A stretch of DNA of 64,000 bases from Paragordius varius. Lineage: Eukaryota; Animalia; Nematomorpha. The notes below the pieces were generated by a model, which had not been told where the DNA came from, did no database searches, and saw only the letters and a list, made by a program, of their open reading frames with translations. Shown here piece by piece: positions 1 to 64,000 of the stretch; positions within the stretch are counted from its first letter, which is position 1; the number at the start of each line of letters is the position of its first letter. Position numbers and translations under genes: made by a program. The stretch is taken from positions 1,550,001 through 1,614,000 of the forward strand of contig OZ176057.1 of assembly GCA_964247055.1 (NCBI GenBank), in the 5' to 3' direction.

Positions 1-374
1 ATCACCCTAAATAAATTAAGTGTTTTTTATGATTAAAATTTACCTAGATTTATTAATTTTTTTAAAAATTAAATTTTGTTTGTAATTTAATAATATTGAG
101 AAAATAATAAACTATGCCATAAACATATATTTCCTATCATTGATGGGTTTTATTAGCCCGAAAATTTATTTTTAAGGTGAATTTGAATTGTAATTTGGCG
201 GCTAGAGTATTTATCTCCTAGTTATTTTTAAATATGATATGCCTATGTTAAAATTTGGCACCGAGGGAATGCTTTGAGGCAGTTAAATTGCCCTAATGAA
301 ATGCAATACACTCTTTGGGTAATTAAAAATATTATAATTACTTTAAATATTTTTTATATTTAAAAGATTTATAC

Positions 375-413
375 ATGTCGTTGGTTCTTCTCTAGTTGTT
401 GATTGTGTGGTAC
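375..413 (-). CDS. Mucin-like gene micro-exon 14 (39 nt, TTQSTTREEPTT)
   Basis: ATTAG/GTATAA, phase 1-1. Confidence 0.8.
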
Positions 414-3400
414 CTAATTTTCATAAATAATTAGCAATTTTTTTAAAATATAACATAAGATACATTATTAACATTATATTTGATTTTTCTTTCAATTTGT
501 GCTATTATATCTAAGTAAAAATTAAAATTCTAAGGACAAAACGTAATATAAAGACAAATTTTTTCTTTAAAAGATAACCATACATTTTCCATCCTTAATT
601 TATCCTATTAAAAAAATTTGATAACACTCGAAAAATATGTAATTGATTGTGTTACCAATATACATCTCCATTTTCTATATTTTGCAGTTAAAAACAATGA
701 GTTAGTTGAATGTGAAAAAATCAGATTTAAAAAGTATGGTTGTCTTTTATAAAAAATTATTTATTTTAATATATTTACGTTTTGTCCGTATAGATTTCCA
801 ATTTTTACTGTATAGTTTGTCGAAACAAATTTTTTTTATAAATTATTTTTTTCCAACGTTTGCAAAGATTGTAATTTAAAATTGGTATTTATTTGGTAGG
901 AATCGGTTTCTTTCAACCAATGAGATTGGGCCTATTTTGATATAAAATTTCAGCAATGTTTGTAAAACCCAGCCCTTTTATTTTTAAGTATTATTTTTTA
1001 GGGCTAACGCCCACCCCCCCAAAAAAATATTTATTATAGCAATAACTGTTTTTATTTCAATTAGTGAGTTTTATAAAAATTCTATAATATGAATAATTTG
1101 CACTTAGAAATCCGATAATGAAATATATTATTTAAATTTTATCCTAACTAATACTTGTGCTAGGCGCTTCTGTAGCTGTTGAATGCGTGGAACCTACACA
1201 AGGAATATATTTATTTAATAATATATTTTTTAAAATCTGATAACAACCTTATATATAAAAATTATTCAAATTTTTAATATATAACTATATTTTCAAATTA
1301 AATATAATTTGTAAAATTTTTTTTATAATTTAAATACTTGTCACAGGTTCCGTAGTTGTCGAACTCGTAGCTAAATCATTAAAATATTGAATATAAAATA
1401 AATATTTTTTAAAAGTTATATATATATATATATAGAAAGGATAATTGTATCAAATTCAGAAAATTGGGAGGATTTTATTATATATATATATATATATATG
1501 TTTATATGTATAAAAGATAATAACTATTAAAATATGTGAAAAAAATTTGGGAATTAAATGTTGTCATATAAGGGATATAGATGCAAAAATTTCAAAAAAT
1601 ATCTGTTCTATCGATTAATATCCTAACACTTTATTACCTTTTCACTTTTTTGTCCCAGTTTACATATTGGGGTAATTTTATATCCCAGAGCTCATTTTTT
1701 CAAATAAACCATTAGTTATATTTATAAATTATTATTAAACATTGTTCTCATGTATTATTAGACTAAAATACTTATTTTTATATAGTTTTGTGACGACACC
1801 TATGTAAAATTTGGAAATCTGCGAAACACGATTGAAACAAAACAACTGGTATTAAAATCAAAATTTATCAAGTTTTGTTGGTAAAATGTAGCATGAAAGC
1901 TTTTCAATGTTAATTATTTATATTTTCTAACCCCAAATTCGGCTTGATACTTTAAATACTGTTTCTCAAATTTTAAAATCGCTGAGATGTACTACCCCTA
2001 AAAGTAATGAAGTGTTTATATATGCATTTTAATAAAATTAGGGCCCATTTTTTTAAAAAAACCATCTTAAAAAATATGTAATAAAAAATTCCTGTTCTCA
2101 AACCTTTTGGCACATTTTTTCTATATAATTCTTTTTCGAATAACTAAAAATGTTTGCATCTTAAAACTATTAGAGTATTTTTTATTTATTATAAATATTA
2201 TTACTTACAAAGTAAGTTTTTTACTTTATTAAATATTTGACCCTTGGTTAAAAGAAGCACCCCAAATCTATAATGCTCCAAAAATAAAAAAGTGTTGAAA
2301 TGTTTTATAAATATTTTTTTTTAATTTTAAAAATTATAAATAAACTTGTTGTAGACTCCTCTGTGGTTGCCGGTTGCATGGTAGCTTAATAAAAAAATGG
2401 GAATTTAATTATAATTTAAATATTTTTACAGTAAAAACTGAAATTATACGGACAAAACGTATAAATACAGTAAAATCTGAAATTATACGCACAAAATGTT
2501 AAAATATAAAGACAAATATTTTTTCTTAAAGACAACCATACTTTTTTAAACCTTTTTTCTCATATGTATAATTACAATTATAAAATACATAATATATTGT
2601 GTCACCAATGATAATTCTTAAATATGCAATTTAAAACAATGTTATATTTAAAAAAAATGAAGTTATAAAAGTATGGTTGTCTTTTGAAAAAAAAATTTGT
2701 CTTATTTTAACGTTTTGCTCGTATAATTCAATTAACTGTATAAAAACAATTTATTTAAAAGGCAATCATTTTTTAGACCTTAATCTATCCTATAAAAGTT
2801 TAATTACAGTTTTAAAATAAATAATTGATTTTATTACCAATATACATCTCTATTTCATAATGTGCAGTTTAAAACAATAATTTATAACTAAATAATAAAA
2901 TATGGATGTCTTTTTTAAAAAAATATTTTATTTATATTCTTATGTTTCCGCATAATCACTATTAAATCAATATTTAAATTATACACAAGTATTTTCTCGT
3001 TTTTTAATAATTAATAATGATATATAAAATGCAGAATAGTTGTTGTGTGATGTAGCTGTTTTTTATCTAGATAAAAAAATATAAAGAATAACATTTTTTA
3101 CCTAAAAAACAACCATTTTAACCATTTTTTATTATAATTTTAAACTGCAAAATATAAAATAGACTGTTAATTGGTAACACGATTAATAATGATTTTCGAT
3201 TGTATTTAAATGATTGTTATATGATAAATGAAAGTTTAAAAAAGTATGGTTGTCTTTTAAGAAAAAAATTAGTCTTTATATATTTACGTTTTATCCATAT
3301 TATAATTTAAATATTTATTGTATAAGCATTTTTATAATAATAAAATCGAGGTGGGAACAGTTTGTGGACAAAAACGGTATGTAGTTCTTAAACTGTTTAA

Positions 3401-6400
3401 TGTGTTATAATTTTTATTTTTTTTAATTTCCATCTTTTTGATAAAATATTTTAATATTTACTTCCATTTTAAAATACTTTATTTTGAAATTTTAGAAATT
3501 TTAAAAATATTAAACAATATAAATTTCTATGATCATTTTAAATGTTTTTATAAAAAAATTGACACTCTTTATACTATTGTGAAATAGATCCGGCCCATCG
3601 ACAAATATATATATATATTACAGAATCAAATTTTGACAAAAACACTATACCATTTACACTTCGATTCACCCTTGAACAATTCAAATTCATACTCGAATAT
3701 TTCAACATCCTTGAACAATTCAAATTCACCCTAAATATAAATTATGTGTGTTTGGGCAAATATAACTCATCATTAATATTATTATTTCTTATTGTTATAG
3801 ACTATTATTTTTTAGTATTAAATTAATATTAGATAAATTTCATAATTTTTAAATATATTAGTTTATTTAAGATGAATTTGAATTTTTACTGGGTAAATTT
3901 GAATTGTTCGAGGGTGAATTTGAATTGTTTAGGATGAATTTGAGCTGTAAATAGTGTACTTAGATCCAAAACCGAAATATTTTTTTGCAAAATGTATTTT
4001 AATTATATATCAAATCGGAAGCAGAGTCAAATTTAAAAAATATCAAAACACCAAAAAGCTATTCTTATTCTATATAAATACATGAATTTTTTTTTTATTT
4101 TCCCTAATACCCCCATACTACAATTCTGAATATCATAAGATTGACTTTATTTCCTCTATGCATCTTATTTATCTTTTAAATTTTAATAATTTTCGATTCT
4201 GGAAGTTCTAAATAAAACACAAAATCTTATTTAAAATTATTTAATTAGTATAGAAAATAAGCAACCAATATGGGTTAACATTATGTAATGATTTTTATTG
4301 TCCCAAATACAAATTTTTACCTATGTTAAATTTTTTCGAAATCTTCTCAGATTTGTTTATACCTTATATAAGATAGCTGTTGGTTGAAATAATTATGTTC
4401 TATCTTTTAAAACAACTTTTGTAAAATTGTATTATTACATTTTTTTAATAAAGCGAGTGTTTTATATAAACATTTAACAAATAACTGACAATTGACAATC
4501 ATTTTATCACAATAGCGTATGGTAGTATGAAATAAATCAAATTTTGTCCAAATTATATTAAAAGATTATGGTATTATGGTGAAAAAATGTTAAATTTCAC
4601 CCATTGGTTCTCATTTACCACACGCTACTGTATGCAGTAAATTTATATAATCAATTTTTTAATTTAATATTTCAAACTTGTAGTTGATTCTACGGTAGTT
4701 GTCGAGTGCGTAGTGGCTAATAAATATAATATAAATAAAATAAAATAATTTTATACATTTATATATCATTTGCACTTTAAGAGTGTCCTTGAACACTTCA
4801 AATTAGTCCTACAACTCTTTTTTGTTTTTAACTTTTATCAATCAGATCTTTTATAATTCATATATTTTTTAAACATATTATATTTATCCTAATCTTTTAA
4901 ATCCATATCAGTTTTTAATCATTCAAAAGCCGTTTATCCTCATAAGGAATTAAATTGTTCAATGGGGGTGAATTTGAAGTATAAATGGTAGAAAATAATA
5001 GAGATATTAGCATAGTATAACTATAACAATTTTAATATTTTAAAATTTATTTTAATTTTATAGAATTAAATTAATTCTATTAATTATTATATAATTAGTC
5101 AGATCCAAATTTATATTTTACACTTTTATCATCAAAAAATTTCAGTAAAATAAATTAATGTTTCAAAATAAATAAAATTTCCATAACTTTTGAATAAATT
5201 TTTATGTCTTGAAATCTAAACTCAGTTAAAAGGATAAAAGCGAACTCAAGAACTTTGTAATATTATAAAAAATATTAACTAAAAAATTTCAAACTTGGTG
5301 TCGTTTGATCGGCAGTCGTATTTGTTGATGCTAATAAAAAAATTAAAAAATATTAAAAATAAGATAAAATTATATATATATATATATATATATAATATTT
5401 ATATTAGATTGATTTTTGAAATAGAATGCGTTTTTAACATCTAATTTTGACAGCGCAAAGAAAAAATCTATATAGTTATGTTAGCCAAACATATCCGGAT
5501 TTTCGAGGGGCTTACGACTGATTTAAGAAAGTTATTACAACTTTTGTGCAATATGCTACTGCTCCATATCAGAAACTCGTATGATTTCCGCACCCTATGC
5601 TAATAAAAATTTTTGGTCAAAAGTTAATTGTTTTATTCCAAAAAATATTGTATTATTATATTTAAATAGTAAAACAATATTATAAAATATTTCATAAATA
5701 CATGGATTAATTTATAGTGGGCCCTAAATATCTCAACTTTCGAAACTCTTTTAACGTTCATAACTCTCAGAAAAATAACAAATATGTAGGCAAACCAATT
5801 TTAAAATTATAATTCCGATGCGATAAAAATCTTTATCATTATCGAATTATATGGAACAAATGTAATTATTTTGTTTTTATGTGCTTCAAAATAAAAAACG
5901 TCAAAATTTCCATAGTAACTTGTTTTTAATTTTTTGATGTTATTACTTAATTAAAATTGTCGGGGATAGGAATTTTTGCGTTTATATTATGAGGACAAAA
6001 TAATAAAAGAACCCACCAACATAAAAATCGTGTGAGCTATAATTAAATTTTATATTTCAAAAACTTTTATTTAATATTACAGTTTATAATATATTTTAAT
6101 TTTTTTTGGAATGAAGCAGTTGGTTTTCCTCAAAAAATTTAGCATATTGTGCACAATTTTACCAATTTATGGAGCTCATACCAAAAAAGTGATAAATACT
6201 TTCTAAGGACACCTGTATTTCTTGAAACTTTAATACTAGCGAATCCGAATACATTTTTGGAATTTATTTCACCTCAAAAAAAGTTTATTTTCTTTATTAT
6301 TTGGTAATTTAAGCTCTGATTTAAATCACATAGGAATTTATAAAAGCTCTGTTAAATTAGCCACCTCTTAGGGGCTGACATGCTGTAGAATTTGAAATCA

Positions 6401-9400
6401 ATTTAATAATTGAATAAAATTAAATGTGGGCATAAAAATAATTTAATGTATTTTTTAATATTATGCTTTGTTTTTATAAATAAATGAGAAATACCGCAAA
6501 AATATCATTTTATTATAAATATCACACTTAATTTTCAAATCATTTTTTATAAAAATATTTTTATATACTTGAAAGTGTCTCGGTAGTTGTTGGAATGGAA
6601 GCTAAAACAATTTTACATAATTTAAATTTTGTTTAAAAAATGTTTAATATATATATATATATATGGTATTTTTTAAATTAACCTATTAAAGTAACTTTTT
6701 ATTTTGCCAGGCTTTAAAATTGTAATATATTAATATTTAAAACTACATTTATATATTTTGTTTTAACATATAAATATTATAGAGACAAAATAAAAAGTAA
6801 AAGATTGATTTATAATAGTTTTTATAAATTAAGCCTAAATAATTGCATTTTTTTGGCAACCTAAAAAATAGGTGTATTTATTAAAAAATTGCCCTAAAAT
6901 TTAGTGTATCGCTTTTTCAATTTATATTTGGCGCTACGAACAAATCCATTCTTTTGATGTTCGGTCCTCCAAAATATATTTGCAGCCAGCAAAATTAAAA
7001 TACAAAATCTAAGTATAAATAATTTTTCATAAACAAATTTTCTGATCTAGTCACTCCGTATTTCGGCAATGAACAAGGAAAAATTGTTAAAATTAATAGT
7101 AATTTTTTACAGTCTTGTGTTGAAGTCTAATAAAAAATTTATTAATTCTGATATATGACCGTCATGCTTTTTGATCCAATAATGTGGCCCTTGAAGCTAT
7201 TTATGTTGGACATCCCTGAATTAAATTTTAAATCCCCACCTTATAACTCAGAAAAGTATCTTAAAAATTAACCAAAATTTTGAATCCGTAAATATAAATT
7301 CCAAATTTTTATTTCAAAATATATCCTAGTATGAATTTGCTTAAAATTTATATGCTTAAATATGTACAAGGAATAATACTTAGCTTTGCACATAAACCTA
7401 TAAACTTATTTATATTCTCTAGGATTATATCTCTCATTAAAGTAAAATTATTTTATTAAAAGAACCAAAAATTAATTAGGACAATTTCATAGAGTATGTA
7501 TGGAAAGTATTTTAAAGTACTGAAATATATTTACGTATAGTCGTAGTTTCCGCTGTAGAATTATGCGTGATGTCTAAATTAAAAATTGTTATAAAATAAA
7601 GCCTCCCTTTTATGTCGTCCTTAAATGTTCTTTAAATAAGTGACAACTAATTATTATCTATGGAGAACATGCAATTTCTCGATTTTTCTCTATTACAGTA
7701 ATTCCTTAATTTTTATCATTTTTTATTCAACAAACCTTTTCAAAACTCACTAGTTTTTGTTGGGTATTATGGAACCCGTTAATAAGCCAGAAATAATGAA
7801 AAAAATTGAATTTAATCAACTTGTCCATCTTTCTCCCATACGAAGAATATATTTTACACTTCAATTTCAAAAATAAAATATACCACAATGAGCGCAAATT
7901 AAGTTTAGAGTTTTCCTGAATTAATCTTGAAACTGGTTACTGCTAGGATGTCAGGAATATTTGCGATTTTATTGAATATGTTTACAAGTGATGGGATGTT
8001 TTATATGGTTTGTGAGTGACATTAAAAAGAATACATATTAGCAGGCTCAAAACGGCAACAATCAAGAAATTAAATTTTATATGTGTAGAGGTTTTAATAT
8101 TCACTTATTTAAAAAACTTTTATTTTTACTAATGACGATACTAAACTGTTTTTTTTTAAATTTTTGAATACGTGTATAAAGAAATTTAGGTTATTAAAAT
8201 AGAATATATATACTATCTAAATTATGGATCAACAAGTTTAATTTAACAAAAATTGTGCTAAATCAGTCACAACAAGTAAGATGCAATGAAAACTGAAATT
8301 ATACGGACAAAACGTAAAAATATAAAGACATATATTTTTTTCAAAAGTCAACCATACTTTTTTAAACCGTAATATTTCTCTATATAAATATAAAAATATA
8401 AAATATTACCAATATGCATATTAGCATACTTGGCAATTTAAAACAATTAGTTATATTTTTCTATTTTATCTTTTGAAAAAAATATTTGTCTTTAGAATTT
8501 TACCTTTTGTCCGTATAATCCATTTTTTACTGTATTTAAATTAATTAGTTATACGATTCCAGGTTTGAAAATATCTGAATTCGCTTTGCTTAGCCATTTT
8601 ACTAACATAACTTCTAATTTAAGGACTTTTGGTTCTATTGTACCCAAACACTGTAATTCATTTTTTAATTTTTTATACACACTATTCAATCAAATATAAT
8701 TTTTGTTTACATTAAATTGTACAATAAAAATAGAACTTATATGAACAAAACGTAAAAATAAAAGAACAAATATTTTTTTTAATAAATCTTAATTCATAGA
8801 ATTATAAGGTATTGTTCTTTTAAAAGCATGGAAGAGAAATTTATCTTGGTAACACAATCAATTTTGTATGTAACAAATCAGTGTAATATTGTAATAAAAA
8901 TGGAAAGTGGTGGCTTTGTGATCTGTTTCCGGAAAACCGGTAGACCCATTCAAATCCAAATATCGAAAAAATATAATCATTAAAAATGCCCCGACAATAG
9001 CTTAGCCCTTTTTTGAAAAACCGTGTGAAAAACGGGTTTTTTGAAAACAGAAGTCCACAAAAATCGTGTCTTTGAGACAATTTTGCGGGGAACGTGTTGG
9101 ACCATTCAATTTCAAATACAATTTTTGTTTAGTTATTTTTGATTGCGCCGAACATAGTCGGCTCGCTTTTTTAATTTAGGCCCTCTTTTTACCCGCTCCC
9201 CCCGTAAAATGCCATTTTTTTTAAAAAAAAGTCCACAAAAATAATTTTTTAAATCTATTTTTCGCCCAAGGTATGAGACCGTAAAAATTTTATAAGGATT
9301 CTACGTATTCCCTGTTAAAAGGCAAAAATTTTGGTCAAGCGTTTCTTTGATGATAGCTGCTGAATAAGGAGCTACTCGCCACTCGTCATATCTAAGTGCT

Positions 9401-9985
9401 TTTGGGGCTAAATTTGCGAAAACCTATCAGGTCATATGAGTTCAATAGCTGCTTAAAGTATTAACCGTAAAAAGTCAAAAATTTTAGCCGAGCGGATTTG
9501 AATTAGCCGTTAAATAGGCCCTTTACTCCCTAAAACTGCGCTATCCTTGAACTATTTATTATTTAGTTATGAAGCCATTCCTCCATAAACTATTAGGAAT
9601 GAACGATGATTGTATAGAGAGAAAATTTTTGTCTACTACATTTTTATATTGGCGTCTGGGTAGGGGGCTACCCGCTTACAACTCCGCCATCATATCGAAA
9701 CAGCATGCCTTTGGAGCAAAATTCCCCCAGAAGTCCGAAGGACTTCCTCGGGCTGCGTAGCAGCACGAGATTTACGATAGTAACTAATAAATTTATTCTC
9801 CCTTTTACTATAATTGTTTAATTTATTATCCCTAAATTTGGTAAAATATAATTCAAAAGAAAAAAATAAAAAAATATTTTTGAAATACCCAACGAATTTA
9901 TCATTATGGATGATGGTATAGACATCTCTACAGCTATTTAAAATTATTTTTTAATTGTACATTTCCATTTAAATATTATTTTTTA

Positions 9986-10043
<58 letters not shown>

Positions 10044-13000
10044 CTCGTAGTTGTAGTGTTTAACGGGGTAGCTAAATATTGATAAATGTAAAATAATTTT
10101 TAACATATATATCATTTTTCAGTTATCAACTTCAAGCAAATCAACATTATTTCATTCAAACGAATATTTTTTCAACCAAACATATATTTTTTTCACCAAA
10201 GCAACATTTTTTAAGCAAAACAATTTAAGCAAATGCAATATTTTTCAAGCAGAGACAACTGAAAAAATGTTGTCTTTGCTTGATATTGTTTTTGCTTAAA
10301 AAATGTTGAGTTTGACTGAAATATAAAATTGAATATAAACAGACACAATGTAAGAATAAAGAAAACTACTTTTTTAAAAAAGACCCTCATACTTTATAAA
10401 CTTTGATTTTTGCTACACATAAACTATATAATATAATGGTAAAATTTATAATCAAGACTATTATTAATTTACATCTATATACCTTATTTTTCTACGGGTT
10501 ATTTAAATTAAAAAGATATTTGTACTTTATTTGAACATTATATCTGTAAAATTTCAACTTTTGCTATATTTTTTTTTATATCTTCTGTCAATTTCTACAT
10601 AAATTTACCAGTAGTTACGACAATCACCAATGTGTCTAAAATTAAATAAAAATGTAAAATTGTTTTTAATATTTAAATATTATAAAATATTCATGTTTTT
10701 GACGACATACCTGGAATTGTTTGATTGTGTAAATCGTGCGGCGCTAAAAATATATATTAAAAACTATCATAAAATATAATATATTGATAAATCCTGTATA
10801 TATGTTTAACAAAGAATTTAGCGCGACCTAAATAATAATCCTAAAAAATTTGAAAGAGTTAACTTTTTAAGTTGTTATGCTGCCAAAAAGAATCATTTAA
10901 AAATTTTATTATTGATTTTTTAAAAAGAATAAGTTTTAGTAAACTAAAATGACATTTCAAATCAATTTTATTTTAAGAAAGTGATATTTTATAAACCTGG
11001 TAATTTTTTTTTAAATTAAATTACAGTTTCAATGAAAATTATAGGTAGAGTAAGTCCCTCAATAATATTCTAGTTGATAATAAATATTAAATGTAATATC
11101 AAGGATTTAAATCAAACAATTATTATCAACAGTTTTAAAACTGCTCCTACCTAATTCGATCTTTTTCCATTTTATACAAACAAACAACGGATTAAAAAAT
11201 CATTAATTACCAAATCGTTACAACGTATACTGTGGAATTTGTAATTGAGTAAAGCGATTTGGCCACAAATAGAAAAATTTAAAAAATATTTTCGTAGAAA
11301 TAATGGGTGTAAAAAGTTATATAATAATTTGGTCCAACATTTTTGACATAAGAACGACATATATCGTGAATATTCTTTGGAAAAGGATATTATGTTAGAA
11401 AAATTAAATGACAAGAGAGGAAGATCCGAAGACGCATTCGTTAGATAGATGAAATTTTATCAATTTTCAAAAATAAATTGGCAAAAACTATCTGCAAAAG
11501 CCCATGACAGAATCGACAGGAGGAATTTTTCCTATAACGCGCAAACGGTTGATAATGGACTACAAGCTCGTAATCAACAAGGTCTAATACAATGCCGCGG
11601 TACTACAACGAATTATTTAGCATTGGCTTAATGATATCCTTGTCTTTTGTAATCAAAAATAAATTTGATATATTTTCTCACAAGAAAAGCATCCCCAGAT
11701 AAAAAGAACAAGTATACGGACGCAACACTTGCCTTTTTTAACTAATCAATTTTTTCACCTCTATCATACGAAACGTATCATTAATTTCCTAAATCTAAAA
11801 TTTCCAATTATTTGTAACTATTTTCAACTTTGTGGGTGGACAGCATAAAAGTAAATATAAAAATCACATCCTTACCCTTGTATTTCCTTTATCAATGTGC
11901 ACACCTATGTTAAATTTTTGGTGATATCCCATCCAGAGAAATCCATAAAGGGCATTATTAGAAGTTAAAATTACCTCTACATTTGAAAAGACCGTATTAT
12001 TCGTAGGAGGTCAGACAAAATTTTTTTAGCAACTAAAAACCTAAATTCAATTATTTGTAACAGAGTAAAATACTTTAAAAGACATGCTAATATGATAAGT
12101 TACACTTTTTAAGTTACCATCATTTAACTGATATAAAAATGAAAAAACTTATTTGATACTGTTAAATTATGGCTTAAAAAAGGTGTCTGTTTAGGTATAA
12201 TAAAATCGTAAAGTATTCTAGGAGAACCGAATAACAAAAATATTTAATATAGCGGGCACAAAATGAAATCAACTGGATATATATATAGATAAAATTATTT
12301 ACTCGTTATTTCATAGGTATGGGATAATATCAAATCACCTATATTATTGAAATAAATATATTTTTCAATTTAAATCATTTAATATAAATTAATATACAGT
12401 AAAAATAAAAATATAAAACAAACACAAAAAGTAAAAGATTGATCAGGAACCATATCTTTTTTAACATTCATAATTACATTTGAAAAATACGTAAAACTTG
12501 AAAAATATACAAACTAAACATAATATAAAAACAAATTTTTTTTATAAAAAATAACCATGCTCTTTCAAACCTTAATTCTTCCCTAATAAATTTGATTACA
12601 ATTATAAAGTGTATAATTGATTGCGTTACCAATATAATTCTTTATTTCAATATTTGCAATTTTAAGCAATGGTTTACAATTTCAAAAAATTAAGATGAAA
12701 AAAGTGTGGTTGTCCTTTGAAAAAAATATTGTCTTAACATATTTACGTTTTCGTATAATTTGACTGTTGTGTAACTAATTCATATATCTGTTTTGATTTT
12801 GCTACCCAATTCATAATTTCAAGGTTAAAAAATATGATTTTATAAACTATTTCAATATAATATATAAATAAAAAATTTCAAATAAATATTAATAATTATT
12901 TTTCTACTTGAAGTATCATTGAAAAAGTAATTGTCATCGTCTATCTCAACATAAGGCACCGCTAAATTAGTATATATTAAAAAAATTGATTAGAAATTAA

Positions 13001-13471
13001 AACCAAAACATTCGTTTAGGTACATAAACGGTCAAAAACAACACAATTCTAAATTTTTTTATAGAACTGGAACCAAATTCCAAGCAGTCCAAAACTTTCA
13101 TTTACGTGCTATTTAAGATATGATATAGTTTCATTTAGGATTTTCGAGAAAGAATGTGAACATTTATTAAATATATGTGGATTTTTAATTTTTAATCAAT
13201 ATCAAAGTAATGTTATAGGCTACTTTTTTACACTTTTTTTCCATATTTCAACTATATAGTATAGTTTGTGTGGGAAAAATCAAGATTTAATAAGTATATG
13301 GTTGTCTTTTAGAAAAAAAAAGATTTGTCTTTTAGTTTTTCCATTTTATCTTTATATTTTTGACATTTTTAATGCAATAATTATAATGATATCAATACTT
13401 GTAGTTTCAGTAGCAATCGAAGCAATAACACATTGGCACACAAGAATTAATATGATATATTTGATAACCAT
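375..13471 (-). CDS. Micro-exon gene for a secreted/surface Thr/Ser-rich mucin-like glycoprotein (3' part lies beyond window start)
   Basis: 14 exons joined in frame with GT-AG and no stops: 13471-13399, 12961-12908, 10743-10711, 10635-10609, 10071-10045, 9933-9889, 7573-7535, 6601-6569, 5330-5295, 4716-4678, 2384-2346, 1370-1338, 1193-1155, 413-375. Protein MVIKYIILILVCQCVIASIATETTTVPYVEIDDDNYFFNDTSTPHDLHNQTIPDTLVIVVTTATPLNTTTTTVEMSIPSSIMINSLDITHNSTAETTTIPSIPTTTETLSTSTNTTADQTTPTTTHSTTTVESTTTTMQPATTEESTTTTSSTTTEPVTSSTHSTATEAPSTSTTQSTTREEPTT (185 aa). Signal-peptide-like start and five N-x-S/T sequons. Confidence 0.85.
1155..1193 (-). CDS. Mucin-like gene micro-exon 13 (39 nt, STHSTATEAPST)
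   Basis: TGTAG/GTATTA, phase 1-1. Confidence 0.8.
1338..1370 (-). CDS. Mucin-like gene micro-exon 12 (33 nt, TSSTTTEPVT)
   Basis: TTTAG/GTATTT, phase 1-1. Confidence 0.85.
2346..2384 (-). CDS. Mucin-like gene micro-exon 11 (39 nt, TMQPATTEESTT)
   Basis: TTAAG/GTTTAT, phase 1-1. Confidence 0.8.
2429..2738. mobile_element. MITE family C copy with tandemly duplicated left TIR
   Basis: TIR occurs at 2429 and again ~38 nt later. Confidence 0.85.
3650..3954. mobile_element. MITE family A copy
   Basis: CCATTTACAC start, inverted 21-bp arrays. Confidence 0.85.
4678..4716 (-). CDS. Mucin-like gene micro-exon 10 (39 nt, TTHSTTTVESTT)
   Basis: ATTAG/GTTTGA, phase 1-1. Confidence 0.85.
5295..5330 (-). 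CDS. Mucin-like gene micro-exon 9 (36 nt, STNTTADQTTP)
   Basis: ATTAG/GTTTGA, phase 1-1. Confidence 0.8.
6569..6601 (-). CDS. Mucin-like gene micro-exon 8 (33 nt, SIPTTTETLS)
   Basis: TTTAG/GTATAT, phase 1-1. Confidence 0.8.
7535..7573 (-). CDS. Mucin-like gene micro-exon 7 (39 nt, ITHNSTAETTTI)
   Basis: TTTAG/GTAAAT, phase 1-1. Confidence 0.8.
8890..9780 (+). mobile_element. Non-autonomous Helitron of the same family, inside an intron of the micro-exon gene
   Basis: Homologous to 45928-46560; 3' hairpin CTCGGGCTGC-GTA-GCAGCACGAG about 11 nt before GATAG|T (degenerate CTAG|T). Confidence 0.7.
9889..9933 (-). CDS. Mucin-like gene micro-exon 6 (45 nt, VEMSIPSSIMINSL)
   Basis: AATAG/GTATTT, phase 1-1. 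Confidence 0.7.
9990..10041. repeat. (TA)n microsatellite; similar tracts at ~1420-1500, 5372-5392, 15045-15071, 24422-24445, 33168-33214, 42003-42050, 43119-43144, 59760-59806
   Basis: Direct reading. Confidence 0.95.
10045..10071 (-). CDS. Mucin-like gene micro-exon 5 (27 nt, TPLNTTTT)
   Basis: TTTAG/GTATTA, phase 1-1. Confidence 0.8.
10609..10635 (-). CDS. Mucin-like gene micro-exon 4 (27 nt, TLVIVVTT)
   Basis: TTTAG/GTAAAT, phase 1-1. Confidence 0.75.
10711..10743 (-). CDS. Mucin-like gene micro-exon 3 (33 nt, PHDLHNQTIP)
   Basis: TTTAG/GTATGT, phase 1-1. Confidence 0.8.
12908..12961 (-). CDS. Mucin-like gene exon 2 (54 nt, VPYVEIDDDNYFFNDTS)
   Basis: TTTAG acceptor, GTAGAA donor, phase 1-1. 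Confidence 0.8.
13399..13471 (-). CDS. Mucin-like gene exon 1 (signal peptide MVIKYIILILVCQCVIASIATETT)
   Basis: ATG, Lys then hydrophobic core, phase-1 donor GTATTG. Confidence 0.85.
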
Positions 13472-14131
13472 TTTTTATTTTTATTTTTTTTTAAAAAAAT
13501 CAAAAAGAAAAACTGAAATTAATAATTTAGCTTACGCTAAAATGTATTGAATATACAATTCCCATAAAAATATGTAAAGAGGCTAGCTATATTATGTTCT
13601 GTGACCTAACAATAAACCTATATATACATATATATTAAAGGTCAGAAGATATTTTTGGTTTTAGATTATTTTTATTGCGTTTTTATTCAATAAAAATTAT
13701 ATTTAAATTTGTTTGGATTTAATAATATAAATATTTAACCTTATAATATTCATATTAGGTCAAATTACGTTTTGGTAAAAAATTTTCATATAAATAGAAA
13801 AAATCATCAATTTCTTGGTTTCAAAAAATTGGCGGTTAATTCATATAGAACAACTGATCATTTGAAGATAGTTTAAACTTTTTAATCAATTAAGAACAAC
13901 AATCTAATAAAAAAATGTTAATGTGACCATTTAAATATAATTATTAAATATTTTTTTTATAAAATATATCAATTTTTAGGCGTTTTAAAACATAAATAAT
14001 AACAGTTGTGTTTAAAAGCTTTTAATTGTTATTTCTCACATTTAAAGCAAAGGATTAGCCAAGTTGGTGCCTGAGAAATCAAAATTATTTAACACCCGTA
14101 AAAATAATTTAATGTTCCGGCATATATTTAA

Positions 14132-15040
14132 CATTCCATGACTTTTTCGGGTAATCTTATATCCCACAGCGATTTGAAATTGAAATAGCTTAATAAGCAT
14201 TTAAGGTATTAAGCCGAACTTAAAAATATGCTTTTTAATAATAATAAATAAATTTTTTAAAAAAATGTAAAATTGCAAAAAATCCTCATCTCAATCTTTT
14301 TCGCCGCCATTTTTTTCTTTAATTTTTTTAAATCGCTAATGCAACAATCAAAAAAATTATTATGGTTAGAAAATGTTAATTAAGTTTAAAAGCCTCCAGG
14401 TTATGTTTCAGCAAAAACTTGATATATTTTAATTTTTTAGGCAAAATGTTTATTTTTTGGGTAAAAATATTTTTCCACAATATTTACCCCATTATTTTAC
14501 GACTTTATTCAAGGCTTGCCCATTTTGAACGGATCCAATAGCTAAAAACTTTCTGAGCCCACATCTAAAATTTAAAATTTTATAAAAATATTGTTTTGCC
14601 TTTTATATGTAGTCTATGATATATTTTAGTAATATTTTTAAAAACGAAGCCATTCACTAAAAAAATTTTAACAAAATGTGCTCATTTTCATTTTTATATG
14701 AGGCATTCACAAAAATGGTAATAACTTTTTGATATAATTCGTAAGGCTCAAAAGCAAATGTGACCTAAGAACCCTAATTCATCTTTTAATAATTTGTCTA
14801 ATGTGTATATTCTTCCGAATATATTTTATAGAATAATAAAATATATATGTATATTTTTATACCTTTTGAGTTTTATGCAAAAGAAGAGAAATTTAATCCC
14901 TCTCATTAGAATAAAACTTATTGAATTATTTCATAAGTGCATTTTTTATATTCAGTTATTACTAAAACGCTTTTATCTTCATTGATATTTTTATATTCTT
15001 TCGATTCAAATTGGGTATCTAAATGACTCCAGACTATACT

Positions 15041-15074
<34 letters not shown>

Positions 15075-15661
15075 TATAAGCTACTGAAAGAAACTGTTCA
15101 AATATATATTAACGCTTCTATCTTAATAAAAAGCATATAACTTATCTAAATAAAATTTAGTTTTGAAAAAAAAATTCCATATCTTCGACCCATTTTTATT
15201 TTACAATATTTTTGCAAAATATCGTGGTTATTTGATTCACATGAAATAAAGTTACTTTTATTTAGCATAAACATTATAATAAAGAGAAAAAGTGGTTTAT
15301 TTTGCATTATATATATTTAGCTACTGCACACACAAGTTAAGTAAATTTTTACATGGTTTGCTCATAAAAGATCAAGTTTTTTATGTTAATGTTTTTATTT
15401 CAGTGCATTAATGTTATATATATATATATTTATATATATATACAAATTTTGCTATAATTTTAATTTATTCCAATTAGTAAACTGCCGTGGAATCCACAAA
15501 TACCCCAGTGAGAATCTGGGGACTGAAATGAATAGTATCCAAGTTTTAAAAGCTAAGGAAAGCATATTACTAAATTCGGCCTAATACCATAAATCCATTT
15601 TCAAGTATTCAAATTTCAAATCGCTCTGGAATATAAAACTACCCCAAAAGGTCAGGAAATG
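14132..15661. mobile_element. Family D-related TTAA-flanked element (~1.5 kb) containing a decayed family B copy
   Basis: TTAA|CATTCCATGACTTTTTCGGGTAATC ... ACTACCCCAAAAGGTCAGGAAATG|TTAA. Confidence 0.72.
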
Positions 15662-17680
15662 TTAAAATCATTCAATACAATAGGCAAATAAATTTATATA
15701 ATGGTTTGAAAACGTAAAATTTTTGGTAAGCTTTCGATCTTTACCAGCCAATACTCGATATTTCTTAATTGTAAAATTAGCTGCTTCTTTTAATGTTTAG
15801 TTTAAAAGTTACAAAACTATAAAAATTATAACATAAGCTTTTTATCTAATAGAGGCGGAAATGCGAAAAAAATATCAAAAGAAAGATATATTAGAATTTG
15901 GTAGTTTTGGTTTAGGGTTTTATTATTGCTGCACATAAAATACAATGCACTTATAATTTATTTGGGTAGAAAGATCGTCTATCTATACTTTTTATAAATA
16001 AACTATATATTTTTAATAATTTGCCAGGCATGATGATATAGTAGGTAGGGGGCTCGCGTGTTAATTACGCATTTCCCATCATCACAGTCAGCCCTGGCCA
16101 GGCGAGTGTTAAAGTTTTCACTAGTCCGGATACAAGTTATTCATTTACCCATCAAACCAGTGGTTCTCAAAAATGGGGGTGCAGAAAATTGGGGAATTTT
16201 ATTACAAAATTATATTAGAAGCAAATTAAAGGATTTCAGGCGCGAATTATCAAGATTTGTCACCTGTATGGAAAAGATATTTTAAAAAATGCAGATATGA
16301 AGATCTCATTGATTGGGATATTTATGTAATTTTAATATATTTTACATTTTCATCTTGAATTTTATGAGAGGGGGCGCAAGAATTTTTTTTATTAATTCGG
16401 TGCTTAAAAAATGTGGGAACCTCTGCTATTGTATATATATAAAACAAAAAAAATAAAAAAAGAATATTAAAATAATTTTTTTGTCTATGTAATATAAGTC
16501 CTTACCCTTTTGCACTTTGAATCACCCCGGACTATATTTAATACGATACTTTTAAAAAACTAATGAAAGAAACATTACAATGAAATTTTAAGCTCTATCC
16601 TAAAAAAAATTATATAAATAAGCTAAAGTATCCAAATAAAATTTAGTTTTGAAAAAATACCAAACTACCTCAACGCAATTTTTATTAATTAGTTTTACAA
16701 AATATCGTGTTTATTTGATTCTAACGCTAAAATTAAAGCTATTACTTATTTAACATAATATTAATATAAACAGAAAAAGTGGTTTATTTTGCATTAATTT
16801 TATATTTGGCTAATGCTTATATGTCATGTTTAATTTCTTGAGGTTCAAACATAAAATAAAATATCAAGTTTTTGATTTTTTCTGATGAATCATTTTTATA
16901 TTTTCTGCATCAATGTTAAATAGATTGGCATTGCTTTATTTCAAATAGAAATATTTAATTTCAAACAGGCCAAGACCCAAAGTCCCTAATTTGAATCAGA
17001 GTGTAGAGTGAGGACTTAAATTGTATACGGAGGCAAAAAAATAAAAAAAAAATTTTTTTTGTATTCTTTTTTTTATTTTTTTCTAATTTTTAATTTTTTT
17101 ATTATTAAAATTTGAAGTCTCTTTTATAACTGACCTAATTCCGGAAAGGCTTTAACACTCGCCTGTTCAGGGCTGACAGTGATGATGGAAAAATTGCGTA
17201 GTTGCGGGGTTTCGTCGCCCTACCTTTTAGACCATCACACCTCGTAAATGTACCAGCATATATCTTATTAAAAATAGAGTGGAATAACGATCTTTCCACC
17301 TAACTAAATTAATTATCTGTTTTGAAATTTAATGTGCAGCACAAATAGAGACCTAAATCAAAACTACCTAATCCTATTTTTTTTCAGAATTATTTTAACG
17401 GTTTAGATTAAATGACTTTTACATTTTTTTACAGTTTTCTACTTCTAATTAAAATTGGGACAGTTCCAAAACATCATTAGAATAAGTAGCTGATTTTACA
17501 ATCAATATAATCAAGTTTTTGCTGGCACACAAAAAGCTCGAAGTTCATGATTTACATTTTTGTACCACTATATACACTTATTTACCTATTGTATGCACCA
17601 TATTTATATTCCATGATCTGGGGGTAGTTATATATCGTAGAGCGATTTTAAATTTGAATTTAGATTAGGCCAAATTAACG
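15590..17680. repeat. Diverged long inverted repeat (arms ~15590-16150 and ~17130-17680)
   Basis: Reverse-complement matches throughout, e.g. CATCATCAC.GTCAGCCCTG..CAGGCGAGTGTTAAAG, GGTAGTTTTG.TTTAGG, TACAATAGG.AAATAA. Confidence 0.75.
16158..16425. mobile_element. hAT-type MITE
   Basis: CAGTGGTTCTCAA ... TGGGAACCTCTG termini; no matching TSD seen. Confidence 0.55.
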
Positions 17681-19079
17681 CCCATGCTTTTAAATGTTTT
17701 TAAAAAAAATGTAAAATTGAAAAAACATCCTTATATTTTCGCCGCTATTTTTTTCTTTAATTTAATACACCGCTAATACAATAGCCAATAAATGTTTATG
17801 TTTATAAAATTTATATAATTAACTATAGTTACCTTATAGATTGCACTTTACCAGCAAATATTTATTGGTTTTAAAATCGGTTTGCTTGAATCGTGTTTTG
17901 GAGCTGTCACGTTACAACGTAATTAATATATGTTTTTTTAAAAACTTTCAAAATAGTAGCTTAAAAATAGAGTTCTGCAATATAAAGCTACCCCAATATG
18001 TCTTCGCGGACAAAAAGTGAAAAAAGTATTAAACAATTAAAAGAAAAAATATTGCGGGAAAAAGTTTGAGATGTGATTTATGAATGTTAGATCTTTCAAA
18101 AATTTTTTTATAAATCATCATGAAAGAGGAAATCATTTTTTCACATTCGTTCTAATACCATAAATTTTTAAGTTATTTATAATTAAACTACCCAAAAAAG
18201 TCTGAAGTACTAAAGATAAAATAATTATAATCCTGTTTTTTCAAGTTTGGCTATGTTTCCTGTATACTCGGTCCATAATTGGAATATGTTGTTAACACAG
18301 TAACACAGAAAAATATCCTGAAATAATGTATATTTTAGATAGGAATGTATCAGGTATCTCCTGGTACTTCTGATTTTGGAAAAAATATATTTTTGCCGTA
18401 ATTGCTCGATATCGTAAAATAATTGCCCGCTTAATATTTATTTGGTAAAAAATCCTTTATTACAAAAAGTATTATCAAAATGTATGATATGGTAAAAAAG
18501 TCGACTATATTTTTAAAAAAGGTAAATTTTTAGATGCGGGCTCCTTTGCCAATTTTCAGCCATTATGAAATGGGTCAGTTATCTTAAAATAAACGCGAAA
18601 ATTCCGACAGTGCGCGATAATTTTTAAATATATCAAAAATGCATACTTTGATCAGAAAATCAAAATTTTGTAATATTTTTAAAGAATCGTAAAAAATATA
18701 GTTTATATTTAAAACAATGTTAAAGAGAAACGAATTATTTCACTAAAATTCTGAATTATAAAATTTAATAACATCATCAAATTACGCAGTGTTGATAAAT
18801 AAATAACCTGATTTTAATAAAAAAAATATCAGGATTATCATGGTGCTTTTGATTTTGGCCCTTACTAGTGATTTAAGAAAGTTATCCACACTTTCTTCAT
18901 ATAAAAAATGGGTAAACTTGCTCTCATTTTCGAAATTTTTTGAAAACCAAATGCTACATTTCAAAAATATCACTTTATATCATAAATCACCTATAACAAG
19001 CAAAACAATTTTGGATGTCGGCTCCCAAAGGATCAAATTTTTTCGCTCCTTTTAAAATGAACTGGTGCTCTTTAATTAA

Positions 19080-19635
19080 CACTTGGATACATCACATTCG
19101 TTTTAGACCTTTGATTCAAATTAGGGTAGTTTAATACCTCAGGCCTGTTTAAAATAAAATTCTTTAAAAAATATGGAAGGCATCAAAACCATGGCTGCAT
19201 TTATACCAAAATATATAAAAAAATTTAGTCAAAAATACTTGATATTACTTTTTTTAAGCTAAAATAGAAAAGTAAAAATTTAGTCAACGTGACATGTGTG
19301 CAATGGTAAAATTGAAAAATAATACAAAATAAACCGCTTTTTCTATATCTATCAATATTCGGTGTAATTTAAATATAAAATTATCTTTAATTTTACCAAA
19401 ACTAGATGAAAACGATATTTTTCAAAAATTTTCTAAAATAAAAATGGCGTCGAAATAGTTTGACATGGAACATTTTTTCAAAAAAATTTTATTTAGATAT
19501 TTTGGCTTATATATTAAATTTTTAATATTATAGAAACATAAAATTAAATTGGGACCGTTTCCTTCAGTAGTTTTTTTAAAAACCCTGAGTCAAATTTAGT
19601 CTGGAGTATTTAGATACCCCAATTTGAATTGAAGT
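19080..19635 (+). mobile_element. MITE family B copy
   Basis: Co-linear with 23736-24299. Confidence 0.88.
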
Positions 19636-19669
19636 CAAATTACGTGATAAATATTTAATAAAAAAACTT

Positions 19670-21346
19670 TCAATAAACTAAAAAATGTTTTTTAAAGCAT
19701 ACTTTTTTAAAAATTAAATTGTTAGCGCAAAAAAATATATTTATGAAGGCCCTATACTTGATTCCAATGGGATAGAAATTGTTGAAAAACATAATATAAT
19801 TGGAAGCAATATTCCACAGATCTCTACAGTGACTCAAACGTTGCGCATTCTCTCCAAAAAAACATACCCATAGATGAACCACCCATCCTAGAAATTGACC
19901 TCCTTAATGCAATCAAATCCCTTCCTCGTAACAAATCCTTGAAATATGACTACATCCCTATAGAAATACTAAACTACATTAAAATAAAGACACCACTTAC
20001 AGCTTATCAAAAAAAATTTCAATCCGGCATCTGGCAAATCAATTGGTCTAAATCTCTACTTATACCGATTCACAAAAAGGGCAATTCTAAAATATGCACC
20101 AGCTACCGAACAATGCCGCTTATATCGCCATCACAAATATAGTATTAAAATTTTTTATAGATTATTATCCCAAGTTGAGAATAGCATCCAACATCAAGCT
20201 GGTTTTCGTAAGGAAAGAGGCGCAGAAACCGTATCTGCAACCTTAGGTTTATCATGGAAAAATATATTTAACACAACAAACCATTTAATCTCTGTTTTAA
20301 TGATTACACAAAAGCCTTTGACAAACTTATTCACAACACACTATGGGAAGCTTTGGAAAAAATTGGTATAACACCTGGTTTAAATAATAAAATCTTAATA
20401 CAGCAACAATGAGGCATGTATTTAAACAGCACACGGCACCTCTCATTAATTTCCTAAATAGGGGGGCCCATCAAGGGCGCATCCTTTTACCACTATTATT
20501 CAATATCTAACCGAACATATCAGTCGGTTAAATACTCAGAATCATATCCGTGTGAAACTAGGCGGAGAAATAATTAATAACCTTAAATACGCGGACTATA
20601 CCGCCTAACTTGCTATTCACAATAGGATTTAAAACGCCTCCTCGAATACTCCTTAAGAGCCAATCTCATGGCCTCGAAATTAACTTAGCAAAAACCAAAG
20701 GCATATCATATGACGCCACATGCTCAATCAAAATGGGCGAACACTGTATAGAAATACTAGACAACTATATATATTCAGGAGTCGAAATTAATAATAAAAA
20801 ATACAAAACACCTGAAATTAAACGAGGACTAGCCATAGCCAGGGCTAAAGTGAAATCCGCAAGATATGGTATACTACCTAATTAAAAATTTTATCAAAAA
20901 TAGTCCCAATCGAAACCTGTGGCTGTGAAAGCTGGGTATGAAAAAACTCTGACCCAAAAAATTATAAAAGATTTTGAGCACACCTGTTGGAGATTGCTAC
21001 TTGCCAAAAAATGGACCGGCAAACTCAGTAATGAATAGATCCACAATACAATCAACCCTATAACACTACTTCAAATGATAACAAAAGGAGATTAGGCTAC
21101 TTTGGCCACGTCATCCGCAATAACAAATTGGAGAAAACAATCATGCTGGGCCTGGTAGAAGGTAAACGTAAAAGAGGCAGCACCAGAAAAGGATGCTCAA
21201 AACTATTAACAGATGACACCCACCTTACAATCTCCGATCTGATCAATTTATACTTAGACAGATCAGACGACAGAAAATTTGTCCATGAAGTCCAGAAAAA
21301 GTTGAATATTAAGTACGCTGTCATTCATTCCTTCATTCACTTCACT
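19670..21346 (+). mobile_element. 5'-truncated, decayed RTE-clade non-LTR retrotransposon (RT region)
   Basis: Broken frames give WSKSLLIPIHKKGNSKICTSYR, QAGFRKERG, DYTKAFDK, YADYT, RLGYFGHVIR, LEKTIMLGLVEGKRKRG; ends in a CATT/CTT short-repeat tail at 21322-21346; many stops and frameshifts. Confidence 0.9.
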
Positions 21347-23188
21347 AGTTTAACGCATGATAGAAACGGTATAAAAACGCTTTAAGATTTGATAAAAAGA
21401 CTTTTTTAATATAATTTGATGATGCTTAACTATCACCTCAGAAATTCGATTAAAATATTCTTTTGACTTCAAAATTATGATAAATAAGTTTTTTTAGCGA
21501 AATTAAGCAAAATTTTCAAGTTTACCTTTAAATTTAAATCCTTAAGGGAAAATATTCAGTAGTATTAAATTATATAAAAAAGGTCTTTTAATATTATCTA
21601 AAAACAATTTTATACCGTTTCCATGGCTCAAAATAGTATGAAGTATGCCTCACAACATTATGCGAAAAATTAATTTTTTTTAAAGTAGACATTAAATAAA
21701 ATATTTTTTTTCAGAATTCAACCTATATTCAAAATTATTATAGGCAATTCCGGCATTTTTGCTTTAATTTAAGAGGAATTAGCCTATTCTAGGAGAGCCA
21801 AAAGGTATGAGACTTTCGGAGCCCACATCTAAATATTTAAATTAAAAATATTGCTTTTCTATTTATTGGTAGCTCATAATATATTTTAGTGATATTTTTT
21901 GGAAGGTAAGATTTAGCTTTGACCAAAAAAATATTAAGAAAAGGTGGGCAATATCTACTATTATCTGATATGGAACACTTAAAGCAAAAGTTAAATAATT
22001 TTCTTATATCACTATATATATTTCGTGAGGGATTTTTTTATACCCCAGATTTTGAAAGCAGGAAAATTTGCACTTATTTTTTAAATAAACATTTTTGGTG
22101 AACAAATGCTTCATTCTAAATATTATTATTAAAATTTGTTGTAACTACATGTAAAAAGCAAAAAAATATTCTAAAATTTTTTCAATGTGGAGTCAAATTT
22201 TTCGCTCCTTAAAAATTTGCTGGTTCTCTTAAAATAAACACAAAAATGCCAGGATTCCGCGAATTTTTTTACATACATGGTAGTTATTGTTGCCCAACAG
22301 GCGGTTCCGGAGCCATTTGCTGCGCTTTAATAATTTTGAGTAGCTCTAAAAATAAAAAAAAATCGCAAAATGTTTAATCTTTTAAAGGCATGTAAAATTT
22401 TAACTTTTATTTTTTTATTTTTTATTATTTTCATCACATTCATAATCATTTATTTTGTTAACAATCTAAATAATCTTTAAAATACTTGCCACTAGTAAAC
22501 TTTTTTTGATAACTATTTATTACCATATTTCTGAAAACCCCAGTTCTATTTTTATGAAAGCAATACCCATATTATTGGAGTTATAAACTATGCATTAGAA
22601 AATATTTGGATATGGTAAATGTTTTTTTATTTAATGAAAGAGCCGATTCTGGAAACCATATTCTTATTTTTAATATTGCTAACCCCTATTATTTGAGTTA
22701 CCTATTCGAAAATTATATAATTGGTAAACTTTTTTGATATCCTTTGGGGTATTATAGTTATTTTTGATATATTAATTTTTGCGGAACTTACTAATATATG
22801 GATACCTTGGTGCGAATGTCAGATATAAACTACATGCATAGATCATTTCGAATTGCATTTATTGTTATATTCTATATTGTTTCTTATTATAATTTAACAG
22901 CAAATTTAGCAATATTATAATATTTTTACTAGTTATTTTGTTATTCATATAAAAATTAAATCTATATATGTCTATATAATAAATTTATTTGATTTATGTC
23001 TTGATATATCAATTTAAATGTGGCTCTTCGCATCTTTGAGGTTAAAAATGTGGTTCTACAAGCCATTTGTTTTGGACACCCCTGTGCTGGATTATAGATA
23101 GCGTCAAAAAATATATTTTTAAAGCATATATTTCAAATTTAATATTTCCAAATTTTTGCTGAAGCAAACTTCATTCTATATTTAGGCT

Positions 23189-23445
23189 TGATAGAAACGG
23201 TATAAAAACGCTTTATGACATTACTTAAACATTCTTTGTATATAAACGATACTCTAAATTTGCCACCTCAGAGTTTTCATTTAAGGTTCGTTTGTAAAAT
23301 TTTGGTAATTTTTGTAAAAATTACAATTTATGCTCAACATAAATTTGAAAGAAACAAGTTTTTAATTTAAAGTGCCGAAATGGTCAGGATTGAATAGAGA
23401 AAGTTTTTAATAATGATTCAAAGCGTTTTTATACCGTTTCTATCA
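23189..23445. mobile_element. MITE with TIR TGATAGAAACGGTATAAAAACGCTTT; second copy ~21358-21624
   Basis: 26-bp inverted repeat; shared downstream CTCAAAATAGTAT flank in both copies. Confidence 0.75.
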
Positions 23446-23735
23446 TACCTCAAAATAGTATAAAGTACTCTTTAAGAAAATTTTTAAATATATCAATTTG
23501 AAAAAAGTATATGGAACATATTTTTATGCTATAATCCAGATATTTAAATCTTTTATCTTGCCCGGCTTTTTTGTTTGTTATAGGCCAATGAGTTCATTTT
23601 TAAAAGGCGAAAAATTTGGAATTATCAAACCTCACTTATAAAAAATTTTTTGGGTTTTGCTTCTTTTATATGTAATTATATGTTTCAATAATATTTAAAT
23701 GAAATATTATTAGCTTTAACCTAAATTATATTTAA

Positions 23736-24299
23736 CACTTGGATACAACAGATTCATTTTAGTCCTTCGATTCAAATTGGGGTAGTTAATACCCCAGGCC
23801 TGTTTAAAATTAAATTCTTTAAAAAATATGGAAGGAATCGAAACCATGGCAAAATTTTGCACCTGTAAAACATTAATAAACCGAAATAAAATCTTTATTC
23901 AAAAATACTTGATATTAGTTATTTTAAGCTGAAACCGTAAGGTAAAAATTTAGTCAACGTGACATATGTATGATAGAATTAAAATATAATACAAAATAAA
24001 CCGTTTTTTTTATTTCTATCAATTTTAGATGTAATTTAAATAAAAAATTAGCTTTGATTTCACCCTTAAAATTAAATGAAGACAATATTTCGCAAAAATT
24101 TTTCAAAATAAAGATGGCGTCCAAGTAGTTTGATATGGAAATTTTTTCAAAACAAAATTTTATTTAGATATTTTGGTATATATATATAATTTTTATTAGA
24201 ATAGAAGCATAAATTTAAATTGGGACCGTTTCCTTCAGTAGTTTTTTAAAAAACGCAAATTTAGTATGGGGTATTTAGACCCCAATTTGAATCGAAGTG
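23736..24299 (+). mobile_element. MITE family B (~560-580 bp, TTAA target, CACTT..AAGTG ends; piggyBac-like), representative copy
   Basis: TTAA|CACTTGGATAC ... ATCGAAGTG|TTAA. Other copies at 19080-19635, 27692-28268, 39222-39801, 53214-53783, 56439-56943; decayed at ~15000-15440, ~16510-17000, ~54941-55420. Confidence 0.9.
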
Positions 24300-25260
24300 T
24301 TAAAAAATGCGAATTTCGATATTTTTTGATATATAGCACTTACCACAAGAGTTTGACTTTCTTCAATCACTCGTAAGGCCAAAAAGCACCACAATAATCC
24401 TAATACATTTTCCTATCAGAATATATATATATATATATATATATATCATCAGGTTAATTTTATATACCCCGGATTTTGAAATGAGTTTCATGCAGAAAAA
24501 GTATTTTAATACGTATCCCACCATTTAATTACTACTTTTAAGCAAAAAATTCATTTTCGCTTTATGATATCAAAATTTAAGTATAAAAATTTTCAAAAAT
24601 CTCTGCCCTTTTGCCTTTATACTAAGAAAACTGTTTATTTCCCAAGGGTATTAAATTGCAGACTATCCACATCTAAAAATAAAAATTTAATATTTTGTTT
24701 TTTTGAACAAGTCTTTAGCTTTCTCCAAAAATCGCTAAGCAAGATGCTCTAATTTATCATTTTCTGTTGAGCACTAACCAAAGTATGTATAACTAACTTA
24801 TATCACCCCTAAAGCCAAAATTAAAACCAGCATGATAATCCTGATACATTTTTCTAACTGTACATATTAATGTAGATATTTTTTCGTGAACATTGTATTA
24901 AATTATCTTTTCCTTAAAAAATAATTGAAATATCTCGTATAAATGACAAAACTAACATTTCAATATATCATAATATAAAGTATCAGTGGACTTACCCTTT
25001 AACATTAGACCCATCGGTTTTTTAAATTTGAAAAACCACTATAAAAACATACCTTTGACCCTATCAGAATAAAGATTGCAATCGATATCTATAGAAAAAA
25101 ATGAAAAAATCTCATAACATTTAAAGATAAAATTATGCGAAGTTTTGACAGTACAAAATCATCATCGGAACGAAATAAAATCGATAACGGTAAATTATAT
25201 CAATTGATGTCCTCGGAAGATAACAGTAGTGCCACAAATATTTAAGTAACACAAAATCCC

Positions 25261-26023
25261 ATGTGTGAATTATTTTTTTCTAATTCTATGAAAGAACAAA
25301 TCGATTCATTATATAATGATAATCCACCACATTACAAATCACAAAATTATTCATTCAACAATTCAAATTTCAATACTCATACTAAAATAAATGAAAAAAA
25401 GAGCCTTGATATCCGAGCTCATCGCATTCCTCTCAACGTGGAAAAAAATATAAATAAAAATATAGGAGAAGAACGTAAAATAATCGATATAAATTTAACA
25501 CCGGTGGTGAATTATGATACTAAAGTGAGTTTAAATAATCTAAGCACTAAACAGAAAATTAAAAATGGTTTAAATTTAATAAACAACACCGCATATTTTA
25601 CCAATGATAATTATAATTCAAACGCCAGCAATAATAATTGTAATGTTCCAGTTATTTTTACATATGAAAGGACAACAAAAAATCTAATTTTGCATTCTAG
25701 AACCATCAATCCTAAATCCGAGATCTTCTCAAAAGAAATCGCTAAAAATCCCATAAATACACCGCCAATGTACAATTCATACAATAGGGCAGACGATAGT
25801 TTAGCTAGGGAAAGTAGTTTAGATAGTAACAATACTGGAACATTAAAATCATCAGCTGATCTACGAGATATGCGCCCCCACAATCAATCAACGAGCTCTG
25901 TTAATAATAATAAAAATGGAATTGAAAAGACAAATTCTAAAATGTCGTCTGCAAACCAAACGTCTTCCGCCCCAGTTGTCGCCATTTCGCCAAATTATCA
26001 TTTACATCATAGACAAAGAGCTG
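25261..26023 (+). CDS. SGCD: Sarcoglycan exon 1 (254-aa Asn/Ser-rich cytoplasmic extension)
   Basis: Long open frame, phase-1 donor GTAATT matches phase of exon 2 (RA-G-IYGW). Confidence 0.7.
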
Positions 26024-29000
26024 GTAATTATAAATTTTATTTTAGAATTATCTAGATTTTTCATTTTTTTAGATTTATGTTTTAAACGTCAAATATTTGA
26101 AATTTTCACCATTTTTTATATTATACTTAAATGGCTTTTTATATGGTGATAATTACCATTCTGAAAAATTGGTTTTTTTCTTAGTAAACAGATGACTAAT
26201 TCCGAAATATATATTAATTATTCAATCCTTTATAAAATATTCAATTCAAACATAAGTTTTATAGTAAGTTCAATTTAACTGCTAATGAATGCGGACACTC
26301 ATAGACCAGTCCATTTCTGCCTTAACACTTCATTATCTTTTGGGGTAGTTTTTTCAGAGCAATTTAAAATTGGATTATCTCAAAAAGTATTTAAGGTAAG
26401 GTATTAAGCCGAATTTAAAAATATGGTTAAAAAAATTTTTTTTTAAAAAATGTTAAATTGTAAAAAATTCTTATTTTATACTTTTTTCAATTTCTTTTAA
26501 ATCGTTACAACAGTCAAATAATGTATATTATATTCAGAAAATGTAAATTAACTTTAAAATATATTTCAGCAAAAAACTTGAAATATTTGATTGCAATAAC
26601 AGCTGATTGTTCGATCGTTGAAGCTATTTTAATTTTTTAGACTCTAGATATGTCACAAAACTGTAAATATATAAACTTATTTATCTAAAAATATAACAAT
26701 GCATAATAATAATTTAATATGATCTAAAATAACTTCCGACATAAACAAATTTTAGCTCTTTGATATAAAACTACCCCAAAAGGTAATGAAGTGTTTGATA
26801 ATAATAACTAAATCATGAACAAAAAAGTATATCATTTATAATTCAAATTCACCCTAAAAATAAATTATGTGTTTTCGGGCTAATATGCACATAAGTACAG
26901 ACACAAAATTGATTGGGATATCACTTTGAGATTTTAGTAAATAAAAAATAAAATGACACCAAAAAAATAATAAAGATAAATTAATAAATTGACAAAAATA
27001 AATCAATCATATCAACCCAATAACGGAATTTTTTTATAAATAGACATAGATCTTTATTTTTATAAAATATCTCATCATAATTTTAATTTTCTTTTTTTGT
27101 TAAACACCGAAGAAGTTAGAGGAATCTAACGAAAACATCATTAATAAATTTATTATTAATTTTGCTGATATTGCATCATATTATTCTATAACTCATCATT
27201 AATGTGAAATATATTTTCACAACATAATTTATTATTTTTTCAATTTAAACTGAATTTTATATTTTAAAAATAATATAAAATAAATGTAATTAATCCTAAA
27301 AACACATCATTTATTTTAGGGTGAATTTGAATTGTTCAAGGGTGAATTTGAATAAATGGTATATTTTAGATGTCTACAAAGTATAAAAGTTTTAAATGAT
27401 CTACATTTTTAAACTGAATTAAAGTGTTTTTGCCGCATTACAGTCATGAATTATTTTATCAAAAATGTATATTTTTTCTTAAATAATTATAAATATTTGG
27501 TAAAGAATAGAAAAAACAAGAGCTCTATGGTAATTCTTATACCTTTTTGATGAATATGATATTGTTAATACCATAGAGCTCTTGTTTTTTCCATTCTTTA
27601 CCAAATATTTATAACGAAAGAAAATAATTTTTTGATAAAATAAAGGATACATGACTGCATATAAACAGAATGCATTCGAAACGGTGTTTAACACTTCGAT
27701 TCAAATTGGGATATCTAAATACCCCAGACTAAATTTGAGTTAGGATTTTTAAAAACTACTGAAGGGAACGGTCTCAATTTAAATTTATGCTTCTATCCTA
27801 ATAAAAATAATATAAATATGCCAAAATATCTAAATAAAATTTTGAAAAAAAGCTCCATGTCAAACTACTTCGACGCCATTTTTATTTTACAAAATTTTTG
27901 CTAAATATCGTCATCATTTAATTTTAAGAGTAAAATTGAAACTATTTTATATTTAAATTACATCTAACATTGATAGAAATAGAAAAAGCTGTTTATTTTG
28001 TATTATTTCAATTTTACCATTGCACGCATGTCCGTTGACTAAATTTTTACCTTTCGGTTTTAGCTTAAAATAAGTAATATCAAGTATTATTGAATAAAAT
28101 TTTTTATAAATTTCGGTTTATTAATGTTATTTAGGTGCAAGATTTTGCCATGGTTTCAATTCCTTCCATATTTTTTAAAGAATTTAATTTTAAACAGGCC
28201 TGGGGTATTTATTTAACTACCCCAATTTGAATCGAACGACTAAAATGTGTGTGTGTTGTATCCAAGTGTTAAAAATCATCAATAAAAATTAATAAATATA
28301 TTACAGTATGCATATCAATGGTTGCTTATTTTACCTTATTATAGTTGGGCAATGTGCAACACAACAGTAGTGTATGGAAAAAACAACAAAATGTTGAATA
28401 AACAATTTTTCCTTTCATTTTTCCATTGTTACGATTGCCCAACAATAGTGTTAAATAAGCAACCATCAAATTGCACACTGTAGTTTAAATTATTTTGATT
28501 TTTGGCCTGTAAAATTTAGACTACTTGTTACAGTAAAACTTGAAAATATACGGACAAAACGTAAAAATAAAAAGACAAATATTTTCTCTAAAATACAACT
28601 ATGCTTTTTAATTCTTTTTCCAAACTCCAAGAAAGTAGAAATATAAATGATAACACAATCAATTACATATTAAATGTTTTTAATATATGAATTAAGGTTT
28701 GAATTTGGTTGTCTTTTGAAAAAAATTGTCTTTATATTTTTAAGTTTTTTTCCGTATAATTTTAATTTTTAGTGTATCAATTTTTATCCTTGCCTTTCAA
28801 TATAATTATTCTGTGTTAAAAAGAAAAAAATGGCACACTAAACTCCTATATTACAATACAAAATAAAATTTCACAGGCCAAATAAAGTCATTTTTTTAAA
28901 TAGCCATACTTTTTATATGTTAAATTTTAAATTACACTCACCCATTTAAATATGTATATTGAAAACATTATTATCATTTGTATTATTGGAAAACCAAGTT

Positions 29001-32000
29001 TAATGTGTTCGTCTTTTGTAAAATATTTGTTTAGTTGTTACGTTTTGTATGTATAATTTCAATTTTGACTGTATTATAGGTTTTAAGCATCGTTTGATTG
29101 GAGGGGGGGGGGGGGGGCGTTAATGAAACACAATGCCTTATAAAAACTTTGTTTAACCCGTTTTTCTTTTGGTGTAATTATTTTATTCGACTAAAGCGCG
29201 ATTTTTTGATTTTGGCTCAGAGCAGAAAGGACTAAAGATTTTATACAGTTTTTTAAACTTTCATATATATCATATAATTTGGCTTTTACTTTATTTATTT
29301 TTTGTGCGTATACCGTGCAATATACAGTGGCATATGGGATAAAAAAAGTTTTTCCATAATTTTAATGTTAAATAAGCGACTAAAATAATTAATTGTTTGC
29401 TAAACGTGCTTTTTTAACATACATATCAAGGTTCATTTAACCAATAATATATCATGGTTTATTACTGTAAAAAGTTTTACTGTTTGTTCCAATATTAAAA
29501 GTACAATTACCTTAGTTTGTAATATTAATTTTCGCGTACGCACAAAACATAAAAGTTGTTTTTTGCATTTTTTTAAATTTAAACCATGTAATATGTAAAA
29601 AAAAGATCATTCCATTCACACAGTATAGTAAGTATAATCAGTTAATTCGAAACTAAATAAACAAAATTAATGTTAAAGGGGGAAAATCTTTAGTTTTAAC
29701 CATTTGGTGTTTTTTACCATATTCTACTGTATATCACTGTAACAAATAAAGTTTGTCCTTTTTGTGTTCATTATGAAAAATATTATTGATCATTTTGGAA
29801 TTCTTAAATGGTTAAAAGGGATTTTATATGTCTTAGTATGTATAAAATTTAGTTATATTTTTAAAAATTAGGGAGAAAAAGGCAGTGTTTAATTTAATAT
29901 GTAACCAATAAATGGAAAAGTCTTAAACATAGCAAAACACATGTAAATTAATTTCCTTTAGGCCATAAAACCGAAATGGTCAATAATAGCTCTCATTAAT
30001 GTCAAACGAAATTACTATTTTGGTAAAATAAGTGCATCATAAAGTTGGTTTATGGCTATCAGTAGTTGCAGATTAAGATTGTCACCACCTATATCAATTA
30101 AATTACATAATTTAAAGTTAACAATTTTGATACGAATCAGAGTATAAACCGTTTTTGTTTAATATTTTTTTGGACCCTTAATTTAAATAAAGACATATGT
30201 GTATTTTTAGGGGGGTAAAATTAATAAAATTTGTTTATGCTTGACGGGTTGGAAAAGTTTTTTTTATAAAATAAATGCCGTTAATAGTTTTATTATTGGT
30301 TATAGAGGTCTCTCTATTAATCAATGGACAAAAAAGTTTAAATCTAGGTGAGGGCAATTACATTATTTTTGTTTGTTCTGCTTTTATTGAAAAACAGTGC
30401 TTTTATTGGTTATAAAGGTTTCTTAATTGGTTAATAAAGAAAAAAATCGTAACACACCTATCTTTCCCTATATTGACAATTTAAAATATATAATAAGGCT
30501 TTTTGGATTATTATAAAGGCATCTTGTCAAGTAATATACAGTAGCGTTTTAACCTAGTTTGTCCATAATTAAATATGAGCACAACCAAACTTCAGAATTA
30601 AATTTATACGGACAAAACGTTAAATAAAGACAAATATTTTTTATTTAATTACGCCTGGAATATGTAAAATAGATTGTGTAACCAATATACATGTCTAATA
30701 CATACTTTCAAATTTAGAAATGAGCTATAAATATAAAAAATTAAGATTAAAAAGGTATGGTTGTCTTTTAGAAAAAAATATTTGTCTTTATATTTTTACG
30801 TTTTGTCCGTATAATTTCAATTTTTACCGTAATGTTATAAGATGCGGGAAAATGCGTTTAATTTTAACCATTTATCCTTTTTTATCATATGCTGCAGTTG
30901 TGGTTTAGGAAATAAAGAAATTATAGATTTTTTAAGTGGTTGGCAAACAAATTTGTAATAAGGCTTGTTTTTTATTTTTTATAAATGTAAAAATAAGCTT
31001 ACATATATGTAACAGTAGCATATGGAATCACACCACAAAATGGTTAAAATCATATACACAGAATTAATGGTAGAATATAGGAAAGAGTTGTTTAATTTCA
31101 ACTATTTATAGTTTTTTACCATACGCTACTGTGTCTGTGTATATTTAAGGTTTCATTCTTATTCTTTGCTTTTCCTTTTTTATTATATTGTTTATTTTTT
31201 AACAAAGAGCCTCTAAAAACAGAATATTAGCTTTTATTGTTGTAATTATTATTATTATTAGTATTGACAGTTATTGGCTTTTTCTACTTTTCAAATTATA
31301 TATATTTTAAGAAATTCTTGAATTTACCAAAAATTATGAATCACACCATTAATTCGTAACTAAATCAATGTTAAATGAAGGTATCATTTTTCCTTTTTAT
31401 ACATGAATATCGGTCTGACTTTTGTTTTTTAAAATTAATCGACATATTTAGTTGGATTTTTGAGTTTTAAAAAAAGTTTATAGCTATAAATATATATTAA
31501 AAATAATTCCAATATATACCATTTCTAATTCAAATTCACCCTCACACAATTCAAATTCACCTTGTAACAATTCAAATTCTACATTATGCGTTTTCGAACT
31601 ATTATTTTTTCAGTATTATTTTAATTTAAAACAAAATTTTATTTTTAAAAAATATAGTTAATTTTAAATCTTAAAAAACATATAATTTATTTGAGGGTGA
31701 ATTTGAATTGTAAATGGTATATAAAGATTAGTTCAAAATTTAAATAATGTTATTTTTAAAATCTTTACTATGATAGGTTTATAAAATTAGATATTTTACG
31801 AATTTAAATTTAAACAACCAAGAAAAGTTTTACAATTTATTAAATGTGAAATAAAGAATTGCTATATACATTTTGTGCTGATTATTTTAAGTTTTTTTTT
31901 TCCAATATAAAAATAAGGTAGGTATATTTTATTTGGTATTTAAATCTTTTTCGATAACTGTGAATTTCACATTTATATGTAAATTAGTTTTAAATGACAT

Positions 32001-33167
32001 TTATAATTTTTATTTTATTTTTTAAAAAAAACCAAATAGGTATTTATGGTTGGAGAAAACGGTGCCTATATTTTTGGATTTTGCTTCTCACAACGTTAGC
32101 CTTGTTAAATTTAGCTCTAACAGCTTGGCTTATGCGACTCCTTAGATTCCATTGGGTTATAACATTTCTTTTACATATTTTTGATTTTTTTTCAAAATAT
32201 TTTTTGAATATTTTATATATATAGTAAAGAGGCATACATTATAAGAATATATATAAAACAAAAATTATTATATTGGTGTATCGTTAAATCCCATTGTCTT
32301 TAATGTTTTCCAAATGTGATTTATTAATATTTAAGAGGGTTTAAAAGTTAAAAAAAGTTATTTTGTTTAAAAAAACCTCTACTAACTTGTCTTTTTATAA
32401 TTTATTATCATTTTATTAAAAATTATAATATAAATTCTTGTAAAAAAAGTTATTTAACAAAGTGTTTCTATTTTCCATGGTTCTATCTTATGGATGAGAA
32501 TTACCTAAAACAAAAGAAATGATATTGATAAAATTGATATAAACCAAATATTAAAGATACTTATAAACTCTTTCCAACAAAGTTTCGGACAAAACGTAAA
32601 AACAAAAATTTTTCAAAAAATCTATAGTAATCGGCAAGTTCATCAATATGACTTTTAATTTTTGTCTCTTATCACTAAGAACATGTTTAAAGAAATTATA
32701 CTTTTTAAAACCTTAAATCATCCATCCTTTAAAAATCATAAATTAATTCCAATCGTAAAATACATAATTGATTGTGTTAATAAGTCGCATTTTTATTTTA
32801 TACTTTGCGGTTTAAAACATTCAGTTATATTTAAAAAAATAAAGAAAAACGTATCGCATTGTTTTTTTCAAAAATATGTCTTTACATTTTTACGTTGTGT
32901 CCGTATTCATTTACTGTAAGAAATTAATAATTTTTCTAATTTACATTATATAGCGAGGTATGGGTAATATACGATTTACTCCAACTCAAACTTTTTTGAA
33001 TGGTCAAACCATCTTTCAAAAACCAATTCATATAGCAAATATTGAATCACCACAGGTAACATAAGAATAATTTTATAGATGGTATCAAAATATTTTGCTA
33101 AGTAAAAGCAAATATTTACTATTTTTTTATCCATAAAATAAAGTTATTATTTGAAATTCCACTTGAC

Positions 33168-33218
<51 letters not shown>

Positions 33219-36200
33219 TATTGATTTTTGTATCAGGGAGTTTTTTCATAACAGGTCATAAAATGCATGAAAAAAATGTTTTTTTTGATATTTTTAACAT
33301 TTTTTACATTTAAATTTTTTTGGCGGTTGGTTTTTTCATAAACACATAATTTTTTTAATAAATTATTTTATTTTTAAAACTAGAATGGAAATCTTAATTT
33401 AAAAGCCGATCGAAATATAATACTTAATGCCATGCGATCTGACAATACGACAGCAAACACTTTGTCCTTGGGTTAGTTAGTATTTTCGAAATTTTAATAT
33501 TTTGAATTTTATTTAATATGCGATTTATTAGAGATTTTATTGTATTTTTATATACATGGACGGTGAATAATGAAAAGATAATTTGGTTTAAAACTTTGAG
33601 TCGAATTTCAAATATTTTAAATAAGCTCTTGGATCAGTGGGCCTCATTGTTTGCAGTTTCGAATTATTTAAGGCAATTTCCTATCATTCACTCTTGTAAT
33701 ATGAAAAAAATTTTATGTGTAAATCTTTTCTTTCCAGTGATAGGGGCATGGTAATGGTATATGGGTATTACAGTTATGTATACTTTATTTTGTAAAAAAT
33801 TTACTTTTTTTTTCGTTAAATGGTTGTAAATATTTGGTAAAGAATGGTAAAACAAGAGCTCTATGGTATTAACCATATCTATTCATTAAAAAAGTAAACG
33901 AAGTGTGGGGGAAGGGCGTCGTAAATCTTTGGTAAAAAATAAAAAATTTAAGATATTGGGTAATATTTTTGTTAATTTTTTAGCAAAATTTTATATTAAT
34001 TTTTTTTTCGATAAAATTTTTATTTTAAACAAAACAACTAAACCACGTAAATATTAATTTTTATATATAGGTAAAAAAATATTTTTTAAAATTTCATTTA
34101 TATATATATATATAGCGTTCATTAAAAAATATTATCGAACTGAATGCGTTTCATCCTAAAATGCTCTATTTGGGGAATTTAAAATACAACCATATGAATA
34201 TACCAGTTTATCACTATTTAACCCTATTGAATGTTTTTTTTCTAATATAATTGTTTTAAAAAAAGCAAGATATATCTGGAAATTATTTTCATATCGTACT
34301 GTGCGATCAAAGAAAAACGAAATCGTCTCTTATACTTACAATAAATGATGGTTAAAATTGTTTTCATTCTTAGTTTAAAGCAACATCCATTAAAACTCTT
34401 TTTGAAAAATCATAATAATTTTGAAGAGATTTTGTTTTTCTTTCGTAAGCACAATCTTTTGATTCTGCAATATTGTTCCCAGAATGTAGTGCATCTTGGT
34501 TTTTTTTTCATAATAAAATTTTAATTCGTGAAAAAAAAAACATTAAATAGGATTGAGTTGGGGCGAATAAGGTGGTAATTATATAAGCTTGTTTCTTAAA
34601 TTACCCAAAATGGAACATTTATGAATGGGTGCGTTGTCGCAAATGACAAACGCATCTTGTAGTACCATGGCCAAAGACTCCTCCAAAAATGCCTTAACAG
34701 TCTCGCCATTGAAGGCTTTCTGTTTGATACTATAATTAACAACACCCTATATGCAAATCATATACAACATAGAGACGTTTTTACCCATAATTAAATAAAG
34801 GTCCCTGTCCGGACGGTGCCCGAAACCGAATATATTTTTGCTATCAATGAAAACCCAGACTCATGTAAATAATAGATTCTGTCCAAGAGTATACCGTTTA
34901 CAAGACAAGCATACTAAAATCGTTTCTGAATAACCAGCGAGGAATTGCGGTGTTGAGGTTCCATAATACACCTTTTGCGCGTGTAGTTTATTATTTTAAA
35001 TATTTTATATAAAGTTTTTTTTGGATATTTTGCATACTGTTGGTAATTTATTGAGAATCGCTACGACAGTCAATTTACAATCATTATTGAGGATTGTTTT
35101 GACCTGCTTGACTATACCTTTCATGCATTTCGTTTTCCTACCCTTTTTTCAATGGGTCTTTCTCTATTTCCATGGTAATGCTTTGTCTCATAGCATTTAT
35201 GGAACTTATAGACATGTCTAAATCATCTACAAAAGGACGAGACGAAAATTTATTATGATTTCTAGAATTCGCGAAAATTTTGTAGGCCTTAGCCTTTTTT
35301 ATCTGTCCAAAAATGATATTCTAAAATAAACAAAAACGGTGCTTTTCCTTTTTCCTCTATTAACGGATTTGTCATATTTTTATTCTCGATTTTTAACACC
35401 TAAAGTCTAAATAAAAAAACTATCGTTGCCAGGCACAATACAATATTGTGGCTCTCTTATACCAGCGTCAACATATTCTAAATCTAACATTATAAAGGAA
35501 AAAAATACCCGCAATACCAGGGTCACATCCTAACGAAATCGTATCAAATTGATTATTTAATATATAGCATCTATCGCGAATATCCCTTTTATAATCGTTC
35601 CCATATCAAAACAAAAAAATTATAATTGAGATAAAAATTACGATCCTATAAAAACTTTAAGTGAAGGGTTAGTTGTTATTGTATTTTCATTTTTTACCAA
35701 AGATTTCCGACGCCCTTCACCCACACTTCTTTTACTTTTGTAGTGAATATTATATTGTTAATACCATAGAGCTCTTGTTTTTCCATTCTTTACCATATTG
35801 TACCCATTTAACGAAAAAAAGTAAATTTTTGATAAAATAAAGTGTACTTGACCGTAAGAAGCACTTAAATCAGTGGGCTTCATTGCTTGCACATTCGTAT
35901 TATTTAAGGCAATCTTCTATCATTCGCCCTTGTAATATGAAAAAATATATTTCCAGCAGGACTTGGAACCGGGACCGAGTCGGTTCCTGAACAAGTGGAA
36001 CCGGCGTGTTGGTTCTTAAGCATTTAAATAGAACCGGGCGGTTCCTGAAATTTTGGAACCGGAACCGCCTTGGTACCTTAAAAACTTAGCGGCGGAACCG
36101 GTTTTTTACATTTAAAACCGGTTCCATTTTCGGTTCCTGACTTTTAATTATACGATTTAAAAATATATACCATTTACACTTCAAGAGTGTCCTTGAACAA

Positions 36201-39200
36201 TTCAAGTTGGTCCTTGAACAATTCAAGTTGATCCTTGAACAGTTCAAATTGGTCCTTGAACAATTCAATTTGGTCCTTGAACAATTCAAGTTGGTCCTTG
36301 AACAATTCAAGTTGGTCCTTGAATTTGTAACTATGCCAAAAACTCTAAACCATTTAAATTAAATATTTTTTATATATTTTATTAAATTTTAGGTTATTAT
36401 CGTTATTTGCAATAGTAATTTTGATTATCCTAATTTAATTTTTAATAATTATGAACCTATTTAGTGTAAAATAATCAGAAATATTTGAAATAACCATCAT
36501 TTATTTAATTTTTCATAAAATATATTTATTGTATATTATAGAATAATCACAAATATAAATATATATATGATTATGAGTGTGTATAAGGATTTCCTGATGC
36601 TGCATTGATTAGATTTTTAGTTATTTTTTAATTTTAAAATTAAGCTTAAATACGTATAAATAATAAATACAACGAACTCTGATGTATTGAGGTAATTGAA
36701 CTAAATACAAACATCAAAATATTCGTATTAGAAAAAATCACCTTTTGCAATATTATAAAAGGGCAGAGATTATGATAGGTGAGATCGATTGTGTTATACA
36801 ATGGAATAATATTAAATTAATTTATTATATAATTCTAAAAAAGGACAGCACTAGACCATCGTCCCTATTGAATGATGCATTGTGTTTTTTAATTTCTATG
36901 ATTCGCGTATAAGACGCTTGTTATCATGTTATATTTTGTTGTTATGACCTTGATGTCGGCTATGTAGCGTTTTACATTGACAAACGTCTTCATAGAGACC
37001 CGAATCGGGTATTGTTAATTGGATGTATCCAGAATGTTCTCGTAAAAGAACGTTTTCATCTCCTTTTCCGCTATAGAGACAGTTACTGGATATCGCTAGC
37101 TAAAACCATTATATTTATTTTATAAATTTAACTTACATATTTGACATGAAATATCACACCTTATAAGTTGATTTAAACAGACGATAGTTTTCATGTATTT
37201 TAAAAAAATCGTCTATTTAACTAATATTTATATTTATTCCAAAAAATAAAATGATTATTATTTTATTTTATATTTTAGATTCTAGGAAGTATTCTAAATT
37301 ATCTGATCAAGATAAAAACGACTTATAAAGAGTGTTATTATAGCGGGTGAAAGTATAATAAATATGGCACGCTCTCTAGATATTAAATAACGTATCATTA
37401 GTAAATACAAACAAAATATAAATGAAAACACAAATCATGGAGGAAAAGATATAAAAAGGTTGATGATAGTATTGTTGCCCTTATTGAAGGCCAAATTACC
37501 ATAAATCCACTCATAACACTAAAATCACTAAATTGTTTTTAGTTGAAAAAAATATCCGCCTTTCTAATGCAACTATTAATAATGTTATCACAAAGCTTGG
37601 CATTACGATCAAACAAACTCATATTGAAATTGATAAGGTTAACGATCCTTTAAGTTTAATTAAACGAAAAGAATACGCCCTTTGGTTTAATGAAACCTTT
37701 GGCTGCGACTATTCCAAAATAGTGTTCATAGATGAGTCAGGATTCCATAACCATTTAAGAAGAAACTATGGAAGGTCTAAGAAGGGAACCAGAGCGATTG
37801 CAAAGTTGCCAAACGTTAAAGGAAGAAACGTTACTTTGATAGCAGCTCTAGGTTCGGCTGGAATAGTGTACTCACATATAGAGTCGGAAAGAAATGTTAA
37901 TGCTAATATTTTTGCAAATTTTTTTCAGAATCTCTGTATACATCTCAACTCATCTAATTTGGAAGATATTCATTTTATTTTGGATAACGCAAAAATTCAT
38001 AATAGAAATTCATTAAATAATATTGCCGCCATTTATTCCTATAAAATTTCATTTCTATCTCCATACAGCTTTATGCTAAATCCTATTGAAAATGCATTTT
38101 CCAAAATCATAAATTATGTTTGCAGCATGTTATCAAGGGACGTGGACATATCACTGTTCGAGTTAATTTTAGAAGCCTCTAAAGCTATCACAGAATCTGA
38201 TGTGATAGGATATACAAAATTGTTAATTAAGAATCTAATTAATGCAGCATCTGGAAATCCTTATACTCATAAATAATCATATATTTATATTTGTGATTAT
38301 TTAATATACAATAAATATATTTTATGAAAAATTAAATAAATGATGGTTATTTCAAATATTTTTGATTATTTTATACTAAATAGGTTCATAAGTTATAAAA
38401 ATTAAATTATGATAATCAAAATTACTATTGCAAATAACAATAATAACCTAAAATTTAATAAAAAATAAAAAAAATATTTAATTTAAATGGTTTAGAGTTT
38501 TTGGCATAGTTACAAATTCAAGGACCAACTTGAATTGTTCAAGGACCAACTTGAATTGTTCAAGGACCAACTTGAAATGTTCAAGGACCAGCTTGAATTG
38601 TTCAAGGACCAATTTGAATTGTTCAAGGACCAACTTGAATTGTTCAAGGACCAACTTGAACTGTTCAAGGACCAACTTGAATTGTTCAAGGACCAACTTG
38701 AATTGTTCAAGGACACTCTTGAAGTGTAAATGGTTTATTATAATAATGCAACCAAAATTAAATCAAACAATCTATTATAAATTGCCAAATGTATAGTGAA
38801 AGAAATATAGTTTAGCATAAAAAATGAAGTACAAAGGTAAAAATGAGAGCTAAATTAAGTATGGCATCTAAAAAAAACTTTATTTAACTAAAAATTTCAA
38901 CCAAGCAATTTGCTGGTCACCTGCTTCTCAAGTCTGAAAATAAAATAAGGGTGAACAATTCCTTGCTATATACAAAAATATGTATTATAAATAGGCTTGA
39001 ATTATGACTCAGTTTTTTACAAGAGCTGAATCGTCCATAATTCAGAGAGTATGGCTAATATTAGCCGCTTAGTTTTGGGTTTGAAGTATGTTGTAATGTG
39101 TAGTGGTATACGCAATCAAATTTAAATAGTAAAATAAAATTTTTATTATCAAAATCACATGGGAACCAGTAATTAAGGGGGTGGAACCGAGTTCCATCCC

Positions 39201-42008
39201 AATGTAACCGGTTCTTATTAACACTTCGATTCGAATTGGGGTGTCTAAATACCCCAGACTAAATTAAAATTAATATTTATAAAAAACTACTGAAGGAAAC
39301 GGTCCCAATTTAAATTTATGTTTCTATCCTGATAAATATTATATAAATATGCCAAAATATCTTGATAAAATTTTGTTTTGAAAAAAAGCTCCATCTCAAA
39401 CTACTTAGACGCCATTTTTATTTTACAAAATTTTTGCAAAATATCGTCTTCATTTAATTTTAAGGGTAAAACTAAAGCTAATTTTTTATATAAATTACAT
39501 CTAACATTGATAGAAATAGAAAAAGCGGTTTAGATTGTATAATTTTTCAATTTTACAATTTGACACATGTCACGTTGACGAAATTTTCACCTTTCGGTTT
39601 TAGCTTAAAATAAGTAATATCAAGTATTTTTGAATAAAATTTTTTATATATTTCGGTTTATTAACGGTAGATAAGTGCAAAATTTTGCCATGGTTTCGAT
39701 TCCTTCTATATTTTTTAAAGAATTTAATTTAAACAGGCCTGGGGTATCCAACTACCCCAATTTGAATCGAAGGACTAAAATGAGTGTGTTGTATCCAAGT
39801 GTTCCAAGCTCTGCTTTCCAGTGATAGGGGCATAGTATATGGGTATTACATACTTATGCCCTCCCTTCCTTTTATTAATAGTAAAAATTATTATTTATAA
39901 TGGACATGGTATTGCTAGCACATACATTAAGGCCCTTTGATTCTATTTTGTTTTTATAATAATTCATTTTTTTTACTCCTAATATTCAAATCTTTATCAA
40001 AAATATTCATATGATATTTTTGAATTTTTATGTAAATTAAATAGGTTTTGCATGGATTTATGATATGAAAAAATTTATAAAATCTAAGTATAAAATTATT
40101 GTATAAGTGCCATCTAATTATTGCTACATTAAGGATTTAAGTCCTTATCATCATTTATATGGATAAAACGTAAAAATATAAAATAAATATTTTTTTCTAA
40201 AAGACAATCATATTTTTGTAATATTGAATTATTTTTATAAATAGTCGTTATTTGAAATTGCCAAGTATATGGAAATGACATGTATATTGATAATAAATCA
40301 ATTAATTATATATACCATTTATAATTCAAATCGCCCTTGAACAATTCAAATTCACCCTTAAACAATTCAAATTCACTTTTAAACAATTCAAATTCACCCT
40401 AAAAATAAATTATGTGTTTTCGAACTGATATAACTCATTAATATGAAATATATGTTAATGTTATAGTTTATTATTTTTTCAGTATTATTTTAATTTTAAA
40501 CATAATTTTTATTTTTTAAAAATATATTAAAATATAGGTAATTTTTAATCTCAAAAAACATGTTATTTATTTTAGGGTGAATTTGAATTGTTCGAAGGTG
40601 AATTTGAATTGTTTAAGGGTGAAATTGAATTGTTCGAGGATGGATTTGAATTGTTTACATATGAAAAAAATTAAGGTTAATAAAATATGAATATAATATC
40701 CTTTTAAAAAAATGTTTGTCGTTATATACTTACGTTTTTTTTCTGTTTAAATTAAATTTAATTCCATCTATAGGTCCGGATGGCCTTATAGCCCAGGGAC
40801 CACGTTTTGAAGTACGAAATACCCAAGGTCAAACTATATTTGCAGTTACTCCTGATAACATGACTATACGCATAAATACACTCAATGTCAATGGTATTAT
40901 ATTCGATAAAAAAAATTTATTTGAAATAAAAATAAAAAAAAAATATTTATTATCATAATCGAAAATATATTTTTTAAACAATAATAAAGACTTATTATTT
41001 AATTAATTTGATATAATCATTAAAATATAGTATACCATTAACAATTCGAAATCATCCTCAAATAAATTACATGTTTTGTAAGAGAGTAAAAACTAATTTT
41101 TCCATATATTCCCCTCAAATAAAATATTTGTTTTAAATTAAAACAATATCTGAAATAATAAACTATGACCATAAAGTTTTATTTTCAATTAATAATTTAT
41201 ATAAGCCTGAAAACACATAATTTATTTTTAAGGTGAATGTGAATTGTTTAAGGGTGAATTTTGAATTGTTTAAGGGTGAATTTTGAATTGTTTAAGGGTG
41301 AATTTTGAATTGTTCAAGGGTAAATTTGAACTGTAAATGGTGTAGTACATTCTAGATTTTATAAAGATATATTTTCGTTTTTTAGATCACAAAAAATATT
41401 TTTTGAAAGCTAGTTTTTATTTATAGACAAATTCTGAAAATAAACTCTTATTTGGAATTTAAAATATTATATTTTATGTTTGATTTTTACCTTGAGTAGA
41501 TAATTATTTTAATAAATTTAAACCTTTAATACAATGTATTAATCAAAAATTTTGCTTATATATGTCGAGTTTAGTAATTTTGATTGGTTTTTTTGTATCT
41601 TTTTAGGGTTTAAAAATTATTTTCGGTTTTGAAAGTTTATAAAATATTATGAAATTATTAAATATAAAATTGGAAATATACGGTCCAACATCATAATTTA
41701 ATTGTTATAAAATCATCATTATTTGCAAAAACAGGATATAAATTTAGAATATAATCTAATAAATCTATATAAAAATTGAAATTATACAGACAAAACATAA
41801 AAATAAAAAGAATTTTTTTTATAAAAGACAATCATACTTTTATAAATCTTGATCTTTCTAAATAAATCTCACTGTTTGAAAGTGCAAAGTATGGAATAGA
41901 TTGTATATTTCAAATTGTAGCTATGTAATTTATATAAGATTTTTGGAAAAATAACACTTTTCTTTATATTTTTACGTTTTGTCCGTATTTTACTCTATAT
42001 AGCTTATA

Positions 42009-42051
<43 letters not shown>

Positions 42052-43470
42052 TTTATACTAATTTTTTGACTTGTTATTTTATAATGATGATTTTATTTTG
42101 TAATGGTTAAATTATGATGTGATTTAAACCTAAACCTATATATGTTTTATTTAATATATGACTTTATTCAATTTAAAGTTTTTTCGCTAAAATTATTCAA
42201 TTTAAAGATCGCACTTAAAGTCATTCTTTAATATCCGCATATTTTCCAAAGGAATATATCTATCATATATTCAATTGTTCAAGGTAAATATGGTGCAAAA
42301 TTCCGTGAATCCTTACAGACGCCTCTTATACGATCACCTCCTTCGGAACCTTTAAGGTTATTTTAGAGAAATTATTAAAATTTTCAAAGGTTTAAAACTT
42401 AATCACATGTGAATTTTATAAAGCATAGCCGTACGTTATTTAAACGTTGATTTTTTTTATTAACAGTATTTAAATGTATGTTAACTGCATCTATCTTTTC
42501 CACTGATATATAATATAAAAATCAAGAGTTAAAAATATTATTCCTTTAGTAAGTATTTTTACAATTTCATCTTTACAGTGAAATTTAAAATTATACATAC
42601 GACAATACGTAAACGTATAAAGACAAATGTTTTTTTTAAAGACAACCATACATAAAGCTAATTACAACTATGAACATTATTTAATTACAATTATAAATTA
42701 GTTTTTAATTTGCTTCCCTATTTCATACTTTTCAATTTGAAACAATGAGTTATAGATTAAAAAAAAAGTTTTTAAAAAATATGGTCGGCTTTTTAATCGA
42801 AAAAATAATTGCCTTTATATACCATTTAGAATTCAAATTCACCCTTGAACAATTCAAAATCACACTAAAAAATAAATCATGCGTTTTCGAGCTCATATAA
42901 CTCAACAATAATATAAAATATTTTCTTATGGCATAGTTATTATTTTTTCAGTATTATATTAATTTTAATTTCATTTTTTAAAAATATTAAAAAAATATGT
43001 AATTTTTAATTTTGAAAAACACACAATTTATTTTAGGGTGAATTTTAATTGTTCGTGGGCGAATTTTAATTATTTGAGGGTGAATTTAAAATGTAAATGG
43101 TATAATATAAATTTATCCTATATATATATATATATATATATATAGGATCGAATCCCTAAACCGACCCATAGAATTTGAGGCAAATGGGTTGGACATAAAA
43201 ACGTTAGCAGGTCCGTTAAGTATATTAGCTCTTACAGACATCTCTTTCCTTAGTTCTCAGGGCGGCAAAATAATTTTTAAGGGTGGGGCCATCCATTTCC
43301 CCAATTTGATTGAACAGCACGCGGTAAAAACGATAGAATTAGAAAATGAACCATCCCAAACAAATGTTAATTACAAAGGCATTTTTCAAGTTTGCCTTTG
43401 TGAGAATGGGAAATTATTTATAGCGCTACCTGAGCACATTTGTATGGCCGATCCTACATTCTGCAATTAA
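25261..43470 (+). CDS. SGCD: Gamma/delta/zeta-type sarcoglycan (invertebrate delta-sarcoglycan-like), 7 exons, 528 aa
   Basis: Exons 25261-26023, 32040-32155, 32954-33055, 33384-33471, 40774-40893, 42284-42356, 43146-43470 join in frame (1587 nt). Recognised family motifs: GIYGWRKRCLY plus TM helix, GMGNIRF, GPDG..RFEV, IESLNRP and the C-terminal four-cysteine cluster QVCLCENGKLF..C..C. Exon boundaries fall where I recall them in vertebrate SGCD. Delta versus zeta cannot be resolved by eye. Confidence 0.92.
26326..26793. mobile_element. MITE family D (TIR CACTTCATTAYCTTTTGGGGTAGTTTT, TTAA on left)
   Basis: ~30-bp TIR; relatives at 1627-2014, 14132-15661 (TTAA both sides, ~55-bp TIR) and from ~17606. 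Confidence 0.8.
26832..27359. mobile_element. MITE family A copy with extra internal sequence
   Basis: Both family termini present. Confidence 0.8.
27441..27657. mobile_element. Palindromic MITE derived from the 33771-35854 element
   Basis: Both halves share GGTAAAGAAT..AAAACAAGAGCTCTATGGTA with that element's arms; CAGTCATG/CATGACTG ends. Confidence 0.85.
27692..28268 (-). mobile_element. MITE family B copy
   Basis: TTAA on both sides, reverse orientation. Confidence 0.9.
28304..28480. mobile_element. Small palindromic TA-flanked MITE
   Basis: CAGTATGCA..ATGGTTGCTTATTT / AAATAAGCAACCATC..TGCACACTG. Confidence 0.7.
28531..28774. mobile_element. MITE family C copy
   Basis: TA|CAGTAAAACTTGAAAATATACGGACAAAACG ... 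CCGTATAATTTT. Confidence 0.85.
31014..31131. mobile_element. Small MITE with CAGTAGCGTATGG-type TIR; relatives at ~4510-4630 and ~29325-29731
   Basis: CAGTAGCATATGG ... CCATACGCTACTG. Confidence 0.65.
31519..31717. mobile_element. MITE family A copy (short)
   Basis: TA|CCATTT ... AAATGG|TA. Confidence 0.85.
32040..32155 (+). CDS. SGCD: Sarcoglycan exon 2 (GIYGWRKRCLY and TM helix)
   Basis: Family motif; AATAG/GTTATA. Confidence 0.95.
32954..33055 (+). CDS. SGCD: Sarcoglycan exon 3 (RGMGNIRFTPTQTFLNGQTIFQKPIHIANIESPQ)
   Basis: Aligns by eye to DGMGNLRIT..EIQSR; phase 0-0. Confidence 0.92.
33384..33471 (+). CDS. SGCD: Sarcoglycan exon 4 (NGNLNLKADRNIILNAMRSDNTTANTLSL)
   Basis: Aligns to FKSARNVTVN..QLIT; phase 0-1; CTAG/GTTAGT. 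Confidence 0.88.
33771..35854 (-). mobile_element. Second, older IS630/Tc1-like transposon with decayed transposase
   Basis: TA-flanked inverted arms of ~180 bp (CAGTTATGTATACTTTATTTT / AAAATAAAGTGTACTTGACCG). Minus strand ~34480-35260 reads TRKR..P..RNS, ESGFSL, GKNVS, ICDNAPIHK, LPPYSPQLNPI with stops. Confidence 0.85.
36170..38733 (+). mobile_element. IS630/Tc1-like DD34E transposon with long foldback-type inverted arms carrying 21-bp tandem arrays
   Basis: Termini CCATTTACACTTCAAGAGTGTCC / GGACACTCTTGAAGTGTAAATGG, TA on left; arms ~36170-36620 and ~38225-38733; central transposase. Confidence 0.92.
37281..38276 (+). pseudogene. IS630/Tc1-like transposase, catalytic domain intact, N-terminus disrupted
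   Basis: FIDESGF / LDNAKIH / FLSPYSFMLNPIE with 34 residues between D and E; frameshift near 37531 and stops upstream in the HTH-coding part. Confidence 0.88.
39222..39801 (-). mobile_element. MITE family B copy nested in the hAT element
   Basis: Full-length family sequence. Confidence 0.9.
40315..40657. mobile_element. MITE family A copy
   Basis: Inverted 21-bp arrays. Confidence 0.85.
40774..40893 (+). CDS. SGCD: Sarcoglycan exon 5 (GPDGLIAQGPRFEVRNTQGQTIFAVTPDNMTIRINTLNVN)
   Basis: Family similarity; phase 1-1. Confidence 0.92.
41035..41340. mobile_element. MITE family A copy
   Basis: CCATTAACA ... TGTAAATGG. Confidence 0.8.
42284..42356 (+). CDS. SGCD: Sarcoglycan exon 6 (GKYGAKFRESLQTPLIRSPPSEPL)
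   Basis: Aligns to [24 protein letters not shown]; phase 1-2. Confidence 0.9.
42822..43100. mobile_element. MITE family A copy, ending 45 nt before the last sarcoglycan exon
   Basis: TA-flanked termini. Confidence 0.88.
43146..43470 (+). CDS. SGCD: Sarcoglycan exon 7 (C-terminal Cys cluster, stop)
   Basis: IESLNRPIEFEA...VCLCENGKLF...FCN*; phase 2 start. Confidence 0.95.
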
Positions 43471-44102
43471 ATGAATGCGGAGTGGGGGGGAATGGGTTTT
43501 GTGCAATAAACTTAAACAACGACACACATTTATCCTTATTGTCTTTTTATAAAATTAAAAAACCAACTTTTTTTAAATCCCAAATATAAAATGATATTTA
43601 GTCTTCTAGTATATATTATAATTCAATCCGCAGAGTTTTCCTGTATAAGTAAAGCTACGATGTTTTTTATAAAATATACTTAATAGATAAAACGATGCTT
43701 TATTACAAAATCAAAAATATTTCACCAAAGCTTATTAGTTTTTATAAATGTTTGCTAAGGTTTTTCACAAATTATATTAAATTATCATTTATTGTGAAAA
43801 TTTTTAGATATATATAATAGTATAAATGCAAAATATTTTGTAAAAAAACCTTAAAATGCGTATATATCTTAAATACTCTATTTTTTACATATAGCATATA
43901 GTTAAAATTTACCGAATTTTGATTTTTTATTATCCAAAAGGCCCCACCCCCATAGACATTGAAATTGTGTGCATTTATTTTTATCAAAAAATTTAATTTA
44001 GACTCATAATATTTTAATCATTTATGACGCTTCTCTATTGAATAAAGTTTCTATGATCTGCAATATTATTTGTGTATGTGCAATTACATCTTATTAAAAT
44101 TA

Positions 44103-44396
44103 CAGTAAAAACTGAAATTATACAGAACAAAACGTAAAAATAAAAAGACAAATATTTTTTTCTAAAAGACAGCCAACCATACTTTTTAAATCTCGATTAT
44201 ATAACTAATTGTTTTAAACTGCAAAGTATAAAATTGAAATGTAAATTGGTGAAACAATCCATTTTTATTATACGATTATGATATATTAATTTTTAGAGGA
44301 TAAATTATGGTTACCAAAGTATGGTTGTATTTTGAAAAAAAAAACTATTGTTTCTATATTATTAAGTTTTGTCCGTATAATTTCCATTTGTAATGT
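44103..44396. mobile_element. MITE family C (~240-330 bp, TA target, TIR CAGTAAAAACTGAAATTATACGGACAAAACG; Tc1/mariner-type), representative copy
   Basis: Other copies at about 513-810, 2429-2738, 8284-8532, 12397-12766, 28531-28774, 30593-30829, 32585-32916, 41769-41997, 42576-42820, 48390-48660, 57255-57510, plus fragments. Confidence 0.88.
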
Positions 44397-45019
44397 AAGT
44401 TAAATAATAGGGTTATCAAAAAAAAATTTTCTTGTCTGGATAATTTCAATTTTTACTCTAATTTGGTTCCATAAAATGCATTTGATAAGCAAAGAATATT
44501 TTTAATTAATATTTTTGTTGTACTATATGATATTATTTTAAATTTATATATTTATAATAAATTTAATTTGTAATTTGTTGGATACATGCAGTATTATATT
44601 TCCTGGTCATTAAATATTTGGCCATCATTTTTTATGTTTAAAATAAAAAAAATTTAGATAGTATATAATGTAATTTGTATAAAAATTCAGTTTTTTAAGA
44701 TTAATAAGGTATCATTAATTTTAATTAACGGCAAAATTTGTGTTATTTACATAGTATATTTAAAAACTTGAAAATAATACAAAATATTATCGCATGATTC
44801 AAGCTTTTTTGCGTCTTCTCGAAAACTCATTAGTTGATTAAAAGAGGCCGAGCCTATTATAATAAATGATTCAAACGCCTAAATAACTGACATTAAATAT
44901 ATAATAATTTTTCTTGTGTTTGCCTCCATTTTTGGCTTCGTTAAAAATAATAAATACATGCATTTAAATGGTTGCGTAGGAAAAAAATGTTTATTCTACA
45001 TTTTGTTGTTTTTAATATA

Positions 45020-45401
45020 CCATTTACAGTTCAAGTTCACCCTTAAACAATTCAAATTCACCCTTGAACAATTCAAATTCACCCTTGAACAATTTAAATT
45101 CACCCTCATACAATTCAAATTCACCCTAAAAATAAATTATGAAACTTCGGTCTTATATAATTCATCATTAAAATCAAATATATTTTTATGGCAAAGTTTA
45201 TTATTTTTTCAGTATTATTTTGATTTACAAAATTTCTTTTTTTATAAATATAAAAAATATATCTAATATATGATCTTAAAAAACACATAATTTATTTTAG
45301 GGTAAAAATGAATTGTTAGAGGGTTGAATTGTTCAAGGGTGAATTTGAATTGTTCAAGGGTGAATTTCAATTGTTTAAGGGTGAATTTGAACTGTAAATG
45401 G
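45020..45401. mobile_element. MITE family A (CCATTTACA termini, 21-bp TTGAACAATTCAAATTCACCC repeats, TA target), representative copy
   Basis: TA-flanked; arrays on both arms. Other copies at about 1-192, 3650-3954, 4766-4988, 26832-27359, 31519-31717, 40315-40657, 41035-41340, 42822-43100, 56328-57147, 59480-59960. Confidence 0.92.
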
Positions 45402-45918
45402 TATATATATATACTACTCTGTTGGATATTGCCCAACTATAGTGTGAAATAAGCTTAAAATGCATACTGTATGTATCGACGTGAAAATAAAATTAATTTA
45501 GAATATACCAGCGATTATTTAATAATTATTCATTAAAAATCAGGTATATTTAGGCTGGATTAAACTATCCAAATTTTAAATTTATTATTATCCAACAATA
45601 ATGTCCAATAAATATTAATATTTTCCATTTAAGGATTTGGGATCAATTTACCCTAAAATGTAAATAAATGTGCGTTAAATTCGATATTAACAATAATATA
45701 TTTTCTAAAATAATAGGTAAGCCCAAAATTATAACACTGGTAAAATATTTTTAGAGAATATATAATATATCATTAAGCTACTAAATGGCCTAGAGTTGCT
45801 GCATAAAGGTCTTTTTGAGAGGTGTCTAATAAACGTTGGCCGCATCGAAAAAAATAACAATAAATCAAATATAATATATTATGGTTCAATTGGATTTTAT
45901 AAAATTATGACCAAGAAA

Positions 45919-47600
45919 TCTATATAATAATAAAAATGGAAAATTCTTGCTTTGTGATCTGTTTCCGGAAAACCGGTAAACCCATTTAAATGCAAATGTC
46001 GAAAAAATTTAATTATTAATGAATGCCCCGACAATAGCTTCGCCCTTTTATTGAATTAGGCTCCCAGTTCGGGCCCACACCGTATAAAAAACTGGTTTTT
46101 TTTTATAACAGAAGTCCACAAAAATTGTATCTTTGACACAATTTTCTGGAAAACCTGTTGTGCCATTCGATTTCATATATGATTTTTTTAACTTATTTTT
46201 GATTGCGCCGAACATAGTCGGCTCACTTTATTACCTCTTATTATCTGCTCCCCACGTAAAATGCCATTTTTTATAAACCAAGTACATAAAAATAATTTTT
46301 TGAATCTGTTTTTCGCCCAGGGTATGAGACCGTAAATATGAAATGAGGATTTCAGGTATTCCCTGTTGAAAAGCAAAAATTTTAGTCATGCGTTTTTTAT
46401 ATTGGCTGCTCGATAAGAAGATACCCGCTAAAAACTGCCCCGTCATATTGAAATAGCGTGCCTTTGGGGCTAAATTTCAGAAAACCTATCGGGCCATGGG
46501 ACTTTAATAGGTCTTAATATATAGCCTGTAACAAGGCAATTACGCAGTGCTTTAAAATGGGCCGTTAATTAGTCCCTTCACGCCATGAAAAATGCGCCAC
46601 CATAGAACGATTTTTTGATTTTGAGGTTCAAAAAACCAATGCAGGCATATATCAATCATGATTCCAGGTATTCTCCATAAAGGCAAAAATTTTAATCAAG
46701 CGCTTTGTATCAGCCTCTGGGTAGGGAGCTACCAGTCAACAACTGCGCCACTTTTGGAGGCAAATTTTAGAAAAGTTATCAGGCCATATGAGTTTTAGCT
46801 TGAAATATTACCCGTAAAAAGGCAAAAATTTAAAGAGCAGTTTTATTAAATTACCTCTTAATTAGGCCCTTGTCCTAAAAAATGCGCCACCATAGAATGA
46901 GTTTTTGGTTTTGTGGATTTTCCGAAATCAGAGTATATGGAAACAATCATGATTCCAGGTATTATACGAATTAAGGCAAAATTTTTTATTGAGCCTTTTG
47001 TTTCCACCCTAGTTAGGAGACCGGCTTAAAACTGCGTTACCATATCGATACAGCATACCTTTGGAGCCAAATTCAGAAAACCTATAAGACTGATAGGAAC
47101 ATATGAATCCATGATAATTCCAGATATATACAAAGGTTTAAAATTTTGCCCAACGCTTTTTTATACCTGTCCCTGAGTAAGGAGCCACCCGACAAAAAAT
47201 GCGCCACTATATAGAAATTGCGTAGCTTTGAAGCTAATGTATAGAAAATTTATGAAGTCATATGAGCTCATTAAAACTTTGAATTCTACCCGTATCTAGG
47301 TAAAAATTAAGGTCAGCTTTATTAGCCGCTAGTTTGGGCCCTTATGCCCTGAAAATACGCCATCATTTAGCGATTATTTGGTGTCGAGATATTTTTTCGA
47401 TAACCCATGAGACGATGGTATCAAAGATGATTCCAAATATTTGCTCTATAAAGGCAAAAAATTTAATTCAACTCTTTTTCCATAGAGGTCTATGGGTAGA
47501 AGTCTACCAGTTTAAAACTGAAAGGCCATACAAAAATGGCGTGGTTTTGGAGCTAATTTTCAAAAAACTTAATAAGCCATACTAGTTCAGTTAAACATCT
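45919..47600 (+). mobile_element. Non-autonomous Helitron with internal ~150-bp degenerate tandem repeats; 3' end not seen
   Basis: A|TCTATATAATAATAAAAATGG 5' terminus; first ~600 bp homologous to 8890-9550; repeated AAAA(C/A)TGCGCC and GATTCCAGGTATT motifs. Confidence 0.7.
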
Positions 47601-49580
47601 TTCTAAGGGAATTGGTATAATATCCTACTTTCCTTTAAAAAGGAACCACAAATGATTTACTTTTAATCCCTTAATCCCAGGTGTGTTAACACAATTTTAA
47701 AATAACACTTTTAACCATGATTTATTAAAAAGAGAAAATCATAATATAAATTTAATAATAGTTGAATATTAACTTTATTAAGGGACAGTAATATGGTTAA
47801 TTTCGAGTCAATATTTGAGCCTATTCAAAAACCTATAAAAATAATTCAAGACATTCTTTTTATTAAATATGTTTTTTATTATTTTTTATCTCCATTACCT
47901 CTATTTATTGCAAATAATTAAGAATAATTATTGGGGAGACCACGTCACAGATAAGCGTGACAGGGACAGTTAATATCTAAAAATTATTTTATTATAGTTT
48001 ATTCCGTTACCAAATTTTGAGGAAATGTATTCAAATTTGCCTACATTTTTAATAAGCAAGAAGCATATCTCCAACAAAAAATTTGATTCCACCTTTCTTC
48101 ACGGTTTTTAGCTATGAAAATTTTGAATTAATGATAATTACTTATATCAAATCCAATGAGTAATATATGTACTAGATAATTAATAGTGTTAATAAAGAAA
48201 ATAGATATAATTTTGAATGAACTATTATTAAAAATTTAGCGTTATATATATATATATATTTTACATTTTACTAAATATTCTCAAATCATAAAATGTTGAA
48301 ATAGTTTTTTTAATAATCGGGCCGTAAAAAAATTTGGATGTTGGAGACCCCTGGTATTCAGTATATATCTAATCTTTAATTAAAACATACAGTTAAAAAT
48401 GGAAGTATACGGACAAAACGTAAAAATATAAAGACAAATATGTTTTTGAAAAGACCACCATACTTTTTTTAAATCTTGATTTTTTTTTACTAATACAGTG
48501 TTGGAATTGTTAAGTATGAATTAGAGATGTATATTGCTAAGACAATCAAATATATAAAATTTATAAATTTTATTAAAAAAAATGTTTAAAAAACTATGGT
48601 TGTTTTTTTATAAATTTATCTTTATATTTTTACGTTTTGTCCTAATAATTTTAATTTTTGAATTAAAAGCTAAAAGACAGTTTTTTAAAATGTAAACGAT
48701 GTTTGTGATTTTTTTAACTTCATTTTACGAAAATAATTCATATAATTGGAAATTCAATATACTATAGCGACAACAATTAATTTAAGATTTGGTTACGTTA
48801 ATTAAAATTGTTTTTTTATGTTTGTGTGCCTTTATATCAAATTTCCAAACTTTTAATCTTAAAACCTGTCTCAACTTAAATATCCTCTATCATGAATATG
48901 CTCATATTATAAAAGACCAAACTTTTTGACTTAAAATATATATATATATCTATATATATATATACAAAGTTTAGTTGAAAAATGTTAGACTTTGCAAAAT
49001 AATACAAAAAATTTATTCAAACGTTGTGGTGTTTTTGGGTTTAATAATTAAGTTATAATTGGTTCCTGGACAAAACTAAATATTATAGGAGAATTTAAAA
49101 TATGACACGGCAAAGTATATATAAACAAAACTTAAAGCAGTGGTATTCACCAAAAAATTAAAGTGCCGCAAATATATTTATCTTGTCTCAATGGCCCTAC
49201 ACCACATTACCGATAAAAACTAATAGCTCCATTTTCAGATTTACACTCAAATATCAATAAATTTAATAAATCATTAAAGGGCCATAAAAAAGTCCTTTTA
49301 GGGCGGCATGAGGCCCGTGGGTAGCGGGTTGTCTATAGAAAGTATTCAAGGTTTTATCTAAAGTGTTCCTAAACTAATATTGTTAAAAACCATTTGATGT
49401 GTTAAAGGATAACATCTATCTATTATGTATTAATCTTATAAAATTTGACCTACTAATTTATGACTGACTTAAACAAAACCTGCATGAACTTCATATAAAT
49501 TAAATTTATTTTTTATAATTTATTTTTATTGCATATTTATATATAAATATAATATAAAAGTGCTGTGGGTGATCACAAAA

Positions 49581-50179
49581 TTAAAAATTAATCTTTTCAT
49601 AAACACATATTTCCCAGTCATTTGTGCATAAGAGTCGCCGTGTTTCAGCCTACAGATATAAATAATATATAATTTTGTAAGAAATGTATTAAATATGATA
49701 AATTGAATTACACATTAGATTACATTTAAATCTGGATGGCACATAATTTCTCTAACGGGGACAGATGTACGCTTTTCTGTAAAACATACCGTTTGTACAG
49801 GTTTGCCAAAATTAACCAAAGAGTCAGCTTTTATAACAGGCTTAATCTTTTTCGCAATCGATTCTCTTTTATATTTTTGCAATCTTTGCTTTAAAGATTT
49901 TTTTAATCGCTGCATAAACCAAACAAAGTTTTGATGGCGGTTACAAAAAACTATTTTTCGCCATCGATACCAAATTATCAAGCCCATTAAAAATTCGTCT
50001 TTAAAGTAAATCTTAAAAAATTATAAAAATTTAAAAATGTATCATAAAAAATATTAAGATATGGCACAACTCAGTCAAGTCCTCGTAAAAATAATAAAAT
50101 GAAGTATTATTGTTTGTTAAGTACCTGATTTTCCGAATTTTAACAAAAAGTCTTCAATGTTCACAGGGTTACTAGTCAT
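49581..50179 (-). CDS. Orphan 3-exon gene copy A, 132-aa basic protein with short N-terminal hydrophobic segment
   Basis: Exons 50179-50125, 49998-49724, 49649-49581; introns 126 and 74 nt, GT-AG. Protein MTSNPVNIEDFLLKFGKSDEFLMGLIIWYRWRK...HPDLNAETRRLLCTNDWEICVYEKINF*. Exon lengths, splice sites and stop position are shared with copy B, while intron 1 diverges. Confidence 0.7.
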
Positions 50180-51055
50180 TTTAGTTTATAAGGTTTAGAA
50201 CTATAGAATAATCTGTTCTAAAATTATAAAGCTATTATAATATTATATCATAAAGTGTCTGTCAATTTGTAGGCCCTTGTACGTTTTAGTTCAAAATTCT
50301 TGGATTGACCTTAAACTTTTCCGTAAAATATTTCAGGCTCAAGATGGAATAAATATATGCAAAAAACCAAAGAAACCTATGTTATTAGTTTTTTGGCTCT
50401 ACCTTTAAGCTACAATGCAAAGAAAAATAGATCCAAAGCTAGCTTCATAATTTAAATTAAACCGTTTGGTTGCTAAATTATAACTGGTTAAAATACTCTA
50501 AAAATATCCCTTAAAATTACGATAATTTTTTGTATATTTATCGAATTTTATAAAGTATAATTTAATTTTTAAAAAATTCGATCAAACTTATCAAAACATG
50601 TTAAGGTGTAACAAATGGTGAAATTTTATTTAATCTGCAAATAGAAAATGATAATTATTGTTTGGTTAAAGATATATGACCCATATATTTTAGTCATGTG
50701 TTATGGGGAATCAATTTTAAATTTTTTTAAATTCTTACTTCTATAGTAACTTTTTACGATGTTAATCAGTACTCTAAATAGTAGCTGATTTTTCCAATAA
50801 TTTAAACTTTGCATTAGTTGTGGAATTTAATCTATTAACCAGATCTTATATGGTTAAAAGTTTGAAATGATAAATTTTTACAACATTTTTCAAAATAAAT
50901 CAAAATGCCCTAAAAGCAAAAGCCTATTTCAATTAAATTAGGACTAATAGCTTATATATCTTTCAAGAAAATTCAAATTCCATCTATCTGGGATATAAAA
51001 CTATGCCAAAAGTTAATTAAGTGTAACAGGGAACTTTGCTGTGTACCTATCATAT

Positions 51056-51240
51056 GGGTTTGCCAAAATTAAAAGGGTCAGCTTTTAATTCTTTTTCACA
51101 ATCGATTTTTTTTACATTTTCGCATGCATTATAAAGATTTATTTAACCACCATATAAACCAGACACCTTCTATCGCGGTTAGAGAAACTATTTTTTTCCA
51201 TCGATATTAAATTATCAATCCCATTTAGAATTCGTATTTT
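51056..51240 (-). pseudogene. Decayed third copy of exon 2 of the orphan gene
   Basis: GGTTTGCCAAAATT..GTCAGCTTTT..ACAATCGATT..AAACTATTTT..CATCGATA..AAATTATCAATCCCATT matches 49800-49998 with deletions and a lost acceptor. Confidence 0.7.
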
Positions 51241-52069
51241 AAATCAATAATTAGTTGATAATTAATTGTATGAAACAAAAATGTTGTTCTAAATATGTAT
51301 GTCTGAAGCTAAATTATCGATTTATAGCTTTTTTTGTAGTTAAATGAGCGCCAATTTGCTCCAGTGTAACTTAGGGATAAAAATTGCTGTAATATGGAGT
51401 TTGTGCTCTGAGTTAGATATTCTGCCAAGCGCACCTGGCAACGCCAGCGCTTTCTTTTATCTTTCACTTTACCTGTCATTGTATGTTATTTAAGTTTGAG
51501 CCCTAAAAGTATGTTCAAAGAAGGCTATTTTTAATTTCAGAGCTATTGTGAAATTTATTCCAGAACTATTAATTGATTTTTTTGTCTCACCATATTATTT
51601 GTAAAGCTTTCGCCAGCATTTTTAAATGCGTTTATCAAGTCACTTTTTTATGGTCCAACTTTCACCTCCACCTATCATTGCGGGGAGGATTAAAGAGTAA
51701 CCTTATTTCAAGAGCTTTTATGTTTGACCCATTTGCAGTTTATAATCAGATACATCAATAAATTTAATTAATCATAAGGGGCCACAAAATGTACTTTTAG
51801 GGCGCCATGCGGCCCGTCGATTTATCTGTTACAAAGTATTTAAGGACTAGGTGTCCCGTGACTATAAATTAAAAACCATTTGATGTGTTAAAGGTAACCC
51901 CTGTCTATAATATAAAATTTCTTTTAAAATTTGACCAAATATTAGTTTATGATTGACTTAAACATCAATTTCCTGTATGAAATAAACATAAATTAAATTG
52001 GTTTTTCTAATTTATTTTTATTATATATAAATATATTGTATAAGGGTGCTGTAATGCGTGATCACAAAA

Positions 52070-52663
52070 TTAAAAACTAATCTTTTTATATATAGATATC
52101 TCACAGTCATTCGTGCATAAGAGTCGCCGTGTTTCAGCCTAAAAATATAAATAATATATAATTTTGTAAGAAATGTATTAAATATGATAAATTAAATTAC
52201 ACATTATATTACATTTAAATCTGGATGGCACATAATTTCTCTAATGGGGACAGATGTACGCTTTTCTGTAAAACGTACCGTTTGTACAGGTTTGCCAAAA
52301 TTAACCAAAGAGTCAGCTTTTATAACAGGCTTAATCTTTTTCGCAATCGATTCTTTTTTAAATTTTTGCAATCTTTGCTTCAAAGATTTTCTTAATCGCC
52401 GCATAAACCAAACAAAGTTTTGATGGCGGTTACAAAAAACTATTTTTCGCCAACGATACCAAATTATCAACCCCATTAAAAATTCGCCTTTAAAGTAAAA
52501 TTTACAAAAATTAGTTTAGTAATTACATAAAAAGGGTTAATATATGTCGCAACCAAGTCAGTCAAGTCCTCGTAAAAATAAATAAATGAAGTATTGTTTG
52601 TTAAGTACCTGATTTTCCGAATTTCAACAAAAAGTCTTCAATGCTCAAAGGCTTAAATGTCAT
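52070..52663 (-). CDS. Orphan 3-exon gene copy B, 132 aa
   Basis: Exons 52663-52609, 52487-52213, 52138-52070; introns 121 and 74 nt. Protein MTFKPLSIEDFLLKFGKSGEFLMGLIIWYRWRK...HPDLNAETRRLLCTNDCEISIYKKISF*. Confidence 0.7.
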
Positions 52664-53213
52664 TTTACGTTATATAATTTAGAATTTTAGAATAACCTGT
52701 TCTATAGTATATCATGTGACATGTCATGAGACTTCTTGTATATTTTAGATAAGCCAATTTTTTGGACCGATGATGGGCTTTCTGCAATTAAATTGGAGGT
52801 CAGGCGCCATATAAAAGTAAATACAAGCCAAAAAATATAAAATCCGGTATTGAGGCACGAATCCTCTAGGCATGAGACGCCACCCGCCGTAGGTAAAATT
52901 TATTTTTTTAAGCAAATTTTCTAGACAAATCTTCCCAAATTTCGGCAATGAACGAGCAAAAAATGTTGAATTTAATAGTAGTTTATACAATCCTATTTAT
53001 AACTAAAAATCATATGTTGATGCCCATAATTTTTCTTGTGAGGGTTGTCGTTTTGATTCAAAATTTTCGAAGCCATTTTTCTTGGAAACTCCTGCTTTTA
53101 AGCTACAATTTTAAAGGCTAATTTACCATATGTTTATAATATAAAAAAATCCAAGTCAGCCAGCTTAAAATTGGATTTATGTCAAACATCCGTCCTAAAT
53201 TATGACCGATTAA

Positions 53214-53783
53214 CACTTGGATACAAGACATTTATTTTAGTCCTACGATTCAAATTGGGGTAGTTAAATACCCCAGGCCTGTTTAAAATTAAATTGTTTA
53301 AAAAATATGGGAGCAATCGAAACCATGGCAAATTTTGCACTTATGTAACATTAATAAACTGAAATATATAAAAAAATTTATTCAAAAATACTTGATATTA
53401 CTCATATTAAGCTAAAAGCGAAATATAAAAATTTAGCAAACGCGACATGTGTGCAATGGTAAAAATGAAAAATAATACAAAATAAACCGCTTTTTCTATT
53501 TCTATTAATGTTAGATCTAATTTAAATTAAAAATTAGCTTTAATTTTACCCTTAAAATAAAAAGAAGACGATGCAAAGATTTTGTAAAATAGAAATGGCG
53601 TCGAAGTAGTTTGCATGGAACTTTTTTCTTCAAAACAAAATTTTATTTAGATATTTTGGCATATTTATATATTTTTTTAGGATAGAAGCATAAATTTAAA
53701 ATGAGCCGTTTCCTTTATTAATTTTTTTAAAATCCTATCAAATTTAGTCTGGGGTATTTAGATCCCCAAATTGAATCGAAGTG
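53214..53783 (+). mobile_element. MITE family B copy
   Basis: TTAA on both sides. Confidence 0.9.
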
Positions 53784-56327
53784 TTAAACATATAAAAAAT
53801 CATTAAGTTAAGCAATCATGATTTTGTATATTTACTAATTTTCTGAAATATAGTTTGATTTCTAATTGGCTCGTCCAAACTTATTAAAACATGTTAGGGT
53901 GTAACACACGGATAAATTTTATTTTAATATCTGCAAAAAAATATATTGATAAAAATATGCACACCACATATATTAGACATGTGTTAATATAATGGTAATC
54001 AATTATGAATCTTTATAATCTTACTCTATATCACTTATTTAAGGGGTACATTTGTATATAAAGATGTTTTCTAAAATTTCTATAATTTTAAAAGGTTAAA
54101 AATGAGCAATAGCTTTAGCTTATTAACTTTTATTTTAATATCTAATCCATCCATATAAACGATTCTATTTAATTTAATTTTTATTTTCTTATATTATATA
54201 TATATTTTTCTTAACTAATCTCCTGATGATGCCTAGGGCGAAAATTTAAAATTAATAAATTATATTTTTATTTTTGCGTTATTTTACGACGATTCTAACA
54301 TAATTTACATAAACTCTCGTCGTTACCCACTCAATGAAGCACTAAAACTGTTTTGGTTTTTAAATTTTTTTATATTGAAATTTTATGGTACAAATGATTG
54401 CTATTAAAAAAGTTCTAATCAAAAGTATGATATAGTTGGTCTTTATTTTTCAATTTCTAGTATACATTTGCTTATATGGCGCTTAGTTTCCTAATGTTTA
54501 TTCGGCCCTTGAGACATGCGTTTTTGAATACCACTATATTAACTTTATGCATTATATTCTATAAGAAAATAGATAATAAAAACTTTCTTTCTGTCGTCTT
54601 GTATTAAAATGGTTGAATGATTTTTTTACGACTTCGTTTATATCAAATATTTATATAAAAATCAAATGTAAGCTTTATTTTTATAAAATTTAATTTCATA
54701 AGCTATTTTATTTGTTTAAATATAATCTTATACTTGTATAAGATAAAAAAGCTTTCACTTTAGTAAGTTATGAAATAGGGCTGTCTATCGCGCTGACATC
54801 CGCGAATGTTATTGCAAACCCTCTAAATTGTTTAAAATCACCAAAATCAATATTTGATGCGAAAAATCTGTTTACACATGAAGTTCAATTAAATAGAAAA
54901 TTATAACATTTTAGTGTAACATTATTATCTACTATTTTAACACTTCGATTCGAATTGGGGTATTTACAAACCGTCTATATTTAAATAACATTTTAAAAAA
55001 AACCAATGAAAGAAACGTCCTAGTTTAAATTTGCACTTCTATCCTATATAAAAATATATAATAAGCCGAATATAAATAAATTTAGTTTTTTAACAAAGTT
55101 TCACATTAAACCACTTCGCCATTTTTATTATACAACATAATTGCAAGTGTTTATTTAATTTTAGCTAAAATTAAAGTTAATTTTGTTACATTGATAGAAA
55201 CAAAAATGGTAACTTATTTTACACTATTTTTAAGTTTTACTAATGCACAAAGGTTATGTTGACTAATTTTATATCTTTAGGTGTAGCTTGAAATCAGTGA
55301 TATCAAGTATTTTTAAATCCATTCTAATATTAGAGTTTATAAATAAAATTTTTCCATGTTTTAAATGTATTCAATGCTTGAAAATTTATTTTCTAAATTA
55401 AAGGACCGAAACGAATGTTAATTAGAATAATCACAATAAATTTTATATTTTGTTAGATTTGCATCATATATAGCGAATTGAAATCTTTCACGTGATCTAT
55501 TATTTTATCGATTCGACTGATTATAAAGCTTTAAAACATTCCAGTTTGATTTAATTGCAGGTAATTTATGTTTATATACAATATGGGTTATCCAAGATTT
55601 TGCACTAAATAATAAAATTGTATACATATTTTTACTAACAGTTTTTTGAAGGCATATTAATAGTATTCTTTTACAGTATTTGAAAATGGATTTAAATTTG
55701 CTAATATAAAATTTATTATGTCTATGTTTACTTAGCATAAATATAGTCAATTAAATTTTTGGTATATAAATATAGTTTGATTTTACTAATTTAATGATTT
55801 CGCTCACTCTAATGCTCCTTATTGAACTAATTATTAGAAAATATATATTAATTTAAAATTTCCTCTATTAAGAAAATTTTAATCGAAACTCAAGAACCCT
55901 ATTGGAAATCATAATTGAGGCTATAATTCAGTTTTGTTTTGATGTACCTTCTTGCAATTTTTGGCATAAAAATCAATTTATATACCTTCTTATATTAATA
56001 AAATATTTCTTAAAACTATTGATGGCCTCCGATTATTGCTATTTATAAAATTTTTTCAAAAAATTTATATACTCATTATAATTTATGCACAGCCAAAAAT
56101 AATTATTTTTGGACAATATATATAATAACTCCTCTGACCACAGTTACAAACATACGTTAAGTATAATTGGCAAATTTGGCCAACGATATTTTTATATTTT
56201 GAATATAATTTTGTTTAGCTCAATTTGCCTTAAAGACTTTTTTTTTCACCTAAACATTTCAAACTCTCACTTTTATAAGTTTGTGTTAAATTGGATTATT
56301 CGATATTTTGATATTGACATATATATA

Positions 56328-57147
56328 CCATTTTACAATTAAAATTCACCCTCGAACAATTAAAATTCACCCTTGTACAATTAAAAATCACTCCAAAAAT
56401 AAATTATGTGTTTTCGCGCTAATATACATCATTATTAACACTTCGATTCAAATTGGGGTATCTAAATACCCTAAACTAAATTTAAATTAATATTTTTAAA
56501 AACTGCTAAAGGAAACGGTCCCAATTTAAATTTATGCTTCTATCCTGATAAATATTAGATAAATATGCCAAAACTTGATAAAATTTTGTTTTGAAAAAAA
56601 AGCTCCATTTCAAACTACTTCGACGCCATTTTTATTTTACAAAATTTTTGCGAATATCGTCTTTATATATAAATTACATCTAACATTGATAGAAATAGAA
56701 AAAGCAGTTTAGTTTGTATAATTTTTCAATTTTACAATTTGACACATGTCACGTTAACGAAATTTGTTTTTAGCTTAAAATAAGTAATATCAAGTATTTT
56801 TGAAAAAATTTTTTTATATATTTCGGTGCCATGGTTTCGATTCCTTCTATATTTTTTAAAGAATTTAATTTTAAACAGGCCTGGGGTTTCCAACTACCCC
56901 AATTTGAATCGAAGGACTAAAATGAGTGTGTTGTATCCAAGTTTTAATATAATATAAAACTTCTTATGGCATAGTTTATTATTAATTTTAAACAAAATTT
57001 TATTTTTTAAAAATATAAAAAAATATAATTGTTTTTAATTTTAAAAACACATAATTTATCTTAGGGTGAATTTTAATTGTTCAAGGGCGAATTTGAATTG
57101 TTCAAGGGTAAATTTGAATTGTTCAGGGGTGTTATAATTGTAAATCG
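56328..57147. mobile_element. MITE family A copy interrupted by a family B MITE
   Basis: A-family left arm 56328-56438, B insert 56439-56943, A-family remainder to 57147. Confidence 0.88.
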
Positions 57148-57570
57148 TATATATAAATTTACCAAAAAAAGTATTAATATTAACAATGAAATAATTAAGC
57201 CAATCTCCTACTTATGGTATGAGGTGTAAATGTCATAATACAATAAAAATTTAAATGAGACGGACAAAACATAAAAATATGAAGACATATTTTTTATACA
57301 AAACACCGCGCTGTACCTTTTTAAACTCGATTTTTTGTAATATATATAATCCACTATTTTTTAAACTACAATGTATGAAATAGAGATGATTAGTAATACA
57401 ATCAAATTATTTCACAGGAATAATTAAATATTTATATAAAAAAAAATAGCGGTCTGTTGATAATTAAAATATTTATTTGTTTTTATATATATATAGATTA
57501 TTTTTGCTCTATATATAATTTTTGTTTAACAAAATTTTAAAACAGAAAAACACGCAAAACCTGAGTTTTT

Positions 57571-57747
57571 ATGTGGACCACAACAACTACTGGCAAATGG
57601 CAATTTTTGTTGATTGCAGCTGTGTTTGTGAATGTGTGCGTTTTTTCTTTCTCAGCTGATCTCGATCAGCTGACTGAAACATCCAATAATTGTGACAACA
57701 CTTGCAAAAACTTTTTAACCGGTAACTCTAATGATGAAAAACGTGTG
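57571..57747 (+). CDS. TMEM59: TMEM59-like exon 1 (signal peptide)
   Basis: MWTTTTTGKWQFLLIAAVFVNVCVFSFS; donor GTAAAA phase 0. Confidence 0.8.
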
Positions 57748-59755
57748 GTAAAAATATATTTATTTGTATGGATATAAAAATTCAATTGATTTATACTTTT
57801 GTGATTAGCTAAGTTTTTTTAACTGATTTATAATTAAATCTTTATATTTATTTTTTAATTATTATATAATTAATTAAATAAAGCAAATTTTATAGATTTT
57901 TTTACATCAATGGCAAATTAACTGATATTTTTATCCAATTAGCAATTTTAAAATTTAGGGATTATACGTGAATGACAATACAAGATTTGTTAATAATATA
58001 TTCATACATTTTCCAAATTAATTCTTGAATTAGCAATTTTGTTTATTTGTTTATATAAACCTCTATTGAAAAATAAATGTTCATTTTTTAGTTTAATAAA
58101 AAATTACAATTTTATAAGGTTTATTTCATAGGGGATAAATTTTTTAAAAACTTTATTTATCACATTTTTTTTGCAGAATGATCAATCCATATGTTTGAAA
58201 CATTGTAAAGGCGAAAATGTACCAAAAAAATCAGGAGATTGTCTTGAACGTAATAAAAAATTTTTCAGTTAAAATATATTTATAATTTTTATTTTAATCA
58301 AAATATATATTTTGCTTTTTATAATTACTTTCTTTTATATGATCTTACCATTTATAAATTATTTTTTAATTATAACCATTTTTATTTATATTTTTTTATT
58401 ATTCAAATATTTTTACAGATTGCAAAAATTTGTACGGATTAATGCATCAACGTTATGCTTGTAATAAAGGCTGTAATCATGCATTCACGGCATCAGCTGA
58501 GCCGAAACAGGTGATTTGTCAGATTTTACTATTTTGTTTGATTTAAAACATTTTTAAAATATATTAAATACTTTATTATATTTTTAATTTTTTTTCTTTA
58601 AGTGTATACTTTGGGTTTAGAAGGTTAAAAAAATTAAAAATAATTTTCAATTTTTCAACATTTTTAAATAATTTTAAAAAAAATTTTTATTTTTTATTTT
58701 TTTTAACAGAAAAATGGTTTTACTTTTCCTTTATTCAACATATTTTTTGGGGATGGAAAACCGGAATCACCAATTCAAAATCACCACGCTATGGAAAGCC
58801 AAACAGATGATTTATTTGCTGTAATTTAGTTATAATTTTTTTTTTAATATTACAAAATTTTTTATTTCTATATTTTTAGTTCAGAAATTTACATTTTTTT
58901 TTTAAATTTTTATTTTTACATTTAATTTTAATAATACATAACTTATCTTGAATCATTATTTAATAATTATATTTACATTAAATAAATTAAAATATTTCCT
59001 TTTTAATTATTATTATTTTAGCCGTTGGATTCTTTTGATTCAATCTTCAATCACATGAATCGGCAAATGGAAAACATGATGAAAAGTTTTCATTTTTTTT
59101 TCATATTTTTCAAAAAATGTTCAATAAAGTTTTATAATAAAATTACATTTTTTTTAATTTTAAATTTTTTTATATTTTTTTAAGTTTTATAATTTGACAT
59201 TTTTTTAGATATGTTTTCATTTCGACCAAGCAATATATTCACTTCAAGCGTTGCTAAAAAGGGAACACCTGATTCTCATTTGCACAAATCAGCTGATTTA
59301 TCCGATTTTGATGATAATAAGAATATGACTACTGGTATAATGAAATATTTCATTAATATTTCTAACTTTTTAAATATCTATTAAATAGATTTGAATTATC
59401 AGCTTGGTATTACGTAATTTTTATTTTTTTTTAAATATTTTTATTTATCATGGTTATTTATTAATAAAACCTTTTATACCTCATCACACCCTTGAACATT
59501 TGCAGTTATTTAATAAAGCAAAAATAGTTTTTCATTTTAAAATGACAATATTATATAATATGCCACAAAGAAATAATTTATAATTTAAGTATAAATATTG
59601 CTACAAAGTTATTAATTGTTGCCACAAATAGCAAATACAACAAAGGGGGCAGTATTATTGGCTTGTAATTATTTTTTCACTTTTTACTCTATTATGAGCC
59701 ATTAATAATTCTATTTCCTGTGCATATGCTGTTTGGTAATTAATATCTTTTTTAG

Positions 59756-59808
<53 letters not shown>

Positions 59809-61776
59809 TAATATTGTCTTTTAATAATTGATGATGAGTTTTTCGTAGCCCGAAAATACGTAGAGTATTTTTAGGGTAAATTTGAATTGTTTGAGGGCTT
59901 TGTGATTTTTTAAGGGTTATTAAATTGTTGAAGAGTGAATTTGATTTGCATTGTAAATGGTATTTATATGTTTTAATTTTTTGTAAATATTATTTTTTAT
60001 AATACAGATACTAATAAAACATCAACTTGGCGCATAAAACTATTTTTCTTTCCATCTGTTAATCACCTGTTTTCGCGGCCTCTTATACCCGATGTTTCAC
60101 AACCAATTGAAACGCATCCAAAAGTTATTCATTCGCAAAAAACAGCTGATGAAGGTTTATAAAATAAATAAATATATTCGATTAGTGATAAATTATAAGC
60201 TAAACGATATAATTTTTAAATCATGGATGATTAAAACAACAAATAATTGTTGTTGATAAAAATTTTAATTTTTTTTATTTGATTTAAAAATTACAATTAT
60301 TAAAATAATGTATATATATATATTATTTGTTTATAATTGTAATTTAATAGAGTTTTTATAAAAAAAATGTCATATAAAAAATATCCCTTTTCTTAGATTC
60401 TAAAAATCATTGGGTTCCAGTCGGTTCACCTATGCCATCTGATTTATTGATCCAGGACAAACCATCTGATTGTATATATATATATATAAAATAATTTTAT
60501 TTAGTATATAAATCATAAATTTATAATGATTTGATAAAATATTATTCATTTATTTAAAAAAATTATATATTTTGACAAAAGAATTTTTTATCATAATGTA
60601 ATTACAACTCTTTATATGTCGGTTTTGGATTAAAAAGAATTATTTTTTTTTCTATTATTTAAAGAATTCAAATATTTTTTATTTTTATATATTATTTAAA
60701 GAAATTTAAATATCAGTAAAATATTATATTAACATATTTGTAGCAGCTGATGTGTGGTGGAAAAAGGGGGATGATAATGTTAAACAAACTAGTTATGTTC
60801 CAGATTGGCTTTTAAGCGCCAGCCAACGATTCCGAACAATTTTTGGTTTTTTTGAAATGATTAATAATAATTATGTTTATTGTATAAAAAATATTTAAAG
60901 TTTTTTTTTACCTAAAATAAACTTTGTAATTTTATTAATTAACGTTATATTTTTTTGAATTTTTTGCATGTAATATAAATTTCAAAATATATTAAAGTTT
61001 TGCACAAAGAAATTGATCATAATATATATATATATAAATTTAGATTTTGTTTTTACAGTATTATTATTTTCTTGTTTTGAAACTTGACAAAATAGATAAC
61101 GTACCTTGTTGGTTCATTATAGCGAGTTGTGTTTTGCTATTTTTAATTTTGGTTACTTGGGCAACGTATCACGTGATCTTGGATCGGAAGACAGATGGCG
61201 CCAAAAATAAAAAGGTACTTTATTTGCATTTTTTACACAATTATTGTATTGGCAGTTTTAAATATTGTAAAAAAAAATCAAACTTAATTTCTTTGATTTT
61301 AATATTATTTTGAATATTATTGTAATTAAATAAATTTTTACTAATTTACATATTTATGTATTATTTTGCAACTAAAATACAATAGTTTATATTATATTAT
61401 AAAGACTCAAATACAGTATCGTATTTTTTTTAGTTAAAAAATTTGTTTTTCCATAATCATATTTTTAAATAAGATTGATGCTTTTTTTATAATTAATTGA
61501 TTGTTTGATTAATCATATAATTTTTAAAATATTTTTAAATTACTTTAAATTTTTAAGTTCTCTGATGAGTTGTGGTTTAATGGCCCCAAATCAGCTGATA
61601 GCGCTCCCATAATATATACCATGGGGCCAAAAGAATGCGAAGCCATAATGTCAGCTGTTGACGAACAGCTGATTACGAATTCTGGCACCGCGGATGACGT
61701 CATTATAACTCGTGGGGGCAATGGTGCTGCTACAACAGTTGATGAGAAGAAACCATCAGCTGTTTTGAAAGTTTGA
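57571..61776 (+). CDS. TMEM59: TMEM59-like (BSMAP family) type I membrane protein, 11 exons, 434 aa
   Basis: Exons 57571-57747, 58177-58249, 58419-58510, 58710-58820, 59022-59085, 59209-59334, 60008-60154, 60397-60471, 60744-60845, 61096-61214, 61558-61776 join in frame (1305 nt). Signal peptide; DCLEHCKNLY....RYACNKGC matches my recollection of TMEM59 ECESACTEAY....QYACHLGC; FTFPLF resembles LLFPL; single TM (WFIIASCVLLFLILVTW) and a tail ending LKV. Confidence 0.75.
58177..58510 (+). CDS. TMEM59: TMEM59-like exons 2-3 (58177-58249, 58419-58510; Cys-rich domain)
   Basis: CLKHC...DCLE|HCKNLYGLMHQRYACNKGCNHAF; phases compatible. Confidence 0.85.
58710..60845 (+). CDS. TMEM59: TMEM59-like exons 4-9 (luminal linker)
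   Basis: 58710-58820, 59022-59085, 59209-59334, 60008-60154, 60397-60471, 60744-60845; each GT-AG and phase-compatible, no stops. Confidence 0.72.
61096..61214 (+). CDS. TMEM59: TMEM59-like exon 10 (TM helix)
   Basis: Hydrophobic helix followed by RK..KNKK; phase 1-0. Confidence 0.85.
61558..61776 (+). CDS. TMEM59: TMEM59-like exon 11 (cytoplasmic tail, stop)
   Basis: FSDELWFNGPK...KKPSAVLKV*. Confidence 0.82.
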   Translation, partial: FSDELWFNGPKSADSAPIIYTMGPKECEAIMSAVDEQLITNSGTADDVIITRGGNGAATTVDEKKPSAVLKV

Positions 61777-62944
61777 AAAAATTTTTGAACACTAAAAAAT
61801 AACACCTGATTATTTTCACTTTTTAACCATATGTTAGCATAGTGGCACACATTCATAAACACATGTGACTATACATCTTTTTTATGAGATATTTCCGGTT
61901 AATGTAATAATATATATGTATATGTTAAAATCTGTAAAATTATAAAAAATTGATTAAATTTTATTCTATTTTTTCCAAAAATTAATTATATAAAGCTTTA
62001 TAATATAACTCTTATTATTCACTCATCTTTTTATTGTAAAATTATTCATATATTTAACCGAAATAAATATAAAGTACACCATAAAGTCAAAATTATGGAA
62101 AATCTTTAAATTTATTTTTTAGATATCATCGTTTTTCAAACCCTTTCTTCAATAACTTTACTCAAAAATTTATTTATAAAATAAAAAAATTAAATTTTAA
62201 ACCATTTTAAATAATCAATTTTAGTCTCCAGATTTACTATTCAATTGTTGTTACCTCAGCTCTGAAAACAATTTTTTATAAAAATGTTTGTTTTGATTAA
62301 ATATTATTTTTTTTTTCATTTTTTACGTTTGCTCATTTATTTATTTATACGTAGTGTTCTTTAATTAAATTTCACAGGAGAATATTAATAAAGAATATTT
62401 TAATTATATCAAAAATTTTTAATATTTTCATTTTATTCTAAAAATTATTTAAAATCTATAATTAATAATAATTAATGCACATTTAATTTAAAATTGGTAT
62501 TAAAGTATTATATGCTATTTTATTTATTGACAATGTTAAAGATTTATACAATAATGCATAAGTGATAAATGCTTGAAAATCAAATAACATAAAAATAATA
62601 TATTTTAAAAGGATATAAATATTATAAAAACCGTCGTAAATAATAATTATAAGGCAAAAAAGCAAGCAATTCATAATATTAAATTGTAAAAATATTTAAA
62701 ATTTGCAGTTTTTTTACAACATCATTCAAATTTTGTGAATCATTCAAAAAAAGTTAAATTTTCCCAACATTTCGATAAATATATAGCTTTTGCAAGATTT
62801 TGTTTATGGAAATCATAAAAGTCATGATACTATTATTTAAACATTCCAAAATTGTCAGAAAATCATCATAAAAATTTGCATTTTTTTTAGACAAACAAAA
62901 GCATTATAGAAGTTTTATAAAAATTATTGTGCATATTGCCGTTT

Positions 62945-63206
62945 TTATCGCGTACACACGGCACAAGCAATCTCAGCCCCATCCGGATATTTGCGACAAG
63001 GCAAAGTTCCACACTTAACTTCAACGACGACAAGGACAGCTCCATCCTTATTGTTTTTGCCTTGGCCTGGAACGAGGTTAAGACCTCCCCCAGCCCGCCC
63101 AGTAGATTGGGCTTCTTCATCTACGCAAATGTACGAAGTACGAGTTTGCTTATCTAAACTGGCCATCAGGTAACCATTGTATTCATTGGTCCACCCGTCG
63201 GGACAT
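62945..63206 (-). CDS. Last coding exon of a short-chain collagen C4-like (spongin short-chain collagen-related NC1) protein; upstream exons lie beyond window end
   Basis: CPDGWTNEYNGYLM...YICVD...VEVKCGTLPC..Y..G.EIACAVCTR* is the recognisable C-terminal motif series of this family; acceptor TTTAG at 63207-63208, phase 2. Confidence 0.8.
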
Positions 63207-64000
63207 CTAAACATGTGCAGTAAATAAAAAAGTTTAGAAACTTGAGTGAATTATGCTAGAAGAGTTCAAAATAATTATTCAAAAAGGTGGAAGGAAATGA
63301 GAATTATGTACTGGTCATCAAACCTTAAGGACATCTAAACATGTGCAGTAAATAAAAAAGTTTAGAAACTTGAGTGAAAAATTATTTAGAAAGGTGGAAA
63401 GGAATTAATATTATGGAAAACACATAACCATTGTATTCATTGGTCCACCCGTCGGGACATCTAAACATGTGCAGTAAATAAAAAAGTTTAGAAACTTGAG
63501 TGAATTATGCTAGAAGAGTTCAAAATAATTATTCAAAAAGGTGGAAGGAAATGAGAATTATGTACTGGTCATCAAACCTTAAGGACATCTAAACATGTGC
63601 AGTAAATAAAAAAGTTTAGAAACTTGAGTGAAAAATTATTTAGAAAGGTGGAAAGGAATTAATATTATGGAAAACATAACCATTGTATTCATTGGTCCAC
63701 CCGTCGGGACATCTAAACATGTGCAGTAAATAAAAAAGTTTAGAAACTTGAGTGAAAAATCATTTAGAAAGGTGGATGGAAAGGAAATTAAAATTATGGT
63801 AAACTGGTCATCAAGTAACTATTGTATTCATTGGTCCACCCGTCGGGACATCTAAACATGTGCAGTAAATAAAAAAGTTTAGAAACTTGAGTGAAAAATT
63901 ATTTAGAAAGGAGAATGGAAAGGAAATGAAGATTATGGTAAACTGGTCATCAAGTAACCATTGTACTCATTGGTCCACCCGTCGGGACATCTAAACATGT
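63155..64000. repeat. Tandem array (124-139 bp units, at least 7) made of the splice acceptor and 5' part of the collagen-like exon
   Basis: Core GGACATCTAAACATGTGCAGTAAATAAAAAAGTTTAGAAACTTGAGTGAA starts at 63201, 63329, 63455, 63583, 63707, 63846, 63985; a two-unit block (~253 bp) occurs twice. Confidence 0.95.

Follow-up and report, generated by a model that had tools for sequence, protein, structure and literature searches.

Micro-exon genes (MEGs) of schistosomes open with a signal-peptide first exon and continue with a series of very short, symmetric exons between introns of 0.1-5 kb (PMC4350168; PMC4671649; bioRxiv 10.1101/2023.06.21.545858). The signal peptide lies mostly in a longer 5' flanking exon, there is a longer 3' flanking exon too, and the products are small, about 7-20 kDa with a median of ~7 kDa and a longest member of 189 aa (PMC4350168; PMC4671649; bioRxiv 10.1101/2023.06.21.545858). 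The size limit of a MEG micro-exon has been set at <36 bp (PMC4671649), and a range of 6-81 bp, in which most are 15 bp long, has also been given (bioRxiv 10.1101/2023.06.21.545858). Products of the MEG-4, -8, -14 and -15 groups are rich in Thr, Ser and Pro and are O-glycosylated. Exon skipping is documented in MEGs, transposable elements are enriched in and around them, ordinary gene finding misses them and they are reported as restricted to platyhelminths (PMC4350168; PMC4671649; bioRxiv 10.1101/2023.06.21.545858).

A similar design is found in insects, where the aphid cassette genes KQY/KHI and the bicycle and megacycle genes combine a conserved signal-peptide exon with numerous micro-exons scattered across tens of kb (PMC7495047; PMC9168663). 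Such genes can be very large, a megacycle gene containing >100 micro-exons, and 33 of the 37 exons of KQY1a are 15 bp or smaller (PMC7495047; PMC9168663). In bicycle genes, nearly all internal exons share one phase (phase 2) and the products carry paired CYC motifs (PMC9168663). Aphid cassette and bicycle genes belong to the salivary gland, and both RNA and proteomic data support them (PMC7495047; PMC9168663).

The window analysed here is a stretch of 64,000 nucleotides from the horsehair worm Paragordius varius (assembly GCA_964247055.1, contig OZ176057.1, positions 1,550,001 to 1,614,000). Its minus strand carries the following chain of exons, given with their translations and the searches that recovered them:

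E1, 13471-13399, minus strand: 73 nt; ATG start, signal-peptide-like, then TETT; phase-1 end at a GT donor
E2, 12961-12908, minus strand: 54 nt; VPYVEIDDDNYFFNDTS, acidic, NDT sequon; GC 0.35; moderate-to-low confidence
E3, 10743-10711, minus strand: 33 nt; PHDLHNQTIP; GC 0.45, acceptor tttttag, donor gtatgt; moderate confidence
E4, 10635-10609, minus strand: 27 nt; TLVIVVTT; GC 0.41, acceptor attttag; moderate confidence
E5, 10071-10045, minus strand: 27 nt; TPLNTTTT; first Thr-rich module; Thr/Ser filter and Thr-codon island
E6, 9933-9889, minus strand: 45 nt; VEMSIPSSIMINSL; GC 0.36; weakest candidate
E7, 7573-7535, minus strand: 39 nt; ITHNSTAETTTI; Thr/Ser filter and Thr-codon island
E8, 6601-6569, minus strand: 33 nt; SIPTTTETLS; Thr/Ser filter and Thr-codon island
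E9, 5330-5295, minus strand: 36 nt; STNTTADQTTP; Thr/Ser filter and Thr-codon island
E10, 4716-4678, minus strand: 39 nt; TTHSTTTVESTT; Thr/Ser filter and Thr-codon island
E11, 2384-2346, minus strand: 39 nt; TMQPATTEESTT; Thr/Ser filter and Thr-codon island
E12, 1370-1338, minus strand: 33 nt; TSSTTTEPVT; Thr/Ser filter and Thr-codon island
E13, 1193-1155, minus strand: 39 nt; STHSTATEAPST; Thr/Ser filter
E14, 413-375, minus strand: 39 nt; TTQSTTREEPTT; phase-1 end at a GT donor; Thr/Ser filter and Thr-codon island

The internal exons (27-54 nt, median 39) are without exception preceded by AG, followed by GT, a multiple of three in length, of phase 1-1 and free of stops in the phase-1 frame (13/13), which is the only reading frame open in every exon. 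The introns measure 75-2315 nt, the one of 75 nt lying between E3 and E4. E9 and E10 share the donor flank gtttgaaat, and E13 has a second donor 6 nt downstream that also keeps the frame. A preliminary description of this DNA had outlined the same gene as GC-richer islands forming a signal-peptide exon and 13 phase 1-1 exons, with 556 coding nt and five N-glycosylation sequons. All fourteen exons were found again at these places on the minus strand with identical lengths, their total is indeed 556 nt (185 aa), GC content is 0.415 in exons versus 0.229 in introns, and the sequons NDT, NQT, NTT, NST and NTT are all present. Since E14 closes with a phase-1 donor that is still open, 374 nt short of the window edge, the gene appears to continue past the left end; what lies in the window would thus be its 5' part, the full protein being longer than 185 aa.

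The resemblance to schistosome MEGs pointed out in the preliminary description is borne out by the signal-peptide exon and the chain of symmetric phase-1 micro-exons (PMC4350168; PMC4671649; bioRxiv 10.1101/2023.06.21.545858), and it extends to invisibility to ORF calling and to TE-rich surroundings. The symmetry typical of MEGs is seen in all 13 internal exons, and the 73-nt E1 corresponds to the 5' signal-peptide exon as judged by a heuristic rule. Five of the 13 internal exons are shorter than 36 nt and eight fall outside this strict limit, whereas all are within the 6-81 bp range. MEG products are small, whereas the predicted product of this locus, still unfinished, has at least 185 aa. 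Common descent with the schistosome genes is unlikely, because the host is a nematomorph and MEGs are reportedly platyhelminth-restricted. With the aphid cassette and bicycle genes, the locus shares a predicted secreted product, a signal-peptide-like exon and a chain of micro-exons, and with bicycle genes also the nearly uniform phase. It differs from bicycle genes in having phase 1 rather than phase 2 exons and no Cys motifs, and none of the aphid cassette or bicycle products is a Thr-rich mucin like the one predicted here.

The coding nature of the chain was assessed with a filter for Thr/Ser exons (AG-3n-GT, 24-60 nt, GC>=0.40, open phase-1 frame, >=50% Thr/Ser). On the minus strand of positions 1-14000 it returned 11 matches corresponding to nine distinct exons (E5 and E7-E14), against 0 matches in a control of 114 kb (plus strand of 1-14000 and both strands of 14001-64000). 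This enrichment is specific to the strand and the locus, and the nine Thr/Ser-rich exons lie far beyond chance. A splice-blind search for at least four ACN codons in eight gave eight islands on the minus strand of 1-14000, all on listed exons, and no decayed exon copies in the introns. Across E7-E14, C occupies 69% of second codon positions and A 57% of first positions, the third being mixed, and the whole coding sequence draws on each of the four Thr codons (ACA 23, ACT 19, ACG 12, ACC 7); this periodicity and variety argue for constraint at the protein level and not for a DNA repeat. The direct-repeat search revealed no long repeat spanning exons in the window, so that the exons are not copies of a mobile element, and Rfam and tRNA searches matched no ncRNA or tRNA as a source of the GC islands.

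Such a pattern is difficult to reconcile with the view that the region holds no functioning gene, but the remnants of a dead one or GC-richer patches, of chance or repeat origin, with AG and GT on either side by accident. Nine islands sharing one motif, one strand and one frame, with intact AG/GT borders, lengths of 3n and no stops, outside any repeat family, speak against it, as do the codon-position pattern, the synonymous variety of Thr codons and the lack of decayed copies. The splice-site scores, which are unremarkable, the weakness of E2 and E6 and the RNA data described below, possibly from another organism, are what this view can call upon, and we consider it very improbable. The hidden gene of the preliminary description, lying off the ORF track, is thus very probably real.

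The four less secure exons (E2, E3, E4 and E6) were chosen under the assumption of symmetric exons. Symmetric open candidates arise by chance at ~8 per kb (112 in 14 kb), and E2 and E6, being drawn from this pool, are not individually distinguishable from chance candidates. A splice-site matrix built from the nine secure exons and evaluated by leave-one-out discriminated weakly: most acceptors ranked within the top 2-16% of AG sites, and donors were unremarkable. The acceptor of E2 (aatttag) ranks in the top 4% and that of E6 (aaatag) in the top 16%, and those of the secure exons E13 and E14 receive low scores. Splice signals discriminate weakly in this AT-rich DNA, and the matrix cannot settle E2 or E6. 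One further candidate of 27 nt at 13094-13068, outside the listed exons, is also open in phase 1.

The introns and the window contain two repeats of note:

513-673: a palindromic MITE of ~300 bp, present here as an intronic copy; further copies at 2429-2590, 8284-8406 and 12522-12647
8930-9730, intron 6: very high-copy GC-richer repeat, with a DNA word depth ~10^4 times the single-copy level

A MITE lies ~85 nt upstream of E11, and insertions of this kind inflate the introns. The repeat at 8930-9730 had no tRNA or Rfam match. A direct-repeat search of the window and an alignment of exon flanks found no duplicated unit of exon plus intron, yielding only MITE copies and AT-rich background. At ~25% GC and rich in DNA transposons, the DNA resembles the published hairworm genome, which has 26.9% GC and 63.8% repeats (bioRxiv 10.1101/2023.06.26.546503).

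Sequencing runs gave information on variation and, to a lesser extent, on expression. In a second individual (run X4) a different base at 7573, the first base of E7, changes the junction codon; it is the only exon difference among those listed, and 110 further differences from the window exist beyond these. A relative was suspected in run X5, labelled 'organism B' and containing 0.32 of the words, but its contigs proved identical to the window at low depth, and the idea was rejected. RNA-labelled runs with the same species label contained 0.00 of the sampled words from the 6-kb 5' half or from exon 1 with its upstream sequence, in an index that is nearly blind to the spliced form, exons of 27-39 nt holding few 31-mers. 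Two such runs (X6 and X8) compared with 7530-13529 gave no match save one spurious piece of 18-32 nt. Both were also blank on the very high-copy repeat and may therefore derive from another organism, so that their silence weighs little either way.

The putative signal peptide in E1 is a segment of 20-24 aa with one Lys, a 13-residue hydrophobic core and, at -3/-1, the small residues of ASIA. Judged by eye and by a simple rule for hydrophobicity, both heuristic, the 73-nt exon has the layout that had been claimed for it. Hydrophobic ATG-ORFs are frequent in this AT-rich window (10 in 128 kb of strand), and the case for E1 accordingly comes from its Thr-motif tail and phase-1 donor and not from hydrophobicity by itself. 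Its 3' end (...ACTACAA|gt) repeats the motif and donor context of the Thr-rich exons and so links E1 to the exon chain.

The mature part of the predicted protein (165 aa) contains 37% Thr and 56% Thr+Ser+Pro, in line with the Thr/Ser/Glu/Pro-rich, mucin-like composition noticed earlier. The proportion of Thr+Ser+Pro reaches 68% in the E7-E14 part, which consists of eight consecutive Thr-rich modules of 11-13 aa, as expected of a mucin-type Pro/Thr/Ser repeat domain. Such a composition suggests a secreted or surface-bound mucin-like protein that would carry O-linked glycans. Classical mucins and sialomucins such as CD164 likewise combine a signal peptide with Pro/Thr/Ser-rich repeats and with potential for N- and O-glycosylation. 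In proteins of the CD164/endolyn type, a Cys-rich domain sits between two mucin domains, and a transmembrane segment and a sorting motif at the C-terminus complete the protein. The locus could accordingly belong to an ordinary membrane sialomucin (CD164/endolyn-like) or to another anchored mucin, of which the window would show the ectodomain, with the Cys-rich, transmembrane and cytoplasmic parts lying further left and the micro-exons being incidental to how this genome builds its genes. A signal peptide, a Thr/Ser-rich N-terminal domain with N-glycosylation sequons and a gene that clearly runs on beyond the window would suit this assignment. However, Cys is confined to the signal peptide, the 185 aa contain no Cys-rich or other recognisable domain, and none of the defining Cys-rich, SEA or transmembrane parts is visible in the portion of the gene within the window; we regard it as improbable. 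It overlaps with the explanation that we prefer and differs from it only in anchoring and family assignment.

We favour, as the probable explanation, the 5' part of a real and unannotated minus-strand gene for a secreted or surface mucin-like O-glycoprotein, with modules produced by exon duplication and splicing that is mostly constitutive by default. E1 would supply a cleavable signal peptide and end in phase 1, and E2-E6 would encode a short, less repetitive N-terminal stretch whose exact exon set is uncertain. In the Pro/Thr/Ser domain that follows, each module of 11-13 residues (approximately S/T-T-x-S-T-T-T-E-x-x-T-T) would occupy its own 33-39-nt phase 1-1 exon. The most likely origin of these modules is a single 1-1 exon that was duplicated in tandem again and again, a process that by itself would explain both uniform phase and symmetry; the introns would have diverged since, taking up MITEs and other repeats. 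Comparable arrangements exist in vertebrates, where the titin PEVK region, elastin and the 54-bp exons of fibrillar collagens encode low-complexity repeat modules with one short in-frame exon each, and all exon borders of elastin split codons alike. These exons were made by tandem exon duplication, and cassette skipping generates length isoforms from them. They differ from the present case in composition and in being generally longer (45-84 nt and more), and to our knowledge none of these proteins is a Thr-rich secreted mucin. The Pro/Thr/Ser repeat arrays of mucins are typically contained in one large exon and not distributed as one repeat per micro-exon.

By the same anatomy, length variants are mechanically possible. 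E1-E13 end in A, G or C and never in T, hence no junction codon among them starts with T, whatever exon follows, and any subset of these symmetric exons could be skipped without frameshift or stop. The preliminary description had linked the absence of stops under skipping to the first bases of the exons; the absence itself is confirmed, with 0 of 91 ordered pairings giving a stop codon, but the first bases play no role in it and the result is trivial given the missing terminal T. From E7 onward, 21 of 28 pairings give a Thr or Ser codon at the junction and the others Pro or Arg.

These properties would suit a MEG-like variant generator, the reading proposed in the preliminary description, in which combinatorial skipping of symmetric micro-exons yields isoforms of a secreted or surface glycoprotein, for instance at a parasite-host interface. 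Weak splice sites and micro-sized exons would favour alternative use, and a signal peptide followed by a Thr/Ser/Pro-rich product recalls MEG-4, -8, -14 and -15 (PMC4671649). However, the same symmetry and uniform phase result without selection for skipping when one 1-1 exon placed after a phase-1 signal-peptide exon is duplicated in tandem, so that neither these features nor the trivially stop-free junctions are in themselves evidence of such selection. Of the 13 internal exons, eight are too long for the <36-bp MEG limit (PMC4671649), the product is apparently a long repetitive mucin and not a ~10-kDa protein, and the available RNA-labelled runs, possibly from another organism, yielded no isoform or transcript. 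A variant generator is, in our view, unlikely, and an ordinary mucin spliced mostly constitutively would be the default reading.

The published annotation of Gordionus comprises 10,320 genes with a BUSCO completeness of 71.6% (bioRxiv 10.1101/2023.06.26.546503). In the literature searched, the one paper naming both 'Nematomorpha' and 'micro-exon' is apparently a flatworm phylogenomics study, and no class of micro-exon genes appears to have been described for the phylum. It is conceivable, although we think it rather doubtful, that horsehair worms evolved a large repertoire of genes made of a signal peptide and symmetric micro-exons independently of flatworms and aphids, and that the mucin of this locus is varied in repeat number and order by combinatorial skipping, giving a variable coat or secretion at the parasite-host interface. 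If so, a third parasitic or plant-parasitic lineage would have converged on the same gene design, with a bearing on how frequently the MEG design arises by convergence and on how incomplete hairworm gene catalogues may be. Should splicing be confirmed, ~13 kb of seemingly gene-free, MITE-filled DNA would prove to hide a secreted-protein gene missed by standard annotation, and a mucin repeat domain could be said to be built one repeat per micro-exon.

The window comes from an animal and is very rich in AT (20-36% GC per kb); its GC content and load of DNA-transposon-like repeats agree with a published hairworm assembly, which has 26.9% GC and 63.8% repeats (bioRxiv 10.1101/2023.06.26.546503). 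Read through on the minus strand, positions 1-15000 present short GC-richer islands amid AT-rich sequence, bordered by (t)ttag, attag or similar on the 5' side and by gta or gtt on the 3' side. A preliminary description had assembled these islands into a hidden gene with a signal-peptide exon and 13 symmetric exons, each starting and ending in phase 1. We re-derived this exon chain by script, which placed all 14 exons at the claimed minus-strand positions and found every internal exon symmetric and phase 1-1.

Exons of the candidate micro-exon gene (window positions, strand, length)
13471-13399, minus, E1, 73 nt
12961-12908, minus, E2, 54 nt
10743-10711, minus, E3, 33 nt
10635-10609, minus, E4, 27 nt
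10071-10045, minus, E5, 27 nt
9933-9889, minus, E6, 45 nt
7573-7535, minus, E7, 39 nt
6601-6569, minus, E8, 33 nt
5330-5295, minus, E9, 36 nt
4716-4678, minus, E10, 39 nt
2384-2346, minus, E11, 39 nt
1370-1338, minus, E12, 33 nt
1193-1155, minus, E13, 39 nt
413-375, minus, E14, 39 nt

Separated by introns of 75-2315 nt and spliced in silico, these exons give 556 nt with an open reading of 185 aa. The last exon, E14, finishes in phase 1, its GT donor lying 374 nt from the left window edge; with this donor still open, the gene is incomplete within the window. The predicted product begins with a signal peptide of 20-24 residues, which contains all of its cysteines, and continues with an acidic and partly hydrophobic stretch encoded by E2-E6. 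E7-E14 then contribute eight modules, each 11-13 residues long, with a core S/T-T-T-E and an end T-T or similar. Threonine, serine and proline reach 68% of this modular part, and the mature product (165 aa) contains 37% Thr, 12% Ser and 7% Pro. The five N-x-S/T sequons announced earlier are all present. Such a predicted composition is that of a mucin-type O-glycoprotein.

Symmetry alone proves nothing here, since AG..GT segments of 24-60 nt that are symmetric and open in phase 1 are frequent in this AT-rich DNA (the minus strand of 1-14000 has 112, or about 8 per kb). When a GC content of at least 0.40 and at least 50% Thr/Ser were additionally imposed, the same strand returned 11 matches corresponding to nine distinct exons (E5 and E7-E14), and none was found in a 114 kb control made of the plus strand of 1-14000 and both strands of 14001-64000. 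Ignoring splice sites and frame borders, a search for at least four ACN codons in eight detected eight islands on the minus strand of 1-14000; all eight fall on exons of the chain, and the search met no decayed Thr-codon copies in the introns. Phase 1 is the only frame that stays open in every exon, and GC content is 0.415 in exons vs 0.229 in introns. Neither a tRNA nor an Rfam family was matched in the gene region, and in a direct-repeat search the exons belonged to no repeat family. The codons of E7-E14 have C at 69% of second positions, A at 57% of first positions and mixed bases at the third, and the coding sequence as a whole draws on all four Thr codons. This pattern and this codon variety are the signature of constraint at the protein level, not of a DNA repeat.

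Confidence differs between exons. It is high for E1, E5 and E7-E14, moderate for E3 and E4, and lower for E2 (GC 0.35) and E6 (GC 0.36, with a weaker acceptor). An additional 27-nt candidate outside the list, at 13094-13068, is as frame-compatible as E2 and E6, and a small matrix of splice signals, with the secure exons as its training set, has weak discriminating power. AT-rich DNA often contains hydrophobic ATG-ORFs, and the window has ten of them; E1 is credible because its phase-1 end carries TETT and the ...ACTACAA/gt context common to the repeat exons. For its core of E1, E5 and E7-E14, the gene is very probably real.

Two kinds of repeats occupy the introns.

Repeats within the introns (window positions)
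513-673, 2429-2590, 8284-8406 and 12522-12647, palindromic MITE of about 300 bp, four copies, each in a different intron
8930-9730, GC-richer repeat in intron 6; in X4, a run from a second individual, its DNA words reach a depth about 10^4 times that of single-copy sequence

The MITE ends resemble CAGTAAAAAyTGAAATTATACGGACAAAACGT and its centre resembles AAAGACAACCATACTTTTTT; two of the four copies precede an exon (E11 and E14) by 85-100 nt. Its word depth makes the intron 6 repeat a very high-copy element. It matched no tRNA or Rfam family, and a published hairworm genome paper describes SINEs as lacking.

Words sampled from the 6-kb 5' half or from E1 were absent from RNA-labelled runs of the same species label, and two such runs, X6 and X8, gave no match when mapped on 7530-13529, not even on the high-copy repeat. 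This blank weighs little, because spliced micro-exons have almost no 31-mers in common with genomic DNA and because the RNA-labelled runs are small. Since even a repeat of about 10^4-fold abundance went unmatched, X6 and X8 may come from an organism other than that of the assembly; mislabelled hairworm RNA data are on record for Chordodes, according to a preprint (bioRxiv 10.64898/2026.02.03.703548). Another run, X5, was considered as a related organism and rejected, its DNA being identical to the window at low depth. In X4, plus-strand position 7573 is G vs T in the window, the sole difference within a 226-nt contig piece. E7 begins with this base, and the variant alters the junction codon.

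Elsewhere in the window, other ORFs deserve mention. Just upstream of the micro-exon gene, two similar small minus-strand ORFs (~15150-15307 and ~16640-16793), about 1.5 kb apart, both start with MQNKPLFLF...; their similar flanks suggest that a small gene or repeat, hydrophobic at its start, was duplicated in tandem. Of two plus-strand ORFs at 37533-38276 and 43189-43470, one carries a DDE_3 transposase domain (E 8e-23) and the other has a Sarcoglycan_1 match (E 2e-9) to the C-terminal part of that family and is thus one exon of a conserved gene. Two near-identical 90-aa ORFs (MGLIIWYRWRKIVF...) lie 2.5 kb apart on the minus strand (49715-49987 and 52204-52476), with no Pfam match.

In extracellular proteins, phase-1 modules following a signal peptide are a classical pattern (Patthy's 1-1 module rule). 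The simplest account of the exon array is that one phase-1-1 exon, following a phase-1 signal-peptide exon, was duplicated in tandem, and that the introns later diverged and acquired MITEs and a high-copy repeat. As every duplicate inherits its phase, uniform symmetry requires no selection for skipping. By frame and junction codons, the predicted exons would nonetheless permit skipping: 21 of the 28 pairings among exons E7-E14 create a Thr or Ser codon at the junction. The earlier statement that no skipping combination creates a stop is true for all 91 ordered pairings; the exon starts to which it was attributed are not the operative reason, and stop-free junctions are trivial because T never ends E1-E13. 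The MEG-like architecture is real, and that the gene generates variants by exon skipping, as its likeness to schistosome micro-exon genes (MEGs) might suggest, seems unlikely.

For the build of the repeat domain, the closest analogue is found in structural genes with one repeat per exon, such as titin (PEVK), elastin and collagen. The MEG-type layout proposed initially does match the published one, where a 5' signal-peptide exon precedes symmetric micro-exons with introns of 0.1-5 kb (PMC4350168; PMC4671649; bioRxiv 10.1101/2023.06.21.545858). Several MEGs, including MEGs 4, 8, 14 and 15, carry regions rich in Thr, Ser and Pro, for which O-glycosylation is predicted and which were likened to mucins (PMC4671649). 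However, schistosome exons are below 36 nt and mostly of 15 nt, whereas the median here is 39 nt; the product is longer and would continue past the window, the RNA-labelled runs searched showed no isoform, and the locus belongs to a different phylum. The aphid KQY/KHI cassette effectors and bicycle/megacycle genes similarly combine a signal peptide with numerous micro-exons of one phase spread over tens of kb, but differ in their phase 2, CYC motifs and exons mostly of at most 15 bp (PMC7495047, PMC9168663). By analogy, the locus would work like a micro-exon gene; we do not place it in the MEG family, since its exon sizes agree in part only and the likeness is one of architecture. In the part of the literature covered, a flatworm phylogenomics study is the sole match that names 'Nematomorpha' as well as 'micro-exon'. 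The locus is a credible hidden gene of unusual design, undescribed in the phylum, and offers a Thr-rich mucin example of the micro-exon design.
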